Source: an uncultured virus (IMG/VR IMGVR_UViG_3300040960_001631) (lineage: Duplodnaviria > Heunggongvirae > Uroviricota > Caudoviricetes). Taken from it: DNA of 64,000 nucleotides. The stretch spans positions 1 to 64,000 of IMG/VR virus record IMGVR_UViG_3300040960_001631. One strand, written 5' to 3'. Every line of letters starts with the position of its first letter. Positions within the stretch are counted from its first letter, which is position 1. This document shows, piece after piece, positions 1 through 64,000 of this stretch. The notes below the pieces were generated by a model. The model was not told the DNA's origin and did no database searches. It was given only the letters and a program-made list of their open reading frames with translations. Both the position numbers and the translations under genes were made by a program.

Positions 1-1452
1 TAGTTTTTCACCCTCGTCAAAGTTGCTCTCTAATGCAATGCCAACAACTGAACCTCCATTAATTGCTGTACTTGCACAACCATTGTCGTCAACATATACA
101 GCATCGCCTTTTGCAACTGGTCCAATTACTCTTACAGGCAATCGTCCTTTTAGACCAATGTATTGTCCTTCTGCATCACTATTCATCATTACAGCAGGAT
201 CTGTTGATACAACACCAATTGCTATACACCCTCTATTTGCAGCTTCAACTTCATGATCATCGTGTTTGCATACACAAACAACTGTGCCAGGAACAAGTTC
301 TTCGCTTGTGCTATATTTTTCTGCTAAGTCTGCATATCTTGCTTGTGTAGCAGTACCTTGGAACAATGTTGCACTTAGGTTACCTGTAGCATCTCTTACT
401 GCAACAGTATTATTTGATGTTGCAACTGAAGCAGTTCTATAATTTCCCGAACCATCATTAAGTGTTGCAGCTTTAGATGCTATGCCTACAAAGTTAGTAG
501 CATAAACATCATTCCATACAAGTGATGCACTACCTAAATCAAATGTATTGTTTGTTGCAGGATTAAATCCTGCACTTGTAAATGTAGCTACATGTGTTTC
601 TTGTCCAGTGCCATTTGTTGCTTTAAATTTTATTTTACTGTTTAATCCAGTAATGTTAGAAATAACACCTTCTGTGCCGTTTTCAACTTTAATTCTTAAA
701 TCCTGGCTATCACCAATTTGTACACCTGCATCTGGGAATGTTACAACTGTATTAAAATTTGGATTTGTTGTTCTAACAAACTGATCTGCAGAAAATCCTT
801 CTAGTTTATCTGAGTTAGATGCAGTGCCTTGGAACCTGTGTGCATCTGATGTTACACCTGAGGACGAATTGATAAGTGTTATACCTTTAGTAATTACATT
901 AAATGCATCAAGATTTTTAAGGGCTGTTTCACTTGCTGCTAATGTAAACGTACTACTACTAATAATCATTACAACGTTATCATTAATTGTACCAGTAATT
1001 ATACTTCTTGTTGCGCCACCGTCATCAAGTACTTCTCTACTTTGCATTTGGGTTACGCCTTCGCCTGCATTCTGTGGGCCAATTAATATAAATGCTGTTC
1101 CATTATAAACATACAATTGATCATTGGCATTATCCCACCAAAAATCACCTTCAGCAAGTCCTGCAGGTTCGTCTGCACCTATTTCAGCACCACCAGTAGT
1201 TCTCCACTGTGTACCATCATAAAATTTAAGTTTACTGTTGCCACTATCAAACCAAACTTGTCCGCTAATTGGTCTTGCTGGTTGATTTGCTCCACTAAAA
1301 TTTTCTAGCAAAAACAGGAAGTTTTCATTCTGGATTTCTCCATAACCTGCATAGTTTTTACCTATAAACTTAAGATCAGTAGTTTGATCTACTGTTCCGT
1401 CCTCTACTGTAGTAAGTAGTGTATTATTGTATCTATCAATTTGATATGCCAT
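1..1452 (-). CDS. Tail fibre-like virion protein, runs off the window edge (not in ORF track)
   Basis: Manual translation from ATG at 1452: MAYQIDRYNNTLLTTVEDG...GKNYAGYGEIQNENFLFLLENF...GQVWFD, the same N-terminal module as the next two genes. C-terminal ARYADLAEKY...PGTVV resembles intramolecular-chaperone/autocleavage domains of fibres. Confidence 0.75.
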   Translation of the reverse strand, partial: MAYQIDRYNNTLLTTVEDGTVDQTTDLKFIGKNYAGYGEIQNENFLFLLENFSGANQPARPISGQVWFDSGNSKLKFYDGTQWRTTGGAEIGADEPAGLAEGDFWWDNANDQLYVYNGTAFILIGPQNAGEGVTQMQSREVLDDGGATRSIITGTINDNVVMIISSSTFTLAASETALKNLDAFNVITKGITLINSSSGVTSDAHRFQGTASNSDKLEGFSADQFVRTTNPNFNTVVTFPDAGVQIGDSQDLRIKVENGTEGVISNITGLNSKIKFKATNGTGQETHVATFTSAGFNPATNNTFDLGSASLVWNDVYATNFVGIASKAATLNDGSGNYRTASVATSNNTVAVRDATGNLSATLFQGTATQARYADLAEKYSTSEELVPGTVVCVCKHDDHEVEAANRGCIAIGVVSTDPAVMMNSDAEGQYIGLKGRLPVRVIGPVAKGDAVYVDDNGCASTAINGGSVVGIALESNFDEGEKL

Positions 1453-1489
1453 TGTGTCAAGCCCCTAAGTATTATACTTATTTATTCAA

Positions 1490-3391
1490 TTATGGATATG
1501 CAGTGTCACTTACAAAATTCCATGCTGATCCGTCCGATTGGAAGGTTAAAAGTTGTCTAGTTGGTGTTAGTACAGCACTACCAGATGCTGTTGTATTAGC
1601 AACAATGTCTTGTATAACTGCGCCGGTTCCGCCGCCAGCTAAGTCGACATCTATATACGATTTTTGTAGAACCCCTGTATTATTGTCTGCAACAGATACA
1701 TTAATACCACTAACTGTGGCGCCTGCATAAGACGTTGCGTGTATTCTTGCCGGTTTGCCTGCATTTTCTGGTGCAGCAGGATACAAATCATCTAAATAGT
1801 CTGATAAACTTGTATATAAAGTAGCACCAGATCCTAGTCCAGTAATATCCATAGAAAACACAATAGGTTCTGTAGCAACTACATTGTCAACATAATACTT
1901 TGTAGCAGCATCTTGATTTTCTGTAGGATCTGCTATCCCTGTAATTTTTTGACTATCGGTTACATGTATGTCTCCAAAACCTGTAATCGATATGCCTCTG
2001 CCATCGCCGTCTACTGCATTTGATGCAATATTTAAAGTAGTAGCACTTTGAATAGTATTACCATCTATTCCTATACTATCTACATTTAGATATTCTAGGG
2101 TTCCTACTCTTACTAAACCAGTAGCATAAATTATACTCGAACCTAATCTATCATTTAATACTTTATCTACTCCAGCAATTTTATAAGTTGAAGTTGTTGT
2201 AGTTAAATCTATATTAGAACCTGAAGTCCATGCATTAGCAGTATTTTTCCAAACAAAAGTTTTATTTCCAGAACTAGATAATAGTGTTAGGCCGCCGCCG
2301 TCTACAACAGTATTATCACCATAACTACCACCATTAACATGTGCTAGCTCTATATTTTTGTCTTCAACTAACAATGTAGCAGTTTCAACTGTTGTAGTAT
2401 CGCCTTCAACAACAAGATCTCCAGTTACTCGTAAATCTCCGTTTATATCAAACGTATATTCAGGCGTATTAGTAAAAATACCAATTTTTTCTTCAGATGC
2501 ATCAATGTATAATGCATCGATAATCACCGCTCCAGACGGTGTAGTTCTAACTCTTAAACTAATATCATTATCTAGAAGTTGATTTTCAAAGTAAAAACGT
2601 GGGCCTACAACTTTTTGAACATGGTTTTGCGACAGACCAATTGTTATACCACCTGAATTTTGTACTGTTAATGTACCTACTGTAACACCGTTAGCATCAG
2701 AAGGTAAAAATTGGTCAGCTGTTCTAGTTATTCCTGAGCCTGTTATAAGAGCATTTGCTCCGCTTGCTGTTCCGTAAAACTTAAAGTTTGTTGTATCTAT
2801 GACATTTATGCCTTCGTATATGATGCCATTAGGATTATCATCTGTTACTAAACCTAAAATTCTTTGGCTATACACTGGTGTAAATGTAAGTCCACTCATT
2901 ACTGCTACTAGTTCGCCACCAATATATAAATTAGCAAGAGTTCTTGATCTAGATTGAGTATCAAGTATGCTTTCTATTTGAAATCCACTTAATCCTTGTG
3001 AGTCTGCATACTGAGGTCCTACTAATAGAAGATCATTTCCGTCAAAAGCATAAAGTTGATTTTTTAAGTTATCAATCCATAAATCGCCTGCAACCATTTG
3101 CGGACGAGTATCTTGTACATAAGGTCCACCACTAGCTTTCCATGTTGTTCCGTCATAGATTTTTAATCTTTGATCTGCTGTGTCATACCATAATTGACCA
3201 ACTAATGGATTACTAGGGGCAGCAGTATTTGAAAAATTCTCTAAAAGTTTAATAAAATTTTCGTTAAAGTATTCGCCGTAACCTGTATAATTTCGTCCTA
3301 CTAACACAAGGTTAGTAGATGAGTTATCTATTTGACCATCTATTAATTCTGTTAGTAATGTTCCATCTGTTTTGTTTAATTGATAACTCAT
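1490..3391 (-). CDS. Tail fibre-like virion protein
   Basis: 633 aa; shared N-terminal module (GRNYTGYGEYFNENFIKLLENF...GQLWYD...LKIYDGTTW); G/T/N-rich beta repeats; DPTENQDAATKYYVD fibre motif. Confidence 0.75.
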   Translation of the reverse strand: MSYQLNKTDGTLLTELIDGQIDNSSTNLVLVGRNYTGYGEYFNENFIKLLENFSNTAAPSNPLVGQLWYDTADQRLKIYDGTTWKASGGPYVQDTRPQMVAGDLWIDNLKNQLYAFDGNDLLLVGPQYADSQGLSGFQIESILDTQSRSRTLANLYIGGELVAVMSGLTFTPVYSQRILGLVTDDNPNGIIYEGINVIDTTNFKFYGTASGANALITGSGITRTADQFLPSDANGVTVGTLTVQNSGGITIGLSQNHVQKVVGPRFYFENQLLDNDISLRVRTTPSGAVIIDALYIDASEEKIGIFTNTPEYTFDINGDLRVTGDLVVEGDTTTVETATLLVEDKNIELAHVNGGSYGDNTVVDGGGLTLLSSSGNKTFVWKNTANAWTSGSNIDLTTTTSTYKIAGVDKVLNDRLGSSIIYATGLVRVGTLEYLNVDSIGIDGNTIQSATTLNIASNAVDGDGRGISITGFGDIHVTDSQKITGIADPTENQDAATKYYVDNVVATEPIVFSMDITGLGSGATLYTSLSDYLDDLYPAAPENAGKPARIHATSYAGATVSGINVSVADNNTGVLQKSYIDVDLAGGGTGAVIQDIVANTTASGSAVLTPTRQLLTFQSDGSAWNFVSDTAYP

Positions 3392-3394
3392 TTA

Positions 3395-5446
3395 TTATTG
3401 CCCCGTATAAATTATGTAGTTAACAGCTAGATATGGGTTCATTGTATCTAGAGGTTGTGCAAGATCGCCAGTAGTTTTAACTCCTCCGCTTGCTGGATAC
3501 GCTTGAGTACCGCCTGTGCCAGGATCAATTGTAAATGGTATTGCTTCTTCGTCAGTTGGTTCACCAGATCCAACCCTTAGACCGTAGTATTGAGCTCCTG
3601 TCGGTGCTTCCATATCGTGTTCGTGTTCAGGAAGGTTTTCTACATTAATATTTTTAGTTTCACTACCTGCGTTACCGCCTATTGCATCCGCTGCAATATT
3701 AGTAACACGATTTGCACTCGGTCCTCCCATATTATCGAGACCTAATGCAAATCTACCTCTAAGATCAGGTAGTGCAAAAGTATTTACACCAGCGTCTGAT
3801 AACAAAGAAGCATCCTTAAAATTAAATCCTATTGCATTATACAATTCTGTATAGTCTGATTTTTGAACTTCGCTGCCATCACAAAATAACCACCCCTGTG
3901 GCGCTTCTTCTCCGCCAAACGGCATAATTGCGCCTGCTGGTACTAACGGAATCGTTTTGAGGAAATTTCTTTTTGATATCCTATAAACTCCCGTTTCGCC
4001 TGTTTTAACATTTAATAATAATTCGTCTGCGTTACCTGCATCAAAGGTAACATCTTTATTAGCAATAAAACTATTTGCAATTTGTACATTGAAACTTTTG
4101 GTTGTGCCGCCTGTTTGACCGTCAAACTCAAAACTATTGTTTTCAACATCGCCTGTCACAGTAAAAGTCGTAGCACTTGCTAATCTGTCTGCAGAACCTG
4201 CTCTACCTGTAACCGTACCACTAACATTACCTTGAACATTACCTATAAAACTATTTGCAAATACTTGATTATATTTGTTATTAGTAGTACCTATGTTTCT
4301 TACACCTGATTCATCAGGTGTAACATTACCGCTTACTAAGATACCTCCAATATCGACATTTCCACCAACATTTAGATCTAGTGCAATGCCTGCGCCACCA
4401 GATGTAATTATAGCGCCACTATTAATACTTGTGCTATTTGTTGTGTTTGCAACATTTAAAACACCTGTATCTGGGCTACCTTCTCTTGGCGAAATTTTTA
4501 AATTTCCTTTTACATCTAATTCTACTTCTGGTGCAGTTGTATTAACTCCTACAAATCCTTCAGAATCTAATCTCATTACAGTTGGCAGTGCAGATGATGT
4601 TTTTAACCTAAAATCTATGCTAGAACCTACAATGTTTTGTTGCATCACTACAGCTTCATTTTCTACCCCTAATTTAAACTGGTTACCTGTTCCAACTGTA
4701 AGTCCTTCGTTGTTTTTAATTAAAATAGGAAAATTAGTTTGACTGTTAGCATTTGCTCTTAAAAAGTTTATAGCAGGTACTACTTCGTCTCCAATTACTA
4801 AGGCTTCGGCTTTTTCAGACACTCCATAATATTTTAAGGTATCTGCTACCAGTGGTATACTAGTAATATTCATACCTGCTTTGATACCTTGTCTAAAACC
4901 AGGGATAACAGTTTTAGGAGTAAAAGCAGTGTCTGCTATAATTATAGCAGGATTATTTTTTATTTTAATTGTTAATACTGTGTAAACAGAATCATTCGAT
5001 CCAGTGATATTTTCAGATACAGCTCCAGTTAATAAACCGTCACTAAATTCAGGTCCAACTAACACCCATCCTGTTCCAGTAAAAAGATATAATTGCTGAC
5101 TATCTGTGTTTACCCATAAATCGCCAGCAGTGCTATTGCTAACTTCGGGTTGCGAAGAAGATTTTTTTAATCCACCGCTAGCAGTCCATGTAGTTCCATC
5201 ATAAACCTTTAATTGATTTACTCCGTCACTTGTATCGTACCATAATTGTCCTTCTACAGGTCTTTCTGGCGCATCACTATTTGCAAAATTTTCTAATAAG
5301 TGTAAAAAGTTTTCTGCTACTGCTTGGCCATAGGATGTTACACCACGTCCTGCAAAAGTTAAACTGGTCTCAGTATTGAGCGTAGCGTCTTCAACTATTA
5401 TTGTTCCTTTGTTTACACTGTCTGTATAACTAATTTGATATGCCAT
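3395..5446 (-). CDS. Tail fibre with tail-collar domain (short-tail-fibre-like)
   Basis: 683 aa; collar motif VPAGAIMPFGG..APQGWLFCDGS...FALPDLRGRF; ends PYLAVNYIIYTG; shared N-terminal module. Confidence 0.8.
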   Translation of the reverse strand: MAYQISYTDSVNKGTIIVEDATLNTETSLTFAGRGVTSYGQAVAENFLHLLENFANSDAPERPVEGQLWYDTSDGVNQLKVYDGTTWTASGGLKKSSSQPEVSNSTAGDLWVNTDSQQLYLFTGTGWVLVGPEFSDGLLTGAVSENITGSNDSVYTVLTIKIKNNPAIIIADTAFTPKTVIPGFRQGIKAGMNITSIPLVADTLKYYGVSEKAEALVIGDEVVPAINFLRANANSQTNFPILIKNNEGLTVGTGNQFKLGVENEAVVMQQNIVGSSIDFRLKTSSALPTVMRLDSEGFVGVNTTAPEVELDVKGNLKISPREGSPDTGVLNVANTTNSTSINSGAIITSGGAGIALDLNVGGNVDIGGILVSGNVTPDESGVRNIGTTNNKYNQVFANSFIGNVQGNVSGTVTGRAGSADRLASATTFTVTGDVENNSFEFDGQTGGTTKSFNVQIANSFIANKDVTFDAGNADELLLNVKTGETGVYRISKRNFLKTIPLVPAGAIMPFGGEEAPQGWLFCDGSEVQKSDYTELYNAIGFNFKDASLLSDAGVNTFALPDLRGRFALGLDNMGGPSANRVTNIAADAIGGNAGSETKNINVENLPEHEHDMEAPTGAQYYGLRVGSGEPTDEEAIPFTIDPGTGGTQAYPASGGVKTTGDLAQPLDTMNPYLAVNYIIYTGQ

Positions 5447-5452
5447 TTTTTA

Positions 5453-6055
5453 TTATCCTGTCAAACTTTGTACTCGTACTGTATAATCTATTTGTATTAA
5501 ACGGTTGAGTGATTTTTGAACAGGATGGAAAATAACATGTGTTAATAATCTACCAGTTCCTGTTGGACTATAACTCCTTAACCCTAATTCATCAAAAACA
5601 TAAACATCATTTGTATTAGAAGCAGTGTCAAATGCTTGTTGTCCTTCTGGCTCTCCATAATCAAGTAAACAACTTACTAATATATCTGTGTAATTAGTAC
5701 CACTTAGGTGTCTTGTTTCAATTTTATTACGTGTAGGATCAGTGTTGTTTACACTACTGTCATCTACAATTTTTGTATATGTTTGATTATAAAGACTTGC
5801 ATTTGTACCTGTAGAATTTGGAGTAAGATATGTGATAATACCTGTTGGATCAATGTTTGTTCCGCCATTGCCAAAACTCATTTCATACACAAATCCTTCT
5901 CCTGCATTTGCAAGACTTTCGGCAAGTGCAATGCTCATATTTTCGTAATGGATTGCATTTCTTTTGTTTATAAAAACTTCTTGTGAAGTAGGGTCAAATA
6001 TTTTTATATGACCTTGTACTAATATTCCATGATTATCTTGCATTATACTATCCAA
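5453..6055 (-). CDS. Baseplate/fibre-attachment structural protein
   Basis: 200 aa between the giant wedge-like gene and the fibres; FDELGL...LLTHVIFHPVQKSLNRLIQIDYTVR resembles fibre-attachment domains. Confidence 0.5.
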   Translation of the reverse strand: MDSIMQDNHGILVQGHIKIFDPTSQEVFINKRNAIHYENMSIALAESLANAGEGFVYEMSFGNGGTNIDPTGIITYLTPNSTGTNASLYNQTYTKIVDDSSVNNTDPTRNKIETRHLSGTNYTDILVSCLLDYGEPEGQQAFDTASNTNDVYVFDELGLRSYSPTGTGRLLTHVIFHPVQKSLNRLIQIDYTVRVQSLTG

Positions 6056-6072
6056 ATTATCCTATACTGTAT

Positions 6073-9000
6073 TTATTCAGGATGCTCATATGTTCCGGCA
6101 CGTAAGAATCTTGCAATGGAATTTTGAGCATCACCTAATGTTTCTTCTTCTTTAGTCCAAGATTGACCTTGTTTTTTGATTATAGTTATACGAGAATTTT
6201 CAGTAGGTATGTTTAATAATGTGATACTATTATTATCTACATCTACACTAAACTCGGCTTCAATAGTTATATCTCCATTTGGACTATCAATATCAATTGT
6301 TGGGTCAAAAACAGATATACTGTTTTTTCTTAGACGCTTGCCTTCTGCAAATACTTCAATTTCATTAATACTTTCGATATTATAACCAATATTAAATGTA
6401 TTAACAATGCCATCTGCTGTAATGTTTGCAACAAGGTTTTGATCTTTATATGGTACAGTTTTTTCTATGTTTTGATTATATACTTTTGTTCCTAAATTAT
6501 GAACAGTTGGAACTCCTGTACCTAATGTTCCTCTTCTAATTTGACGTAAAGTATTATCTTCTTTAACAAAGTATTCTATACGTTCTCCGTTAATAAAGAT
6601 AATTCCTGGCATGTTTTTACCTTTGTCTGGTACTGGTAGATCTATCCCATTATCAACTTCTATTCTTAGATCATAATAGTTTAATGGCTGAGCTAGTTTT
6701 GCAGTACTTGCATCTAAACGCTTAAAGTGCGTTCTATTTAGTATGTCTTTAAATTGTCTATAGCTAAATCCATCTTGTGATATTTCAGCAGCAAAATGTA
6801 TAACTTCTATTACATCGTTTGCAGCAGGTACTTCAACTAGTTGAATTTTTGTTCTATTATCTGTTACATAATAGTCTACACTAGGAATTAAAAGCTCGCT
6901 ATTCTTTGTAATCCAAACATACTGTGCATCTAACGCAGGTTTTCTTAGTAAGATTTCTCCAGCAGTAAGTCTATTATAAGTGTTTGTTTCTTCGTCATTG
7001 ATTAAAGTTTCTCTTTTAACAACATCGTATTGTATTTTTTCAATATCTTTTAGGTTATGATTACTAAATTGGTAAACATAAACTTTTGAATTGACGCCTG
7101 GTAAATCTTTTAATATTACTTCATTGCCACTTATAGAATATTCACTTTCAGAAATATTATATATTTCTATATTATCGCCTGGTAGGCCATATTCATCACC
7201 TAATATTACAGAACTATTTGCAATATCTAAACGCCACTGTTCAGGAGTAAATATTTCTTCTCCATTTAAAAATACCTTCAATCCTTCTGCAGATAACGAT
7301 CCTGCAGGCTGTTGGAATAGTTCAAGTTGATATTCTCTTTGATTAGATTCTGGTATAGTAAAGTTACGACTGTATCCACTATTTAGAATATTTTGATCAA
7401 CTCTAACAATTATGTTGTGTTCTGTTGGTAACGAGTAAAATGGAGCACTACTTAATGCATAAGTTTGTGTAATTCCGTTTGCTGTAAATTCATCTGTTAA
7501 AACTTGGCTAAAATCAACAGTTTCGTTATTAGAGAATATAGTATAATTTATAATCTGTCCTTGTGTAGCAGCGTTTTCTAATCTAAATGCAGTTCTATTA
7601 TCACCTGCAACTTCTGTGGAATAGTCAAATACTGTTATATTTTGTAATTCTCCGTTTACAGTAACGCTTAATGATAATGAATCATCCCAAGTATAGTCGA
7701 TAACAAAATCATATTGTTCTGTTTCTTCAACTGTAATTTCATCACTATACATTACTGATGTACTTGTACTTTGTTCTTGCAATATTATTGATAATTGCTT
7801 ATTTGATTCTACTTCTAAAGATAGTTGTTTATTAGGCCAATCAATAGTATATTGATCTTTGCTTAAAACATTTCCGTCATATTTTACTAAAATGCTATCT
7901 TTAGAGCCGGGTAGTAAACCAAAATTGTAAGTAAATGTTCCAGTGATATCTGTTTCAATATTATTACAAATTATTAACCCTTGATTTCCAGATTCTTTTG
8001 TATACACTTTAATGTCTAATGTATCAAACATTGATCCAGGAACTAACTCTTCAGTTTTTGCACGAGATGTTGATACAAACAAATCACCGTCTGTAATAAT
8101 TTCTTCAGCGTTTATTCCTGCTGCTGTAGTATATGCTAAATCTCCACCTTCAAGTGCTGTGTCGTAACTTGCAAGATCTGGTGTTATGCTACCGTCACTT
8201 GTAATTTTTCTTACAATAAAGATGTCGCCGTCATTTAGGTTAATTCCTAAATTGCTTGTTTCAATAATAGTAGTTGTACCATCACCTGTAATGCTATTTG
8301 TAATAGCATTTACGTTTGTAGCGGATGATCCCGGAACTGCCGGAATAGCTGCAACTGCATCAGTTCCGCCTACTAATTCATCAACAACATATCCTGATAC
8401 TCCTGCTAGTGCTGGATTGTCTTGTGCTGGTGTGTTTCCATCTTGGAATATGCTTCTAATGGTAGCAAGTGATGGTTTACTAATTACTGGTGCAATGTAT
8501 GTGTTGTGGAACGCATAACCTAATGGGTTATTTGCTAGAATGCCTGCTTGGGTACGCATATCGTCTGACCACTCTGGAGCAAGACTTCCACCGTCCCATA
8601 ATTCTGTGTATTCAAACATAGCAAAGTTTAGTAGATACAAGTATTCTTTTGCGGCTACTTCAAACGCATCTGCGATTGTTTTCCAATCATCTGGATTTGC
8701 TTGGTAACCTGATGGATCCCACTTGCCAGCATCGTATGCTTCTTCCATTGCCGCATACAAATCACCTGACTGCCAATCAGCGGCTAAGAACTGATATAGT
8801 TTTATATCGTCTGCAGGTAACCCGTGCATGTGTAGTGTGTGGAATACGTGTTCAATTACTTCCTGTGCATCTGTATCGCCATCGCCATATCCATCACCTG
8901 TTGAGTTTAGGTACCACACCATGTCATTTTGTACATGAGTGTCAAACAGGTTAGTTAGGTTCCAATCAATAACGCCTTGGTCAGTTAGGAAGTTTGGAGA

Positions 9001-12000
9001 GTAATCTGCTCCTGCACCTCTTGCTACTCTTTGTAGTGTTGGTAAGCCTGCGTGATAAGTTCCTGCATCACCACTAAGTGTTTTAATTAACGCTCTTTGA
9101 TATGATTCATTAATGCCTGCGCCATTTGGATCTAAGAACAGTTCAAACATACGTGCTACTTTTTCTAACCACGCATCTGGAACTGCTGTTTGTCCACCTA
9201 CTGTGCCAGCACCCATAATTCGTACACCATTAACTGTAAGTTCACGTTTGAAGAAATCACTACCATTGCCAGTAACATTACTGATTGCACCGTTGTTGTA
9301 TTCTGCATCTGCTGGATTGCCAGGAATTTCGTCTGTGCCAGGAATTTCGGGTGTTCCTGCTACAAAATCAGTTGCATCAATTCTTACACCATTCTTATAA
9401 AGATTGTAGACTATACCTTCTTCTAACGGTGCTCTAAGTTCTACAGCAATAGTAGATCCGTCAGATACAAAAACTTCATCTTCAAAAGTGTTTTCATAAA
9501 CGTCCCATGCATCAGTAAACCATGGCTGACTATCCCATCCGCTTGAACCTCCAAAATCAAAACTCTTTACTTCTACTCCGCCATAGTCAATACCCGTCAT
9601 TAACTGATTAAGCTCTTTGCCAAACATGTTATCAGTCGGATTGTATGCAAATTTAATTCTGTCAGCTGCTTCTAAAAATTCTAAAGGCTTGTAGTATTCA
9701 ATTCTAATAACACTATTACCTGTAGGAGCATTATTAAATGTTAATCTTCCTTTATTTTTTGTATATTGATCAATTATTTCTCTGTTAGAAACTTGATAAG
9801 TGCTTTTTAACATTTCTTGGTCGTCTACAAAAACTTTAACCTTATTCTTACGAACATCAATAGGCCATTTTAAATCAAAAATTGTATCAACACCAGATGC
9901 AGTAAATGTTTCTGATACTGCTAAATCTTCAATAAAATATTCTCCAGAAACTCTATCAAATTTTACTTTAATACTAGGAGTTCTTACAAGACTTTTTCCT
10001 AATATAGCAAATGCTGTTGCTGGTGTACCGTCTTCAGTTTGTGCACCTTCAAGTGTAATTTTAGGAGGATTAATAAATCTTCCGCCAGGATTACGAACTT
10101 TAATAGCAGTAACTTTTCCGTATCCAATAAAGGCTTCAGCAGTTGCACCTGAATTACTAGAATCTTCTATTATAACTTTGGGCGGGAATATATAACCTGA
10201 ACCTGGATTTTTTATTTTGATTTCTGAAAGTTCTGCTCCAAGATTGTCAGCAAAATATTTTCTAGGATATTCTTGTAAAATATTATCAACTTGTAGCAAT
10301 GCGCCATCAAAAACGGTTGTTTTGATTGTTTCAATTTGTTGTGTAGTAGTATTATAAAACGGCGCTGCATCAAAATCTGTTACAACAGAATTTGTTGGAT
10401 CAGTTTTATCATAGGATGCAACAAATTCTCTTATATTTGTCTTATAAGGCTTTACTTCTTTAACATAATTTTCAAAGTACTCTAAGTTGTCTTTCTTAAA
10501 TGTTGCAGGTTGATCTAACTCACCTAATTTATGATTAATTTTTATAAAACTAGTTTTAAATGCCCAATCAAGTAGTGGTTGTTCTGCTACAACGTATCTT
10601 AAACTACTTAAAAATAATTGGTTGTATTCAACTGCTAGTTCATTTATAAAAATATCATCTCTTAGTGCTTCAAAAATAATTCTTAATTCTTTTGCCGGAT
10701 TTGTGTCGTAAAGAGTGCTATCAAAACTTCTATTATCATATCCTACTGTTGACTGTTGTATATTATAAAGATTAGAAGTGAATTGAATAGTACCGTTTTC
10801 ACGACCAATAGTTTCATAATCTACAGTATAATCTTCATTATCAGTAGTGCCTATTCTCTTAAGTAATAACCAGCCTGAACTTCCAATTGATTTAATTTTT
10901 ATTATAGAATTAAATTCTGGTTCTAATTCTTGTAATTCATAACTTTCATCAATTTCATAATTTATTTTTGTAAACTGATTATATCCTGGTGCATACCAAT
11001 CTATATAATTCCAATATTTTGGAACATCATAACCTTGGGTAGATGTTCTAAACCATGTTTTGTCAATTTCATTATATCCGTAAATGCTCCAAAGATTCTT
11101 TGCAGTAGAATCTGCATTTACTAACACACCGAATCTTCTTACACTTATTGTTGTTTGATTTGTATAATTTTTTCCTGTGTTAGTAACTTCTGCAGATATT
11201 ACACTTCCTAAGTTATTAATTTGTAATTTTATTTCTGCATCAACGCCAGATCCATTTATATTAATAGTTGGAACTGTTTTATAGCCTCTGCCTGGAGATT
11301 CTATTTCAACTCTAACAAGCTCACCATTAGATATAATAGGTATTAATTTAGCAGGGCTTAAATTGTTTGTGCTTACATATTGCAATTCTTCTACAGTGTC
11401 TACAGAAAGATCATACTTAGAAGATATTAATGTAGGAGCAAGATCGGTTTCAAACAATCGAGCTGTGTTATAATCATCTACTATTAATAAATCTTTAAAT
11501 ATTATATTAATTCGTTCTATTGTTTGTTTTAGAGCTTCTATTCTATTAACAAACATAGACTGTCTAGGCATATTTAAAATGCCATACTTCTGAGTTTCTG
11601 GTAATTTAATATCGGGTACAGGTCTATTATTAGTATCAAATCCTATTAAACTGTCAAACCACTTTCTTTCAATGTCTACATCTAATTTAGAATTTGCATC
11701 GCCGTCGGCGATTAATTTGAATTCTTTATGAAGATTAGAATCCTTTGTAGCTTGCGATTTATATTTAATATTCAATACTAAATCGTCACCACTTAAAATA
11801 TTTTCAAAATTATTTAGAACTATTCTGTCTGCACCTAAAAACGAAATATACCTATAACCATTTTCTCTTGGTCTTTCAATTAAATTTACTATTTCAAAAA
11901 TACTTAAATTTCTATTTTCTATATCAGGAACTGTTCTTTTAGATTCTACCCAATAGTAATATTTTGTTGAAAAGATTTGAGACACTTCATCATAAATTAA

Positions 12001-15000
12001 TTTTGTACTGTATTTTGTATCTCCGTATAAAGACTGTCCGCTAATTCCTAGTTTAATGCCTTCTTCTGTGTCAGCAAGATTACTCCATTGGCTTGGAAGA
12101 TAATCGCTTTCTATCCACTCGTATACATTAATACTAGCACCTTCCGTTAATACTGACCAATTATTTTTTTGTTCAAAAATATTACCTTGATAAGGATACT
12201 TAAATCTAGCAGTGCTAATATTCCACCAAACTTGTCCTACATGTTCGTCAAACCATGTTTGATTTGGATCATATTCTCTATCTGATGCTGTGCCAACATT
12301 ATAAAATGCTGGATCGGTTTGAGTTTTAAACGTTATTTCTTGTTCTGCCGGACCTGCAATTTTACCTTGTATTGGATCAATATAATCAATATAACTTATT
12401 ATCCTATTAGTAGTTTTGTTATAAACAAATGCTCCTTCAATTAAATCTAAATTTACAGGGTTGACAATTTCTTTATATAGATTCCATGCTAATTTTGTTT
12501 TTGGTTTTCTATAATCTACAAACATGCCTTTAGAGTCGTTACTGTTATAGAACGGCATACCGACATATACGTGATTGTCTTTTGCAAGTAATCGTTTGCC
12601 AAATTCTATTGTTGCATTATCAAATCTAAATTTTTCACTGTAGGTATAAGAATTATTTAAATTTTCGTATACGTATATTACACCAGAGTCAATTTTAATA
12701 TTTCTAAATGCAGTAAACTCTAGATCAAAAGTTGTAGATTGGTTATCAAATGTAGTAGGTATAGTTTGATCACCATTTAAACTTGTTACTGCTAAGTTTT
12801 CATTAGTAAATGCAATTTGATAACCAAAATTTTCTGCTACTTCGTCTGCAGGACTATAAATTGTTTGACTTAATTCAAATTCTCCGTTTACTTGTGTATA
12901 AATTAAAACTGCACCTTGACCATATTTTCGAGAATCATCTGAAGGGACACTAACGGCAATTTGTCTACCGTCTGGTTTAATTACTACACTTTGCGCCCAG
13001 TTTGTTCTATCAATATACAAATCAGGTGTTGCATCTAAATTTTGTGTTCTAGAACCAGTTTCTGAAGTTACTATATTTCCTTCGCTATCTGTGTATATCC
13101 ATCCGTCTCCATCTTTTAAAAATTTATCTAAGTCATGATCTTTTAAATCATAGCCACTTATTGGAGCAGATATTGTTTGGTATAATTTATATTTGTTGTT
13201 TTCTTTTCTATAAATTGCTAATCGTTTGTTACTTGTACTATCAGTCGATTCTAGTTTTACAGTAACAACTAAAACTTCTCCGTTTTTACTTACATCAAAA
13301 TTTTCACTAAATTCAATAATGTTTGTAGCAGGATCAAACACATCTTCGTTAAAGAATGCATTGTTAGTAAGATTTGGCAAATAACCTAAATAATCAAAAT
13401 TATTATCAGTTACTTCCCAATAAGTATCACTAAATTCTGTTCCTGTTGCGATATTTGTTTTTGCAACATAAAAACTATTATCTTTAAGAACTATTGAATT
13501 TATTTCATAAGGGAAAGAATTGTCCCACTCCCCTCTATAATTGTCATCAACACCGTATCTCCAACTAATATTTGTCCAAACTATAGGATCAAGAATATTC
13601 AATTGCGAACTATCGTCGGTGTCTTTATTTGCTCTATAATATTTGTCTTTGTAAATTACTACATCACCTTCATTATAAGATGTAGCTTGATAATCCTTTT
13701 TAAATACATCTGTAGTTTCTGGACCAGTTACAAAAATTTCAATACTGCCAGGATCTGAACGTGTAGTAGGATCTAAGTCGCCTTTACTACCGACAAGTAG
13801 TACATAGGTATTTCCTTGTTTTCTAATTTTAACTTCGTCACCAAATTGTCTATTTGCAAACTTATATTGACTTGTGAGCATATAATCAAACTCATAAACA
13901 GCATTAGGTTGTCTCCTATAAATTACAACTGCGCCTTCATTGTCTAATCCACTCGATGTTCCTCTTTGATCAGCAGGTATGTTATAAACTTGAGTCCAAT
14001 TTTTATTTAAATTATAAGGTGGACTTGCTGGAATTGAAATGCCGCCTTCGATTGTTTCATCATAGAAGTAATATTCTCCATCAAATATTTCAGGAGTAGA
14101 TACTACATCAAATGGCGTATCTTTTTGGAAAACTAATAAATCTCCTACGAGATTAGTACCTAAAGCAATATCGTTACTTGGATCATCGATTGTACCCATT
14201 ACACGATCAACATCACCAGGTCCTCGAGCATCTTCATTCGCCTTTCTGCGAACCTGGAACCTACCAATATTATTCAGCTGATTCCAACTTCCGCTTAAAA
14301 CTTTTAAATAAACTCTTACAGAATTAAATTGCTTTTTATAAAAAACAACTTCTGCTGTACTTGTACTAGTGCTAGTAAGGGCTAAACCTCCTGAACCGTC
14401 TCTAGGAATTTGTACATCTTCAATAATATCTCCTACAACTGGCTCATATGGATTTCCTAAAAAGTCAAATTCTGTAAATTCAAAGTCAATATATCCGTCC
14501 CAGATATCATAAATTTGCTGAGACCCATTCATTTGATCAAGGTCAAAACCAGTAGATTCTAAATTTATTCCAGTATTTTCTGAGTCAAAAAATGTAAATT
14601 GTAGAGTTTTATTATCAGCACTACCTTGAGAATCAAATGCACTTATACTGGTTAAATAATCTTGGAAAGATTTACCAACTCTAACAACCCATAAGTTACT
14701 TAATTCTGGGCCGCTGTCACCATCATAACTTAAATTAGAAATATAACTTACACGATTTTTTTCTAATACAAATTCACCTATATTACCAACTGTATCCTGA
14801 ATGTTATAATACACAAATGGCCTGTCTGCATCGTCATTTTCTGCAGGACGTACATCTGCATAAACTAAACCTCGGCCTATATCTAAATACCTGCCATTAT
14901 TAGCATACTCGAATCCAGTTTCTATATACCAAAAACCGCCAATATCTGGTGATGTTGAATATGTTGATTCTTGTGTATAAAATCCTATAAAGTTTCCAGT

Positions 15001-18000
15001 ACTTTGTACAAAAATTTCATCAGTAACATTAAAAATACCGTTGATATTTTTTAGATACAGTACTGCAGAATCTCTATAACTAGCAACATAAAATACTTCA
15101 CCTGAGCCAGTATCACTTTCGATTGTATCGCCTACCTCAGGCAAACTTACAAAAGTATCAATATAAACAATTGCATCAATTTTTTCAACAATTTCGTGTT
15201 CTTGTGTAATAAATTCTTTTGTAATTTCTGGTATTTGATCGTCAAATGGCAAATAGTTATCTAGTGTTGGATATGCATAACTACGCTGGTTCCAAGATAA
15301 ATTAACTTTATCTCCAGAAGCACCGTCTATTCTACCTTTAGTTGCAAGATACATATCTAATGGAGCTCTTACTAGTATATGATCAATACCATTTGTAGGT
15401 AACCCAAATTTACCTGCAACTAACAATTGCAAACTTGTACTATCAGATGTATCAGAAGAAACAAGATTAATATAACTATCAAACGTACTAAATGTTTGTG
15501 TACCTACTTCAGGATTAACTGTAGTATTAGCTTTCCAAAAACTTTCTCTAAACTTAACAATATCATGTTTACTATACTCTACAGTAGGATCAAAATTTCC
15601 TAAAAATTTTGTTTTTATTCCTGACATGTTTGGTATGCCAATAGCAAGATATTCACCGTCTTCACTTACATCTATGCTTGATCCAAAGTTTTCAAAAGAG
15701 TCTTGGTAACTATTTTTTGTTTCTGTAAAATCAATTACCTGTTGTAAAATTAAATTAGCATTTTCTTTTGATCTTCTATATACATAAATTTTACCTGTTT
15801 CATCGCCAGAAGCAGAAACAAACAAATTATTATTATCATCAGTTACAGTCATTACGCCTGTAAAATTTTGAATAGTACTATCCCAATCAGAAGGATTATT
15901 ATATGTTTCTAAATATGAATAAACACTGTTGTTTTTTAAAACTGCCCAATTATTAGTGTTGTCATAATTGTCTATCCAGACTTTTTGCTCATTGTATAAT
16001 TTTTCATTAACAATATCATTTAAATTAGTAGTATCATCAAGACGCACTTCTCTGAGTTTAGAAACTGCAAATGATTGTTCTAAGAAACCTAAAATATCAT
16101 TTTCTATCGGAACTTTTATTTTTGCAATATTTAAATTAATATCTACAATTTTATAAAACCCATTAAGTTCGAATTCTTGTGCTCCGCGAACTGCAATTAA
16201 ATCGCCAATAGACAGCGTATTATCTAGCCATTTGTCCATAGACAACTCATAAATTAATTCGCCGGCATCATTTAAAGTATTTGCTTCTGTAAGTTCTGTT
16301 GCGTTTAAATTTGTGTCAATATGCTGATAAACAGTCCAGTTTTCATTTTCTTGATTTGTGAGATGTAAATAGCCGCCTAGTCTAAATACATTAACATTAC
16401 CTAAAGCTAAATCATCTATAGTGTAAGATTCAAAATCTATATCGTCTTCGCTAACATATCCAGAAGATTTTATGTATTCTTTACTTTGAGACAATACTGG
16501 AAAAACTGAACTAGTATATTCCTGTGGACGATCTAACAAATCTGAAGGTAACACTCTAAAGATATTATCAAATTGCTCTGCAGGAAGATTATCTACAAAT
16601 TCTACAGGCTGCGGACTAGATATCATTTTCTTTTCTTCGAGGTTTAACTCAATTTGTTGAATACTTTCTGAAGAACCGTATATACCTGATCGTACAGCCC
16701 ATTCTTCAAAATATTCTAAACTTTCCTCGCCAGACGCAGTTAAAGGAGCAAACAATTTTGAAAGACTGTTTTTTGTACCTTTTTCTTGGATATAGCCTTT
16801 ATAGAACTTTAGTTGACTTACATCGTCGACTATTAAATTACTTAGGTAATCTCTTTTTTGGAAGCCAATTAATCTAGATGCTAAATTGTGCAGAGATTGA
16901 TCAAAACTAGAAGTATTTGTATCGTAAAAATCGTTAAATTGATTTATTCTATAATCAAAATTTGTTAATAAATCCGGTACTGGTTTTTCATTTAGTTTGT
17001 ACCATTGATTATAATCTACACTTGTTGATCCCTGTATATTTTCTTTAGCAACATAATAATATTCTTTAAATTTTATAAGATCACCAATTTTGTAATCTTT
17101 ATAATTTTCAAAATCTTTAACTATAGCATTATCATACAAAAATCCTGGGATATTTAAGCCGCCATTCCAGTCTTCTGATCTATAACCATTAACTTTAATT
17201 CTTTGTTGTCTATAACCAGAAGCTGGGTGATAAATTACATCATTAAATATTGTTGTGTTAGATAGAACAACAACATGTTCTTTTTGTACAATAGGTAAAG
17301 ATGCTCCATATAATCCAAAGTCTGTATCTTTTATTTCTAATCCAAAACTATTATCTTCTCTTACTACACTGTTAAAGTTTCTATCAAGTGTTTGACCATT
17401 ACTTGAAACAATACTAGTATTATAAAAAGAATCAAATACATCATCTACAACTGAATAATTTGATTTAAAGAATAGTTTATTTGCAGCAGGACTTAAACTA
17501 ATAATTGTTCCATTAGCCCATCCTTGTGTAGTCCAGAACATAAATTCTTTTGTTACAGATACCCAATCATTTACTGTTTCGTCAGTTACGTCATCAAAAA
17601 CAAATCCTTGAGTAGTTAAATAGTTTCCGTAACCAGTAAGAAAATCTACTACTTCTTGAATACTTGTAAGTATAGATCCGTATGGTAATTTTTCTACTTT
17701 ATTGTTGTTAAAGTTTTTGTAAAACTCAGCTGTTCTACCTCCAATTGAAGGTAATGCAGGTAATTTAGCTAGGAAATCTGTTTCAAATATTCCTCCGCTT
17801 GTAAAATCTTGTGTTGCTCTATAATAAGTGTTTAGATGAAAAACTACCTGTCCCTTTTTGTATGGAGTTTGTTCGCTCCATTCTGAAAATTGTTCACTTA
17901 TTCCGCCAACCGATAAAATATAACTTGTTGATCCTACTAATGGTTTATAGTATTGGAAAAATGGTATTTTTGGATTATAACCCGTTACCTTAAATCCTGC

Positions 18001-21000
18001 AGGTGTTTTTTCAATAACTACACCACTATATACAAAGTTGTCTATAGGAGAACTTACATTATAAACTAAATTATAATTTTCTTGTGGTACAAAAATGCCC
18101 GTGGATCCTTTGTCCTGATTAGGAGACTTGCTTTCAAGAATAAGATTTAATTTTTGTTTATCACTAAATCCTCCTAATCTAAATGATAAATTTGTTTCTA
18201 ATGCAGTAACTTCATTTTGATAATCGCTATATACTGTTAATATATCACTTGCTAAAAGATTGTAAATGTAATTTACAAGTCCACAAGTTGTATTTCTAAT
18301 ATTATCTGCATATGTATTTGGAAATACAATGTCTTTATTTCTAAAGAATGTGCCTGAATCTTTATATATGTTTTGCCCTGCAAGGTTCTTTGTAAATCTT
18401 GATAAATCAAATCCTTTTGCTATTGTCTCTGCTGGATTAATTAGTAGCATAGACTTTAATAATGCAAAAGGATAATCGGAACTTTTCCTCCAAGCAGTTT
18501 CTATTGGAGAATAATCGCCAAATGCATAAGATTTAGAAGCATATCTTTGAACAAATCCTTTAACATAATTTATGTTTACTGGCGGTAATAGTTTACCTGT
18601 TTGATCTACTGGTATAAAAGATCTTAGATTTAGACGTTTGAATCTTTCGTCAATTCTACTATTATTAGGATCTGCTATTCTGCCATTTTCTAAATCTTCC
18701 CATAGTACTAGGTTGTTACTTGTATATGGTGCAGGACCGTAAACATCGTTCCACCATGTAGGTTTATTTCTAAATCCTAACATTTCCCACGGATTTGTGT
18801 GAGGACGATCTGTATCAAATGCTTGATTATAAATCCCTCTCCAGAAACCTGGCAAAACTTTGCCATCTGGATTATTAGATTCACTATAATTAAATGTAAA
18901 CCCATTATTTCTATCATAAAATGAGTTTGAAGAATAATCTGCTGCAATGTTGGCTTGCCATCTAGTAAAATCTGTCAACAATAAGTTATTTTGTTTTTCT
19001 AAAGTATTTTGATATCCTCTAAAATCGCCACCTGTAAAATTAAAAATATCAAACTCATTGTCGTCATATGAAATTTTAATATTACTAAAAATTCTTTTCT
19101 CAAATTCAATAATTAAACTGTCTCTAAAATCTTTGTAACATGCAATTTGACTTCCGTCATGTCCTCTAATAAATGCAAAACCGATTGGGTATTCATCATA
19201 ATCTTCTGGATTAGAATCTTTAGAGTAGTTAGCATTAGTTTCAGGCAAATAAAATTTTGTATTTAATCCCTTAAACCACACTGCCTGAGAAGCACCATTT
19301 CCTCCATTGTTACTGTCTGCTGTTTCAGCAGCATTTTTTGATGTATATACTGGATAGGTCCATCCGAACGAATTTTTTAATTGACCTACTTCTACTTCTC
19401 CGTATATTTTAAAAGGACCTGAAATTGTTAAAGATGTTTCATCTATACCGGTGTCATCTATAAAGACTTCCGGATACCAAGATGGATACAATCCTAATTT
19501 ACTAGGTGTAGGAGCAATAAAACTTCCATCTGTATTATTGTATTCGTATATTTCAATTGTGTCGCCATTTTCTTTTGCTGCAATGATCTCTATAAAGCCA
19601 TCTTCATTAAAATTATAGTCTCTACCATGTACAAGTATTTTGTTATTAAGATAAACAGTGATTGCTTTTTCTGACAATGTTGACATTGAAAATGCAGTTG
19701 TTAAAGGAAATAAATTTATTTCTTTATCAATCACATTATATTCTATTCTATTTGCATCGCCATAAGCAAGCATATCGCTAAAATAAAACGGTTGAGAATC
19801 TGCTTTGTCTTTGTTTATTTCTTTTAATATTTTATCTACGTGAGCTTTGGGAGTACCGTCAAATCCTAATGAACTTGCAGTATCTACAAATATTTTTTTT
19901 GTTTTGTTGTATTCTAATGCTGAATATTCAACAGCTTTTATCAAATTGTATTTTTTATTTGTTAAATGGTAAATTGCATTAGCTAAACCTGCTTCGTGTT
20001 TAACAAATCTTTTGCCAAACTGACTTATATTACCTAAATCTCTAAGATTGCTTGTACCAGGGTATGTGCCTGTAAATGATTGAAGATCTTCAATCATGCT
20101 ATCTACATGATCATAAACTTCGCCTAATGTAAATTGATTGATATCTTCATTAAGTGGATTTCTTTCTAAAGAAATAGGTAATTCATAATATCCGTTTTGA
20201 TTTTTATCAGCCGAGCTATGTAATTTTAATTTTAAATAATCTCCTACTGTTAAGTCGTTTACAAATGATACTAAAACCTTATTTTCTGTTTTAACAATAT
20301 TATAATCTGTATTTTTTAATTGTAGTTTATTATTAACATATACTTTGATTTTTAAATCTTCTAATAAATGAGGTTTATTGTAAACATCAACAGCAAAATT
20401 ATTTGTTAAGTTATCAGTAACTTCAATATCTCTAATAACATATTGTGTAAATCTACTTGGAGTAGAATTCCAACCATTTACATATTTAAAAGTTGTTCTA
20501 TCAGAATATTTTCTTAAATTTGATGTAGACGTAGGAACTTCAATTAAATCTTCATCGTTTTGATAAGAAAATACATCTGTAAGCAAATTAAATTCAAAAA
20601 GAATATCGCCTGTATTTTCTATATTTCTATATTGTAACGCAAATCCTAATTCGTTATCTACTGTTCCTGTGCCTTCTTTGTAACTAAAAATTTTAGTGCC
20701 ACTAAATGTGGAACTTTCAAAAATAGTTGTATTACTATATTCATTTCCTTGTGGACAACATAAATCAAATAAAGGTGGTTGATTGACTGCTAATTTTTCT
20801 TGTGCAGCAATCCACATATTTTCATGATAATGAAAAGTTTTTCCTGAATATACTTCACCTAGTTTTACAAATACGTTTTCTAAATCTAACGGAGTAGAAT
20901 CCGCAGTTTCTACAAGATTGATAATTCTTTCAGTACCAATAGTTATAAATTTAACTTCATAAATTTTACCGCTAACTAATTGATCGGTATCAGCTCTGAA

Positions 21001-22608
21001 TAGAACTCTCATACCTTGTGCTAGTTCTACTCCATCAATAATATATCCTTGCGATCCTTGTATAGTACTAAACACATCAGTTGTAAAATTATCTAATAAG
21101 TCTACATCTTGTTTAGCAAATGTTCCGTAATTAAAAAGTTTCAATCCTGCATTAAATTCAATGATAGGACGTTTTGCTCTAAAATTATCATCTAAATTTT
21201 CTGCAATGTTATTATATTCGAAACTTTTTAAAACAACATCTTTATGGAACCATCTGTTATTTCTAGTCCAAGGGTTTTTATCTTGTGATGCTCTGTTTAT
21301 TATTAAATAATCTTTTTCTAAAGGATAGTTATTTGCTGTAGCAAACGGCGATACATCAAATTCTTCTGAATCAAACGGGACTCGAATATTATCTGTATAC
21401 GCAGACGGAATAACTAATTCTCTTTGTGAAATTAATTTAATATTTTCGCCAACGCCTTCTACATACCAATTTCCTTCGTTATATTTTTCAGGAACAACTG
21501 TACCTTGAAATCTAACAAGTAATCCGTTTGTAAAGTCTACACCGTTTGAACTTTGATAATATTTTTTTCCTAGTATATCTGTGTCAATATTTAAAAAGGT
21601 GTTTTCTTCAACGTCAAAGACTCGTATTTGGCCACTTGTGTTTACGTCATTTTGGCTAATATAAAATAGTCTATCAGGTGCATTAGCAGGTATTGTAAAT
21701 TCAATTGTTCCTTTTTCTACATAAACAACTGCAACTTCGTCGCCATCTTCATTAAATTTAGTAATACCATCATTGTATAATGTTGACACATTTTCATCTG
21801 CTTCAAATGTTACACTTCCGGCATCAGGCGTAATAATAAAATCACCAATGTCATATTCGTTGCCATACAAGTCGGCACCGTACAATCCATCTGATCTAAT
21901 TCCTTCTCTGCCTGCAACTAATAGAGCCAATCCTGGTATAAAAGTTCTACTTATAGAAAATGCTAAAGGGTGTCCTGGAGTATCAATTTCAAATCTATAT
22001 GTTTGACCTCTATAAAGTTTTAATTTTGGATTTCTAGTAAACCCATCATTAAATACATATGCAACATTATCGCCCTGGTCTTCTAAAGTAACTGTGTATG
22101 TACTTGTAATATCTCTCGATTGTCCCCTTACAGGAACACTCATAGGACCATTTGGCAGCCAATAGTAGTCTCTAAAATTTGTAAACGTATCCCAATTGAT
22201 ATGCGGAGTCCAACTATAAGTATCTACTGTATTAAGAGAATTATGATTATTTGTATCTGCACCAAAATATCTTAAAATGTTTATGTAGTCTTTGTAATCT
22301 TTTAAAAAATCTACATTTTCTAAATTATCACGTATAACTACTGATGGCTCTAGTTGATAGTTTTCTCTATCATTACTAATTTCTGGTATATAACTATCTG
22401 TAGACTTATAAGAACTAGTATACTTTCTACCTACATAGCCGTCTACTTTTTCGGCAGCGCCGTCTGATATTAACTGATCTAAAGTACCTTGTAGAAACTT
22501 TCTGTTAGCTTCTGTTCTAAAGAACTTAGGTAAAAAATCTATTGACTTTTTCTTTTTACTATTAGGCGTTGGTAAAGCACTTTCGTTTTGATTGTTATTA
22601 TAAGCCAT
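6073..22608 (-). CDS. Giant (5511 aa) baseplate wedge/fibre-like structural protein
   Basis: Uninterrupted 16.5-kb ORF overlapping the gp6-like stop; propeller-like repeats (FGSSIDVSEDGEYLAIG), aromatic W/F-x5-Y-x2-G-D-x-V repeats, PGxGYxxxP repeats. Confidence 0.65.
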   Translation of the reverse strand: MAYNNNQNESALPTPNSKKKKSIDFLPKFFRTEANRKFLQGTLDQLISDGAAEKVDGYVGRKYTSSYKSTDSYIPEISNDRENYQLEPSVVIRDNLENVDFLKDYKDYINILRYFGADTNNHNSLNTVDTYSWTPHINWDTFTNFRDYYWLPNGPMSVPVRGQSRDITSTYTVTLEDQGDNVAYVFNDGFTRNPKLKLYRGQTYRFEIDTPGHPLAFSISRTFIPGLALLVAGREGIRSDGLYGADLYGNEYDIGDFIITPDAGSVTFEADENVSTLYNDGITKFNEDGDEVAVVYVEKGTIEFTIPANAPDRLFYISQNDVNTSGQIRVFDVEENTFLNIDTDILGKKYYQSSNGVDFTNGLLVRFQGTVVPEKYNEGNWYVEGVGENIKLISQRELVIPSAYTDNIRVPFDSEEFDVSPFATANNYPLEKDYLIINRASQDKNPWTRNNRWFHKDVVLKSFEYNNIAENLDDNFRAKRPIIEFNAGLKLFNYGTFAKQDVDLLDNFTTDVFSTIQGSQGYIIDGVELAQGMRVLFRADTDQLVSGKIYEVKFITIGTERIINLVETADSTPLDLENVFVKLGEVYSGKTFHYHENMWIAAQEKLAVNQPPLFDLCCPQGNEYSNTTIFESSTFSGTKIFSYKEGTGTVDNELGFALQYRNIENTGDILFEFNLLTDVFSYQNDEDLIEVPTSTSNLRKYSDRTTFKYVNGWNSTPSRFTQYVIRDIEVTDNLTNNFAVDVYNKPHLLEDLKIKVYVNNKLQLKNTDYNIVKTENKVLVSFVNDLTVGDYLKLKLHSSADKNQNGYYELPISLERNPLNEDINQFTLGEVYDHVDSMIEDLQSFTGTYPGTSNLRDLGNISQFGKRFVKHEAGLANAIYHLTNKKYNLIKAVEYSALEYNKTKKIFVDTASSLGFDGTPKAHVDKILKEINKDKADSQPFYFSDMLAYGDANRIEYNVIDKEINLFPLTTAFSMSTLSEKAITVYLNNKILVHGRDYNFNEDGFIEIIAAKENGDTIEIYEYNNTDGSFIAPTPSKLGLYPSWYPEVFIDDTGIDETSLTISGPFKIYGEVEVGQLKNSFGWTYPVYTSKNAAETADSNNGGNGASQAVWFKGLNTKFYLPETNANYSKDSNPEDYDEYPIGFAFIRGHDGSQIACYKDFRDSLIIEFEKRIFSNIKISYDDNEFDIFNFTGGDFRGYQNTLEKQNNLLLTDFTRWQANIAADYSSNSFYDRNNGFTFNYSESNNPDGKVLPGFWRGIYNQAFDTDRPHTNPWEMLGFRNKPTWWNDVYGPAPYTSNNLVLWEDLENGRIADPNNSRIDERFKRLNLRSFIPVDQTGKLLPPVNINYVKGFVQRYASKSYAFGDYSPIETAWRKSSDYPFALLKSMLLINPAETIAKGFDLSRFTKNLAGQNIYKDSGTFFRNKDIVFPNTYADNIRNTTCGLVNYIYNLLASDILTVYSDYQNEVTALETNLSFRLGGFSDKQKLNLILESKSPNQDKGSTGIFVPQENYNLVYNVSSPIDNFVYSGVVIEKTPAGFKVTGYNPKIPFFQYYKPLVGSTSYILSVGGISEQFSEWSEQTPYKKGQVVFHLNTYYRATQDFTSGGIFETDFLAKLPALPSIGGRTAEFYKNFNNNKVEKLPYGSILTSIQEVVDFLTGYGNYLTTQGFVFDDVTDETVNDWVSVTKEFMFWTTQGWANGTIISLSPAANKLFFKSNYSVVDDVFDSFYNTSIVSSNGQTLDRNFNSVVREDNSFGLEIKDTDFGLYGASLPIVQKEHVVVLSNTTIFNDVIYHPASGYRQQRIKVNGYRSEDWNGGLNIPGFLYDNAIVKDFENYKDYKIGDLIKFKEYYYVAKENIQGSTSVDYNQWYKLNEKPVPDLLTNFDYRINQFNDFYDTNTSSFDQSLHNLASRLIGFQKRDYLSNLIVDDVSQLKFYKGYIQEKGTKNSLSKLFAPLTASGEESLEYFEEWAVRSGIYGSSESIQQIELNLEEKKMISSPQPVEFVDNLPAEQFDNIFRVLPSDLLDRPQEYTSSVFPVLSQSKEYIKSSGYVSEDDIDFESYTIDDLALGNVNVFRLGGYLHLTNQENENWTVYQHIDTNLNATELTEANTLNDAGELIYELSMDKWLDNTLSIGDLIAVRGAQEFELNGFYKIVDINLNIAKIKVPIENDILGFLEQSFAVSKLREVRLDDTTNLNDIVNEKLYNEQKVWIDNYDNTNNWAVLKNNSVYSYLETYNNPSDWDSTIQNFTGVMTVTDDNNNLFVSASGDETGKIYVYRRSKENANLILQQVIDFTETKNSYQDSFENFGSSIDVSEDGEYLAIGIPNMSGIKTKFLGNFDPTVEYSKHDIVKFRESFWKANTTVNPEVGTQTFSTFDSYINLVSSDTSDSTSLQLLVAGKFGLPTNGIDHILVRAPLDMYLATKGRIDGASGDKVNLSWNQRSYAYPTLDNYLPFDDQIPEITKEFITQEHEIVEKIDAIVYIDTFVSLPEVGDTIESDTGSGEVFYVASYRDSAVLYLKNINGIFNVTDEIFVQSTGNFIGFYTQESTYSTSPDIGGFWYIETGFEYANNGRYLDIGRGLVYADVRPAENDDADRPFVYYNIQDTVGNIGEFVLEKNRVSYISNLSYDGDSGPELSNLWVVRVGKSFQDYLTSISAFDSQGSADNKTLQFTFFDSENTGINLESTGFDLDQMNGSQQIYDIWDGYIDFEFTEFDFLGNPYEPVVGDIIEDVQIPRDGSGGLALTSTSTSTAEVVFYKKQFNSVRVYLKVLSGSWNQLNNIGRFQVRRKANEDARGPGDVDRVMGTIDDPSNDIALGTNLVGDLLVFQKDTPFDVVSTPEIFDGEYYFYDETIEGGISIPASPPYNLNKNWTQVYNIPADQRGTSSGLDNEGAVVIYRRQPNAVYEFDYMLTSQYKFANRQFGDEVKIRKQGNTYVLLVGSKGDLDPTTRSDPGSIEIFVTGPETTDVFKKDYQATSYNEGDVVIYKDKYYRANKDTDDSSQLNILDPIVWTNISWRYGVDDNYRGEWDNSFPYEINSIVLKDNSFYVAKTNIATGTEFSDTYWEVTDNNFDYLGYLPNLTNNAFFNEDVFDPATNIIEFSENFDVSKNGEVLVVTVKLESTDSTSNKRLAIYRKENNKYKLYQTISAPISGYDLKDHDLDKFLKDGDGWIYTDSEGNIVTSETGSRTQNLDATPDLYIDRTNWAQSVVIKPDGRQIAVSVPSDDSRKYGQGAVLIYTQVNGEFELSQTIYSPADEVAENFGYQIAFTNENLAVTSLNGDQTIPTTFDNQSTTFDLEFTAFRNIKIDSGVIYVYENLNNSYTYSEKFRFDNATIEFGKRLLAKDNHVYVGMPFYNSNDSKGMFVDYRKPKTKLAWNLYKEIVNPVNLDLIEGAFVYNKTTNRIISYIDYIDPIQGKIAGPAEQEITFKTQTDPAFYNVGTASDREYDPNQTWFDEHVGQVWWNISTARFKYPYQGNIFEQKNNWSVLTEGASINVYEWIESDYLPSQWSNLADTEEGIKLGISGQSLYGDTKYSTKLIYDEVSQIFSTKYYYWVESKRTVPDIENRNLSIFEIVNLIERPRENGYRYISFLGADRIVLNNFENILSGDDLVLNIKYKSQATKDSNLHKEFKLIADGDANSKLDVDIERKWFDSLIGFDTNNRPVPDIKLPETQKYGILNMPRQSMFVNRIEALKQTIERINIIFKDLLIVDDYNTARLFETDLAPTLISSKYDLSVDTVEELQYVSTNNLSPAKLIPIISNGELVRVEIESPGRGYKTVPTININGSGVDAEIKLQINNLGSVISAEVTNTGKNYTNQTTISVRRFGVLVNADSTAKNLWSIYGYNEIDKTWFRTSTQGYDVPKYWNYIDWYAPGYNQFTKINYEIDESYELQELEPEFNSIIKIKSIGSSGWLLLKRIGTTDNEDYTVDYETIGRENGTIQFTSNLYNIQQSTVGYDNRSFDSTLYDTNPAKELRIIFEALRDDIFINELAVEYNQLFLSSLRYVVAEQPLLDWAFKTSFIKINHKLGELDQPATFKKDNLEYFENYVKEVKPYKTNIREFVASYDKTDPTNSVVTDFDAAPFYNTTTQQIETIKTTVFDGALLQVDNILQEYPRKYFADNLGAELSEIKIKNPGSGYIFPPKVIIEDSSNSGATAEAFIGYGKVTAIKVRNPGGRFINPPKITLEGAQTEDGTPATAFAILGKSLVRTPSIKVKFDRVSGEYFIEDLAVSETFTASGVDTIFDLKWPIDVRKNKVKVFVDDQEMLKSTYQVSNREIIDQYTKNKGRLTFNNAPTGNSVIRIEYYKPLEFLEAADRIKFAYNPTDNMFGKELNQLMTGIDYGGVEVKSFDFGGSSGWDSQPWFTDAWDVYENTFEDEVFVSDGSTIAVELRAPLEEGIVYNLYKNGVRIDATDFVAGTPEIPGTDEIPGNPADAEYNNGAISNVTGNGSDFFKRELTVNGVRIMGAGTVGGQTAVPDAWLEKVARMFELFLDPNGAGINESYQRALIKTLSGDAGTYHAGLPTLQRVARGAGADYSPNFLTDQGVIDWNLTNLFDTHVQNDMVWYLNSTGDGYGDGDTDAQEVIEHVFHTLHMHGLPADDIKLYQFLAADWQSGDLYAAMEEAYDAGKWDPSGYQANPDDWKTIADAFEVAAKEYLYLLNFAMFEYTELWDGGSLAPEWSDDMRTQAGILANNPLGYAFHNTYIAPVISKPSLATIRSIFQDGNTPAQDNPALAGVSGYVVDELVGGTDAVAAIPAVPGSSATNVNAITNSITGDGTTTIIETSNLGINLNDGDIFIVRKITSDGSITPDLASYDTALEGGDLAYTTAAGINAEEIITDGDLFVSTSRAKTEELVPGSMFDTLDIKVYTKESGNQGLIICNNIETDITGTFTYNFGLLPGSKDSILVKYDGNVLSKDQYTIDWPNKQLSLEVESNKQLSIILQEQSTSTSVMYSDEITVEETEQYDFVIDYTWDDSLSLSVTVNGELQNITVFDYSTEVAGDNRTAFRLENAATQGQIINYTIFSNNETVDFSQVLTDEFTANGITQTYALSSAPFYSLPTEHNIIVRVDQNILNSGYSRNFTIPESNQREYQLELFQQPAGSLSAEGLKVFLNGEEIFTPEQWRLDIANSSVILGDEYGLPGDNIEIYNISESEYSISGNEVILKDLPGVNSKVYVYQFSNHNLKDIEKIQYDVVKRETLINDEETNTYNRLTAGEILLRKPALDAQYVWITKNSELLIPSVDYYVTDNRTKIQLVEVPAANDVIEVIHFAAEISQDGFSYRQFKDILNRTHFKRLDASTAKLAQPLNYYDLRIEVDNGIDLPVPDKGKNMPGIIFINGERIEYFVKEDNTLRQIRRGTLGTGVPTVHNLGTKVYNQNIEKTVPYKDQNLVANITADGIVNTFNIGYNIESINEIEVFAEGKRLRKNSISVFDPTIDIDSPNGDITIEAEFSVDVDNNSITLLNIPTENSRITIIKKQGQSWTKEEETLGDAQNSIARFLRAGTYEHPE

Positions 22609-25600
22609 TAGTAACTGTTGCCTCCGCTAGAATTTGTATCTCGACTTTGTACTCCGTAATTAGATTCTGAAGCACTTGTGATAGTATTGCCCGATGCTTG
22701 AAGTTGTGTTGCAGTAAGTTCTTCTATGATTTCAACATCAAAAACGTTTGCTCCGCTTATAAAAATTTCATCAGGTTCGGATCTTATTTCAAACAAACTA
22801 CCAAAACTTTGACTTCCTTGTCTTGGTACAATGACAATACTTACTAATTTAGGTGTTAATTGGTTCATAATATATGCTGCTAATTCTTGAAAATAAAATG
22901 TTTCACCAAAGTCCCAATTTTCAATTGCAAAAAATCTATCTATTGCACTTATAACATCTGCTTTTAATTCATTATCATTAACAACTACATCTTTATTTCT
23001 TACAATTTTAAATATTACTTGTAAATCTTCTTTTGCTTTTTCACCAAAAAGAACTTTATACTTCACAGGATGATAAATTACTTCATCACTAATGGATTTA
23101 ATTTTTGCAATTTCAGAACCAAAGTTTCTATATAATTCATCATTGCTTTGAGGTAATGGCAATTTACTAATTGTTCCGTTTAGATATTTTCTAATATTAG
23201 TATCGTAAGTTTTTGTCAACAAATAGGTATCAATTATATTGCTAACAGCAGGGTCAATTCTGTAATTGCTATCAGCAACATGAGTATATTCAAAACGTAG
23301 ATTATCTCTGCCAATATATGCTTTATAAGTATCTATAATAGTAAGATTATTTAATGCAGCATTTAATTGTTTAAAAACTTTTTCCTCATACAAGTAGAAA
23401 ATTTGATTTTCGTTTTCGTATTGACTATAAGCGCCAATTGCTGCTTCATTAGTTTTGATTAAAATAGTATTATTAGCATTATCAAAATATCTATATTCTT
23501 CTACACCATCTGCTGTTGTATACTTTCTTAAAAATATTAATTTTGTTTGTTCGTCCGTAGTAGGTTCTACTATTTCATTAAATAAGTCAGGATTATCAAT
23601 TACATTATCGTCGTCAAGATCGTGAAATTCTACTTGAATTTTTCTTGTATCAACATAGCCTTCTTTATCTCTATAAGCATCACTTATATTCCAATCAAAG
23701 TTCTTAGTGAAAGGAATATTAGTTCCAGGCTTAGAATTAATATTTAGAATTTTAACTAAATCTCTAACAATTTTTCCTGTTTTAGGATCATATATTTTAT
23801 CTGCACTGTCAAAAAAGAATCTAACTTCGTCTGCACTTTCAAAAACATATCGTAAATTTCTAGTTGTGAGTGTGTATTTTTCTCCGTTAGTTTTAAAATA
23901 CATAAGCCAACTTGAATCTAAATTTTGTGCTGTTATATCTCCTGCTTTACCTAAAGAAAAGTCATTTATTGTATTAATGTTTTCAGCAAGTACTAATTTC
24001 CATTCAGAATTATTTCTGTCATATCTCAACGCAAAGTCTTTGTATGCAAACGCTTGGTCAATGATTTGAATTTTAAGATCATTAGAAAAAAATGTGCTCA
24101 GTAATGGAACAATTTGTGATAGCAAACTTCCGGTAGGAATAGCATCACTAAGTGTAATTCCGCCTGTATTATTTTCAGAATCTATTGTTGTTCCGTCATC
24201 TACAACATTAGTCACTTTTGTCCATCTATATGTTGAACTCCCTGGATGATCTGCTGCGCCTGCCATTAATGTACCATCTTCCATAAAATGATAGCCTTCT
24301 GGTGCAGTAAATTTTAAAAGCGAACCTATTTTTATTGTTTTTAAATTATTTGCTGTAAATGTGCCAACTGGAAATTTATTTCCATCAATATCTTCTAATG
24401 TTCCGATATTTCTATTAGTACTCTGACTAAAACTATTCCAGTAAGAATTTAGATCTGATACTAATAAATTAGAAAATTCACTTGTATAAAAGTTTTTTAA
24501 ATTACTAGATCTTACTATACCTTGTAAAGTATTAACAATAACTCCTTCTATGTCACTTTGAGTAGTAAAAGTAAAGTCTTGTTTTGTTAAAAAAATGTCT
24601 TTATATAATACTCCATCATCGGCATACAATTTTGTTGTACTATATTTTCCGCTTGGATCTTTGATATCTAAGTATCTACTAATACCACTAGAAATTCTAT
24701 TAACACTTTTTGTTTTGATTATCTCTTGGCTTATTGCTAGCGGACCTACATTATAATCCTCGCCAGTTATAAGTCTATTCTGAGTATAATAAGTAGTTGG
24801 AGCATTTAATTTTATATCTGCGTTAGTTTCTGCACCAGTACCATTTGTAATAGTATATTGTAACCTTAAACCTAAAGTAAGTGTTTCCTGTGAACCAGAA
24901 CGGCTTTGATAAGGAATACTAATATTCACATTACCTATAGATCCTGGTGCTATGGCTAGTGATTTATTAATACTAGTACGATAATAAACTTTAAAGTTAC
25001 CGCTTGGTAAATTGCCAAATACGCCGTCACTAAAAACTAAGTTTATTCTATCTCCAATTCTACTTTCTACTGAAAATATATTTCTTACTTGATTAAACAA
25101 ACTATTATAGATAATATTATTACCTTCTGTTGAACTTAGTTTAGTCCACGCATTTGTTTCAAACCCATTTGAATCAATATTATAGAGCCAAACGTCAGTC
25201 TCATTTATATTAGATGCATCAATAGCAACTACTTGGTTAGGAACAGGATTTTTTACATTAAATGTTCCAGTTTGTAGTGCACCTTGTCTAATGTGCATAA
25301 AGAAACCTGTGTTCGAACTGCCTGGCCCTTGTCCGTCATCTCTAAACAAAAATGCAGGACTTGTTCCTGGAAGTGGTGTTTCTTCTTTTATTGTTGTATT
25401 TTCTATATCAGTGCTTACTATTTCAAATCTTACACTATCGCCTTCAATTGTTTTTGTAAATGGAAAAATTGGTGTGTCGGTATTAATAGCATTAAATCTA
25501 TATTTTTGGGTTTGTATGCCTTCAATGTTAGCACTTTTTAAAGGATTGCCAATAGAATTATTTACAGGCAATGCTGCATTTAAAATCTTTGTAAATTGTT

Positions 25601-26060
25601 CAAAGTAATTATTATTTGACGTATCGTTCCACTTTACAACATTATTTGATAAATTTATACCAGAGCTGTCAAACAATGCTTCTGTAGTTTTTACAGAGGT
25701 AACCTTTAACAAACCATTAGCTGCTTGATTCCTACGAGGATTGTAAGAAAGCATTTTTGCAAGTCTTAGTATACTTTCTCTGCGTTCTGCTGTTTCAAGA
25801 AAATTTTCTCTAGCGTTTAAATCGATACGGAATGATAAGTTTTGCCCAAGGAAAGCAATCATGTCAATAAGTGCAAGGTATTCTGAAGATTCAATGTAAT
25901 CGTTAAAATCTTCTGGATAATTTTGACGCAAGTAGTTAATCATCGCACGGCGAAGATTATCAAAATCATAACTTTGGAAATCTGCATTCCTAAAGCTTTG
26001 GTAAATTCTTTTCCAATCCTCAGCTACAAGTAGCCTAGACTGCCTATCACTTGAAGACAT
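22608..26060 (-). CDS. Baseplate wedge subunit (T4 gp6/P2 gpJ-like)
   Basis: 1150 aa; SYDFDNLRRAMINYLR, ARENFLETAERRESILRLAKMLSYNP, ET..IK..AP..Y.TQNRLITGEDY; follows the gp25-like gene. Confidence 0.85.
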   Translation of the reverse strand: MSSSDRQSRLLVAEDWKRIYQSFRNADFQSYDFDNLRRAMINYLRQNYPEDFNDYIESSEYLALIDMIAFLGQNLSFRIDLNARENFLETAERRESILRLAKMLSYNPRRNQAANGLLKVTSVKTTEALFDSSGINLSNNVVKWNDTSNNNYFEQFTKILNAALPVNNSIGNPLKSANIEGIQTQKYRFNAINTDTPIFPFTKTIEGDSVRFEIVSTDIENTTIKEETPLPGTSPAFLFRDDGQGPGSSNTGFFMHIRQGALQTGTFNVKNPVPNQVVAIDASNINETDVWLYNIDSNGFETNAWTKLSSTEGNNIIYNSLFNQVRNIFSVESRIGDRINLVFSDGVFGNLPSGNFKVYYRTSINKSLAIAPGSIGNVNISIPYQSRSGSQETLTLGLRLQYTITNGTGAETNADIKLNAPTTYYTQNRLITGEDYNVGPLAISQEIIKTKSVNRISSGISRYLDIKDPSGKYSTTKLYADDGVLYKDIFLTKQDFTFTTQSDIEGVIVNTLQGIVRSSNLKNFYTSEFSNLLVSDLNSYWNSFSQSTNRNIGTLEDIDGNKFPVGTFTANNLKTIKIGSLLKFTAPEGYHFMEDGTLMAGAADHPGSSTYRWTKVTNVVDDGTTIDSENNTGGITLSDAIPTGSLLSQIVPLLSTFFSNDLKIQIIDQAFAYKDFALRYDRNNSEWKLVLAENINTINDFSLGKAGDITAQNLDSSWLMYFKTNGEKYTLTTRNLRYVFESADEVRFFFDSADKIYDPKTGKIVRDLVKILNINSKPGTNIPFTKNFDWNISDAYRDKEGYVDTRKIQVEFHDLDDDNVIDNPDLFNEIVEPTTDEQTKLIFLRKYTTADGVEEYRYFDNANNTILIKTNEAAIGAYSQYENENQIFYLYEEKVFKQLNAALNNLTIIDTYKAYIGRDNLRFEYTHVADSNYRIDPAVSNIIDTYLLTKTYDTNIRKYLNGTISKLPLPQSNDELYRNFGSEIAKIKSISDEVIYHPVKYKVLFGEKAKEDLQVIFKIVRNKDVVVNDNELKADVISAIDRFFAIENWDFGETFYFQELAAYIMNQLTPKLVSIVIVPRQGSQSFGSLFEIRSEPDEIFISGANVFDVEIIEELTATQLQASGNTITSASESNYGVQSRDTNSSGGNSY

Positions 26061-26110
26061 ATCTTAATTCCTTATTATAGAGTATTTATATGAATTAATA
26101 ATGTGCGTGT

Positions 26111-26554
26111 TTAATTTCTTAAACTTAGCCCAACTGTCTGGTCGAATGTAAAACGCATTTCTTCACTGATAGCATAGTCAAGAAATGTAACTGTTGCTGT
26201 AATTTGAATGCCATTATCGTAAGTATCTACGATAACATTTTCTGCTTGTACACGAGGATCATAATTTATGATAAAAGTTACATTTTCAATAATAGCTTTT
26301 TGCAAAGCAGGAGTAAACGGTTCAAACAATATATCCCATATAATACAACCAAAAGAAGGATCACCTAGTTTTTCACCTTGTCTAATATGAAAATGATTTA
26401 CAATATCTTGTTTAATTAATTCATGATCGTAAAGATTAAAACCTTTATTAGAATCGCCAGAATAAAACCCTCTGTAGGATTTTGAAGGTTTAGGTTGTAT
26501 ATTAGTACTTGGAACTTGTACTCTTTTATATAGATTTTGTTCTAATTCACTCAT
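26111..26554 (-). CDS. Baseplate wedge subunit gp25/gpW-like
   Basis: 147 aa; IRQGEKLGDPSFGCIIWDILFEP...YDPRV fits the gp25/GPW family. Confidence 0.85.
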   Translation of the reverse strand: MSELEQNLYKRVQVPSTNIQPKPSKSYRGFYSGDSNKGFNLYDHELIKQDIVNHFHIRQGEKLGDPSFGCIIWDILFEPFTPALQKAIIENVTFIINYDPRVQAENVIVDTYDNGIQITATVTFLDYAISEEMRFTFDQTVGLSLRN

Positions 26555-26565
26555 ATTGTATTTAC

Positions 26566-29298
26566 CTACTGTACATTAGACGTTCCGTCACTATTTTGAG
26601 GACCTGGATTATTAGTATTTTCTGGTGTTGTAGGTGATTCTTGTTCCTCCTCTTCAGACAATTCTTTAGAAGGAGCAATATAGTAGTCTCTGCCCCTTGG
26701 GTCACCTTCTGTATGCACTTGTGCATCTGTACTAGGACCTTGCGGAATAATACCTGCTGGGAATCTATAATTGCCGCCTTCATTAGCTGCTGTACTAAAG
26801 TGCATTGCATCGTCTATTCTTGTCCATGCGCCGCCCCATCCTAAACCAAACTGTTTAGCTAATTCGCCTACTCCTGCAGGCATATCGGTTTTTGGAGCAT
26901 CAGGTGGACGTGGACTGAATAGTCCATTTGGAGATGTATTTCTTACTGGATTTGGCGGGTTGATATCAATTGCTGCGCCGCTAGCGTGTGTACTATATCT
27001 GCTAGAATTACCAATTTTGCGCTTACAATAACCTAATAATGTTTTAATTTCATAACCACTATCTTCTAGTGCATCAATAAAGCCTTGGAAGTTAGGAACC
27101 CAAATTTCTGCAACTTGTGCAGTAAGTCCGCGTTTCTTACTTGTAATAGTTCCAAGAGGACCGTCACCTTTAAAGAATCTATTACAGTAACTACCGTCAC
27201 CTCTAGTAGTATCAATCTCAAAATTTTCTATATATCTAAGTTCGTTTGACCCAGGAACATTTTCAGGCGGAACTACTTCACCATTTATAATTGCTCCGTC
27301 ACCTGTAGTTCCATAATCATTAGTTCCTGATGACCCTAAAACTTGCGAACTTTGTTGTATATTAGATTTTGATTTTGTAAATGTATCAGGTGTAAGTATT
27401 CTATCTGAAGGAGTTAATTGTCCTGGAGATTCTCTATCTGTCTGTTCTGGTTTAAGACCTACCGGATCCATGTTTTCATGCATTGGCCATGGTTCGTGTT
27501 GTGGAGCTCGTGTAAGTATACTTTCGTAAGGAACAGTATCTTGTGACCCAGGAAAAGTATAAGGTAATACAATTTGTGTTAAAGGAGTAACATAATCCGC
27601 AGGTTTGGCTTCTGTTGCTGCGGTTGCACTTAATGCTGTAGTTGCTGCTTCGCCTGTAACTGCTTTTCCTGTATTCCAAGATATTTTTGTCGCATCACCT
27701 GCAATAGCTGTTCCGCCTAACATATTAATTCCACTAGCTGCTTCAAAATGTTGTGAATCTGATTGTATGTCAAATGCACCCGAAACAGTGGTATGTTGAG
27801 CACCTTGAGTTATTGTGTCAAAATTTGCTGCACTTAGTATTTTTGTGTCTGCAAGTGATGTTAAATTTATACCTTCTGCTTTATTAAAATAGCTGCCAGT
27901 AGCAAGATCGTTTATATTACTAGCACTTTCTCTATAAAATGTATGTGCAGATTTTTGATGGAAACCACCTTTAGAAGTATCAAATATATTCCCTGATGTT
28001 TTATGGTAATTTCCTTTTATAGAAACATATTCATCTTCTTCAACTTTGATATTACTAGTACCTAACACATTTCTTCTATATGTTTCGCCTACTAATATAT
28101 TTGTATCATATTTACTTTCTATTTGTATTCTTCCGCACTCCAATCCATCCATTGTTTTTTGGCCGTCACTAAATCGTGCTTGTGCTCGCATATTGATATT
28201 ACGTCCTGCATCAATATTAAAATCTCTTTCAGCAGTAAAATTAATATCTTGGTTACTCATAACACTTATACTATCATCTGCATGTATATCAATTTTTCCG
28301 TCTGATGTTAATTCAATCCAAGCTGTTCCGCGACTGTTTGATATGTAGATTAGATCTTCTGAATTATGTAAAAGTATTTGATGCCCGGTTCTAGTACGTA
28401 TTCTAAATAATTCGTTTTGAGGAATAGTTTCATCGCCGCCCGGATAGTTTGCACCTTTGTTTACATATCTTGGAGGACCGTCTTCTGCATGTGTTTCTCT
28501 TACAAATCTTTCATCGCCATCGTCCATAACTATAGACGAGCCGCCAAGTCTGTTGTATGGTAATTCTACTTTTTTACCATCTGGACCTATTTCAAATTTT
28601 GGAGATTTTTTGCGTTTATCTCTAGGACCAGGAGTACTCCATCCAAACACCATACTTGGAAAATCTCGTCTAGCACTAGAAGTTGTTGTTCCTCTTGCTT
28701 CGTCTAGTAATAATCCTTGTACTTCTAACACCTGTGTAAAATCTTTATTGTACGGTTTATTAAAAAGTGTAGGATCTACTTTTTCACCAGTTTCAACTAG
28801 CTTATTGTATTCACCTACAGGTAATTTTGCTCCTTTTAAGTGCTCTGGAGTATTTTCTGTTGTTAACGATGTTGCAGCACGACCATCAGGAATCATAAAA
28901 TTCATATAATCGTCTTGTATGCAACCTATCCAATATCCAAAGTTTTTATTGCCTTCTGCAAATATTACTAAACATTTTGTACCTACATCTGGGGGTACTG
29001 CCCAAAACCCATAACTTTTTTGTGTATATTCATACCCGTCATTTTCAGTTAAACCTGCGCTGGGTGTTGCTCCATAAAATGGACTAAGGTATCTTACAGT
29101 TTCTAATTGCCCGCTTCTTTCTGGTAGATTTCCTGCAGAAGTATAATTTAATAATTCAACTTCGAGTGTACCCATAGTGTTTACATCTAGATTATTAACT
29201 ACTACAGCTTCATAAGGAACTCCTGCCTTTATTGGAGGCAATTCTCTAGTACTTCTAGTGTATGTTGTACCTTTTCTTGGTGGTTCGTTTCTAGCCAT
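26566..29298 (-). CDS. Baseplate central spike (gp5/gpV-like) with C-terminal M15-family peptidase domain
   Basis: OB-fold region SYGFWAVPPDVGTKCLVIFAEG; RTRTGHQILL and beta-helix repeats; C-terminal R...STHASGAAIDIN...WGGAW..IDDAMHF. Start taken at MARNEP (ORF track extends to 29313). Confidence 0.8.
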   Translation of the reverse strand: MARNEPPRKGTTYTRSTRELPPIKAGVPYEAVVVNNLDVNTMGTLEVELLNYTSAGNLPERSGQLETVRYLSPFYGATPSAGLTENDGYEYTQKSYGFWAVPPDVGTKCLVIFAEGNKNFGYWIGCIQDDYMNFMIPDGRAATSLTTENTPEHLKGAKLPVGEYNKLVETGEKVDPTLFNKPYNKDFTQVLEVQGLLLDEARGTTTSSARRDFPSMVFGWSTPGPRDKRKKSPKFEIGPDGKKVELPYNRLGGSSIVMDDGDERFVRETHAEDGPPRYVNKGANYPGGDETIPQNELFRIRTRTGHQILLHNSEDLIYISNSRGTAWIELTSDGKIDIHADDSISVMSNQDINFTAERDFNIDAGRNINMRAQARFSDGQKTMDGLECGRIQIESKYDTNILVGETYRRNVLGTSNIKVEEDEYVSIKGNYHKTSGNIFDTSKGGFHQKSAHTFYRESASNINDLATGSYFNKAEGINLTSLADTKILSAANFDTITQGAQHTTVSGAFDIQSDSQHFEAASGINMLGGTAIAGDATKISWNTGKAVTGEAATTALSATAATEAKPADYVTPLTQIVLPYTFPGSQDTVPYESILTRAPQHEPWPMHENMDPVGLKPEQTDRESPGQLTPSDRILTPDTFTKSKSNIQQSSQVLGSSGTNDYGTTGDGAIINGEVVPPENVPGSNELRYIENFEIDTTRGDGSYCNRFFKGDGPLGTITSKKRGLTAQVAEIWVPNFQGFIDALEDSGYEIKTLLGYCKRKIGNSSRYSTHASGAAIDINPPNPVRNTSPNGLFSPRPPDAPKTDMPAGVGELAKQFGLGWGGAWTRIDDAMHFSTAANEGGNYRFPAGIIPQGPSTDAQVHTEGDPRGRDYYIAPSKELSEEEEQESPTTPENTNNPGPQNSDGTSNVQ

Positions 29299-30581
29299 TA
29301 TGTATTGATCCAATTCTTAGCAGTATTTTTAACTTCATTTGCAACTTTGTTTACCTCATTTTCTGCTAATTTGATAGCATTATTGGCGTCAGTAACTAAC
29401 CCATTTGAAACTTTATCTAAAGCTCCTTTAAGATTTCCTGTAACTGCTTCGTTAACGCAATCACCTATATCATCTGGAAAAATATCTGCCACACTACCAA
29501 GTGCATCCTTAATAATATCATCAGGATACGGAAGTTCAGGTGCACCAGAATCAGCATTACCTGTTTCTCCTGTAGGCAAAGGATCTGGCTCATCTGGTTT
29601 AGGAACCAGATCAGGTAATTGTTCTTGACCTCTAGGGTCTGATGCGTCTGGATCTTGTTCTGGAGGTTTAGGAGCAATAACACCTGCATCTGTTGTTGTA
29701 TTAGATTCTCCTACAGTTGTGATAGTTGTAGGAGTTGCTGCTGCGGCACTTAATCCATGAATAAGAACATCTTTGACTTTTTCTCCAGATCTAAAATCAT
29801 AACGATCATCTAAAGGGTCTATAACATAATATGTATAAGGATTATCATAATTTGGAAGTTCGGTACTAGGCAAAGGTGCTGCTCCTGCTCTTGTGCCTCT
29901 ATATGCGCCTACACCTGAACCTGCTGCTGCACGTTCAACTTGCGTTCTTTCGCTTACTCCGCTTGCAGGTAAACCCCTGTTGGCGCCTGAAGTAGAAACA
30001 TCAATTTCAGTAACTTCACCTCGTCCGCCACTTTTAATATCTTCAAGTTGCTGATATACTGTATCAGGATCGTGATTAGCTTTGTTTAACCCGTCATTAG
30101 CATAAAAACTTTGTCCTTTTTTAAGATTTCGTTTTGGCTGATTTTTATAAACACTTCCTGCAGGTATATCATAAGGTACAGGCATACTTGCAAATTCTGC
30201 TGCTAAAAATACCATAAATTGTCCAGTATTAATACTGCCTGTTTTCCATTGTTCGTACTTACGAAATTTTACTAGACGTTGAATGATCATAGCATCTTGG
30301 ACATCTGGCGAATAAACTGTTCGTAAGGGATCACATCCTAAGTATCCAGCACATTCACCTAATACATCTTTAAGCATTTGATATTTGCCTACAGCACTTG
30401 AGCGTCTGCCTGCATCTAAACGTTGTTGCTGATATGCTTGAACTTGAGATATCGTCATTGATGTAAGAGAGGGTTCTACATGACCTGGCCACACGCTACA
30501 GTACGGATTACTCCTAACTGCTTCTCCGTCTGCAATCATTCTTAATAAATGTCTGTCTTGGTCACTTACTGTTACTGCCAT
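29298..30581 (-). CDS. Baseplate-associated lysozyme-like protein
   Basis: 427 aa; LLRMIADGE, LTSMTISQV, SSAVGKYQML, YSPDVQD, LAAEFASMP fit a lysozyme-like fold; Pro/acidic C-terminal linker. Confidence 0.7.
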   Translation of the reverse strand: MAVTVSDQDRHLLRMIADGEAVRSNPYCSVWPGHVEPSLTSMTISQVQAYQQQRLDAGRRSSAVGKYQMLKDVLGECAGYLGCDPLRTVYSPDVQDAMIIQRLVKFRKYEQWKTGSINTGQFMVFLAAEFASMPVPYDIPAGSVYKNQPKRNLKKGQSFYANDGLNKANHDPDTVYQQLEDIKSGGRGEVTEIDVSTSGANRGLPASGVSERTQVERAAAGSGVGAYRGTRAGAAPLPSTELPNYDNPYTYYVIDPLDDRYDFRSGEKVKDVLIHGLSAAAATPTTITTVGESNTTTDAGVIAPKPPEQDPDASDPRGQEQLPDLVPKPDEPDPLPTGETGNADSGAPELPYPDDIIKDALGSVADIFPDDIGDCVNEAVTGNLKGALDKVSNGLVTDANNAIKLAENEVNKVANEVKNTAKNWINT

Positions 30582-30591
30582 TTATTATCCT

Positions 30592-33500
30592 CTACACTGT
30601 AAATTTAACGCCCGTAATATTGTTTAGAGCATTTTTAGCATCAGCTGAAACTTTACCTAACGCATTATTTACATCAGCTTCTATTGCAGCAATATCTTTT
30701 CTTAAACCAGGAAATGACTGGAATGCATTTTGAGGTGGTTGCCAAGATACTCCTGCTATATTAATTGTTGGTACATTATTAAGGACACTATTAACTTCTG
30801 GAAATAAATTGTTTGCAACATTATCTATTTCATCTCCAACTTCTGTTAATACTCGTTTGATTGGAGATTCGCATGGATCGTCAGATACTGCTCCTTGTCC
30901 ATTGCCGCCAACTTGGCCCGTAGGCGGAGTAGTTCCTACACCGTTGTTAACAGAAACATCGTCAGCTACACCTACAAATCCTTGCGATGTTCCTGATTCG
31001 TTTTCTTGTCCTCTTGATCTTACAAGATCTATGGTTTGAGTAAATTTTCCTCCGTTAAAACTGCTTTCAACAGTTAACACTTGGTATATTCCACTAAATT
31101 CAGGAACAAGTTTTGAATATGCTACATTGCTTCCTGTAAGAGAATAATCTACAGGAGTTCTAAAATTAACAATTACATACACTTGATTTTCAAGATATGT
31201 CATATATCCGTCTTGTGTTATTGACGGTCCTTCACCTCTGTCTCCTATATAATTTCCTGTTTGGGTAGGAATAAAATAAGGATCTCCCATAATCTCTAAA
31301 GAAGCAGTAAGCATATCAACATTATTGTTTAAAAATCTGTGATGGAATGTTTCTGCAAGACGCTTACGAATATCTGTTGTTCTACTGTCTCCTGTAATAG
31401 GAAAACTTCTAGCTTCACTTACTGAACCGCCACCAACACCGTTTGAGTCTGCATTGCCGTCTACTTCTCCTGTAGTTGCGCCTTTTTGATCGCCTGTATT
31501 TTGCAAAGTTTTTCTGTCTGACCCATTACTTGCAAGGCCACCCGAGTTCATACCGAAATTAGCATAAGCTTCTTGTAAAAATGTATTATTAAATTGAATG
31601 TCAAAGTTTAATACACTATCATTTTTTCCGGTGTATATGTAATTGTATTCTTTTTTTGCTGCTGCTCTTATACCGCCTCTATTAGGAGCTACACCTGAAG
31701 GACTTTGGAAAGAAGCATCATCAGCAAAAAATGGCACAACACTATAAACATAAATTCGAGGCATCCTACCGAATCTTCTTTCTGCTTCAGGATCATTGTC
31801 TAAAAACACATGAGTGTTAATTCTATATAATTTTCTTATTCCGTTATCAGCATTGTCTACAGCATTTTCGGCAGCATATTCACTGTCTACTAAAACTTTT
31901 TCAATTATTTCATCTATGCGCATTCCTGCTGTAAAAGATTTTTCTCTTGCTTTTTCAGCAACCGACAATTCAGTTGTTGTAGTATCAGCAACACCTTCGT
32001 CATTGTAACATGCACTAGGATCTGCTGCCGCAGCAGTACCACCTTGATTATCATCAGTAACAAGCAAACTTATTCCAATTTCATTCATAAACGAAATGTC
32101 TCTTGAATAATTTTCTAAATTATTAGCAATTGTATTTTTAGCAGGTACTGCAACATTGTCAATTGATTCTTGCTTGCGTGGATCATTTTCTGGTAGCTCA
32201 GAAAGACCTTTTTCTATTTGAAGTTGTTCTGCGGCTGTTTTTGTAATTTGATCAGGAACTGTCATTTGTCCTGCTACAATTTTCATTATAGCAGAAGGAT
32301 CTCTAGGAAACGCAATTACAACTCTATCTCCATTTGGCTGTGCTCCAGATTCTTCTAAAGCAGCTCTTCTTTGATTCATTGTTGCAGTAACAGACCTATC
32401 AACACCTGATAGTACATCAGACACAGTTGTTCCTACAGTATTGATATCCGATTTTACTTCAGCTGCTTCGTCGCTAAGAGCAATTTCACTATAAGGAACT
32501 GCTTGCACTTCGTAAGTAGAGCCCGATCCTGTAACAGAAAAGTTAACATTTATAATCTGTATAGGAATATATGCTGGGGCTTGTACTGGTGTAATACTTT
32601 GTGTACCGTTTTCACTCCACCCTACAAATTCTATTTTTATGCAAAACGGAGCACTGTTATAATTACTGTAACCTAGGTCTCCTGCGGCTGTTACTAACGA
32701 TTGTATAAAATTACCCATACTATAAGGTTCACTTACTTCAAAGCGCAAATCAGTACCTATTGTTGTTCCAGTTTTTTGGTTAGGTTGTATTACACCTTTT
32801 GTAGTTAAGTTATCTATAAAATATTCAGCATCGCCGCCGATTTCGTTTTCTATAGGAATTCGGTGCCTTTTATTATAGTGGCCGCCTCCTGTCCTAGCAA
32901 TTATTTTTTGGAAATCTCCATTTTCTTTCAATATTAAAGGATTATTGAGTTCAGTTGTAGAAAGTATACCTAAAGTAATAACATAGTTCCAAGAATTGAA
33001 TTCGTTTAATGGATTACTTATAAAGTTTGGTTTTCCGGATGTGCCTGTAACATTACCGCCTGATGCTAATGCATTAGAAAATATTCCTATACCACTTCTG
33101 TCTTCTATTTCATCTGCTAGTTCTCTTAGAACATCAAATGTACCTCCTACGGCACCTAAAATAGTTTCAAATTCCTTAGGAATTACATTTATAATTTGGT
33201 TTGTAAAATTAGATAAATCACTAAATCCACCTACGATATTGTTAAGTGTATCAAAACTAAATCCTTTAACAAAATCTCCTGGAGAATTAAAGTTACCAAT
33301 TTTGCTACTTATAGCATTACCAATTTTATCTAGTTCTTGAGAACCAATTCCGTCAAAAATACTTAAATCTAAATTTGTATTAATTGCTTGTTTAAGATCT
33401 GCTCCCGGGTTAGCAGCTACAGTACTCAAAATATTATCTAATTTTAGTGCGCCCGACTCTTGTAAAAAATTAAAGCCGCCTGCTTGGACTTTTGCTAAAA

Positions 33501-33744
33501 CATTATTAGCAGCACCTGTTGTTGCAGCAGTAATAGCATTACTGTTTTTAAACATTGTTGAAACTTCTTGAGCAGTTCTGTTTATTATTTCATTTGTATT
33601 TTCAAATCCAACAGCATTTACACCTGTAACAGAAACATTTGAACTAGTATTTTTTGTTGCCGTAGTAATAGCCTTTGCAACATCGTCTGCATCGTTTATA
33701 GCACCAAGAAGTGCACCACCTGTGTTTGCAAAAATAGATGCCAT
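30592..33744 (-). CDS. Baseplate hub protein (gp27/gpD-like)
   Basis: 1050 aa; LEIMGDP...SGIYQVLTVESSFNGGKFTQTIDL resembles hub C-termini; lies between gp53-like and spike genes. Confidence 0.55.
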   Translation of the reverse strand: MASIFANTGGALLGAINDADDVAKAITTATKNTSSNVSVTGVNAVGFENTNEIINRTAQEVSTMFKNSNAITAATTGAANNVLAKVQAGGFNFLQESGALKLDNILSTVAANPGADLKQAINTNLDLSIFDGIGSQELDKIGNAISSKIGNFNSPGDFVKGFSFDTLNNIVGGFSDLSNFTNQIINVIPKEFETILGAVGGTFDVLRELADEIEDRSGIGIFSNALASGGNVTGTSGKPNFISNPLNEFNSWNYVITLGILSTTELNNPLILKENGDFQKIIARTGGGHYNKRHRIPIENEIGGDAEYFIDNLTTKGVIQPNQKTGTTIGTDLRFEVSEPYSMGNFIQSLVTAAGDLGYSNYNSAPFCIKIEFVGWSENGTQSITPVQAPAYIPIQIINVNFSVTGSGSTYEVQAVPYSEIALSDEAAEVKSDINTVGTTVSDVLSGVDRSVTATMNQRRAALEESGAQPNGDRVVIAFPRDPSAIMKIVAGQMTVPDQITKTAAEQLQIEKGLSELPENDPRKQESIDNVAVPAKNTIANNLENYSRDISFMNEIGISLLVTDDNQGGTAAAADPSACYNDEGVADTTTTELSVAEKAREKSFTAGMRIDEIIEKVLVDSEYAAENAVDNADNGIRKLYRINTHVFLDNDPEAERRFGRMPRIYVYSVVPFFADDASFQSPSGVAPNRGGIRAAAKKEYNYIYTGKNDSVLNFDIQFNNTFLQEAYANFGMNSGGLASNGSDRKTLQNTGDQKGATTGEVDGNADSNGVGGGSVSEARSFPITGDSRTTDIRKRLAETFHHRFLNNNVDMLTASLEIMGDPYFIPTQTGNYIGDRGEGPSITQDGYMTYLENQVYVIVNFRTPVDYSLTGSNVAYSKLVPEFSGIYQVLTVESSFNGGKFTQTIDLVRSRGQENESGTSQGFVGVADDVSVNNGVGTTPPTGQVGGNGQGAVSDDPCESPIKRVLTEVGDEIDNVANNLFPEVNSVLNNVPTINIAGVSWQPPQNAFQSFPGLRKDIAAIEADVNNALGKVSADAKNALNNITGVKFTV

Positions 33745-34071
33745 TTATGCTCCTAAAATACTTTTTAAATGTTTTCTTTGAGGCAGATAGATTTTTGTGC
33801 CTGCAACAAAGTCAAAAACTGGATCTTTTAATATATCAGGATTTCTTTGTGTAAAAATCCACCATAGTTCTCTACTAGAATATAAATCAAAAGCTAATAA
33901 ATCTGGACGGTATGTATAAGCAGGCGTTATCTCATATAAAATGTCATCGCCTGCTACAGGAACAGGTCTAGCTCTCATTATATCTAAATATCCTGCACTA
34001 GTAATAGGTGTTTTTCCGTAGGGACCTTTATTTTTTATTTTATCAATGTTTGCGTCAGTTAATCCAGCCAT
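33745..34071 (-). CDS. gp53/gpX-like (LysM-like) baseplate protein
   Basis: 108 aa; YRPDLLAFDLYSSRELWWIFTQRNP...FVAGTKIYLP. Confidence 0.75.
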   Translation of the reverse strand: MAGLTDANIDKIKNKGPYGKTPITSAGYLDIMRARPVPVAGDDILYEITPAYTYRPDLLAFDLYSSRELWWIFTQRNPDILKDPVFDFVAGTKIYLPQRKHLKSILGA

Positions 34072-35000
34072 TAGATAAATCCTTCATCTGAGTTTATAAA
34101 GTCTCCTCTAGCAAATGCTTCTAAGCTAAATCTGCTATGAGCTGTTCTTGCATAATTTGGTATTACTGTAACAGTAAAAATACTTTGTGTAGGCACATAT
34201 GTTACTTCACCATTTATATCACACTCAATATAATCTACATCTGCTGGCATATCAGTAGTAAAATTAGATATTAGTACAGGAACATTATTGAAAACATGTT
34301 TACCGTAACCGTTTAGTCTACAAACAGGTGGAGGATTTCCTAAGTCGTTACTCTGACCATAATACATCTTTGTCATTGTTCTTAAGAAATGCAAACATGC
34401 TACCCAATATCTTGCATCGTCATCATTTTCGCTAAAAAACTCTCCTGTAATAGTAATATTATCTACTTGACTGTTTTCATAAGCATAAAAAGGGTGGTTA
34501 GTGTGTGTAGGATGCACTGATGTATAGTTTGCACTTGAACCTAAAATAATTGTAGGAGTGAAAGGAAACAGCATACTATTTCCTGTGCTTGCTATCGGAC
34601 GTAATATATCACCTTGTATTAAATTTTCAGGTGCTGTAATCTTTACACGCCAATCTAATGCATCAACAGTTGTGTAATCATCTCTAATAATTGCCCTTGT
34701 AAATGTTTTTCCCTGAGGTGATGCTCCGTAACCTACATTTTGTAAGGCGTTCGATGCCATTCGTATCGCGGATCCAACTTGTCCCAAAGAACCATTGCCG
34801 CCATTGATTAAAGTATCAACTGCTCCTAGTGCATTCGCAACATTGTCAAGTGTACTGCCCCGCCCTGAAGAAATATTTCTAAATGAGGTTACTGCTGTGT
34901 TGAGACTAGAGGTTACTCTGCTTACACTTTGGGCAGTTTGTACAATATTACTTCCTATAATATTGCTTGCTAAGTTATTGAATGAACTAAAAATTGACAT
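34071..35000 (-). CDS. Tail-tube initiator-like baseplate protein
   Basis: 309 aa; FPFTPTI and PPPVCRLNGYG..FNNVPVLISNF resemble contractile-system tube initiators; first gene of the baseplate block. Confidence 0.55.
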   Translation of the reverse strand: MSIFSSFNNLASNIIGSNIVQTAQSVSRVTSSLNTAVTSFRNISSGRGSTLDNVANALGAVDTLINGGNGSLGQVGSAIRMASNALQNVGYGASPQGKTFTRAIIRDDYTTVDALDWRVKITAPENLIQGDILRPIASTGNSMLFPFTPTIILGSSANYTSVHPTHTNHPFYAYENSQVDNITITGEFFSENDDDARYWVACLHFLRTMTKMYYGQSNDLGNPPPVCRLNGYGKHVFNNVPVLISNFTTDMPADVDYIECDINGEVTYVPTQSIFTVTVIPNYARTAHSRFSLEAFARGDFINSDEGFI

Positions 35001-35026
35001 AATGGCGTATCTCCATAAGTATTTAG

Positions 35027-35060
35027 TTGACTTTTTTAACTACGTATATTATAATAAATA
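35027..35060 (+). promoter_or_regulatory. Sigma70-type promoter overlapping a late-type TAAATA box
   Basis: TTGACT (35027-32), 17 bp, TATAAT (35050-55); TAAATA at 35055-60. Confidence 0.75.
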
Positions 35061-35081
35061 CTGTTAGCCAATGGAGAAGGT

Positions 35082-35930
35082 ATGAAAAAGAAAAATTATC
35101 TTAACAATAAAGACATTTTAAAAGAAATACATAGATCAAAAAATACATTTAATAGTTTTGTAGAAAAAGATTATGCTAATTATGATATAATCTTAGATAG
35201 CGTAGACAAAATTAACATCAGAACTATTGCAGAAGCTAAAAGAAACAAGGCAAAACGGTTAGGTTCTGAAGATTACGAAAGACGTAAGCTAGCAGGTGAA
35301 AAAGTAAAACAAGCGGAATGCGAAGTAGACTATAGATCTATTACTAAAGAAGAATTAATCTTTCGTATAAACACATTTGATCATATTCCAGAAGAGCCAG
35401 GACGTAAAAAGAATCCTAAAACTATAGCAGATACAAAAGTAAAATTAAATTTTCCACCTTTTCAACACTATAAGTTTAACGAAGACGGTGAACTAATCTG
35501 TGTTGGCAAAAGTCATTGGCAAGGTGGTATGGAAAATGGACATTTTAGTCATAAACACGGAAAAGCTACAGATAATTTAGCGTTAATGTGGATGAAACTA
35601 GTTGATCGTTATGCAACAAGAGGAAATGTTCGCGGATATACTTACAATGACGAAATGAAGGGGCAGGCAATCCTGCAACTTTCGCAGATTGGCTTACAGT
35701 TTGACGAATCAAAATCTAACAATCCTTTTGCTTATTACACTGCTGCTGTTACTAACTCTTTTGTCCGTGTTATTAACATTGAAAAACGGAATCAAAATAT
35801 ACGTGACGATATATTAGAACAAAATGGATTAAATCCATCTTATACAAGACAGCACGAAGGCGAATGGGAAGCAAGTATTAAAAGAAATGAAGAAGCTAGC
35901 ATGTCAGCTTTTCCAACAAAAAAAGGTTGA
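35082..35930 (+). CDS. Late-transcription sigma factor (T4 gp55-like)
   Basis: NYLNNKDIL, RGYTYNDEMKGQAILQL...FDESKSNNPFAYYT...SFVRVINIEKR; adjacent to gp47/gp46 as in T4-like phages. Confidence 0.8.
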   Translation: MKKKNYLNNKDILKEIHRSKNTFNSFVEKDYANYDIILDSVDKINIRTIAEAKRNKAKRLGSEDYERRKLAGEKVKQAECEVDYRSITKEELIFRINTFDHIPEEPGRKKNPKTIADTKVKLNFPPFQHYKFNEDGELICVGKSHWQGGMENGHFSHKHGKATDNLALMWMKLVDRYATRGNVRGYTYNDEMKGQAILQLSQIGLQFDESKSNNPFAYYTAAVTNSFVRVINIEKRNQNIRDDILEQNGLNPSYTRQHEGEWEASIKRNEEASMSAFPTKKG

Positions 35931-35955
35931 CAAGTGTTTAAAATCCACGTATACT
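35927..35955 (+). promoter_or_regulatory. Sigma70-type promoter for gp47/gp46
   Basis: TTGACA (35927-32), 17 bp, TATACT (35950-55). Confidence 0.75.
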
Positions 35956-35983
35956 TAAACACAGTATAAATGGAGATATTACC

Positions 35984-37000
35984 TTGTTTAAAAAAGCTGC
36001 TGTTTTTACAGACATTCACTTTGGTTTAAAAGGCAATAGTCGTATTCATAACGACGACTGTGAAAATTTTGTAGATTGGTTTATCGAAACTGCACATGAA
36101 AACGGTTGTGAGACTGCTATTTTCTGCGGAGATTGGCATCACAATCGTAATTCATTAAATCTTACTACAATGGACGCAACAATTCGTAGTTTAGAAAAAC
36201 TAGGGTCAGCGTTTGACAAATTTTACATGTTTGTAGGCAATCATGATTTGTATTACAAAGACAAACGTGAAGTAAGTTCTACAATATTTGGTAAACACAT
36301 TCCAGGCGTTACATTTGTAGACGAAATGCTTGTAGAAGATGATGTAGCACTTGTTCCGTGGCTTGTTGGAGACGAATGGAAAAAGATAAACAAGGTAAAA
36401 TCTAAGTACATGTTCGGACACTTTGAACTGCCTAGCTTTTATATGAACGCTATGGTACAAATGCCTGATCACGGTGAACTAAAGAGTGAACATTTTGAAA
36501 ATCAAGAGTATGTGTTCTCAGGACACTTTCACAAACGGCAGAAACAGGGTAAGATCCACTACATTGGCAATGCTTTCCCACACAACTATGCAGATGCTTG
36601 GGATGATGACCGTGGTATGATGATACTGGACAGAGAAAACGATGCTGAACCAGAGTATATCAACTGGCCACAGTGTCCAAAGTATCGTACAGTTAAGCTA
36701 TCACAGCTGATTGATGAGAAAGATACACTAATCAAGCCAAACATGTACCTTCGTGTAACATTAGACCTGCCTATTTCGTATGAAGAAGCAAGTTTTATCA
36801 AAGAAACATTTATTTCTGAATACAACTGTAGAGAAATTACACTTATTCCCCAAAAACAAATTGAAGAAATATCAACAGATTTGGATATTGCACAATTTGA
36901 AAGTGTAGATCAAATTGTAGCAAACGAAATTTCAGAATTAGATACAGAAAACTACAATAAAAAAATGTTATTAGACATTTATAATGGATTAGAGCAATAA
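35984..37000 (+). CDS. Recombination endonuclease subunit (gp47/Mre11/SbcD-like)
   Basis: Metallophosphoesterase motifs DIHFG, GDWHH, GNHD, GHFE, SGHFH; TTG start. Confidence 0.92.
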   Translation: MFKKAAVFTDIHFGLKGNSRIHNDDCENFVDWFIETAHENGCETAIFCGDWHHNRNSLNLTTMDATIRSLEKLGSAFDKFYMFVGNHDLYYKDKREVSSTIFGKHIPGVTFVDEMLVEDDVALVPWLVGDEWKKINKVKSKYMFGHFELPSFYMNAMVQMPDHGELKSEHFENQEYVFSGHFHKRQKQGKIHYIGNAFPHNYADAWDDDRGMMILDRENDAEPEYINWPQCPKYRTVKLSQLIDEKDTLIKPNMYLRVTLDLPISYEEASFIKETFISEYNCREITLIPQKQIEEISTDLDIAQFESVDQIVANEISELDTENYNKKMLLDIYNGLEQ

Positions 37001-38773
37001 ATGATTAAAATTAAAGATTTAACTGTAAAAAACTTCATGAGTGTAGGTAATCAAACTCAAGCAGTTGATTTTAACCATGAGCAATTAACCCTTGTGCTTG
37101 GAGAAAACTTAGATCAAGGCGGTGACGATGCAGGATCACGTAATGGAACAGGTAAAACAACAATAATTAATGCATTATCCTATGCATTATACGGTCAAGC
37201 ACTTACAAATATCAAAAGAAACAATTTAATTAACAAAACTAACTCAAAAGGTATGTTAGTTACACTTCATTTTGAAAAAGGTGGTCAAGATTACAGAATT
37301 GAACGAGGTAGATCTCCTAATATACTTAAATTCTTTGTAAATGATCACGAACAAGAGCTCACAGACGAATCACAAGGTGATAGTCGTAAAACACAAGAAA
37401 CAATTAATGACTTGCTTGGCATGAGTCACGACATGTTTAAACATGTTGTTGCTCTTAATACATATTCAGAACCATTTTTATCAATGAGAGCAAACGATCA
37501 ACGTGCTATTATTGAGCAATTACTTGGTATTACTATACTAACTGAAAAAGCAGACGCACTTAAAGACAAAATTAAATTTACAAAAGACTCTATCACAGAA
37601 GAAACGCTAAAAATTGATGCAATAAAATCTGCAAATGAAAAAATTGAAGCTAGCATAGATGGGTTGTTTAGTAGACAACGTGCATGGACTGCAAAAAAAG
37701 AACAAGACATTTCAAAATTACAAAAAGGTATCGATGAATTAGAAAAAGTTGATATTGATCAAGAATTAGATGCACATGAAAAACTAGCAAATTGGACAGA
37801 AATGAACAATGCTATTTTGGCTCTTAATAAAGAAAAAGGCACACTAGAGAGTGCATTACTACGTGCCACTAAATCTGTTGAAAAGGCAGAAAAAGACATC
37901 GCAAATCTTGACGATGCTACTTGTTATACGTGCGGACAAGCACTACACGAAGATAAAAAAGCAGAAATTGAGTCAAGAAAAACAAAAGAACTAAACGATG
38001 CAATAGCATATCAAACAGAAGTTGCTGATAAACTAGAAGATGTGTTAAAAGGGTTAGCAGATATTGGAGATATCAACGGCAAACCTAATACATTTTACGA
38101 AACTGCTAAAGAAGCTTACGATCACAGAAGCAATGTTGACAACTTAAAGCAAGCACTTGACAATAAAGAACAAGAAGACGATCCTTATCAAGCACAAATT
38201 GATGATCTAAAAGAAACAGCACTTCAAGAAATTAATTGGGAACCAGTAAACGAACTAACTTCGTACAAGGAACACCAAGAATTTTTGTTAAAACTACTTA
38301 CAAACAAAGATTCGTTTATTCGTAAGAAGATTATTGATCAGAATCTTGCATATTTAAACAACAGGCTCACATATTATCTTGATAAACTAGGCTTACCACA
38401 CCAAGTAGTGTTCCAGAATGATCTAAATGTAGAAATTACCCAACTAGGACAAGACTTAGACTTTGATAATTTGTCAAGAGGTGAACGTAACCGCTTGATA
38501 CTTGGACTAAGTTTTGCATTCCGTGATGTTTGGGAGTCGTTATATCAAAATATTAATCTATTGTTTATTGACGAGTTGATTGATAGTGGTATGGATACTG
38601 CTGGTGTTGAGAATTCTCTAGGCATCCTTAAGAAAATGACTAGAGAACGAAACAAAAATATATTTTTAATTAGTCACAAAGACGAATTAGTAGGTCGTGT
38701 CAATCACGTACTAAAAGTTATAAAGGAAAATGGCTTTACATCATATGCAAACGATGTAGATATTGTAGAATAA
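37001..38773 (+). CDS. Recombination ATPase subunit (gp46/Rad50/SbcC-like)
   Basis: Walker A NGTGKTT, coiled coil, zinc hook CYTC, signature LSRGE, Walker B LFIDE, H-loop ISH. Confidence 0.93.
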   Translation: MIKIKDLTVKNFMSVGNQTQAVDFNHEQLTLVLGENLDQGGDDAGSRNGTGKTTIINALSYALYGQALTNIKRNNLINKTNSKGMLVTLHFEKGGQDYRIERGRSPNILKFFVNDHEQELTDESQGDSRKTQETINDLLGMSHDMFKHVVALNTYSEPFLSMRANDQRAIIEQLLGITILTEKADALKDKIKFTKDSITEETLKIDAIKSANEKIEASIDGLFSRQRAWTAKKEQDISKLQKGIDELEKVDIDQELDAHEKLANWTEMNNAILALNKEKGTLESALLRATKSVEKAEKDIANLDDATCYTCGQALHEDKKAEIESRKTKELNDAIAYQTEVADKLEDVLKGLADIGDINGKPNTFYETAKEAYDHRSNVDNLKQALDNKEQEDDPYQAQIDDLKETALQEINWEPVNELTSYKEHQEFLLKLLTNKDSFIRKKIIDQNLAYLNNRLTYYLDKLGLPHQVVFQNDLNVEITQLGQDLDFDNLSRGERNRLILGLSFAFRDVWESLYQNINLLFIDELIDSGMDTAGVENSLGILKKMTRERNKNIFLISHKDELVGRVNHVLKVIKENGFTSYANDVDIVE

Positions 38774-38976
38774 TGGAAGACACTCAAGACAAACTAGTAA
38801 AGGCTTATTTAGAATACTTTAAGGCAAATGAAGTTTTTGAACAACGCAATTCTGTGCGAACTCATAGATATGTAAGAAAATGCTTACGTGATATTAGGGA
38901 TTTAGCAAAAAAACGCATGGAAGAGATACACGAAAAACACAACACTACAAGAAAAACCAAAAAAATAGAAAATTAA
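38773..38976 (+). CDS. Small basic helical protein, possibly nucleic-acid binding
   Basis: 67 aa; TAATG coupling to gp46; K/R-rich helix. Confidence 0.6.
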   Translation: MEDTQDKLVKAYLEYFKANEVFEQRNSVRTHRYVRKCLRDIRDLAKKRMEEIHEKHNTTRKTKKIEN

Positions 38977-38999
38977 AATAGGCATCGGTAAGTAAGTTC

Positions 39000-39449
39000 A
39001 TGCAGTGGACTTATGAAGGAAAACAAATTGATATAATACCTGACGAGTATGAAGGATTTGTTTATCTCATAACCAATCTTACCACTGGGCAAAAGTATGT
39101 AGGCAAAAAACTAGCAAAGTTTAAAACAACTAAGCCACCTCTCAAAGGCAAAAAAAACAAACGCAGAGGCTATAAAGAATCAGACTGGCGTGACTATTGG
39201 GGTTCATCTGATAGACTACAAGCTGATGTTGAAGCACTAGGCCCAGAAAACTTCACTAGAGAAATATTATACCTATGTAAAGGCAGAGGTGAGATGTCTT
39301 ACCTTGAGGCAAGAGAGCAGTTTGAGCGCCGTGTATTAGAAACAGATGAGTATTATAACGGAATTATTAACGTAAGAGTTGGCGGCTCAGACAAACTAAA
39401 GCAAGCTCTATTAGAACACACCATACAGGCAAAACAATCCAACACATAA
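39000..39449 (+). CDS. Stand-alone GIY-YIG-family nuclease-like protein
   Basis: GFVYLITNLTTGQKYVGKK (GIY-YIG variant), YWGSS, conserved Glu helix LEAREQF, YYN; basic insert KPPLKGKKNKRRG. Confidence 0.75.
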   Translation: MQWTYEGKQIDIIPDEYEGFVYLITNLTTGQKYVGKKLAKFKTTKPPLKGKKNKRRGYKESDWRDYWGSSDRLQADVEALGPENFTREILYLCKGRGEMSYLEAREQFERRVLETDEYYNGIINVRVGGSDKLKQALLEHTIQAKQSNT

Positions 39450-39830
39450 GGTTGGCGGGCCAGTTTAGAAATACCGCTGTGGAAAAAGCATCCGTATAGG
39501 AGCACACGTAACACGTTGAGCGGCGTTCGGTAGTAGAGCGTTTGATTGACGTAGACTGATTGTTGGCTGTCGAAAAACTGCACATTACACATAAAAACCG
39601 TATGCACTAGGAACGAAGCAACGGGTAGAAGTATAGTGTATTAGCTATAATTTAGAATTATTGCTTGTAAGCTATATTTTGATGTCGACGTAGGTTGGGA
39701 AAGGTCAGAGCCCATTGTGTAGCAGATAAACACCTACTTCCAAGTCTCGGCTGGAGCGGACTCACATGAAGCATTTTCTTGAGTTTGATGGAACCGTAAC
39801 AGGTTCCGTCTGACTGAAACAATCTACATG
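39450..39830 (+). ncRNA. Candidate large structured non-coding RNA
   Basis: No credible ORF; more G/C-rich than flanking spacers; many nested helices with G-U pairs on the + strand (see findings). Confidence 0.6.
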
Positions 39831-39973
39831 AAACTTAAACATTATTACTTCGTAATAATGTGTTTTCTTCATAATAACTTATATCAACAAACGAAGTGTA
39901 ATAGTTTGAGCGATAGCGAAAACTTAATTCGCATAGCGAATTACATAAATATGTTATAGGAGATATTAACACT

Positions 39974-40450
39974 ATGAAAATTAATGAAATGTCTAATTTA
40001 GAACTTGATGAATTTATCCCTTTAACTAAAAGGAGTAGGGCATTACGCAAAGCAGAGAAAAAAGGTGCTGCTGATATGCAAGCCAGTGTTGATAATCTTA
40101 AAAATGAACTAGGATCATATCTTGGCGCTCAAGGAAAGCGTGTAAAAACAGCAACAACTGATGATGTTATTGCATTTCTTAAAACAAAAAATGTAGACAC
40201 TAGTGATATTGGTACTAGTGATCCAATGACTCCAAAACGCATTGATAATATTTTTAAAGTAAAGGTGCAAAGAAAAATGTCGGGGCAACAAGTTACCCCT
40301 AAGCAAGATACTGCAACAAGTAGCAACGACGAAGAAAATCCAAAAATTAGCAATTACGCACAAGCAAGGAAACTTGCTGCTGGATTAAATGCTAAAGAAA
40401 AGCGTAGGCTTGCTGATCAACTTTTAAAAAGTATAAAAACAAAAAATTAA
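39974..40450 (+). CDS. Hypothetical basic protein (late)
   Basis: 158 aa; AGGAG RBS; TAAATA at 39946; N-terminus MKINE. Confidence 0.7.
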   Translation: MKINEMSNLELDEFIPLTKRSRALRKAEKKGAADMQASVDNLKNELGSYLGAQGKRVKTATTDDVIAFLKTKNVDTSDIGTSDPMTPKRIDNIFKVKVQRKMSGQQVTPKQDTATSSNDEENPKISNYAQARKLAAGLNAKEKRRLADQLLKSIKTKN

Positions 40451-40686
40451 AAGAAGGGCAAACCGCTTTTCTTAGTAGTTTCTAAATTATCTTTAATTAT
40501 ATCACCAATAAGTTGTTTGTCTTCGTGTGAAAGCATATATGCTTCATCAATAGTAACACCACCTCGCATATACCAACAAATCTTTAATAGTTCTGATTTA
40601 ATTTCTTTTTGGTGACTCTCAATCTTTTTGGATTCTTCTAGGATCTCACCCAGACTAAGGGGTAAGATCCTTATGCGAAAAAATTT
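40447..40686 (-). CDS. gp51-like/gpT-like reading frame, probably reached by -1 frameshift (not in ORF track)
   Basis: Open frame KFFRIRILPLSLGEILEESKKIESHQKEIKSELLKICWYMRGGVTIDEAYMLSHEDKQLIGDIIKDNLETTKKSGLPFF*; overlaps the upstream stop in the -1 frame. Confidence 0.65.
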   Translation of the reverse strand, partial: KFFRIRILPLSLGEILEESKKIESHQKEIKSELLKICWYMRGGVTIDEAYMLSHEDKQLIGDIIKDNLETTKKSGLPFF

Positions 40687-41540
40687 GATTGGTCAAACAC
40701 TATTGGTACTGACCATTTAGCAGGAGCACCTTCTGCTATTTCTTCGTCAGTGCTGTGAATTTCTAATGGTTTAATAGAAAATTTATCTTTTTGTGCATTC
40801 AAATGCTCTGTAAGTTCTGTATAAAAACTTTTGTCTACATTTTCAATAAATTCTTGAATATGCGCAGGATTTGTTACAGAATCATCTCCTACGTCTATTC
40901 TTGATATACTTTTTGATATTGTAAACACAGTAAGTTCGGTAAGTTTCATAAAACTTTGATTAAACTTTTTAATTTTTTCTGAATCAGGAATACCATCGTC
41001 ATTAACAAGTGCAAAAATACGTTGTTCTTCAAAAGTTTTCATGCTAGCTTCTGTAAACTCTTCGTATGTTAGAGGTCTTAGATGTACTTTCATGTCGTTG
41101 ATTTCAAAAATATCTTCAAAGGTATTTGTTACAAGAGAATTTAATACTTGTCTTAGATCTAATGTATAGCTTTTTTCAACATTAATATTAGGAACAGTAG
41201 TATTAATATCCATCTTGTCGCCATACGTAGCTAATCTAATTGCAATTAGTACAGCGTCTAGATCAACACTTGGTAGTTTCCATGCATTTTTTATATTAGG
41301 AACACAACTTTGAATAACACTTACAGTTGCTTCGCCATTAAGAAGTGCATCAGGAGTTTTCATAGTAAGCTCGTCTTTTGCTGTCATAGCATATACTGGT
41401 AATTCACCGTTGTCTGGCATATCTAGTGTACCTGCAGGCCAGTATTTGCCTTGACTAGGTAATGTAATGTATACTTTAGCTTGTCTAAAGTATTTCTTTA
41501 GAGGATTGTCCTCATATTGTGTAGGGTTAAATTCTACCAT
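40671..41540 (-). CDS. Baseplate hub/tail assembly chaperone (gp26-like)
   Basis: 289 aa; ITLPSQGKYW...PVYAMTAKDELTMKTPDALLNG...VDLDAVLIAIRLATYG; ends SNFFA. Confidence 0.7.
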   Translation of the reverse strand: MVEFNPTQYEDNPLKKYFRQAKVYITLPSQGKYWPAGTLDMPDNGELPVYAMTAKDELTMKTPDALLNGEATVSVIQSCVPNIKNAWKLPSVDLDAVLIAIRLATYGDKMDINTTVPNINVEKSYTLDLRQVLNSLVTNTFEDIFEINDMKVHLRPLTYEEFTEASMKTFEEQRIFALVNDDGIPDSEKIKKFNQSFMKLTELTVFTISKSISRIDVGDDSVTNPAHIQEFIENVDKSFYTELTEHLNAQKDKFSIKPLEIHSTDEEIAEGAPAKWSVPIVFDQSNFFA

Positions 41541-41618
41541 GATTATCTCCGTATAAATACAATTATAAAAATATGTATCTATTTTATTTATATACGTAGT
41601 TAACTAGGAATTAATGTT

Positions 41619-44534
41619 TTGGCTGAACAAGTAGAAATTACTAATGTAGGCGGTGAAGGCCTTGCTAGCGAAGCAACTCTTCAAAATCTGCTGGCTGCAA
41701 TGAGAGATCTAGGCGGCGAGAAAGGAAAATCGGCTGCTGCTAAAGCTCAAAAACTTTATACCCAGGCACAAAAAGACGGTATAAAAATTATAGATACTGA
41801 AGCAGACTCTAGAGAAAAAAATACAGAAAATCTAAAAGACAACACATCTAAACTACAAAAATTTGGACAAGCATTATCAGATGCTGCTGTTTCAGGTTTA
41901 TTTGCAGTAGGTGCTTCTTTAAAAAATCTAACTACTGAACTAATGTTTGGCGGAGACGAGCTGTCTGACTTTGCCAAACACATTCCTATTGTAGGAGGAC
42001 ATTTAAGCCTATTAACCGGAATGATAGATTCAAATATGTCTGCATTTAGAGAATTAAGTGCAGTAGGTGCACGTTTTGGCGACGGATTAAATGATATTAG
42101 AGCAGCATCGGCTGCTGCTGCAATGCCATTAGATGAATTTGTTAATCTAGTTTCTGAAAATTCGATGGTAATGAAAATGTTTGGTTCAGATGTAGCTTCA
42201 GGTGCAAAGTCATTTGCAGCAATGAGTAAAGAACTACGTGACGGTCCAGGTCGAGCATTAATGGGCCTTGGTTTTACATCAACTGAATTAAACGAATTAT
42301 TAGTAGACTATGCAGACATTCAAGCAGGCGCATTTACACGAGATAGAATACAGGGTAGAATAACAGCTAAAAATGCAGCTGAATTTGGTGAACAACTTAA
42401 TGCATTATCTGCTGCAACAGGTAAACGCCGCGATCAGATAATGGAAGAAATAAAAGCACAACAGGCTGACATAAGAATTAGAGCAGCAATGAGCAGATAC
42501 ACCGGTGAAGAAGGCGAACGTTTCCGTGCAAACATAGGTACAGTAAGCGGTATTTCAAAAGGTCTTGCAGATGCACTAGTTGACTTTGATGATGGTATTC
42601 CGACTAATGAGTCTACTAGAAGACTAATGCAGTTTAGTGATACATTTGCACAATTAGGTGACGATGTTGAAAATATGAATCCGCGAGAACTTAATAATTT
42701 TGTTGTTGGAGTTCGTCAAGATCTAGAAGAATATGCTAGAGTAAATAACACAACTGTAGAAGAACTATCTAAATCTATACCGGGTTTAGAATCTGTATTT
42801 GGAATAGTAGGCGAAACTGCACATATGGCAGAGATGTCTCTAGAACAGTTTGCAGAAATGCAACGCAAAGCTGCAGAAGAAGCAAATAGGAATGAAGGTT
42901 TAAAACAACTTGGAGAAACTGTAAGACAGTTTAGGGGTGCATTACTAGATGCATTTATCGAAGGTGGTGTATTAAAAACTATTACAACAGAATTTGATAA
43001 ACTTGCAACTACTCTAAGTGATTTTGTTAAATCGCCTGCATTCAAAGAAGGTCTTGAAAATATAACAGAAACAATACAAACATTTATTTCTAATTTCCAA
43101 AATTTTGATTTAAAAACTGCACTCTTTGGAGGAAAAAAAGGAGACAAACTGTCTGATGGTACTGTTCTTGAAAACGATGTTGCAGGATTATTTGGTGGCG
43201 ACGGCGGGGGATTTAGCGGAATGTTTGGAGATTTTGTAAGCAATGCATTTAAATCCTTATTACCAAGTTTAGATACTGCGTTAATTGGAATAGCAGCGGG
43301 TATTGCTGCACTTGTGTTTGCACCTGTAGCAGCACCTTTCCTTGCTATAGGCGCAGCACTAACAGCGATGTTTGGTTGGGAAACTATTAAAGGTTGGGTA
43401 AGTGACGGCTGGGACGCTATAACAGGAGTGTTTACAAGTATTGGAGAATGGTTTAGTGCAAGTAAAATTAAAGAAAAACTAGTAGAAGCTTGGGATAGTG
43501 TAACCGGAGTGTTTACTAGTATTAAAGATTGGTGGCTTAATACAAGTATTGGAGAAATGCTCAGTAATGCATGGAACAGCGTAACTGGAGTGTTTACTAG
43601 CTTAGGTGATTGGTGGGCTAATTTTAGTTTTGGTGAATTTATTGACAACACGTTAGTTAAGATATGGGATAATGCTGGCGCGGCATTTAGTAGTATAAGT
43701 GAATGGTTCTCTAATTTTTCAATTACTGAGACATTAACTAATATGTGGAATACTGTAAAAGGTTTCTTTAGCTTTGGTGATGGAACTAGTTTTAGTATTA
43801 GTCAACTAGCAACCGATGCATGGGAAACTGTAAAAGGTTTCTTTAGCTTTGGAGGTGGCGAAGAAGGAACATCCTTTAGTATAACTAGTTTGTTATCAGA
43901 TGCTTGGGCAACTATTACAGGATTCTTTAGTTTAGAAAATTTTGAACTTCCTAGTATTAGTAGCATGTTCCAAGGAATAATAGATGCTGTAAAAGGATTC
44001 TTTACATTTGATTTTGAAATGCCAAACTTTAAAGCATACCTTCCTAAATGGTTAGGCGGCGAAGGCAAATCTTTATTTGGCGGCAGCGATGATGTTGCAA
44101 GTGCAACTCCTCCAGAACCACCAGATGTTACACCTGCTGCAGAAGGCGGAGCAGCACTCGCTGATGCACAATCCGCAATAGCTACATTTGCAAATTTAGA
44201 TGGATTACAAAATAATTTAGATATTTTAAAAACAGGACTTGACGTAAACAGTGTTTTAAGTTATACTAATGCTATGAAACAATTGGTTGAAGTTCTTGGT
44301 GAATTAAACGAAGAACTTGCTAAAGATAATAAATTTGGTCCTGGTACAGGCGAAAATGCAGGAAGTGTATTAGCTAAAATGGATTCAGTTGGCGGTGGCG
44401 GAGCCGGTGGAGAAGAAGTAAATAGTAGTTTACAAGAAATCTTAGCAGTGCTACGTGCTCAAAACACTAAAACAAATCAAATCGAAGTAAACACCCGAGC
44501 AAGAGGCCTTGACATATCTAGGACAGTGAGTTAA
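41619..44534 (+). CDS. Tape measure protein
   Basis: 971 aa, helical and Ala/Gly-rich; hydrophobic segment; Trp repeats with 11/22-residue spacing (WDAITGVFTSIGEWF, WDSVTGVFTSIKDWW, WNSVTGVFTSLGDWW); TTG start. Confidence 0.75.
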   Translation: MAEQVEITNVGGEGLASEATLQNLLAAMRDLGGEKGKSAAAKAQKLYTQAQKDGIKIIDTEADSREKNTENLKDNTSKLQKFGQALSDAAVSGLFAVGASLKNLTTELMFGGDELSDFAKHIPIVGGHLSLLTGMIDSNMSAFRELSAVGARFGDGLNDIRAASAAAAMPLDEFVNLVSENSMVMKMFGSDVASGAKSFAAMSKELRDGPGRALMGLGFTSTELNELLVDYADIQAGAFTRDRIQGRITAKNAAEFGEQLNALSAATGKRRDQIMEEIKAQQADIRIRAAMSRYTGEEGERFRANIGTVSGISKGLADALVDFDDGIPTNESTRRLMQFSDTFAQLGDDVENMNPRELNNFVVGVRQDLEEYARVNNTTVEELSKSIPGLESVFGIVGETAHMAEMSLEQFAEMQRKAAEEANRNEGLKQLGETVRQFRGALLDAFIEGGVLKTITTEFDKLATTLSDFVKSPAFKEGLENITETIQTFISNFQNFDLKTALFGGKKGDKLSDGTVLENDVAGLFGGDGGGFSGMFGDFVSNAFKSLLPSLDTALIGIAAGIAALVFAPVAAPFLAIGAALTAMFGWETIKGWVSDGWDAITGVFTSIGEWFSASKIKEKLVEAWDSVTGVFTSIKDWWLNTSIGEMLSNAWNSVTGVFTSLGDWWANFSFGEFIDNTLVKIWDNAGAAFSSISEWFSNFSITETLTNMWNTVKGFFSFGDGTSFSISQLATDAWETVKGFFSFGGGEEGTSFSITSLLSDAWATITGFFSLENFELPSISSMFQGIIDAVKGFFTFDFEMPNFKAYLPKWLGGEGKSLFGGSDDVASATPPEPPDVTPAAEGGAALADAQSAIATFANLDGLQNNLDILKTGLDVNSVLSYTNAMKQLVEVLGELNEELAKDNKFGPGTGENAGSVLAKMDSVGGGGAGGEEVNSSLQEILAVLRAQNTKTNQIEVNTRARGLDISRTVS

Positions 44535-44546
44535 TTGGAGAACTAA

Positions 44547-46298
44547 ATGAGTTGGAAAAAATATTTTACACCAGTGCCTACAGGAAATAATCCCGGCGGA
44601 TCCTATTCTCCATTTACAAATACAAGGGGCGGAGGATCGATGGCAGGTCCTGCACGTTCTAACTACTCATCATATCTTCCAGATGTGTATGTAGGTTCGC
44701 CTAATCGTGTCGAACGTTACGGACAGTACAACACAATGGATTTAGATTCTGAAGTTAATGCAGCACTAGATATCCTTGCAGAATTTTGTACACAAGAAAA
44801 CAAAAGAAATCAAACACCATTTATAATTGATTTTAAATCTGAAGCAACAAATTCAGAAACAACTATTATTCAAAAGTATCTACAACAATGGTGTAAGCTA
44901 CAAAATTTTGAAACACGCATGTTTCGTATATTAAGAAATGTGTTCAAATATGGAGATCAATTCTTTTTACGTGATCCAGAAACTAAAAAATTATTTCATG
45001 TTGATCCTGCAAACGTAACTCGTATTATTGTTAACGAAAGTGAAGGAAAACTACCAGAACAGTATGTAATTAAAAATATTAATTTTAATTTTAAAGAAAT
45101 GGTAGCTACAACTCCTTACCAAACAAATGGCAACATCACAGGTGGTGGTGGTTCACAATATGAACCAACTGGTGGTGCCCGTGGAATGGTAGGAAAACCG
45201 CAACAAAGTATGAGCGGTAGTAGATTTACTACAGACGACGGCGAAGTTACTGTTGATGCTACACATATGGTACACCTTTCACTATCAGAAGGTTTAGACA
45301 ATAACTTTCCTTTTGGCAATAGTTTGTTAGAAACTATTTTTAAAGTTTACAAGCAAAAGGAATTGCTTGAGGATGCGATTATTATCTATCGTGTCCAACG
45401 TGCGCCGGAGCGCAGAGTATTCTACGTTGATGTGGGTAACATGCCATCGCACTTAGCGATGCAATTTGTAGAACGTGTTAAGACGGAAATCCATCAAAGA
45501 AGGATCCCATCGTCAACAGGGGGCGGTCAGAATGTCATAGACTCATCATACAATCCTCTATCAATCAACGAAGACTACTTCTTCCCGCAGACCGCAGAAG
45601 GTAGAGGCTCTAAAGTTGAAACGCTTCCAGGTGGCACTAACTTAGGAGAAATTGATGACCTTAGATACTTTACTAATAAGTTGGTACGCGGATTACGTAT
45701 CCCATCTTCGTACCTACCTACTGGAGCAGATGATTCAGCAGCACAATATAATGATGGACGTGTGGGAACAGCATATATCCAGGAGTTACGCTTTAATACC
45801 TATTGTGAACGTTTGCAGGGCTTAGTTGCAGAAGAGTTTAATCAAGAATTTAAACGTTATATGCTAGAAAAAGGAATTAATGTTGATGTTGCAATGTTTG
45901 ACATTAAATTTCAACCACCGCAAAACTTTGCAGCATATCGTCAAAGTGAAATTGACAATGCACGTATTCCAACATTTACACAAATGAGTGCAATACCATA
46001 TGTTTCAAATCGTTTTGCAATGAAACGTTTCTTAGGTATGACAGATGAAGAGATTGCAGAAAACGAACGTCTATGGCGAGAAGAGAATGACGAAGATCTA
46101 ACTGCAATGCCAGGTACTTCTGATGCAGAATTAAGAGATGCAGGTATAAGTTCAGCAGGAATTGGCTCAGATTTGGATAATATAGAAGATGAGAGTGCTA
46201 CAGAAACACCGTCAGAAGATGGCGGAACTGACGGCGGCCCAGAAAGTGCTACAGATACACAAATAGGTTCTACAGCAAATACCGAACAAACTTTATAA
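44547..46298 (+). CDS. Portal protein (gp20-like)
   Basis: LLEDAIIIYRVQRAPERRVFYVDVGNMP, EDYFFP..AEGRGSKVETLPGG, LRIPSSYL. Confidence 0.95.
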   Translation: MSWKKYFTPVPTGNNPGGSYSPFTNTRGGGSMAGPARSNYSSYLPDVYVGSPNRVERYGQYNTMDLDSEVNAALDILAEFCTQENKRNQTPFIIDFKSEATNSETTIIQKYLQQWCKLQNFETRMFRILRNVFKYGDQFFLRDPETKKLFHVDPANVTRIIVNESEGKLPEQYVIKNINFNFKEMVATTPYQTNGNITGGGGSQYEPTGGARGMVGKPQQSMSGSRFTTDDGEVTVDATHMVHLSLSEGLDNNFPFGNSLLETIFKVYKQKELLEDAIIIYRVQRAPERRVFYVDVGNMPSHLAMQFVERVKTEIHQRRIPSSTGGGQNVIDSSYNPLSINEDYFFPQTAEGRGSKVETLPGGTNLGEIDDLRYFTNKLVRGLRIPSSYLPTGADDSAAQYNDGRVGTAYIQELRFNTYCERLQGLVAEEFNQEFKRYMLEKGINVDVAMFDIKFQPPQNFAAYRQSEIDNARIPTFTQMSAIPYVSNRFAMKRFLGMTDEEIAENERLWREENDEDLTAMPGTSDAELRDAGISSAGIGSDLDNIEDESATETPSEDGGTDGGPESATDTQIGSTANTEQTL

Positions 46299-46306
46299 AT
46301 AATACT

Positions 46307-46564
46307 ATGATACTACGTGAACTTTTTTACTTTGATAATTTAACTGTTGATCCTGTAGACGACAAACGCTACGAGGAAGACTCTGATGACTCAATTATTA
46401 GTAAAAAAGATACTCGTAAAACAAGATTAAAGTTATATCAAATTAATAGAATTCGCAAAGCATCCGAACTACATACAGAAAAGAAGCAAGAAGACTTGCA
46501 CTTTATTAGACAAATGTATGGAATTGCTGCTCAAACAGCAGCAGGGGAAGCTGGCGGATTATAA
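46307..46564 (+). CDS. Hypothetical protein in the head operon
   Basis: 85 aa; TATAAATA at 46294; DTRKTRL...QMYG. Confidence 0.7.
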   Translation: MILRELFYFDNLTVDPVDDKRYEEDSDDSIISKKDTRKTRLKLYQINRIRKASELHTEKKQEDLHFIRQMYGIAAQTAAGEAGGL

Positions 46565-46565
46565 T

Positions 46566-47153
46566 TTGAAAGACACAGCCTTTGTAATAGGCAATGGTAC
46601 TAGTAGAAGTACTATTCCTCTAATAGATTTAATTGATAAAGGAACTACTTACGGGTGCAACGCACTTTACAGAGAGTTTTCTCCTGACTATCTTATTGCA
46701 GTTGATGTAAAAATGATAGTAGAAATAAACAAATCTAAATATCAAAATAATAACAGTGTTTGGACAAATCCAAACAAAGCATATTCTAAGTTTACTGGAT
46801 TCAATTTTTTTAATCCTTCAAAAGGATGGTCAAGTGGTCCTACTGCATTATTTTTAGCAAGTGAGCATTCTTATAAAAACATATACATCCTTGGATTTGA
46901 TTTTGTAGGAATTAATAATTTAGTTAACAATATGTATGCTGATACACCTAACTATAAAAAAAGTTCGGATAAAGCAACTTATTATAATAATTGGTTAAAG
47001 CAAACATACGCAGTTATTTCAAAAAATCCTAATACTAAATACTTCCGAGTAGTAGATGAAGAAATTCCTTTTACTCCTAAAGAATTACAAAAATTAGGAA
47101 ATTTATCTCACATAACAGTAGAAAAATTTAAAGAAATATACAATATTGAGTAA
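46566..47153 (+). CDS. MptE/Maf/GT29-like Rossmann-type protein
   Basis: AFVIGNGTSR, GCNALYR, GWSSGPTA, IYILGFD; probable TTG start at 46566 (track start 46518 overlaps the upstream gene). Confidence 0.55.
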   Translation: MKDTAFVIGNGTSRSTIPLIDLIDKGTTYGCNALYREFSPDYLIAVDVKMIVEINKSKYQNNNSVWTNPNKAYSKFTGFNFFNPSKGWSSGPTALFLASEHSYKNIYILGFDFVGINNLVNNMYADTPNYKKSSDKATYYNNWLKQTYAVISKNPNTKYFRVVDEEIPFTPKELQKLGNLSHITVEKFKEIYNIE

Positions 47154-47268
47154 ATTTAATTTTTTTGCTTCGTTTTGAGCCTATTTTCGTAGGTTTTTTT
47201 ACATCTCGGTTAAATATTATATGACAGCCCCACACCTTAGGTGTGATTACAATTTATAGGAGTAGATC

Positions 47269-48207
47269 ATGTCAGATACAACAAAATTTGAGCAAATGCT
47301 CGAGCTTCTTGTAAATGAAGACAAGGAAGCAGCACAAGAATTATTTCACGAAATCGTAGTTGAAAAATCACGCGATATCTATGAATCACTACTAGAAGAC
47401 GAAGCAGAAGTTGATGAGTCAGATGACGAAGAAACAACTGAAGCAGCAGACGAAGAAGTAGATGAGTCAGACGAAGACCTAGACGAAGCAACTGATGAAG
47501 AAGTTGACGAGTCAGACGAAGAAGTAGACGAAAACTTTAATCTAGACGAGTTTGAAGTAGAAGCAGACGACGACATGGGCGGCGATCCAGCAGATGATAT
47601 GATGGCTGACCTAGGTATGGACGACGAAGAAGGCGACGAAGACGAAGGTGAAGAAGGCGATATGGAAGATCGTGTTGAAGACCTAGAAGATGCGCTAGAA
47701 GACCTAAAAGCAGAATTTGAAAAAATGATGGCCGGTGACGACGACATGGGCGACATGGACGACGAAGAAGAGCCAGAAGAAGAATCATTTGCATTCGAAT
47801 CAGACGACGAAGAAGTTGAAGAAGCAGCAGACGAAGAAGTTGAAGAAGCTTCAGATGAAGAAGTTGAAGAATCAAAAGCACCACAAACAGCAGGCGAGCA
47901 AATGCGCGAGTATGTTGAAAAAGTAAGTGCTACAATGGGTGACAATGGTGCAAACACTAAGTCAGCAGTAGCAAGCAAAAACGACATGGGCGGCACAGCT
48001 TCAAACCTTGTACAAGGCGAAACAGCTGACGAAAGCGGCACATCAGGCGGATTAGCTAATCCATCTGAAAAAGAAGATTCAGCAGGTAACGTAAATGTTC
48101 CTGGTGGAAAGGCTTCAAAATCAATGAAGTCACAACCTGGCCACGGCGCTGAGAAAAAGGGCAAGCCAGAGACAGCTGACAATAAAAAACCAACTATTGG
48201 CGGCTAA
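47269..48207 (+). CDS. Highly acidic prohead core/internal scaffold protein
   Basis: 312 aa with DEEVDES/DEEVEEA repeats, immediately before the protease; AGGAG RBS. Confidence 0.65.
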   Translation: MSDTTKFEQMLELLVNEDKEAAQELFHEIVVEKSRDIYESLLEDEAEVDESDDEETTEAADEEVDESDEDLDEATDEEVDESDEEVDENFNLDEFEVEADDDMGGDPADDMMADLGMDDEEGDEDEGEEGDMEDRVEDLEDALEDLKAEFEKMMAGDDDMGDMDDEEEPEEESFAFESDDEEVEEAADEEVEEASDEEVEESKAPQTAGEQMREYVEKVSATMGDNGANTKSAVASKNDMGGTASNLVQGETADESGTSGGLANPSEKEDSAGNVNVPGGKASKSMKSQPGHGAEKKGKPETADNKKPTIGG

Positions 48208-48225
48208 TAAAGTAAGGAAAACTGA

Positions 48226-48849
48226 ATGAGAAACTTACGAGAGCATTTGACATTCGACCAAGCACGTATAGTGGTCGAAAACACAAACGATGGCAAAGAC
48301 CTTTACATGAAAGGTATTTGCATTCAGGGAGGTGTTCGCAACGCTAACCAGCGAGTGTATCCTGTAAATGAAATAGGCAGGGCTGTCAAAACTCTCAATG
48401 ATCAGATTAGCGGAGGTTACAGTGTTCTCGGCGAAGTAGATCATCCAGAAGGACTTAATATAAACCTAGATCGTGTATCACACATGATACAAGAAATGTG
48501 GATGGACGATAATAATGGTTACGGAAAGCTTAAAATACTACCTACACCAATGGGTAATTTAGTAAAAACTATGTTAGAAAGCGGTGTAAAACTTGGTGTT
48601 TCATCAAGAGGTAGCGGAAATGTTTCAGAAGACGGTAGCAATACCGTTTCTGATTTTGAAATAATCACCGTGGACGTTGTGGCTCAGCCCAGCGCCCCTG
48701 GTGCATATCCTACACCAATCTATGAGCACCTTATGAACGCTCGTGGCGGATATCAGGCATACGAACTTGCACAGGCAACAAAACACGACAACAAGGCACA
48801 AAAGTATCTTAAGGAATCGTTGATTAACATAATCAACAAACTCCAGTGA
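48226..48849 (+). CDS. Prohead protease (gp21-like)
   Basis: NANQRVYP, GEVDHP, LGVSSRGSG, DVVAQPSAPGAYP. Confidence 0.93.
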   Translation: MRNLREHLTFDQARIVVENTNDGKDLYMKGICIQGGVRNANQRVYPVNEIGRAVKTLNDQISGGYSVLGEVDHPEGLNINLDRVSHMIQEMWMDDNNGYGKLKILPTPMGNLVKTMLESGVKLGVSSRGSGNVSEDGSNTVSDFEIITVDVVAQPSAPGAYPTPIYEHLMNARGGYQAYELAQATKHDNKAQKYLKESLINIINKLQ

Positions 48850-48863
48850 ACAAGGAGAACATA

Positions 48864-49964
48864 ATGATAGATGCACTGAAAACACTTTTCGAAAACGATG
48901 TTGTTTCAGAAGAGATCAGAGCACAAATTGAAGAAGCTTGGGAAAGCAAAGTTGCTGAAAACCGCCGCGCTGCGACTGCTGAACTTCGCGAAGAATTCGC
49001 ACAGAAGTATGAGCATGACAAGCAAACAATGGTTGAAGCAATTGATAGTATGCTTACTGAGCGTCTTGCAGAAGAAATTGCAGAGTTTGCAGATGATCGC
49101 AAACAGCTAGCAGAAGCAAAAGCAAAATATGCTGTTGCTATGCGTGAAAATGCAAATCTACTCAAAGGTTTTGTAGTAGAAACTCTTCAACAAGAAATCA
49201 AAGAACTACATGCAGATAAGCAAGCAATGGCAGAAAATTATGCTAAACTTGAAGAATTTGTTGTAGAAGCTCTATCTAGTGAAATTGCAGAATTTTATGA
49301 AGATAAAAAAGACTTAGCTGAAACAAAAGTACGTTTAGTACGTGAAGCTAAAGAACATTTCGCAAAAGTCAAAAAAGACTTTATTGAAAGAAGTGCTACA
49401 GCAGTATCAGAAATGGTTGCAAAAGGTCTCAAATCAGAGATTACTGCACTTAAAGAAGATATTGAAGTAGCTCGTAGAAACGACTTTGGTCGTAAGATCT
49501 TCGAAGCATTTGCAGCAGAATATGGTACTTCTTACTTAAATGAGAAATCAGAAACTGCTAAACTTCTAAAAGTACTTGACACAAAAGACAAGCAACTTGC
49601 AGAAGCTAAAGCATTTGCAGCGAAAGCAAAAACTCTTACAGAATCAGTTAACGCAGAAAAACATCGTTTAATTGAATCTGCAAGAAGAGAAAAAATTATG
49701 AACGAACTGATTGCGCCACTAAGCAAAGATCAGCGCGAGATTATGACAGACTTACTGGAATCAGTACAAACTGATCGTTTACAAAAACAGTTTGATAAGT
49801 ACTTACCATCAGTAATTGATGGAAATACTCCAGCAAAGCGTAAGGCAGTAATTACAGAAGGCACAGAGGTTACAGGCAACCGAACAGAAACAATGACACA
49901 AAATAAAGCAGACGAAACAGATAACAATGTTGTTGATATTAAACGTCTTGCTGGATTAAACTAA
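48864..49964 (+). CDS. Prohead scaffolding protein (gp22-like)
   Basis: Coiled coil, GRKIFEAFAAE, between protease and capsid; ATG at 48864 follows AAGGAG. Confidence 0.85.
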   Translation: MIDALKTLFENDVVSEEIRAQIEEAWESKVAENRRAATAELREEFAQKYEHDKQTMVEAIDSMLTERLAEEIAEFADDRKQLAEAKAKYAVAMRENANLLKGFVVETLQQEIKELHADKQAMAENYAKLEEFVVEALSSEIAEFYEDKKDLAETKVRLVREAKEHFAKVKKDFIERSATAVSEMVAKGLKSEITALKEDIEVARRNDFGRKIFEAFAAEYGTSYLNEKSETAKLLKVLDTKDKQLAEAKAFAAKAKTLTESVNAEKHRLIESARREKIMNELIAPLSKDQREIMTDLLESVQTDRLQKQFDKYLPSVIDGNTPAKRKAVITEGTEVTGNRTETMTQNKADETDNNVVDIKRLAGLN

Positions 49965-49971
49965 GGAGATT

Positions 49972-51147
49972 ATGATGTCAGAACTATTAGAAAGCCGCTG
50001 GCAGGATACCAAAAACGCTCTTCTTGAAGGCTTGCAAGGCAACAAGAAGTCTGTTATGGCTGCTACGCTAGAAAACACTCGCAAGTACTTGTCAGAAAGT
50101 GCTACAGCGGGCGCAACGTCAGCGGGTAACGTTGCAACACTAAACCGTGTGATCCTACCAGTGATCAGACGTGTTATGCCAACAGTTATTGCTAATGAAC
50201 TAGTTGGTGTACAACCAATGACTGGACCAGTTGGTCAAATCCATACTTTACGTGTTCGTTACACTGACACATATGGTACAGGTGCATCAGGTGCAACAGC
50301 AGGCGAAGAAGCTCTAAGCCCATTCAAAATTGCTGAAGCATATTCAGGTTCTACAGCAGGTGTAGCTAATGCTACTGCGGCTGCTGAAGGTACTGCTGGT
50401 AACCAACTAAGCATCCAGATCCTCAAGCAAACAGTTGAAGCTAAGACACGTAAGTTGTCAGCTCGCTGGACATTTGAGGCAGCTCAGGACGCTCAGTCAC
50501 AGCATGGTATTGATGTTGAAGCAGAAATTATGGCTGCTCTAGCACAAGAAATTACCGCTGAAATTGACCAAGAAGTTCTTGCTTCACTAGGTACACTAGC
50601 AGGTGGTACAGTTGAAAACTACGACCAAGCTGCTGTTTCAGGTACTGCTACATTCGTTGGTGACGAGCATGCTGCACTAGCAGTTCAAATCAACAGAGCA
50701 TCAAACTTGATTGCACAGCGTACACGTCGTGGTGCTGGTAACTGGGCAGTTGTTAGCCCATTCGCGCTAACAATTCTACAGTCAGCAACTACTTCAGCGT
50801 TTGCTCGTACAACTGAAGGTGCTTTTGAGGCTCCAACTAACACTAAGATGGTTGGTACACTAAACAACGCAATGAAAGTATATGTGAACACATATGCAGG
50901 CGACGATGCTAACGTTCTTGTTGGTTATAAGGGTACTTCAGAGTCAGACGCAGCAGCGTTCTACTGCCCATATATCCCACTAATGAGCTCAGGCGTTGTA
51001 CTAGATCCAAGCACATTTGAGCCAACAGTATCATTCATGACACGTTATGGATATGTTGAGCTATCAAATACTGCTTCGTCTCTAGGTAACGCAGCAGACT
51101 ACTTAGCAGCAGTTGGAATTACCGACGGTAATGTAAGCTTCAGCTAA
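49972..51147 (+). CDS. Major capsid protein (gp23-like)
   Basis: VGVQPMTGPVGQIHTLR, VEAKTRKLSARWTFEAAQD, EIDQE, AFYCPYIPL, FMTRYG. Confidence 0.96.
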   Translation: MMSELLESRWQDTKNALLEGLQGNKKSVMAATLENTRKYLSESATAGATSAGNVATLNRVILPVIRRVMPTVIANELVGVQPMTGPVGQIHTLRVRYTDTYGTGASGATAGEEALSPFKIAEAYSGSTAGVANATAAAEGTAGNQLSIQILKQTVEAKTRKLSARWTFEAAQDAQSQHGIDVEAEIMAALAQEITAEIDQEVLASLGTLAGGTVENYDQAAVSGTATFVGDEHAALAVQINRASNLIAQRTRRGAGNWAVVSPFALTILQSATTSAFARTTEGAFEAPTNTKMVGTLNNAMKVYVNTYAGDDANVLVGYKGTSESDAAAFYCPYIPLMSSGVVLDPSTFEPTVSFMTRYGYVELSNTASSLGNAADYLAAVGITDGNVSFS

Positions 51148-51167
51148 GTTTAGCTTTATAGTAAAAC

Positions 51168-51195
51168 AAAATAGGGCCTACGGGCCCTATTTTTA
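51168..51195 (+). terminator. Rho-independent terminator after the major capsid gene
   Basis: AAAATAGGGCC-TACG-GGCCCTATTTTT: perfect stem, UNCG-type loop, U tract. Confidence 0.9.
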
Positions 51196-51266
51196 TGACT
51201 AAATTACATAAATACCATATACATTGAGGGCTTGATGTATTAATAGTACCCACGAGGGCGCAGGTA

Positions 51267-51494
51267 TTGATACACGTATTCTTGTTAACTGTTTTAGTTA
51301 ACGGAGACATAGTATCGAATGATATGTATTTCACAGATATCAATAGATGTAGATTCTTTGCTGACAGCGTTGTGTCTAGCAAACGAAGAAACTCTGGATA
51401 TCAACCTCCCACGATTAAACTTGAAGCATATTGTGTACCCAAGCTCATTGACCCCAACGATACAACTATAAAGTTGTACAAGGAGAGACAATGA
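51267..51494 (+). CDS. Small Cys-containing protein A (paralog of 52711-52932)
   Basis: MIHVFLL...MYFTDINRC...AYCVP; TTG start. Confidence 0.7.
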   Translation: MIHVFLLTVLVNGDIVSNDMYFTDINRCRFFADSVVSSKRRNSGYQPPTIKLEAYCVPKLIDPNDTTIKLYKERQ

Positions 51495-51967
51495 TAGAAA
51501 TTGCAGCCGCAGTAAGTATGGCAACATCTGCTTACAATGGCATTAAACGTGCAATAGAAATGGGGCGTGAAGCCCAAGACGTTGCCCAAGCATTTGGTAA
51601 ATTCTTTGATGCAAAAGAAAGTATTGCAGAAGCAAGTGTCAAACATAGAGAAGGGTCCAAAGTTAAAAAACTTTTCAGCGGTACAAGTGTAGAAGCACAA
51701 GCACTTGAAATAACAGCAGCAAAACACAAAACTATGCAGTTAGAAAAAGAACTACGGGAGTTCTTATTGTATTCTGGACAAGTCCAATTCTACGAAGATA
51801 TGATGTTAGAACGTAGACGCATTCGCGAAGCAAGAATAGCAGAAGCACGTCGACAAGCAGCTAAACAAGCGTTGATTATAGACGGAACTATCATAGGTGT
51901 TTCCTGCATAGGTTGTTTTATGTTTCTAATGTGGGCAGTAAATTTAATTGTTAGTAACGCAGCATAA
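51491..51967 (+). CDS. Coiled-coil protein with C-terminal TM helix, B (paralog of 52032-52514)
   Basis: MATSAYNGIKRAIEMGRE...QALEI...KELRE; AGGAG RBS. Confidence 0.75.
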   Translation: MIEIAAAVSMATSAYNGIKRAIEMGREAQDVAQAFGKFFDAKESIAEASVKHREGSKVKKLFSGTSVEAQALEITAAKHKTMQLEKELREFLLYSGQVQFYEDMMLERRRIREARIAEARRQAAKQALIIDGTIIGVSCIGCFMFLMWAVNLIVSNAA

Positions 51968-52031
51968 TTAGAATTTTGCATAAATACTGTTGTAGAGCGT
52001 GAGGGCTCTTCTATCAAAGAAAGGGCATTAT

Positions 52032-52514
52032 TTGATAGATCCAGTCAGCGCCATTGGAATGGCAACCGCAGCGTACAATGGCATCAAACAAGCAATCTCT
52101 GTAGGCAGAGAAATACAAGACATGGGAACACAACTTGGACAATGGTCCAAGGCCATTTCTGATTTAGACTTTGCACACAAACAAGCAGAAAATCCTCCGA
52201 TATTTAAGAAGCTATTTGGCTCGAGCCAAATACAACAAAATGCATTAGAAATCTGGGGACATAAACAAAAAGCCAAAGAAATGCGTGAAGAACTACGCAG
52301 TTACATTTCATTATACTACGGTCCAAGTGCTTGGGATGAAATAATTCGTATTGAAGCACAAATGCGTAAACAACAGAAAGAAGCAGTTTACGCAGCAGAA
52401 GAACGTAAGCAGAAAATACTAGAATGGACTGTAGGCTTAATTGCAGCAGTGATTGGAGCAGGAATTTTGACAGTGGTGTTTTATTATATTGGAGTAGGAC
52501 AAGGTAAATGGTAA
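52032..52514 (+). CDS. Coiled-coil protein with C-terminal TM helix, B'
   Basis: MATAAYNGIKQAISVGRE...NALEI...EELRS; probable TTG start at 52032 by alignment with B. Confidence 0.75.
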   Translation: MIDPVSAIGMATAAYNGIKQAISVGREIQDMGTQLGQWSKAISDLDFAHKQAENPPIFKKLFGSSQIQQNALEIWGHKQKAKEMREELRSYISLYYGPSAWDEIIRIEAQMRKQQKEAVYAAEERKQKILEWTVGLIAAVIGAGILTVVFYYIGVGQGKW

Positions 52515-52711
52515 AATTTAAAAAAGATCTACACGTTGCAGAGATACTACCTGAAGATACAGTTATGGTTGGCGAAGCAATGCCACTTACAACTAATGCA
52601 TTTGAAACAAACAACAAGATAACAGAGTTTCTTAAAGGTAGAGAATATCTTAAAAAAATGTTAGTTGAAAAAATATGTGGATCTTAGGTGTAAGTCAAGG
52701 TAAATGGTAAA
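52500..52711 (+). repeat. 16-bp direct repeat flanking the 59-aa ORF
   Basis: CAAGGTAAATGGTAAA at 52500-52515 and 52696-52711. Confidence 0.85.
52508..52687 (+). CDS. 59-aa hypothetical protein (not in ORF track)
   Basis: Manual translation MVKFKKDLHVAEILPEDTVMVGEAMPLTTNAFETNNKITEFLKGREYLKKMLVEKICGS*; fills the gap between B' and A'. Confidence 0.55.
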   Translation: MVKFKKDLHVAEILPEDTVMVGEAMPLTTNAFETNNKITEFLKGREYLKKMLVEKICGS

Positions 52712-52932
52712 TGATTCACGCATTTATTTTGATGGTATTGATAGCTGATAAACAAGAACCTAATCCTATGTATTTTAGAAGTATAGATGTTTGTCAGTAT
52801 TATGCTCAACGGGTAGTAAGACAATATGGAAACTATGGAAGCAAATGGGAAGTTCCTACAGAACATAGAATAACAGCGTATTGTAAACCTGTAAAAGTTG
52901 ATCCAAACAGAACCGTAGTTTACGATCATTAA
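52711..52932 (+). CDS. Small Cys-containing protein A'
   Basis: MIHAFIL...MYFRSIDVC...AYCKP. Confidence 0.7.
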   Translation: MIHAFILMVLIADKQEPNPMYFRSIDVCQYYAQRVVRQYGNYGSKWEVPTEHRITAYCKPVKVDPNRTVVYDH

Positions 52933-53165
52933 AATATTTTAAGACGCTTACACATAGCAATTAGTGTAGTACGTTTGATACCTAAGCAATCGCTTGCCTT
53001 AGTTTGATTCCAATTTTCTTGTATAAGAGCATCTTTTACTTTATTAATGATAAAATCGTCAATTTCGTCAGGCAATGATTTAACTGCATTTGCGCTATGA
53101 TTGTAATTTAACTCGTCAAATATTTCAAATAGTGCGTCTTGTTCTTCTTGAGGTGTGTGCTTCAT
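52929..53165 (-). CDS. Fis-type helix-turn-helix protein
   Basis: DALIQENWNQTKASDCLGIKRTTL matches the Fis/NtrC C-terminal HTH pattern; TAAATA on the minus strand at 53170-75. Confidence 0.75.
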   Translation of the reverse strand: MKHTPQEEQDALFEIFDELNYNHSANAVKSLPDEIDDFIINKVKDALIQENWNQTKASDCLGIKRTTLIAMCKRLKIF

Positions 53166-53259
53166 ATACTATTTATTAAGTAGGTGTTAAATTATTAACA
53201 GTTTGACCGATAAATATTAGTGGGCAAGTATTCAACCTAAATAGTTGAGGGCAAAATAA

Positions 53260-54501
53260 ATGAATAAAATAATAAAATATGGTCTAATAGGTGCTCTATT
53301 GGTAGCACTAAATGGACAAACAAGCGCACAAACTGTAATAGACGGAACCAGTTACGATTCGACTAGTTATGTCACTACGAACAATGACTCAACAACTACA
53401 ACAAATAGTAACGTAACAACAGATAACACCAACACTAATACTAGTACAATTGACAGTACCTCTACTAGTACCAATACAAATACTAATACTAACAATACAA
53501 CAATTGATAGTACAAACACCAACACGAATTTGAATACTAATAATACAACTATTACTAGTACCAATACAAATAACAATGTGCTAAGTGGCGGAACAACCAA
53601 CACAAATACCAATTTGAACACCAACGATACTACTATTAACAGTACAACTACCTCTACAAATACTAATACTAATTTGAATACAAATAACACCACAGTTAAC
53701 AGTACATCAAATAATACTAATACTAACACAAACGTTAATACTAACGACACTACTATTAATAGTACAACTACCAACACAAATAATAATATATTGAGTGGTG
53801 GCACAAACAATACAAACACAAATACAAATACAAACACCAACAATACAACTATTAATCAAACTAGTGATTCAACAATTAACCAAAATGTAAATCAAACTAC
53901 TGATTCAAACATCAATCAAACAGTTAATAGCACAAGTAATGTTACTAGTAATAATACTAATACTAATACCAACAATAATACAAACACAAACACTAGTACA
54001 AGTACAAATACAAACAATAATACAAATAATAATACAAATAATAATAACAATAACAATACAAGTGATATAAGACAAGAAATCATATCACCTCCACCAAGTG
54101 CTATTGCACCTACTGTGATGTTAGGCGGCAATGATACTTGTACTGTGACATATTCTGCGGCTGTACAGACACAAATACTTGGTGCGTCAGGCGGCGGACA
54201 CGTTCGTGATTTAAATTGTGAGAGACTTAAAAATTCTAAAACACTCTACAATATGGGTATGAAGGTAGCAGCAGTTGCGCTAATGTGTCAAGATGCAAGT
54301 GTATATCGTGCTATGGAAATGGCAGGTACGCCTTGCCCGTTTGATGGTTCTATTGGTGCAGAGGCAAAAGAAAAGTGGGAACTAAATCCTGAACTACAAC
54401 CAACAAACATAGAACAGGAGACAAGACGTAATGACAAAGCGGAAGGTGCTGTTAAAGGCATCCTTGGCGCTGGGCTTATGGTCCTGCTTTTGGGCCTCTA
54501 A
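53260..54501 (+). CDS. Secreted Asn/Thr-rich repeat protein with Cys-containing C-terminal domain and membrane anchor
   Basis: Signal-peptide-like N-terminus; ~230 aa of TNTN repeats; four Cys in the C-terminal domain; hydrophobic C-terminus. Confidence 0.75.
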   Translation: MNKIIKYGLIGALLVALNGQTSAQTVIDGTSYDSTSYVTTNNDSTTTTNSNVTTDNTNTNTSTIDSTSTSTNTNTNTNNTTIDSTNTNTNLNTNNTTITSTNTNNNVLSGGTTNTNTNLNTNDTTINSTTTSTNTNTNLNTNNTTVNSTSNNTNTNTNVNTNDTTINSTTTNTNNNILSGGTNNTNTNTNTNTNNTTINQTSDSTINQNVNQTTDSNINQTVNSTSNVTSNNTNTNTNNNTNTNTSTSTNTNNNTNNNTNNNNNNNTSDIRQEIISPPPSAIAPTVMLGGNDTCTVTYSAAVQTQILGASGGGHVRDLNCERLKNSKTLYNMGMKVAAVALMCQDASVYRAMEMAGTPCPFDGSIGAEAKEKWELNPELQPTNIEQETRRNDKAEGAVKGILGAGLMVLLLGL

Positions 54502-56596
54502 TAGTTTAGCACAGGAAACTACGTTTAGTGATGGTACTACTGGTACAGTAGATACTTCCTATATCTATGTCTTGCCTGGCGATCCTACTTATCTTGAAGA
54601 AGACAGAACCTACTTTGATCCACTGTTAAACAATAGTGCAAGCAGTTGGAGTGCAACCTCAGGATGCTTAATACAAAGTACAGATAACAATGGCGACGGC
54701 TCGTGGAGCGGAACCAGCGGCGGGCAATGTGCTAACATTGGTACCAACGGCGACGGTGCTATACGTTTTGGTTATACAGCAGCAACCATTAGCCAAACAC
54801 AAGATGTAATTGCTGATGCACTACGCAGTGTAGGGATTGATGTTGTTGGATACTTGTACCAATGGAAAGTTAAAAACTACAACGCAAACGATACAAGTAC
54901 AAATCAAACTGCTTCTCAAGATCCATTAACTGTTACAATAACATTCAAAGACACAGCAGGCAATGAACTATATTCAAGAGAATATGATTACTCGTATAAA
55001 ATAGCAAGCTGGCAACAAAAGAACGGACGGCAGCTATTCCCACAAGCATTTGGTACAGACGAAACAGGTGTTGATACAGTAACAATTGAAGTATACGGAC
55101 AAGATGCAGGTTACTGGGCAGGTTACTGGGGACCAGAATTTAGAGAAGGACAGGTATACGGATTGTATGTTTATCGTCCGCCAGAAGAAGATAATAGTTG
55201 TGACTTAGATCCATTAAGTGATCCTACGTGTCCTGGCTACGCAGATGCACTAGCAGCAGAACAAGATGCACTACTAGAAATGATTGCAAGTTCTAGTACA
55301 GCAGATCCTGCAGGAACAACAGACGATCAAGCGTTCTTACAGTCAGTGCAAGAAACATCAACAGCATCATTAGATGATGGATCAGGAGCATTAGAAGAGG
55401 CATTAGGTGAAACAGTTACAGAAACTCAAACGCAAACTATTGAAGATGTGGGCACTGGGCAAACACAAGAAAGCACACAAGTCGCCGCAGCAAGTGATCC
55501 TACAACATCTGAAGCAGTTGCAGAAGAAGCAGCAATAGAAGAAGCTGTTGAGGAAGTTGCTGCGGTAGAAGAAGTTGCTGCGGTAGAAGAAACAGCGGTA
55601 GAAGAAGCTACAGAAGAAGTGGCACAAGAAGAATCATCAGCGTCTAATGCACCTAGTGCTAATCCTTTGAGTGTAGCAGCAGCCGCAGTTGCAGCAGCAG
55701 ACAACGTAGCAGGCGCAGCAAGTTCAGGAGCAGTTGCAAACTCACAAGCAAGTGTGACAGCCGCAGAACAAACAAGCGCAGATATACAATCTGACATAGC
55801 AGCAGCAGATGCAGTTAACGCAGAACAAACTGCAACAGCAACAGCAGTTGTTGCAGGTTCAACTACAGATATAAACCTTTCTTCAGCTACTACATCAAAC
55901 GTAGTAGGATCAAGTTCAGATACAACTACAAACACTGGCAGCAGCACAACAGGCAGTTCAGACACTAGTGTTGCAAGTACAGGTTCTACAGGATCGCAAG
56001 ATTTTGGATCGCAATCTATGAGCGGAAGCGATGATGGTAGTGGTTCATTAGAAAGTCAAGCAGTTGCAATGGGTACAACAACAGACACAACAACAGACAC
56101 AACAGGTTTACCTAGCAGTTTTGGAGAATCAGGTGCAATGAATGTTGTTATATCGTCTACACCAGGACAATCAAATGATCCAGGAGACACAGGTGGTTTG
56201 ACAATTGAGCTTGTTGTTAATTCTAACTTTGATATTGCAGCCGTAGATAGTGCAATTAACCTTGCTCTTGCTAGAGTACAAGATTTAGAGTCAAGTATTG
56301 TAGAAAACGCAATAGAAGAAAGCACAGAGTCTTTTGAAGATCAAAATGCAAAAGAAGATGCACTAGTTGCAGAAGCACTAGCAGGCACAGACAACGAAGA
56401 TGCTAATGCAGCACTGATGGGTTACAATCCAAACTTTAGAGCATATCAATCAGACGGATTAGCAGACGGAGCATTTTATGCACCTAAAGACATATATGCA
56501 GGGCAACAGAATTATGACAATCCAAATTCTAGATTGTTTAATGGCGCAAGTGATGCATTACATGAGCAAATGGTAAGACAGCAGTATGAAAAATAA
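54431..56596 (+). CDS. Secreted acidic Ser/Thr/Ala-rich protein
   Basis: Signal peptide (SLA-QE); beta-rich domain with GYWAGYWGP; CDLDPLSDPTCPGY; long low-complexity tail. Confidence 0.7.
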   Translation: MTKRKVLLKASLALGLWSCFWASNSLAQETTFSDGTTGTVDTSYIYVLPGDPTYLEEDRTYFDPLLNNSASSWSATSGCLIQSTDNNGDGSWSGTSGGQCANIGTNGDGAIRFGYTAATISQTQDVIADALRSVGIDVVGYLYQWKVKNYNANDTSTNQTASQDPLTVTITFKDTAGNELYSREYDYSYKIASWQQKNGRQLFPQAFGTDETGVDTVTIEVYGQDAGYWAGYWGPEFREGQVYGLYVYRPPEEDNSCDLDPLSDPTCPGYADALAAEQDALLEMIASSSTADPAGTTDDQAFLQSVQETSTASLDDGSGALEEALGETVTETQTQTIEDVGTGQTQESTQVAAASDPTTSEAVAEEAAIEEAVEEVAAVEEVAAVEETAVEEATEEVAQEESSASNAPSANPLSVAAAAVAAADNVAGAASSGAVANSQASVTAAEQTSADIQSDIAAADAVNAEQTATATAVVAGSTTDINLSSATTSNVVGSSSDTTTNTGSSTTGSSDTSVASTGSTGSQDFGSQSMSGSDDGSGSLESQAVAMGTTTDTTTDTTGLPSSFGESGAMNVVISSTPGQSNDPGDTGGLTIELVVNSNFDIAAVDSAINLALARVQDLESSIVENAIEESTESFEDQNAKEDALVAEALAGTDNEDANAALMGYNPNFRAYQSDGLADGAFYAPKDIYAGQQNYDNPNSRLFNGASDALHEQMVRQQYEK

Positions 56597-56607
56597 AGGA
56601 GAGGGCA

Positions 56608-57171
56608 ATGGCTGACAAAGATTTAGGCGAAAGCCTAGAAAATATGGAAGAGGGCATAGAAAATCTAAAGAACAAAGAGTTCCGTGTCCTAGGTATTAAA
56701 GTAACATTTATGACCGCAACAGCAGCACTAAGTTTAGTAGGTGCTGTAATAGGTTCACTATACGGTGGCTTCTTGATGTATCAAAAGATAGAAGAAGCAA
56801 TTGCATTTGTTGACCAACAGCAAGAGTACCAAGAGCTAATGGCAGGTTATGATGATAGAATGACTATTATTGAAACTAAACTTGAAGAAGCAGTAGGTTA
56901 CACAAACGAAATTAAAAACGACCTAAAAGGTGATATACGCAGAATAGAAGGTGTAGTTGACACAGTTGAACGTACATCAAAAGAAACTACTAGAGATGTG
57001 CAAACTGACATTAGAGCATTTAGAACAGAAATGAAAACTCTAGATAGAGAACTACGTGAAGATTTAAAAGTACAAGACAAAGATGTTCGTGACAGAATGG
57101 ATCAAGTTGAGGCTGACTTAATTGAAAAGCTACAGGAGGCACTTGACAACCCATTAAACGATATGAAGTAA
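56608..57171 (+). CDS. Membrane-anchored coiled-coil protein
   Basis: One TM helix then a heptad-rich region; ends ALDNPL. Confidence 0.7.
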   Translation: MADKDLGESLENMEEGIENLKNKEFRVLGIKVTFMTATAALSLVGAVIGSLYGGFLMYQKIEEAIAFVDQQQEYQELMAGYDDRMTIIETKLEEAVGYTNEIKNDLKGDIRRIEGVVDTVERTSKETTRDVQTDIRAFRTEMKTLDRELREDLKVQDKDVRDRMDQVEADLIEKLQEALDNPLNDMK

Positions 57172-57269
57172 TGTGGAGTCATAGAGACACAACAGCAATG
57201 CACTACATATGGCTATTTGTCATATTGCTTGCAATTCTAGGCAGCACTGTGGTTGTATTTTTAGGTTAA
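57171..57269 (+). CDS. 32-aa single-TM peptide (not in ORF track)
   Basis: TAATG coupling; MWSHRDTTAMHYIWLFVILLAILGSTVVVFLG*. Confidence 0.55.
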   Translation: MWSHRDTTAMHYIWLFVILLAILGSTVVVFLG

Positions 57270-57295
57270 ATATCCAAAGACAAGAAAGGGCTTTA

Positions 57296-57838
57296 ATGTC
57301 AAAACTATTAGCATTTTTATGTGCAAGCGTTATCCTATCCGCATGTGGAGCAAAAATAAACGATTCTAAACCTTTACTAACAGCAGCAGAAAAAATAGGA
57401 CTAGAAGAACATAGAGACAGGGCAGAACTACGTGAGTACACAGGCGTAGATCCTGTGCGTACAGAATGGTGTGCAGCGTTTGCTAATGCAGTTCTTAACG
57501 AAAGCGGAATACCAGGAAGCGAAAGCGTAAGTGATGTACCTCTAATGGCACGTTCGTTTCTAACTTGGGGCAATAAAATTAGCAAAGAAGAAATACGTGC
57601 AGGAGATCTTGTTGTATTCCCAAGAGGCAATGCAGGATGGCAAGGACACGTTGGATTTTATATTAGAACAATAGATCGTAACGGTGTTTTATATTATGCT
57701 ATACTTGGCGGCAATCAATCTAACAAAGTTTCAATTGAGCTATATCGTGCTAGTCGTGCGCTAGGCATAAGAAGATCTGAACAACAAATTAGTATGCCTA
57801 CTGAGCTAGATGATTTAACAGTTGACAAAGTACAATAA
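57296..57838 (+). CDS. TIGR02594-type (NlpC/P60/CHAP-like) peptidase, probable lipoprotein
   Basis: WCAAFAN, ARSFLTWG, GDLVVF.RG...GHVGF, LGGNQ; lipobox LSAC with start at MSKLL (57296). Confidence 0.8.
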   Translation: MSKLLAFLCASVILSACGAKINDSKPLLTAAEKIGLEEHRDRAELREYTGVDPVRTEWCAAFANAVLNESGIPGSESVSDVPLMARSFLTWGNKISKEEIRAGDLVVFPRGNAGWQGHVGFYIRTIDRNGVLYYAILGGNQSNKVSIELYRASRALGIRRSEQQISMPTELDDLTVDKVQ

Positions 57839-57854
57839 TCGTGTATAATAAATA
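57822..57854 (+). promoter_or_regulatory. Sigma70-type promoter overlapping a TAAATA box
   Basis: TTGACA (57822-27), 16 bp, TATAAT (57844-49); TAAATA at 57849-54. Confidence 0.65.
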
Positions 57855-57907
57855 GTATGGGCAATTTGCCTATATTTCTAATCTGCAGACAGACACAGGA
57901 GAATTGT

Positions 57908-58441
57908 ATGATTGAAGGATTTAAGTTACCACAGGTAACATTTAAAACACGGGTGCGTGATGAAAGTATTGGCGGCAATAACCCTTATCGTTGGGAAGAT
58001 AAAACTACAGACGATTACTTTAAAGGTAAGCGTGTAGTACTATTTTCGCTCCCTGGAGCATTCACGCCAACTTGTTCTACTTACCAGCTTCCAGGCTTTG
58101 AAGAAAACTACGATAATATTCGTAACCGAGACATCGATGAAATTTATTGTATGAGTGTTAACGATGCATTTGTTATGAATGCTTGGGCAAAGTCACAAGA
58201 CATACAAAATGTAAAAGTTATTCCAGATGGCTCAGGCAACTTTACTCGCTTTATGGGTATGTTGATTGGAAAGAACCATTTAGGCTTTGGTAACCGTTCT
58301 TGGCGTTATATGGCAATCATTAACGATGGTGTTGTTGAAAAGTGGTGGCAAGAACCTGGCATTAACAACGATGGCACCGATGATGATCCATATGTAGAAT
58401 CAACACCAGAAAATTGCATAAAATATCTTGAAAATAGATAA
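57908..58441 (+). CDS. Peroxiredoxin (Prx5/redoxin type)
   Basis: LPGAFTPTCS, SVNDAFVMNAW, PDGSGNFT, RSWRY; AGGAG RBS before ATG 57908. Confidence 0.92.
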   Translation: MIEGFKLPQVTFKTRVRDESIGGNNPYRWEDKTTDDYFKGKRVVLFSLPGAFTPTCSTYQLPGFEENYDNIRNRDIDEIYCMSVNDAFVMNAWAKSQDIQNVKVIPDGSGNFTRFMGMLIGKNHLGFGNRSWRYMAIINDGVVEKWWQEPGINNDGTDDDPYVESTPENCIKYLENR

Positions 58442-59126
58442 AGCACTTATAATTCGCAGACTCCAAGTTCCATTATCTATGGAATATGCACAAATTTGTG
58501 CAGAGTCTTGCGAAAAATATAATCTTCCGTACGAATTTATAGATGCAGTTGAGTTTTTAAACTGCAAAAAAGCATTTCAATCTGTAGGAACCTACAAAAA
58601 CGGAAATTATCATATAAGAGATGGCAACTGTTGTTGTCATGCATCACATATAAAGTGTTGGAAACGGATTATTGAATTAAACAAAGCATGTATAATTTTA
58701 GAACATGATGCAGTAGTAAAGGGTAATGTACGTAATATTGATATACCTGATATGGCTACAGTAACGTTCGGTCATAGAGTTGGTAGTATTGATGACTATA
58801 GTCCACCAGAAGAAGCATACAAATTAGTAAGAATAAAAAGATCATTAGGTGTACATGCTTGTGGCTTAACACCTATAAGTGCAAAATGGTTATGGGAACA
58901 TGCAAGAGACAACGGAGTAAAAGCAGAAGTTGATCATTTATTAATGATGAGACCTCCTACACTATTACCGTTGTATGTATGTGAACCACCTCAAGTAGTA
59001 TGTTGGGAAAGAGTTTCTACTTCTAAATTTACAAAAGATAATTACATAGATGATAGACCTAATGAAACTATAAAAGTTTTTCCAGAATCTATTACTGAAG
59101 GCTGGAAAAAAGGCAAAAAAATATAA
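58428..59126 (+). CDS. Glycosyltransferase family 25-like protein
   Basis: FIDAV, CHASHIKCWKRI, IILEHDA. Confidence 0.7.
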   Translation: MKIDKALIIRRLQVPLSMEYAQICAESCEKYNLPYEFIDAVEFLNCKKAFQSVGTYKNGNYHIRDGNCCCHASHIKCWKRIIELNKACIILEHDAVVKGNVRNIDIPDMATVTFGHRVGSIDDYSPPEEAYKLVRIKRSLGVHACGLTPISAKWLWEHARDNGVKAEVDHLLMMRPPTLLPLYVCEPPQVVCWERVSTSKFTKDNYIDDRPNETIKVFPESITEGWKKGKKI

Positions 59127-59134
59127 AAAAATGG

Positions 59135-59162
59135 TTGACTTTTATTTGTAAGATGTTATATT
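59135..59162 (+). promoter_or_regulatory. Sigma70-type promoter for the candidate ncRNA
   Basis: TTGACT (59135-40), 16 bp, TATATT (59157-62), with TG one base upstream of the -10. Confidence 0.6.
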
Positions 59163-59167
59163 AATAA

Positions 59168-59375
59168 TATAACAAGACGTTGTTATACGGGTTGGCGCTA
59201 ATAATTTCCAATCTAGAGGAAATAGGCGCACTTGGTTAGGGGTAGTGCCCGGCATGTACTACAGAGATGTAGAGTATGCTAACTGCGATACTAAGCAGAA
59301 CCGAGGTTCTAGGCGTAACAGATGAAAGGTATCTAGACGCATAGTTGGAGGTAAACCCAAGTCCTTCACCCACCC
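59168..59375 (+). ncRNA. Candidate ~190-210-nt multi-branched structured RNA
   Basis: Closing helix plus at least seven internal helices, between a promoter and a terminator. Confidence 0.7.
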
Positions 59376-59382
59376 TTAATTT

Positions 59383-59410
59383 AAAGCCCGCCACTGTGCG
59401 GGCTTTTTCT
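59383..59410 (+). terminator. Rho-independent terminator
   Basis: AAAGCCCGC-CACTGT-GCGGGCTTTTT. Confidence 0.85.
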
Positions 59411-59506
59411 TTATTTGATAAATACTTGTGTCTAATAGTGTGCCGCAAGGCGGACTTATGCGGGAACCCACCGCGTAGACCTAGAACGTCAATTAAGGAG
59501 AAAACA

Positions 59507-59890
59507 ATGGGAAGACCAATAAACAAAAGAAAAATAGGCCTTGGCCTAGGAAAAATTGAAGTATCAACTGTAAAATTTGCAGCTGGCGGCGAAGTAACTA
59601 ATGCATGGATTGTGTCACAAAGATCATCTAATAAATTTATTGTATCAGACGGTACTAAAACAGAAACTTGTACACTAGTTAACAAGGCATCAGGTGCATT
59701 AGGTGCTAGCGAATTTAATATTAATGCTGTTTTAGACGACTCTACTGTTGTACAAGTTACCAAACTTTATAATAGAAAAATTCAATATGAAGCAGGCACA
59801 GCTGATGTAGATACTATAAAGTATAATGTTGGACCAGGCGACGAAAACGATGATTCAACAGGAACAGCAACAGTTCCAGTTCAAGACTAA
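59507..59890 (+). CDS. Putative virion structural protein
   Basis: Start MGRPINKRK after AAGGAG (the track ORF from 59345 crosses a terminator); TAAATA at 59419. Confidence 0.65.
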   Translation: MGRPINKRKIGLGLGKIEVSTVKFAAGGEVTNAWIVSQRSSNKFIVSDGTKTETCTLVNKASGALGASEFNINAVLDDSTVVQVTKLYNRKIQYEAGTADVDTIKYNVGPGDENDDSTGTATVPVQD

Positions 59891-59902
59891 TAGGAATAGT
59901 AA

Positions 59903-60856
59903 ATGTCAAAATACGTAAAAACCAGTGGTGATTTTACGATAAAGACATCTTCTGGTGGTACCATAAAATTGGACACAGGCGGTGAAGTAGGTTTAGTTTG
60001 GGTAACCGGCGACCTACGAGTCCAAGGTACCACTACTACTGTTCAGTCAACTGATGTAACAATAACCGACAACATAATAGAATTAAATGCTGGCGAAACA
60101 TCAGGCTCTGTTACACTAGGTTCATCAGGTATAAGAATTGTTAGAGATGTAAATCCTGGCGCCGACGCTTATTGGGCTTATCACGACGATACACCTGATC
60201 CTATAAATGGAAGAGGTTTATGGAGAGCACGACACGATAGCGGCGATTTTGTAGGTATTGCAACTAATCATATTAATACTAGCGGAAGTAATTTATATCT
60301 AATTAATTCTAATAGCGGTGTTGTTACAGTTGGAACAAGTCTTAATTATGAAAATAGGGTAACTGATCCTAATCACGTACCTAATAAAAAATATGTAGAT
60401 GATTCTATTTCAACTGCATTTGCAACAGTTCTCCTACCACAAATTGGTGATGGTGTATTAACACCGTCTGGTATTGTTGTAAGAGATGAAGAAACTACAG
60501 GTGTAGATAGTCGCATCGATTTTTCAATCGATAATACTTTAGTTGCACAATTATTTTCCGATGGTTGGGAATTTACTGACATAAGGATTAGTGGTACAAC
60601 TATTGAAACTATGACTACCGATGCCGACGATTTACTTTTAAGAGCATGGGGCGACGGTTCTGTAAGAATTGAAGATACATTGTTAATTAATAAAGTACCT
60701 TCAGGTTATACTCCTAGTGTTCCAGACGATGGCGTTAAAGTATATACATCAAACGAATACACAGGCAATACAGGAATATATTTCGTAAATGAGAACGAAA
60801 CTAGAGATGAATTAGTAAGTAAAAATAGATCTTTACTTTTTAGTATGATATTTTAA
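59903..60856 (+). CDS. Putative virion structural/fibre-related protein
   Basis: VTGDLRVQGTTTTVQSTDVTITDNIIELN resembles a segment of the 1490-3391 fibre; PNKKYVD motif. Confidence 0.6.
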   Translation: MSKYVKTSGDFTIKTSSGGTIKLDTGGEVGLVWVTGDLRVQGTTTTVQSTDVTITDNIIELNAGETSGSVTLGSSGIRIVRDVNPGADAYWAYHDDTPDPINGRGLWRARHDSGDFVGIATNHINTSGSNLYLINSNSGVVTVGTSLNYENRVTDPNHVPNKKYVDDSISTAFATVLLPQIGDGVLTPSGIVVRDEETTGVDSRIDFSIDNTLVAQLFSDGWEFTDIRISGTTIETMTTDADDLLLRAWGDGSVRIEDTLLINKVPSGYTPSVPDDGVKVYTSNEYTGNTGIYFVNENETRDELVSKNRSLLFSMIF

Positions 60857-60865
60857 GGAACAACA

Positions 60866-61231
60866 ATGGCAATAATAAATGCTCAATTAAAAACAACTCC
60901 TACAGAAATACTCGACCCAACGGGTGTAGGAGTACCTGTAGGCGCAGTTCCTACAGGTAAATCATATGCAATTACAAATATTTTAGTTTGTAATACTAAC
61001 TTAGTAGATGATGCAACATTTGATATGCATCTTATACCATCTGGCGATCCTTTAGACAACGCAGTTACAGCAGTTGTTAGAAGTTTAACACTTCCACCAG
61101 GAGAAACTTTTACATTTGATTCAGAAAGAATAATTTTAGAAGAAGGTGATAAAATTAGTTTTGTTGCAACACCAGATATTGGCAGTGGCTTAACTAATCT
61201 TGCAGCAACAGTAAGTTATTTGGAAGTATAA
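60866..61231 (+). CDS. Putative structural protein
   Basis: 121 aa, beta-rich, in the late operon. Confidence 0.55.
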   Translation: MAIINAQLKTTPTEILDPTGVGVPVGAVPTGKSYAITNILVCNTNLVDDATFDMHLIPSGDPLDNAVTAVVRSLTLPPGETFTFDSERIILEEGDKISFVATPDIGSGLTNLAATVSYLEV

Positions 61232-61809
61232 TGAGATTATTAAAAGCACAGAACACAAATCTTAGAAGTATTACTGGCAAGGGCGTTAAATATGATGTTG
61301 ACGATCAAGTAATAGTTGATAGTGAACGTGCTATGATTGTTCCAAAAGGTCCTTATAACGAACAACCTGGATTTGCAGGCGATTTTACTTATCCTGCTGT
61401 TATTACCGCAGCAAATGAAGGCCAAATTAGATATAATACAACAGACAATCAATTAGAGGCATATCAAAACGGGGCTTGGCGAGAAATAAGATTCAAGGAG
61501 CCTAATCAAGATCCTGGAATAGTTTGGCAAAACTTAGGTGTTGGAGATGCAACCGAAACTGTATTCGGTGAATTAAACAGCGGAGATGCAGATTATCCAT
61601 ATCCAGAATCAGCAGAGCATATTATTGTTCTTATAGAGAACGTTATCCAAATACCTGTTACAAACTATGAAATAAAACAAACAGCACAAGTTGATCTAAC
61701 AGGTCCAAATGCTCCTTATACAGCAACTGGAACAGGTTGGTGGATTGAATTTACAAGTGCAGTTCCATTAGGCAAACCTGTAACCGTAATCCACAACTTA
61801 GACAAATAA
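61231..61809 (+). CDS. Putative structural protein
   Basis: GQIRYNTTDNQLEAYQNGAW motif common in virion fibre/neck proteins. Confidence 0.6.
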   Translation: MRLLKAQNTNLRSITGKGVKYDVDDQVIVDSERAMIVPKGPYNEQPGFAGDFTYPAVITAANEGQIRYNTTDNQLEAYQNGAWREIRFKEPNQDPGIVWQNLGVGDATETVFGELNSGDADYPYPESAEHIIVLIENVIQIPVTNYEIKQTAQVDLTGPNAPYTATGTGWWIEFTSAVPLGKPVTVIHNLDK

Positions 61810-61836
61810 AATAAATACAGTATCGGGAGATACTGA

Positions 61837-64000
61837 ATGGCAGAACCACAAAATGGCAGAATTGGCGGCGGCGTATTAGCAGATAACCTGTTACGTAACG
61901 GCATTGACCTTAAATTTTATCAATCGTCAGGATTAGTTGCTGAGCCTATACCTTTATTACACTTAGATGTAAACAATAATAGAATTGGTGTAAACATAGA
62001 CGGTCCTGGTTTTGACCTAGAAACTCCTGTCGATTTAAGAAGCACAAATTTAATTGCAACAACAACAACTATAGATAATTTTGATATAGCAAACAGTAGA
62101 ATAGATTATTTTACTGGTGCTGATATATTATTATCTTCAAACTCTACAATTGAAGCAACTAGTATTGCCACAGACGACCTATTATTCGATTATAATACAA
62201 TAAGTTCAAGGACTGCTAATACAAATATTGAACTACGTCCAGACGGCATAGGCGAAATAAACATACGATCTAATTGGAATAGCACCGGTGATATACATGC
62301 AACTGGAGATATTACGTTTGGAGGAAATCTTACACTCGGTAATAACGATACTGATAATGTAACCTTTAATGCAGATTTAGATAGCAGTCTTATTCCGGAC
62401 GCTAATAATACATATAGTTTAGGCAATACAGCAAAAAGATGGTTAAATTTATATAGTAATTTATTAAATGGTCAAAGAGTAACTGTAGGAAGTTTTTCAG
62501 TTAGTGATACTAGTTTAGCAGTAAGACAGGGAAACATTTTTTATGTCAGTACATTAGGTGATGACACAAATGTAGGGGATCACCAACACGGTGCTTTTAG
62601 AACACTAAAGCATGCGTTAGATGTAGTAGATGCAAGTTCAGCAGGTCCAGTTACAATACATATTTTTCCAGGAGAGTATGAGGAAGAATTTCCGTTAACT
62701 ATTCCGCCAAACACAAGTGTTCGTGGTGAAGATATAAGAAATACTATTATCAAACCTACAGTTGCAACACAAGACAAAGATGCATTCCTTATGGAAGGCA
62801 ATACAACTATTGCTGATATTACTATAAAAGATTTTTATTACGATAGCGTAGGAGACACAGGTTACGCCTTTCGATTTACTCCAAATGGATTAGTAAATGA
62901 AAGAAGTCCATATATTAGAAATGTAACTGTTATTACACAGGGTAGTGTAACAAGTGCAAGTGACCCTAGAGGGTTTTTAGAGGGCGATGCAGGCAAAGGC
63001 GCATTAATAGACGGAAACGAATTAAACAGTTTAACTATTGAAGGTAGTATGTTGTTTCATAGTGTAACTTTTATTACTCCGGGTGTTGATTGTATTACAA
63101 TGACAAATGGTACAAGAGTTGAATGGCTTAATAGTTTTACATATTTTGCTAATAGAAGTTTATATGCTACACAAGGCGCAGACGGATTAGGCGGCAACGG
63201 AGTTCGTTACGGAGCAGAAGTGCGTTCAATTGGAAGTGCCAGTGTCTATGGTAATTACGGTGCAGTAGCAGATGGTGCTGATACATTAATGTATTTGATA
63301 GGTCATAACTTTGCATATGTAGGTACAGCAAATGATGTATCTAACGATGCAACATTGGTTATAGAAGCAAATGAAGCTGTTGAACTAAATGACGGCGCAA
63401 TACATTTTACTAGTACAAATGCAGCTGGAAAATTTAAAGTAGGAAATTCATTTTTTGCAGATTTTGAAACGGGCACTACAAGTATAGATGCTACTGGTGT
63501 AGATTTTTCAGGATTAAGTGAAATAGTTGTTAGAAATGGATTAGAAAGAACGTTTATTGATGGCACACGCATAGATACTGGAAATATTAGAATAAGTGGA
63601 AACACCATAGATACTATTGACGGACAACTTATACTAAGCCCAGTTACAGAAATTATTAATACTTCGTCTAACGACGGATTTGTAGTAAGTAATGGTAACG
63701 ATAACGAAAGAACCGATGTAGAAGGATCTATTAGATTTAATACAGATACAAATTTATTTGAAGGTTATTCAACAGGTAATTTAAGTTTTGGCGGCGTCTA
63801 TTCTGATGATAGAAATACTAGTGTAACGGCTCATAACACAAATAATAGTTTAATTTTTACAAGCGGGAGTGCAACAACTGGTGTGTTAGACAATTCAACA
63901 TTTACTCTGTTAGGATTATCAGATGGAGATGTTTTATTTGATACAAATGTAATAGAAACTACACTAAGTAATAGCGATTTAGAAATACTCCCTAATGGTA
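61837..64000 (+). CDS. Large virion protein with pectin-lyase-like beta-helix, runs off the window edge (not in ORF track)
   Basis: Manual translation MAEPQNGRIGGGVLADNLLRNG...NIFYVSTLGDDTNVGDHQHGAFRTLKHAL...TIHIFPGEYEE...SVRGEDIRNTII; GGGAG RBS; TAAATA at 61812. Confidence 0.7.
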   Translation, partial: MAEPQNGRIGGGVLADNLLRNGIDLKFYQSSGLVAEPIPLLHLDVNNNRIGVNIDGPGFDLETPVDLRSTNLIATTTTIDNFDIANSRIDYFTGADILLSSNSTIEATSIATDDLLFDYNTISSRTANTNIELRPDGIGEINIRSNWNSTGDIHATGDITFGGNLTLGNNDTDNVTFNADLDSSLIPDANNTYSLGNTAKRWLNLYSNLLNGQRVTVGSFSVSDTSLAVRQGNIFYVSTLGDDTNVGDHQHGAFRTLKHALDVVDASSAGPVTIHIFPGEYEEEFPLTIPPNTSVRGEDIRNTIIKPTVATQDKDAFLMEGNTTIADITIKDFYYDSVGDTGYAFRFTPNGLVNERSPYIRNVTVITQGSVTSASDPRGFLEGDAGKGALIDGNELNSLTIEGSMLFHSVTFITPGVDCITMTNGTRVEWLNSFTYFANRSLYATQGADGLGGNGVRYGAEVRSIGSASVYGNYGAVADGADTLMYLIGHNFAYVGTANDVSNDATLVIEANEAVELNDGAIHFTSTNAAGKFKVGNSFFADFETGTTSIDATGVDFSGLSEIVVRNGLERTFIDGTRIDTGNIRISGNTIDTIDGQLILSPVTEIINTSSNDGFVVSNGNDNERTDVEGSIRFNTDTNLFEGYSTGNLSFGGVYSDDRNTSVTAHNTNNSLIFTSGSATTGVLDNSTFTLLGLSDGDVLFDTNVIETTLSNSDLEILPNG

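Follow-up and report, generated by a model that had tools for sequence, protein, structure and literature searches.

The GIY-YIG gene and the region behind it

In an uncultured marine T4-like phage, a small GIY-YIG gene is followed by a stretch that the preliminary description read as a highly structured non-coding RNA, and the two together were proposed to form a nuclease-RNA system. Does the stretch encode an RNA, and does this RNA belong to the nuclease? The window is the whole 64,000-nucleotide stretch of DNA analysed. The gene (39000 to 39449, + strand) encodes a 149-aa SegE-type protein made up of the catalytic domain only, which matched the Pfam family SegE_GIY-YIG PF19835 (E 2.8e-34, residues 3-123 against profile positions 1-123 of 123) and PHROG 447 (phrog_447; E 1.2e-38, profile 9-143 of 148). 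As the family profile was matched end to end, the "very basic insert" attributed to the protein is not an insert; the statement that it lacks a long DNA-recognition tail was correct, since only 26 residues extend beyond the domain and a C-terminal DNA-binding domain of the Seg/I-TevI type is absent. Seg and I-TevI enzymes are longer than this protein, and its relatives are 143-149 aa long. The median dN/dS of the gene, calculated against 61 distinct relatives, was approximately 0.07; judged from these comparisons, the protein is a conserved small nuclease under purifying selection, and a functional one.

The gap behind the gene was described as lacking a credible ORF, and this proved right. 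The + strand of 39450-39827 contains no ORF reaching 30 aa, the next real gene starts at 39974, and no reading frame was conserved across 49 relatives, whose aligned spans of 431-587 nt, like their indels, were not multiples of three. Candidate − strand ORFs of 84, 72, and 54 aa were rejected, all being unconserved. The G+C content of the gap was 0.46-0.47 compared with approximately 0.29-0.36 in the flanks, and its folding z was −2.72 on the + strand (1 of 100 shuffles folded as well) versus −0.92 on the − strand (16 of 100). Every related contig that reached the gap showed it conserved, to a degree equal to or exceeding that of the adjoining genes.

The structured RNA, designated class A, extends from 39450 to 39833 on the + strand (approximately 390 nt) and is single-copy within the 120-kb phage record; we found 90 distinct full-length relatives with lengths of 328-475 nt. 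Its 5' limit is approximate, as a conserved ACATAAGG element runs across the ORF stop codon at 39447-39449. Beyond its 3' end lies a terminator-like hairpin of 10 bp followed by a T-run (39839-39869, + strand), which was read from the sequence and whose stem variants in relatives still pair; the consensus scan missed it because its stem has only two G-C pairs. Further downstream, a conserved box, GTTTGAGCG..AGCGAAAAC (39903-39925, + strand; one pair is CG in 39 sequences and UA in 10), precedes the variable next gene and is conserved in class A loci and in those of a divergent class B.

No described RNA family matched. A search of 38900-40050 with Rfam 15 (4227 models, including HEARO, group I and II introns, GIR1, GOLLD, ROOL, self-cleaving ribozymes, and riboswitches) gave nothing at gathering score and, at E up to 10, only four chance-level matches (E 0.47-7.3); one of these, mir-126 on the terminator hairpin at E 0.47, was discarded. 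Novelty, which a match to a described Rfam family would have removed, thus stands. Likewise, blastn against 50,697 records of cultured phages gave no match to the RNA, and ARAGORN reported neither tRNA nor tmRNA in the window. The family was found in marine, estuarine, and salt-marsh phages, and at least 120 viral contigs contain one 21-mer of the RNA. Contigs from four runs of four studies with RNA libraries held relatives of the ORF and the RNA, one of them, 319 nt long, spanning 39469-39831; such libraries can contain DNA, and these contigs are therefore a weak hint only. In the four runs 38800-38975 and 39944-40100 were uncovered by contigs, holes that are uninformative for this kind of data. 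Contig depth in the RNA libraries was higher over the RNA than over the ORF, a quantity unusable as evidence.

Secondary structure and covariation

The proposal that a structured RNA lies 3' of the ORF was borne out when homologues were aligned. Of the cells for 76 proposed pairs in an alignment of 49 sequences, 91.9% were paired compared with 34-38% in slid controls, and compensatory change was seen in 22 pairs compared with 2-8 in the controls; RNAalifold reported 12 compensatory pairs. Many G-U pairs, such as those in P3 (UG in 47 of 49, GU in 46 of 49), would be A-C on the opposite strand, and thus, together with the folding z values, they uphold the assignment of the structure to RNA of the + strand. 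The RNA consists of a variable 5' domain (P1-P4) and a highly conserved core (P5, P6, P8, P9, P11, and a single-stranded tail). All coordinates below are on the + strand.

In the 5' domain, the P1 hairpin (G/A)GCGG...CCGCT (39454-39478) was 99.6% paired, with G-U replaced by A-U in 13 of 49 sequences. The P2 and P2a hairpin (39479-39507) had compensatory changes at all five pairs of its inner stem, and alignment pair 41:71 was UA in 40 and AU in 9. P3 (39513-39552), a stem around a variable insert P3a, contained three compensatory pairs (for example, UA 29/CG 19 and AU 27/GC 22), and P4 (39554-39571), a hairpin with a conserved TGTT-containing loop, was 96.7% paired, with pair 143:155 AU in 17 and UA in 17.

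The core begins with P5, whose 5' strands (39578-39591) form a long-range pseudoknot with 39716-39725 and covary strongly with them: the partners included CTGC/GCAG, CCGC/GCGG, ACACAAA/TTTGTGT, TACACA/TGTGTA, AGTACA/TGTACT, AGTTCA/TGAACT, GTGCA/TGCAC, and TATGCTAC/GTAGCATA. The P6 hairpin with its conserved loop AGGAACGAAGC (39598-39624) was 100% paired (UA 27/CG 21, CG 34/GC 15). P7 (39628-39680) is a peripheral hairpin with covarying pairs 39633:39675 and 39637:39671 in the alignment, and varies among relatives from GCGAAAGC to more than 100 nt. The P8 stem GTAGGT/ACCTAC (39690-39737), invariant in most class A sequences, encloses both P9 (39697-39713, loop AAAGGTCAGAG) and the 3' strands of P5; its second pair is U-A, G-C (in L086 and L115), or C-G (in the type 2b phages described below). 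The P9 loop sequence GGTCA (39703-39707) and TGACT in the tail (39811-39815) likely form a loop-tail pseudoknot, PK1, as suggested by 99.6% pairing, with G-U in 41 and G-C in 8 sequences and no two-sided change, and by the retention of both motifs in type 2 phages and class B. Between them, the 9-bp P11 hairpin (39787-39810) was 99.3% paired; class B has a different, G+C-rich hairpin in its place. The core order is thus P5 strand, P6 (AGGAACGA loop), P8/P9 (AGGTCA loop), P5 return strand, GGCTG..ACTC with a 7-nt tag, hairpin, TGACT, and ATCT with the same tag, and the window contains it in full.

Among the helices already listed in the preliminary description, GCGG/CCGC, ACGTTGA/TTGACGT, CCGT..ACGG, the hairpin at 39628-39680, GTAGGT/ACCTAC enclosing GGG/CCC, and GATGGAACC/GGTTCCGTC all displayed covariation or strict conservation. 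The long-range helix GATTGTT/AACAATC was conserved and 87% paired, with no compensatory change. Three others were not supported: GGACTCA/TGAGTTT, with only 49% of cells paired; TGTCGA/TCGACG, which clashes with the covarying hairpin P4; and CCAAC/GTTGG around the stop codon, which fails because its G/A position pairs with T39478 instead. The P2/P2a and P4 hairpins, the P5 pseudoknot, and the likely PK1 were additions to that description.

Paired 7-nt tags

Two short direct repeats approximately 60 nt apart, each behind a short pyrimidine-rich prefix, lie near the 3' end of the RNA. Repeat X (39760-39771, + strand) is ACTC, the 7-nt tag ACATGAA, and G; repeat Y (39822-39833, + strand) is ATCT, the same tag, and A. 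Among 90 distinct class A RNAs, 88 had identical tags in X and Y, and 6 variants of the tag occurred; the forms seen were ACATGAA, ACATAAT, ACGTGAA, ACATGAT, ACATGAG, ACATAAA, and GTATGAA. The same rule held elsewhere, with GAATAAT in class B (GAATGAT in L241), ACAGAAA in type 2b, and ATCAAGT in type 2a, so that the tags changed in parallel across at least 11 variants. We could match this rule to no described RNA family, and no paper describing it was found in the literature.

We looked for a partner that would account for the parallel change. Pairing of X with Y would fail in the ACATAAT variants; for tags of the forms ACGTGAA and ACATGAT, the rest of the RNA contained no column that changed with them. 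The P4 loop was rejected as a partner, being constant while the tags change, as was the start region of the GIY-YIG gene, whose contexts vary independently of the tags. No sequence complementary to the tags, as a possible guide, was found within the RNA; no complement was found in the 120-kb phage record or on the coding strand of a 25.6-kb type 2 record; and there was no consistent place for a complement in cis within loci spanning 1.3-4 kb on each side where the contig allowed. A 15-codon ORF starting at the ATG inside repeat X was unconserved. A rolling-circle coding unit was also rejected: the X-Y spacing of 54-67 nt had no multiple-of-three bias (25, 23, and 41 of 89 in the residue classes modulo three), and no reverse transcriptase was found in the 120-kb record. 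The tag pair is the only candidate for the variable, guide-like segment anticipated earlier, and it occurs also in nuclease-free phages.

Association of the RNA with the nuclease gene

In the T4-like lineage the association was strict. When loci were taken by the RNA first, the GIY-YIG ORF was directly upstream in 72 of 74 evaluable loci, both exceptions belonging to another phage type; when they were taken by gp46 first, with at least 3 kb downstream, 29 of 29 contained the ORF, with the RNA or a divergent form of it behind. The pair was kept although the flanks on both sides vary, and the ORF stop codon falls within the conserved 5' element of the RNA. In one locus (L222) both partners were damaged, only residues 65-149 of the protein matching and 39629-39735 of the RNA missing. 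In class B loci the protein was 81-85% identical and the RNA had diverged past detection by BLAST and the covariance model (0 of 8 loci with the class A core model at E up to 1), so that class B was assigned to the family solely from six motifs in colinear order and adherence to the tag rule. A scan of bacterial and archaeal genomes showed no sign of a host copy of the RNA: it gave four matches, three of which were contigs of T4-like phages that had been binned into MAGs and have gp46 and GIY-YIG upstream, and the fourth was rejected as a G+C-rich chance match inside a coding region.

Outside this lineage the RNA and the gene came apart. A homologous RNA with the same element order was found in five contigs of type 2, a small siphovirus-like phage type, contrary to the expectation that the RNA is tied to the nuclease gene; a GIY-YIG match was absent from all five records at E up to 1, these being fragments of which the best has 25,584 bases and is an estimated 85% complete. 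The type 2 RNAs have a P1-like hairpin, retain the P6 loop motif, and add further compensatory changes in P5 and P8. Covariance-model scores were 166.2 bits for the window, 141.7 for L212, 115.2 for L206, and 105.4 for L204, and the alignment behind the model contained L212, L204, and the type 2b sequence L205; because L204 and L205 are in the model's own alignment, the type 2 scores are not an independent test. On the − strand of the window the core model gave a 33-bit match at 39765-39890, which we attribute to palindromic hairpins. In one type 2 record a sigma-70 promoter matching the consensus at 12 of 12 positions is followed by the RNA and then by the small and large terminase genes; a 65-aa ORF 5' of the RNA in type 2b belongs to no Pfam family and is missing from type 2a. 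Conversely, 817 phage records matched the GIY-YIG protein family, and homologues in other phages sit in unrelated contexts. Those of the cultured phages Melnitz and S-SRM01 (143-146 aa) are followed by gaps of 148 nt and 88 nt, and the class A core model had no match in either neighborhood.

Interpretation

Of the original proposal, the structured + strand RNA stands. Strict linkage of nuclease and RNA in the T4-like lineage speaks for a link between the two; RNA in GIY-YIG-free phages and homologues of the nuclease without RNA speak against a ribonucleoprotein. We propose, with confidence evenly divided, that these are a new family of large (approximately 330-475 nt), doubly pseudoknotted phage non-coding RNAs encoded by a standalone gene, with the nuclease as a fixed neighbor. 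The RNA would be a functional unit of its own, encoded directly after the GIY-YIG ORF, probably co-transcribed with it and ending at the terminator-like hairpin, and would act in trans. The two tags may be single-stranded specificity elements that fit one external partner, either a nucleic acid or a complementary strand that moves, and would change together because both must fit that same partner. The nuclease would then be a permanent neighbor that the RNA does not require for its function, and may be a free-standing homing-type gene settled beside a highly conserved RNA gene, as with T4 segB.

A working partnership, in which the GIY-YIG protein binds the RNA and the RNA gives target recognition or a scaffold, with the tags as its specificity segment, appears unlikely to us, although much of the T4-like evidence suits it. 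Linkage is strict there and the pair persists between hyperplastic flanks; the end of the ORF overlaps the 5' element of the RNA; both were damaged together in L222; and a short variable segment sits within an otherwise invariant scaffold. The protein has the catalytic domain alone, yet a dN/dS of 0.07, which would be unusual for a sporadic selfish homing gene, and, having no DNA-binding domain, would therefore bind RNA. Against this, type 2 phages have the RNA and tags without the protein, so that another effector or a host effector would have to be used there; the same-length protein family is widespread without the RNA (817 matching records; none in the two neighborhoods examined); the class B protein remained 81-85% identical despite divergence of its RNA past detection; and the phage record yielded no target complement. 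Two identical tags cannot be directed to both strands of a duplex, and a guide of 7 nt would be very short. The boldest form of such a partnership would make the RNA a programmable specificity module, in which twin tags on a rigid double-pseudoknot scaffold gather or select complementary nucleic acids and, in the T4-like phages, the GIY-YIG protein is the directed effector; this we consider quite improbable.

Similarly improbable is a self-processing or mobile ribozyme, either like an intron or able to cleave and ligate itself, in which X and Y are the reaction sites and the GIY-YIG protein is a homing nuclease. The compact, conserved, doubly pseudoknotted core with variable peripheral hairpins has that character, as does its occurrence in unrelated phages, some with the nuclease gene and some lacking it; the identical direct repeats flank the most conserved hairpin and a pseudoknot strand and, being identical, could permit scarless excision or joining; and GIY-YIG genes classically pair with group I introns, which occur with and without endonuclease genes. 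However, the group I, group II, GIR1, and self-cleaving models of Rfam were unmatched even at E up to 10, no host gene is interrupted (the ORF before the GIY-YIG gene, of 67 aa, is separate and stops 24 nt short of its start), a terminator-like hairpin comes after the RNA, and the RNA has no internal complement of the tags that might serve as a guide. The ACATAAT variants lack the G that follows CAT in Y, and therefore there is no conserved terminal G, and a joined X-to-Y form was absent among the contig joints listed. Still less probable, in our judgment, is a cis-acting regulatory RNA, that is, a long 3' UTR or attenuator that controls how stable the GIY-YIG transcript is or whether it is read through, or how the next module is expressed (baseplate genes in the T4-like phage, terminase genes in type 2). 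The RNA is always at a gene-module boundary and ends in a terminator-like hairpin, and a switch might use X and Y as alternative partners; but a length of approximately 390 nt, ten helices, and two pseudoknots are far beyond the needs of known attenuators, the downstream gene varies among relatives while the RNA is constant, the upstream gene varies between phage types, and X and Y covary with no further strand. That the gap is not an RNA gene at all seems scarcely tenable. It is roughly as long as the domain that a Seg-type endonuclease, longer than the present protein, would have lost if its C-terminal DNA-binding half had decayed, and in type 2 the element lies upstream of the small terminase gene, the usual position of pac or cos, as expected for a DNA-level packaging or replication site. 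Decay or a DNA site is contradicted by conservation at or above that of the adjoining genes, by compensatory changes in helices that are not codon-like, by indels that are not multiples of three, by G-U pairs that suit the + strand alone, and by a protein family profile that is itself only 148 positions long.

Comparison with known systems

Large, intricate, covarying RNAs are rare, and RNase P, group I and II introns, omega RNAs, and GOLLD/ROOL each opened a field. The present RNA is common in environmental phage data, is found across phage lineages, and has a fixed place next to a nuclease without a DNA-binding domain; its parallel tags offer a direct experimental handle, since one or both can be altered. 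Should it act together with the nuclease, the two would make up an RNA-directed enzyme of a new type; should it act alone, it is a phage non-coding RNA of a new class, and its partner should point to a new interaction between phage and host. Were the programmable module true, no RNA-directed GIY-YIG system would precede it, and the logic of its twin tags would set it apart from CRISPR, OMEGA, and bridge RNAs.

The HEARO and IscB/TnpB omega RNAs (OMEGA; RF02033) resemble it as large structured RNAs beside a small nuclease gene, with a conserved scaffold and a short variable segment. In contrast, the RNA described here has no Rfam match; its nuclease is GIY-YIG rather than HNH or RuvC; transposon ends are absent; a 7-mer duplicated within the RNA, rather than a terminal guide, forms the variable segment; and the RNA occurs also without the nuclease, its tags having no complement in the record. 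Group I introns with GIY-YIG genes, such as T4 td with I-TevI, likewise link such a gene, in a T4-like phage, with a pseudoknotted RNA that looks catalytic, and occur with and without the endonuclease gene; here, however, the group I model was unmatched at E up to 10, no host gene is split, a terminator-like hairpin follows directly, the helix order departs from P3-P9, and the protein has no DNA-binding domain. T4 segB is a free-standing GIY-YIG gene among tRNA and stable RNA (rnaC/rnaD) genes and thus a nuclease gene beside conserved structural RNA genes in a T4-type genome; our case differs in that the nuclease occurs throughout the lineage and is strongly constrained by purifying selection, and the RNA is much larger and not tRNA-like. 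Short identical repeats tens of nucleotides apart, which have to remain identical since one complementary strand pairs with both, are found in the matched-site systems: the take-off and landing codons of T4 gene 60, DR1/DR2 of hepadnaviruses, the template repeats of DRT2, and seqA/seqC of P4. X and Y differ in having no reading frame through X, a spacing without multiple-of-three bias, no reverse transcriptase in the 120-kb record, and no cis complement like seqB of P4. GOLLD and ROOL are described as large ornate RNAs, often phage-borne, and share with the present RNA an intricate fold with a conserved core and a variable half (PMC12286853); the RNA reported here, unmatched in Rfam, is smaller, belongs to marine T4-like and small siphovirus-like phages, and is distinguished from both by its paired identical tags.

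Results

Conservation of the stretch downstream of the GIY-YIG gene

By its gene content, the viral record containing the window (119,997 bases; CheckV completeness estimate, 34%) is that of a T4-like myovirus, with genes for a late sigma factor (35082–35927), a gp47-like phosphoesterase (35984–37000) and a gp46-like ATPase (37001–38773) as well as baseplate, portal, prohead protease and major head proteins; no close cultured phage was found, and the top gp46 match was only 49% identical. A 67-aa ORF lies 3′ of gp46 (38773–38976), followed by the 149-aa GIY-YIG ORF (39000–39449), beyond which, in agreement with the preliminary description, 524 nt hold no credible ORF before a 158-aa ORF at 39974–40450. 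When viral contigs were scanned with the protein, 80 loci were obtained, with GIY-YIG proteins 87–100% identical. In every locus reaching far enough, DNA similarity spanned the entire gap to approximately 39840–39950 and then ended; the 158-aa gene was not conserved, unrelated sequence taking its place in most relatives. Across 49 relatives there was no conserved open frame in any of the six frames, and aligned lengths varied from 431 to 587 nt by differences that were not multiples of three. The non-coding stretch was G+C-richer than its surroundings and folded better than shuffled sequences on the + strand only. No Rfam family matched it, whether at the gathering score or with E allowed to reach 10, and blastn gave no match among 50,697 phage records; no tRNA or tmRNA was called in the window. 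In the text open to full-text literature searches, we found no published description of this RNA or of an RNA-linked GIY-YIG.

Both flanks of the GIY-YIG and RNA pair are hyperplastic (38774–39000 and 39926–40450; loci L009, L020, L026, L038, L047 and others), and in some relatives 0.25–1.7 kb of additional DNA separates gp46 from GIY-YIG. A conserved element of the form ..GGCA.CGGTAAGTA.. or TATATAA-like lies 5–12 nt 5′ of the GIY-YIG ATG in most relatives (window 38978–38999); it resembles a T4-type late promoter and, were it one, the GIY-YIG mRNA would be nearly leaderless. On the other side, a 23-nt box at 39903–39925 (+), GTTTGAGCG..AGCGAAAAC, is kept 5′ of the variable next gene, both with the RNA form of the window (class A) and with the divergent class B form; it has a single covarying pair (CG in 39, UA in 10) and could be a promoter or operator for the following gene. 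The RNA is also a hot spot of assembly breaks (39470–39790), with 23 of the 80 related contigs ending inside it, 21–340 nt past the GIY-YIG stop; many contigs found through gp46 likewise end within the ORF or the RNA. The likely cause is that, in strains occurring together, blocks of almost identical sequence alternate with hairpin cassettes that can be swapped. Some relatives (L079, at 2947–3183, and also L093, L097, L100, L140 and L150) carry about 240–330 nt of additional sequence between the GIY-YIG stop and the RNA start, and their ORFs differ in the C-terminal residues, the match stopping at residue 137–146. Elsewhere in the window, a manA RNA (59170–59377, +; 81.2 bits) and, 62 nt from it, a freshwater-2 RNA (59439–59509, +; 55.1 bits) exceed their Rfam gathering scores, and a single open frame, some 5,510 codons long, occupies 6076–22608 (−) in the tail/baseplate region.

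Secondary structure of the RNA

Covariation on the 49-sequence alignment bore out a structured RNA: RNAalifold gave 56 pairs, 12 with two-sided changes. A fuller structure that we drew up (76 pairs, 15 helices) was counted on the same alignment, with helix partners slid by 1–3 columns as control. Standard pairs formed in 91.9% of the cells, compared with 33.6–37.7% after sliding; 22 pairs, compared with 2–8, and 240 cells, compared with 6–29, contained compensatory changes. For four of the five measures, the observed value was not attained in any of 500 column shuffles; the remaining one, further pair types, was not above the shuffles (479 of 500 equally high). On the + strand, compensatory changes occurred in P2/P2a (39479–39507), P3 (39513–39552), P4 (39554–39571), P6 (39598–39624) and the long-range helix P5, in which 39578–81 and 39586–91 pair with 39716–25. 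P5 had been overlooked by the preliminary description and by RNAalifold alike, and its halves occur in the complementary versions CTGC/GCAG, CCGC/GCGG, ACACAAA/TTTGTGT, TACACA/TGTGTA, AGTACA/TGTACT and AGTTCA/TGAACT and, in remoter relatives, GTGCA/TGCAC and TATGCTAC/GTAGCATA. P5 crosses P8 (39690–95 with 39732–37), which makes the core of the RNA a pseudoknot. Class A shows hardly any variation in P8, P9 and P11; the second P8 pair is U-A, G-C or C-G according to lineage. We propose a second pseudoknot between GGTCA of the P9 loop and TGACT at 39811–15, which is 99.6% paired and changes from G-U to G-C in 8 of 49 sequences; as there is no two-sided change, it may be regarded as probable at most. 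Two of the hairpins, P3a and P7, are peripheral and can be swapped; P7 varies in size between GCGAAAGC and upwards of 100 nt. Lying 3′ of the RNA is a 10-bp hairpin and T-run (39839–69) whose stem covaries; its G-C pairs were too few for a simple terminator scan to call it.

The earlier suggestion that G-U pairs fit the + strand only was upheld, for example by 47 and 46 of 49 sequences at two adjacent P3 pairs. Three of the helices then read from the single sequence, GGACTCA/TGAGTTT (49% paired), TGTCGA/TCGACG and the hairpin enclosing the stop codon, found no support on the alignment; GATTGTT/AACAATC proved to be conserved without covarying.

Paired tags X and Y

When 36 diverse sequences were aligned over their 3′ core, two direct repeats came to light on the + strand, X (39760–71; ACTC, ACATGAA, G) and Y (39822–33; ATCT, ACATGAA, A), which hold the same 7-nt tag. 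The tags vary in parallel and were identical in 88 of 90 distinct full-length class A RNAs: ACATGAA in 71, ACATAAT in nine, ACGTGAA and ACATGAT in three each, and ACATGAG and ACATAAA in one each; one additional locus has GTATGAA. Within the RNA, the tag columns alone distinguish the ACGTGAA and ACATGAT variants. The other classes obey the same rule: in class B the repeats read ACTC-GAATAAT and ATCT-GAATAAT, or GAATGAT at both sites in L241, and a siphovirus-like phage type (type 2) has ACAGAAA (2b) or ATCAAGT (2a) at both. Simple pairing of X with Y is ruled out by the ACATAAT variant, in which it would be disrupted. No third strand pairs with the tags within the RNA. Searches for a tag complement found none in a consistent position across the loci, none in the window or in the 120-kb record as a whole, and none on the type-2 record's coding strand. 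The X–Y spacing (54–67 nt) had no triplet bias, and no reverse transcriptase is present in the 120-kb record. Identity of the two sites in the same sense would be expected if one external complementary strand must pair with both, as in matched take-off and landing codons or template-switch repeats.

Linkage of the RNA and the nuclease

A search with an invariant 21-nt stretch of the core hit at least 120 viral contigs, 80 of which were examined. The GIY-YIG ORF was present 5′ of the motif in 72 of the 74 loci with at least 400 nt upstream, its end 197–585 nt from the motif; the two exceptions (L109 and L116) are both of another phage kind. A search through gp46 gave 80 loci, and all 29 with at least 3 kb downstream contained GIY-YIG; the class A core followed in 21 and, at the equivalent place in seven, class B, a conserved non-coding stretch of about 450 nt. 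The remaining locus, L222 (about 5227–5771), has an RNA without 39629–39735 and an N-terminally truncated ORF (residues 65–149 only), reflecting either joint decay of both or an assembly artefact. BLAST showed no similarity between the two classes, and none of eight class B loci matched the class A core covariance model at E up to 1. Six motifs are common to both in the same order: a hairpin with AGGTCA in the loop, GGCTG.AGCG.ACTC plus the tag, a G+C-rich 8-bp hairpin, TGACT, CAATCT plus the same tag, and a terminator hairpin. We take class B as a presumptive divergent family member, though it matches by neither BLAST nor the model.

Homologous RNA was found in five contigs of type 2. The core model scored 115.2 bits for L206 and 105.4 bits for L204, with type-2 L204 and L205 in its training alignment, so that homology rests mainly on element-by-element alignment and new compensatory changes. 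The elements kept are a P1-like hairpin, P4 and P5; P6, including its loop motif; P8, P9 and P11; and the tail. The RNA sits in a gap of about 900 nt 5′ of a 99-aa ORF, followed by small and large terminase genes, and in L206 a sigma-70 consensus promoter (2554–2582; 12/12, TTGACA, 17 nt, TATAAT) lies about 260 nt 5′ of P1. Between this promoter and the RNA of L206 (type 2b) is a 65-aa ORF that matches no Pfam family and is not conserved in type 2a. The longest type-2 record (25,584 bases, estimated 85% complete) has siphovirus-like structural genes only, and a search allowing E up to 1 gave no GIY-YIG match in any of the five records. In the window, the stop codon of the GIY-YIG ORF comes from the conserved ACATAAGG; these phages have that sequence without the ORF, and it is therefore the ORF that runs into the RNA gene, not the reverse.

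Bacterial genomes contributed nothing beyond phage contigs that had been binned wrongly and a single chance match. Three T4-like contigs with gp46, GIY-YIG and the RNA (L211, L212 and L214; 73, 335 and 153 kb) have been placed in MAGs that bear the labels Crocinitomicaceae and Neomarinimicrobiota, which may be a binning error or a host hint; the 5′ domain of L212 is quite different.

The GIY-YIG protein and expression

The 149-aa product matches Pfam SegE_GIY-YIG (PF19835; E 2.8e-34), residues 3–123 covering profile positions 1–123 of 123, and PHROG 447, a profile of 148 positions. It consists of the catalytic domain and a 26-residue tail, and lacks a DNA-recognition domain, as first described; the supposed basic insert turned out to be part of the family. 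Homologues of similar length are common (tblastn, 817 phage records, 286 covering at least 80% of the protein). The closest named ones (65% identity) are those of Methylophilales phage Melnitz, where a 146-aa homologue is encoded 3′ of the small ribonucleotide reductase chain with the next gene 148 nt on; Synechococcus phage S-SRM01 has a 143-aa homologue close to its lysin gene. Median dN/dS among the window relatives was 0.07 against 61 distinct sequences, and the gene is therefore under strong purifying selection.

Words in common with the region occurred in 23 RNA runs (19 studies) and one run of unknown kind. Contigs compared from four metatranscriptome runs, one per study, with the labels salt marsh, estuary, freshwater and seawater, covered relatives of the ORF and the RNA; one of 319 nt spans 39469–39831 and has the shortest P7 form. 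As such libraries can contain DNA and the contigs show neither ends nor strand, they give no more than a weak hint of expression.

Discussion

The original observation is confirmed and improved: the stretch represents a new phage RNA family, whose members are large and pseudoknotted. The proposed nuclease-RNA system is supported only in part. Within one lineage the two are linked without exception, and the nuclease, to judge from its dN/dS, is clearly functional; elsewhere, however, the RNA occurs with its tags in the absence of the nuclease, and members of the nuclease family are found with no such RNA. We consider a true partnership unlikely, and rate at about even chances an autonomous trans-acting RNA to which the nuclease is a fixed neighbour. 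That the RNA is a self-processing element seems improbable to us, that it is a cis regulator slightly more so, and little is left for an explanation not involving RNA.

The systems used for comparison were T4 segB, gene 60, P4 immunity, DRT2 and the omega RNAs.

Follow-up and report, generated by a model that had tools for sequence, protein, structure and literature searches.

The question raised by this locus is whether the non-coding stretch between two genes of an uncultured tailed phage holds a new RNA gene, and how its product might act. The window, which is the whole stretch of DNA analysed here, comprises positions 1 to 64,000 of IMG/VR record IMGVR_UViG_3300040960_001631, and its initial annotation, made from the letters alone, had proposed a stand-alone structured RNA with its own promoter and terminator. 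The best explanation, which we consider moderately probable, is a free-standing RNA gene of the manA family in a large T4-like phage, the RNA acting in trans and possibly forming multimers by loop kissing.

Family membership and fold of the RNA

Comparison with Rfam identified a match to manA (RF01745) at 59170-59377 on the plus strand, with a score of 81.2 bits against a cut-off of 55.2 (E = 4e-19; 4.3e-19 for the 64-kb window), covering model positions 1-192 of 192 with no truncation. The resemblance to manA proposed in the initial annotation was right, and the window RNA almost certainly belongs to this family. A search of the phage's own genome returned the same 81.2-bit score and indicated that this is the sole manA copy in the 120-kb record. 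The class of RNA is accordingly not new; the scan that confirmed the RNA also took away its novelty, and the locus on its own is an unremarkable, though divergent, representative of a family on record since 2010, which removes it as a candidate new RNA. The only Rfam families that reached their own cut-offs in the 64-kb window were manA and freshwater-2. The other candidates suggested initially, 6S RNA, tmRNA and RNase P RNA, resemble the unit in size range and as stable free-standing RNAs, but gave no match at the manA locus down to E = 1.

All manA structural elements were found, including the 5' hairpin, the closing stem, P3, the four-way junction with three hairpins, P8 and P9, with the helices P1-P9 spanning 59170-59377. 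The helix numbering is our own mapping of a manA cryo-EM preprint (Ren et al. 2026, 10.64898/2026.07.01.735769) onto the Rfam model, and it is consistent with the loops named there and with a GNRA loop at the end of P6. P1, the 5'-terminal hairpin TATAACAA-GACG-TTGTTATA, lies at 59168-59187 (+), exactly where it had been annotated; it corresponds to model positions 1-16, appears in the single-sequence fold, and has the GACG loop of the Rfam consensus. The core (59188-59372, +) is closed by P2 (CGGGT/ACCCA) and holds P3, the four-way junction P4-P5-P6-P7, P8 and P9. The inner helices read from the letters, GCGC/GCGC with TTTCC/GGAAA, CTTGGTT/AACCGAG, GGG/CCC, GCAT..CTAC/GTAG..ATGC, CTGC/GCAG, GCGT..AGAT/ATCT..ACGC and GGAGG/CCTTC, are all among the pairs of the Rfam manA alignment. 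The 3' arm of the closing stem had been set at 59370-75, whereas the comparative model pairs CGGGT (59188-92) with ACCCA (59368-72), directly after P9; a repeat of ACCC explains the offset of about 4 nt in the register, and the single-sequence fold favours the earlier register over the comparative one.

The 245-nt stretch folds to -81.2 kcal/mol, compared to -65.0 +/- 5.0 kcal/mol for 200 shuffled sequences, none of which equalled it (z = -3.26), and its single-sequence fold matches the layout initially described. Covariation among homologs, named at the outset as a check, revealed compensatory changes, with two-sided changes in 39 of 49 pairs among 49 distinct related sequences and in 4-7 pairs each of helices 1, 3, 4, 7, 8 and 9. 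In an alignment that was fitted to the manA model and so favours the model's pairing, 84.6% of cells pair, versus 63.6% in shuffled sequences and 37-50% when partners are slid. A further complementarity, CCAAG with CTTGG, had been put forward as a possible pseudoknot or switch; it exists in the window, but it reaches at least 5 pairs in just 10 of the 49 distinct sequences, every one belonging to the same subtype as the window copy, and does not covary, and was dropped as a conserved feature. The statement that the unit contains no ORF is not literally true, as mechanical ORFs overlap it, the largest on the minus strand (59236-59763, 175 aa). Among 49 distinct homologous loci this frame is open in one, the window itself (median 66 codons), and by this comparison it is spurious.

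Signatures of the Rfam consensus that the window copy shares with classical manA RNAs are the nine helices, the GACG loop of P1, AAUAA in the P2/P3 joiner and the GGUA...UCC hairpin P9, in addition to phage origin. The window represents a low-scoring, divergent subtype (81 bits, versus 57-197 bits for 20 classical copies). It departs from the consensus by a paired change, with L5 GUAGUG in place of GUGGUG and L7 ACUA in place of ACCA (UAGU/ACUA instead of UGGU/ACCA), by GGU/ACC instead of CUGU/ACAG in L8/L9, and by AGUCC instead of AAUCC at the end of P9. Ten of 20 sampled relatives of this subtype score under the Rfam cut-off, indicating that the model overlooks about half of the subtype; the data further indicate that the family extends past cyanophages. 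The window RNA is also followed by a terminator (59383-59413) and a separate late promoter (59417-24) instead of a gene, and these separate it from the next gene; the assignment to manA stands in spite of this, because location in a 5' UTR is a feature of the annotation and not of the fold.

The carrier encodes T4-like structural genes, and its major capsid protein has its nearest counterparts (65-68% aa) in jumbo phages of Sinorhizobium, Vibrio and Pseudomonas. The phage thus appears to resemble jumbo phages of Proteobacteria and not the T4-like cyanophages that, alongside marine gamma-proteobacteria, are the described carriers of manA. No psbA was found in the 120-kb record, which CheckV rates as 34% complete. 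A search for RF01745 in Vibrio 2.275.O, PA5oct, Phosso, Kaldavass and XbC2, the five jumbo phages whose capsid proteins come nearest, gave no match, which is not proof of absence. Comparison of 58400-60900 by blastn with 50,697 phage records gave 0 matches, so there was no annotated near relative to draw on.

Promoter, terminator and transcript

The sigma70-type promoter reported for the unit was recovered at 59135-59162 (+), with TTGACT, a 16-nt spacer and TATATT preceded by TG (TGT-TATATT), giving 10 of 12 matches to the consensus. Of 52 distinct relatives of the window's subtype (set 1), in which the -10 element ends 24-37 nt ahead of helix P2, 51 keep a promoter with at least 10 of 12 matches at the same distance, and 57 of 65 classical marine copies share this position directly behind a host-type promoter, at a fixed distance; the background for both, from random anchors in the same loci, was 24 of 1000. 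Since the host-type promoter sits just upstream, P1 would begin at the predicted transcription start, which at about 59168-59170 falls on the first bases of the hairpin.

At the 3' end, the intrinsic terminator AAAGCCCGC-CACTGT-GCGGGCTTT with its T-rich tract occupies 59383-59413 (+). The annotated hairpin was confirmed at 59383-59406 (9 pairs, 6 of them G-C) and is followed by TTCTTTATTT. A terminator is present in 44 of 52 distinct subtype relatives, versus 183 of 1000 random anchors, and its stem sequences differ between lineages while the place stays the same. The promoter and terminator detectors were simple scripts of our own, and the sets of relatives, because they were gathered by synteny and two sequence patterns (the first of which prescribed the GG of L8 and the greater part of L5), are a biased sample. 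The retention of promoter and terminator, the differing terminator sequences, and the presence or absence of the whole block in near-identical phages bear out the proposed stand-alone unit, and manA in the window is probably a free-standing transcription unit. In the classical marine set a terminator-like site follows 23 of 69 copies (background 131 of 1000) and most copies lead straight into genes or tRNAs, suggesting that a leader role is common across the family; the free-standing form may be peculiar to the window's subtype.

The exact manA sequence occurs in metatranscriptome contigs of three studies (59187-59371, 59210-59369 and 59197-59351), and one contig spans from the upstream gene through the promoter to 59177. 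The material consisted of four runs in the form of contigs, which may include DNA carry-over and beyond which transcript ends and levels lie. In run X19 the flanks are covered at a similarly low word depth as manA. In run X22 the raised word depth of manA-like contigs stems from relatives, and this run was left out.

From the host-type promoter, a substrate for host RNA polymerase, we infer that the unit is expressed early. Transcription by the host enzyme early in infection would yield a discrete RNA of about 245 nt, which the hairpins at both ends should stabilise and which would act in trans, not on the neighbouring gene.

Loop complementarity and possible assembly

Five loops of the RNA, all on the plus strand, were compared with one another: L3 (AATCTAGA, 59210-59217), L8 (GAAAGGT, 59324-59330) and L9 (TAAACCCAAGT, 59352-59362), which are defined by the Rfam model pairs, L5 (GTAGTG, 59242-59247; family consensus GTGGTG), placed by the Rfam alignment and loop comparison, and L7 (ATACTA, 59288-59293; family consensus ..ACCA), placed by loop comparison. 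In the window L5 and L7 can form 5 pairs, including one G-U (UAGUG/UACUA), a G-to-A change in L5 being matched by C-to-U in L7. L8 and L9 offer 3 pairs only (GGU/ACC), and L3 and L8 offer 4 (AUCU/AGGU), one of them G-U, when the register is moved by one position.

The match between L5 and L7 is maintained as the loops change. Where the centre of L5 is A, L7 reads ACTA in 15 of 16 distinct sequences; a central T is accompanied by ACAA or ACAG in 4 of 4, and a central G by ACCA or ACCG in 16 of 29. This pair was scored by sequence-based counts and not by alignment columns (helix 6), which under-count because L7 is aligned in two registers. With loop types collapsed, complementarity as high as that observed arose in 10 of 5000 permutations of partners for L5-L7, in 0 of 5000 for L8-L9 family-wide, and in 4 of 5000 for L3-L8 (2.78 versus 2.47 permuted), while of six other loop pairs five had no excess (968-4996 of 5000 as high) and L7-L9 was borderline (254 of 5000); these counts are not probabilities, because related sequences are not independent.

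The three pairs with excess complementarity are the ones described as intermolecular kissing contacts, L5-L7', L8-L9' and L3-L8', in cryo-EM structures of manA decamers and a 60-mer, and they lie between subunits in five manA constructs (Ren et al. 2026, 10.64898/2026.07.01.735769). That work is an unreviewed preprint in which RNAs were refolded at about 3 mg/mL in 10 mM Mg. Its constructs belong to the same family, but they come from other sources and were refolded in vitro, and none of them appears to be the window RNA; in addition, the cryo-EM assemblies have a GNRA tetraloop in P6, where the window's P6 ends in AGAGA, and the window's L8-L9 contact is the short one noted above. ROOL and GOLLD, which are likewise orphan structured RNAs of phages and prophages without a known target, are reported to form homo-oligomeric particles (Kretsch et al. 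2024, 10.1101/2024.12.08.627333), but they are far longer than manA and unrelated to it in sequence and fold.

Because loop complementarity is conserved and other family members have such structures in vitro, we propose that folded monomers could join by the kissing contacts L5-L7', L8-L9' and possibly L3-L8', and that the joined monomers would give pentamer-based closed assemblies serving as a scaffold or sequestering particle. By analogy with the cryo-EM assemblies, multimers held by these contacts may form in vivo, a prospect we place slightly below even. More tentatively still, manA RNAs in general might be phage genes for self-assembling RNA particles and not riboswitches, with a cage or ring that functions in infected cells, for example by sequestering or as a decoy. 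In that broader reading strong transcripts of host type would always begin with manA itself, the jumbo-phage subtype would produce it as a separate RNA of about 245 nt ending at the terminator, and the loop contacts of the in-vitro pentamers, decamers and 60-mer cages would be under purifying and compensatory selection.

The same loop pairs could instead be intramolecular tertiary contacts of a monomeric, free-standing, trans-acting RNA, whose compact fold would recognise a protein of the host or the phage, or else a small molecule, in the manner of 6S RNA or protein-sponging sRNAs. The promoter, terminator and cassette evidence is equally compatible with a monomer, and loop covariation is blind to the difference between intramolecular and intermolecular pairing. 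L5/L7 and L8/L9 are moreover neighbouring hairpins, making an intramolecular kiss geometrically conceivable, and a tentative "pseudoknot?" is drawn in the manA structure of Weinberg 2010 (Genome Biol 11:R31, PMC2864571). We nevertheless regard the monomer as rather improbable, given that the contacts are intersubunit in the cryo-EM constructs, and that the neighbours of manA vary, with no protein partner consistently encoded beside it.

The locus bears on how the whole family works: manA has been filed for sixteen years as a cis-regulatory riboswitch candidate without a ligand, and the 2026 preprint describes RNA-only cages in vitro. To this the locus and its relatives add that manA can form a self-contained gene with no tie to a regulated one, that the unit comes and goes as a cassette, and that cage-forming loop contacts covary in natural sequences, which together shift the balance towards a trans-acting, possibly multimeric RNA.

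Neighbouring genes and gain or loss of the cassette

The manA promoter begins 9 nt past the end of a glycosyltransferase family 25-like gene (58428-59126, +; PF01755, 46 bits, cut-off 24). On the other side, a predicted T4-type late promoter GATAAATA (59417-59424, +) belongs to the downstream gene and lies outside the RNA unit, whose 3' boundary it marks. The late-promoter motif TGATAAATA is invariant between terminator and leader in aligned relatives. The late-promoter call was based on this conservation and on the intergenic bias of ATAAATA. Of the 15 ATAAATA sites in the window, 12 fall in the intergenic 4.2%, mostly 9-89 nt before a gene start, and ATAAATA lies 83-104 nt ahead of the ATG in 38 of the 56 listed loci without manA; GATAAATA by itself was not enriched in the window (2 sites versus 5.7 expected). 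The 5' leader of the late gene is the freshwater-2 RNA motif (RF02980; 59439-59509, +; 55.1 bits, cut-off 49.9), which ends at the ATG and reached its cut-off in 13 of the 20 related loci that were scanned, whether these carried manA or lacked it; the main text of Weinberg 2017 makes no mention of this motif. The gene itself (59507-59890, +) encodes a conserved protein of 127 aa that matched no PHROG or Pfam family and has 278 relatives in viral contigs.

The Rfam type of manA is Cis-reg, and the family was rated a probable riboswitch, found in 5' UTRs (Weinberg 2010, PMC2864571). Applied to the window, this would make the manA core an aptamer and the hairpin at 59383-59406 the expression platform that controls whether early transcription continues into the gene at 59507. 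The arrangement is indeed that of a transcription-terminating riboswitch, in which a promoter is followed closely by a structured domain and this in turn by an intrinsic terminator, and the classical marine copies that run directly into genes, such as gp32-like and transaldolase-like ORFs, would fit, as would 6 of 52 set-1 copies with nothing terminator-like between manA and the next gene. At this locus, however, the terminator looks ordinary and unconditional; it begins 6 nt past the manA motif, with no overlap and at least 6 nt of A/U-rich linker between them, and its stem forms with a probability of 0.96 in the window's full transcript and of 0.90-0.99 in 43 of 43 modelled transcripts. A search of those 43 transcripts detected no antiterminator and no matched competing pairing, and the duplex energy of the terminator's 5' arm was -8.53 kcal/mol with its own RNA versus -8.73 kcal/mol with the RNAs of other copies.

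The wider distribution of manA also argues against a riboswitch. Both a conserved late promoter and a leader belong to the downstream gene itself, and among the 80 listed loci with this gene manA is present at 24, while the other 56 retain the leader and late-promoter region. Two near-identical phages (L006 and L005) have identical sequences on both flanks and differ by a block of about 330 nt. What lies downstream of 70 classical copies is mixed, with gp32-like and transaldolase-like ORFs and tRNAs among other neighbours and no common function or fixed gene association, and no manA ligand is reported in the literature found on the family. Because manA occupies just 24 of the 80 listed loci and is present or absent as an entire cassette between near-identical phages, a free-standing early RNA fits better than a riboswitch for the downstream gene, which we consider distinctly unlikely.

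The left border of the cassette is a terminator whose T-run overlaps TTGACT in 4 of 4 loci aligned, and remnants were found in several relatives, consisting of promoter and terminator without manA in L057-60, L064 and L065 and of the manA 3' end in L063. Shuffling of promoter-stem-loop units in T4-type phages was reportedly described by Arbiol et al. in 2010. These borders and remnants, the clean presence or absence of the block and its position in a hot spot would suit a passenger of a mobile promoter/terminator cassette that persists through stem-loop-plus-promoter recombination in T4-like variable regions, its RNA at most a 5' stabiliser, but nine helices kept by compensatory change across very divergent phages, covariation between loops, and the retention of a strong promoter in both sets of copies make this very improbable. 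The slot as such is a hot spot that in relatives also holds glutamine-riboswitch-like RNAs, tRNAs and a tmRNA. In one relative (L119) a permuted tmRNA lies directly before manA, as a separate gene.

Identity and structure of the manA RNA

The locus is most likely a free-standing, early-transcribed gene for a manA RNA. A Rfam scan of the window placed manA (RF01745) at 59170-59377 on the plus strand, spanning the full length of the model (1-192 of 192) at 81.2 bits (E 4.3e-19; curated cut-off 55.2), so the comparison with manA in the initial annotation was correct. A search of the 120-kb record with RF01745 found one copy, and Rfam showed no 6S, tmRNA or RNase P at this position even at an E of 1. 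The family is already known, and the window copy adds a member rather than a class. All the elements listed in the annotation were found in place on the plus strand: a promoter at 59135-59162 (TTGACT-16-TATATT with TG ahead of the -10; 10 of 12 matches), a 5' hairpin (59168-59187), a terminator hairpin (59383-59406) with its T-tract, and core helices that are pairs of the Rfam manA alignment. The 245-nt stretch folds at -81.2 kcal/mol, a stability matched by 0 of 200 shuffles (-65.0 +/- 5.0; z -3.26), and its single-sequence fold has the same layout as had been described.

Three details of that description are to be corrected. The closing stem is present, but the comparative model pairs 59188-92 with 59368-72; the repeated ACCC also allows the register first proposed, shifted some 4 nt towards the 3' end, which the single-sequence fold prefers. 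The unit had been said to contain no ORF, but mechanical ORFs overlap it, the largest of which (175 aa, minus strand) is spurious, since just 1 of 49 distinct homologous loci keeps it open. Of 49 distinct sequences, just 10 can form at least 5 pairs of a suggested CCAAG/CTTGG pseudoknot, and these 10 all belong to the subtype of the window itself.

Relatives came from three sets, none of which is an unbiased sample: 278 viral-contig relatives of the downstream protein, of which the best 80 loci were used for synteny; at least 80 loci found with a pattern derived from the first alignment, leaving the centre of loop L5 and all of L7 free (pattern 1); and at least 80 loci of the classical marine type, found with a pattern from the Rfam consensus of helix P9 and the 3' end (pattern 2). 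A covariance model (R1) built from four sequences and the Rfam-derived structure, with helix P1 excluded, matched 24 of the best 80 of 278 syntenic loci and, among the matches listed, 40 of 80 pattern-1 loci and 70 full-length copies in 80 pattern-2 loci. When loci sampled from the two pattern sets were cross-checked with Rfam, 20 of 20 pattern-2 loci were manA at cut-off (57-197 bits) and only 10 of 20 pattern-1 loci reached it. Divergent manA-like RNAs scoring 27-44 bits with R1 occupy the same slot in L004, L009, L036, L040, L073, L074, L076 and L006, approximately 160-370 nt before the gene that starts at 2501, and those of the three loci scanned (L004, L009 and L036) went unreported by Rfam at cut-off. 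The Rfam model under-detects the window's subtype, and from these misses the window is therefore a member of a divergent subtype straddling the Rfam threshold. Across 49 distinct sequences of this subtype, standard pairs fill 84.6% of cells; shuffling the columns lowers this to 63.6%, and sliding the partners by 1-3 columns to 37-50%. The alignment was fitted to the model and hence biased towards it; both-side changes were seen in 39 of 49 base pairs.

Covariation of loops and proposed self-assembly

A 2026 preprint (10.64898/2026.07.01.735769), in its accessible text, describes cryo-EM structures of manA RNAs (decamers, an octamer and an icosahedral cage of 60 subunits), all pentamer-based and joined by intermolecular kissing loops, with L5-L7' and L8-L9' contacts in one construct and L5-L7', L3-L8' and a GNRA L6-P6' contact in another. 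Numbering the helices P1-P9 along the Rfam model yields the loop set of that text and a GNRA loop in P6, the correspondence being our own mapping. Classical copies carry UGGU in L5 and ACCA in L7, both invariant and so uninformative on covariation. Within the window's subtype the two loops vary together: among the matches listed, an A at the centre of L5 goes with ACTA in L7 in 15 of 16 distinct sequences and a T with ACAA or ACAG in 4 of 4, and the 29 with G carry ACCA or ACCG (16), CCCG (7), AACCC (2), ACTG (2), ACTA (1) or CACTT (1). L8 and L9 take at least seven complementary states over both types of copy (UAAUG/CAUUA, ACUGU/ACAGU, ACGA/UCGU, CUUUA/UGAAG, GAGA/UCUC, AUGA/UCAU and GGU/ACC).

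With loop types collapsed and partners permuted 5000 times, the mean Watson-Crick run was 3.60 for L5-L7 (permuted mean 3.26; 10 of 5000 as high), 3.60 for L8-L9 (2.97; 0 of 5000) and 2.78 for L3-L8 (2.47; 4 of 5000), and six other loop pairs were equalled in 254 to 4996 of 5000 permutations; these counts come from related, non-independent sequences, and pattern 1 fixed parts of L5 and L8. The window itself could form UAGUG/UACUA between L5 and L7 (5 pairs, one G-U), GGU/ACC between L8 and L9 (3 pairs) and, in a shifted register, AUCU/AGGU between L3 and L8 (4 pairs, one G-U).

By analogy with members described in vitro in the accessible part of the preprint, kissing-loop self-assembly into closed oligomers is the best available mechanism for this RNA. 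The permutation test is blind to whether loops pair within or between molecules, and the same RNA as a monomer, with its loop contacts intramolecular, seems unlikely but deserves some weight. The free-standing manA RNA would act in trans and, with its 5'-terminal hairpin and 3' terminator hairpin, is probably stable. Stem-loops at the 5' end protect bacterial RNAs.

Transcription signals in the window's subtype and in classical copies

Promoters and terminators were tallied in 53 distinct copies of the window's subtype (among the matches listed), 52 of them with enough flank, using random anchors in the same loci as background. A sigma70-type site scoring 10 or more of 12, usually with TG, precedes 51 of these 52 copies (24 of 1000 random anchors), and the distance from the end of its -10 element to helix P2 is 24-37 nt, which therefore puts the predicted start on the first bases of P1. 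Of the 52, 44 have a terminator-like hairpin with a T-run in the next 110 nt (183 of 1000 random anchors), its stem varying in sequence between lineages and constant in position. Modelled transcripts measure 235-272 nt from the predicted start to the end of the hairpin (238 in the window, about 245 with the U-tail). The sole copy of this subtype without its own promoter, among the matches listed, is in L119, where a phage-borne permuted (alpha-type) tmRNA gene (291-622) stands directly before manA (633-839).

The terminator stem has a pair probability of 0.90-0.99 in all 43 modelled transcripts, and in these we saw no sign of an antiterminator, the 5' arm of the terminator pairing at -8.53 kcal/mol with its own upstream RNA and at -8.73 kcal/mol with that of other copies. 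The available text of Weinberg et al. 2010 (PMC2864571) calls manA cis-regulatory, a label due to classical copies running directly into genes; a traditional riboswitch is nevertheless a quite improbable reading here, as the modelled transcripts show no competing pairing with the terminator and the loci compared show no constant link to genes of one pathway.

Classical marine copies differ at their 3' side. The promoter rule holds for 57 of 65 (among the matches listed; two of the misses lie within tRNA arrays), but a terminator-like site follows only 23 of 69 (among the matches listed; background 131 of 1000), and they mostly run straight into genes (gp32-like, transaldolase-like and others) or tRNAs. 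About nine of the 23 sites are one conserved hairpin, GACCTAAGATGCAAC...GGTC, which matched no Rfam family at cut-off in the sampled classical loci. What the family has in common is thus a place as "first element of a host-type transcript", and the terminated free-standing form appears, from sequence, to be typical of the window's subtype. The conserved hairpin (~37 nt, GACCTAAGATGCAAC...GGGCAGATGGTC) lies 1-45 nt after many classical manA copies, often with a T-run next to it (L207, L249, L256, L233, L264, L231, L218, L234, L268 and others). In many classical copies, among them L232, L248 and L266, a G+C-rich hairpin some 20-60 nt before manA carries the -35 TTGACA in its loop and runs into a T-tract (GAGGG-TTGACA-CCCTC-TTTTTTT), so that the upstream terminator and the manA promoter form a single compact element.

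The stretch occurs in sequencing runs from metagenomes of estuary, seawater, salt marsh and freshwater. Whole short contigs from three metatranscriptome studies match the manA core with zero mismatches (59187-59371, 59210-59369 and 59197-59351), and in one run the flanking genes are covered too, at similarly low depth, with one contig that begins in the upstream gene, crosses the promoter and ends at 59177; such contigs, for which DNA carry-over is possible, reveal neither transcript ends nor levels, and they establish the presence of the locus in RNA libraries, no more.

The variable slot, the downstream gene and the carrier phage

The promoter-manA-terminator unit behaves like a cassette in a variable slot. 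Loci L006 and L005 are identical in both flanks and differ by a ~330-nt block consisting of promoter, manA and terminator; L057 has the same gap, and the whole block is polymorphic for presence across L005-L008, L057-L060 and L063. Other loci retain remnants, either promoter and terminator without the RNA or the manA 3' end alone. The left border of the block lies at a terminator whose T-run overlaps TTGACT, which we take to resemble the promoter-stem-loop recombination sites of T4-type phages. That the RNA is only a passenger of a mobile promoter/terminator cassette is very improbable, given the depth of its structural conservation. Cassette behaviour, the terminated stand-alone architecture and natural covariation of the cage-forming loops were not found in the accessible portions of the manA literature searched.

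In relatives the slot contains glutamine-riboswitch-like RNAs, tRNAs and a permuted tmRNA, and is a cluster of structured RNA genes. A glnA RNA (RF01739), absent from the window, accompanies manA at a distance of a few hundred nt in many relatives (L091 343-392; L118 345-392; L143; L124; L129; L099; L025 1976-2023; L062 1986-2033; L147 897-943). Loci L054, L056 and L066 have only a CHAP/NlpC-like gene directly ahead of the late gene; extra to these, the 57299-59126 region of the window has a peroxiredoxin (57857-58441), a GT25-like glycosyltransferase directly upstream of the manA RNA (58428-59126) and manA, and the region before the late gene looks like a hot spot for accessory-gene insertion.

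The downstream gene, a 127-aa ORF (59507-59890, plus strand), would be independent of the manA unit. Its leader is a freshwater-2 RNA (RF02980; 59439-59509, plus strand; 55.1 bits, cut-off 49.9) that ends on its ATG and starts about 15 nt past a late-promoter motif; between the terminator and this leader, four divergent loci share an unchanged TGATAAATA. In T4, late promoters have the sequence TATAAATA. ATAAATA occurs at 15 sites in the window (both strands), 12 of them within the intergenic 4.2% and mostly 9-89 nt ahead of a gene start in the correct orientation, a distribution that we read as a T4-type late promoter signature; the exact octamer GATAAATA by itself is not enriched in the window. 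Among the best 80 of 278 downstream-gene loci, 56 are without manA and keep the leader, with ATAAATA 83-104 nt before the ATG in 38 of the 56. Of 20 loci scanned, 13 have freshwater-2 at cut-off whether or not manA is there, and in relatives this motif is the constant partner of the 127-aa gene family, manA being optional.

PHROG and Pfam assignments, which include the peroxiredoxin and the glycosyltransferase, give the carrier gp46/47-like nucleases, portal, prohead protease, major head protein, baseplate wedge and tail-fibre proteins. The nearest major head proteins (65-68% identity) are those of jumbo phages of Sinorhizobium, Vibrio, Pseudomonas (PA5oct), Erwinia and Xanthomonas. From capsid similarity alone, the carrier is thus a large T4-like phage, closer to jumbo phages of Proteobacteria than to cyanophages and with a heterotrophic proteobacterium as its probable host. 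No psbA was found in the 120-kb record, which is 34% complete by CheckV, and manA had no match in five cultured jumbo phages with a related capsid, an empty answer that is not proof of absence. Among the baseplate and tail-fibre genes, one open frame of 5,511 codons extends over 6073-22608 on the minus strand.
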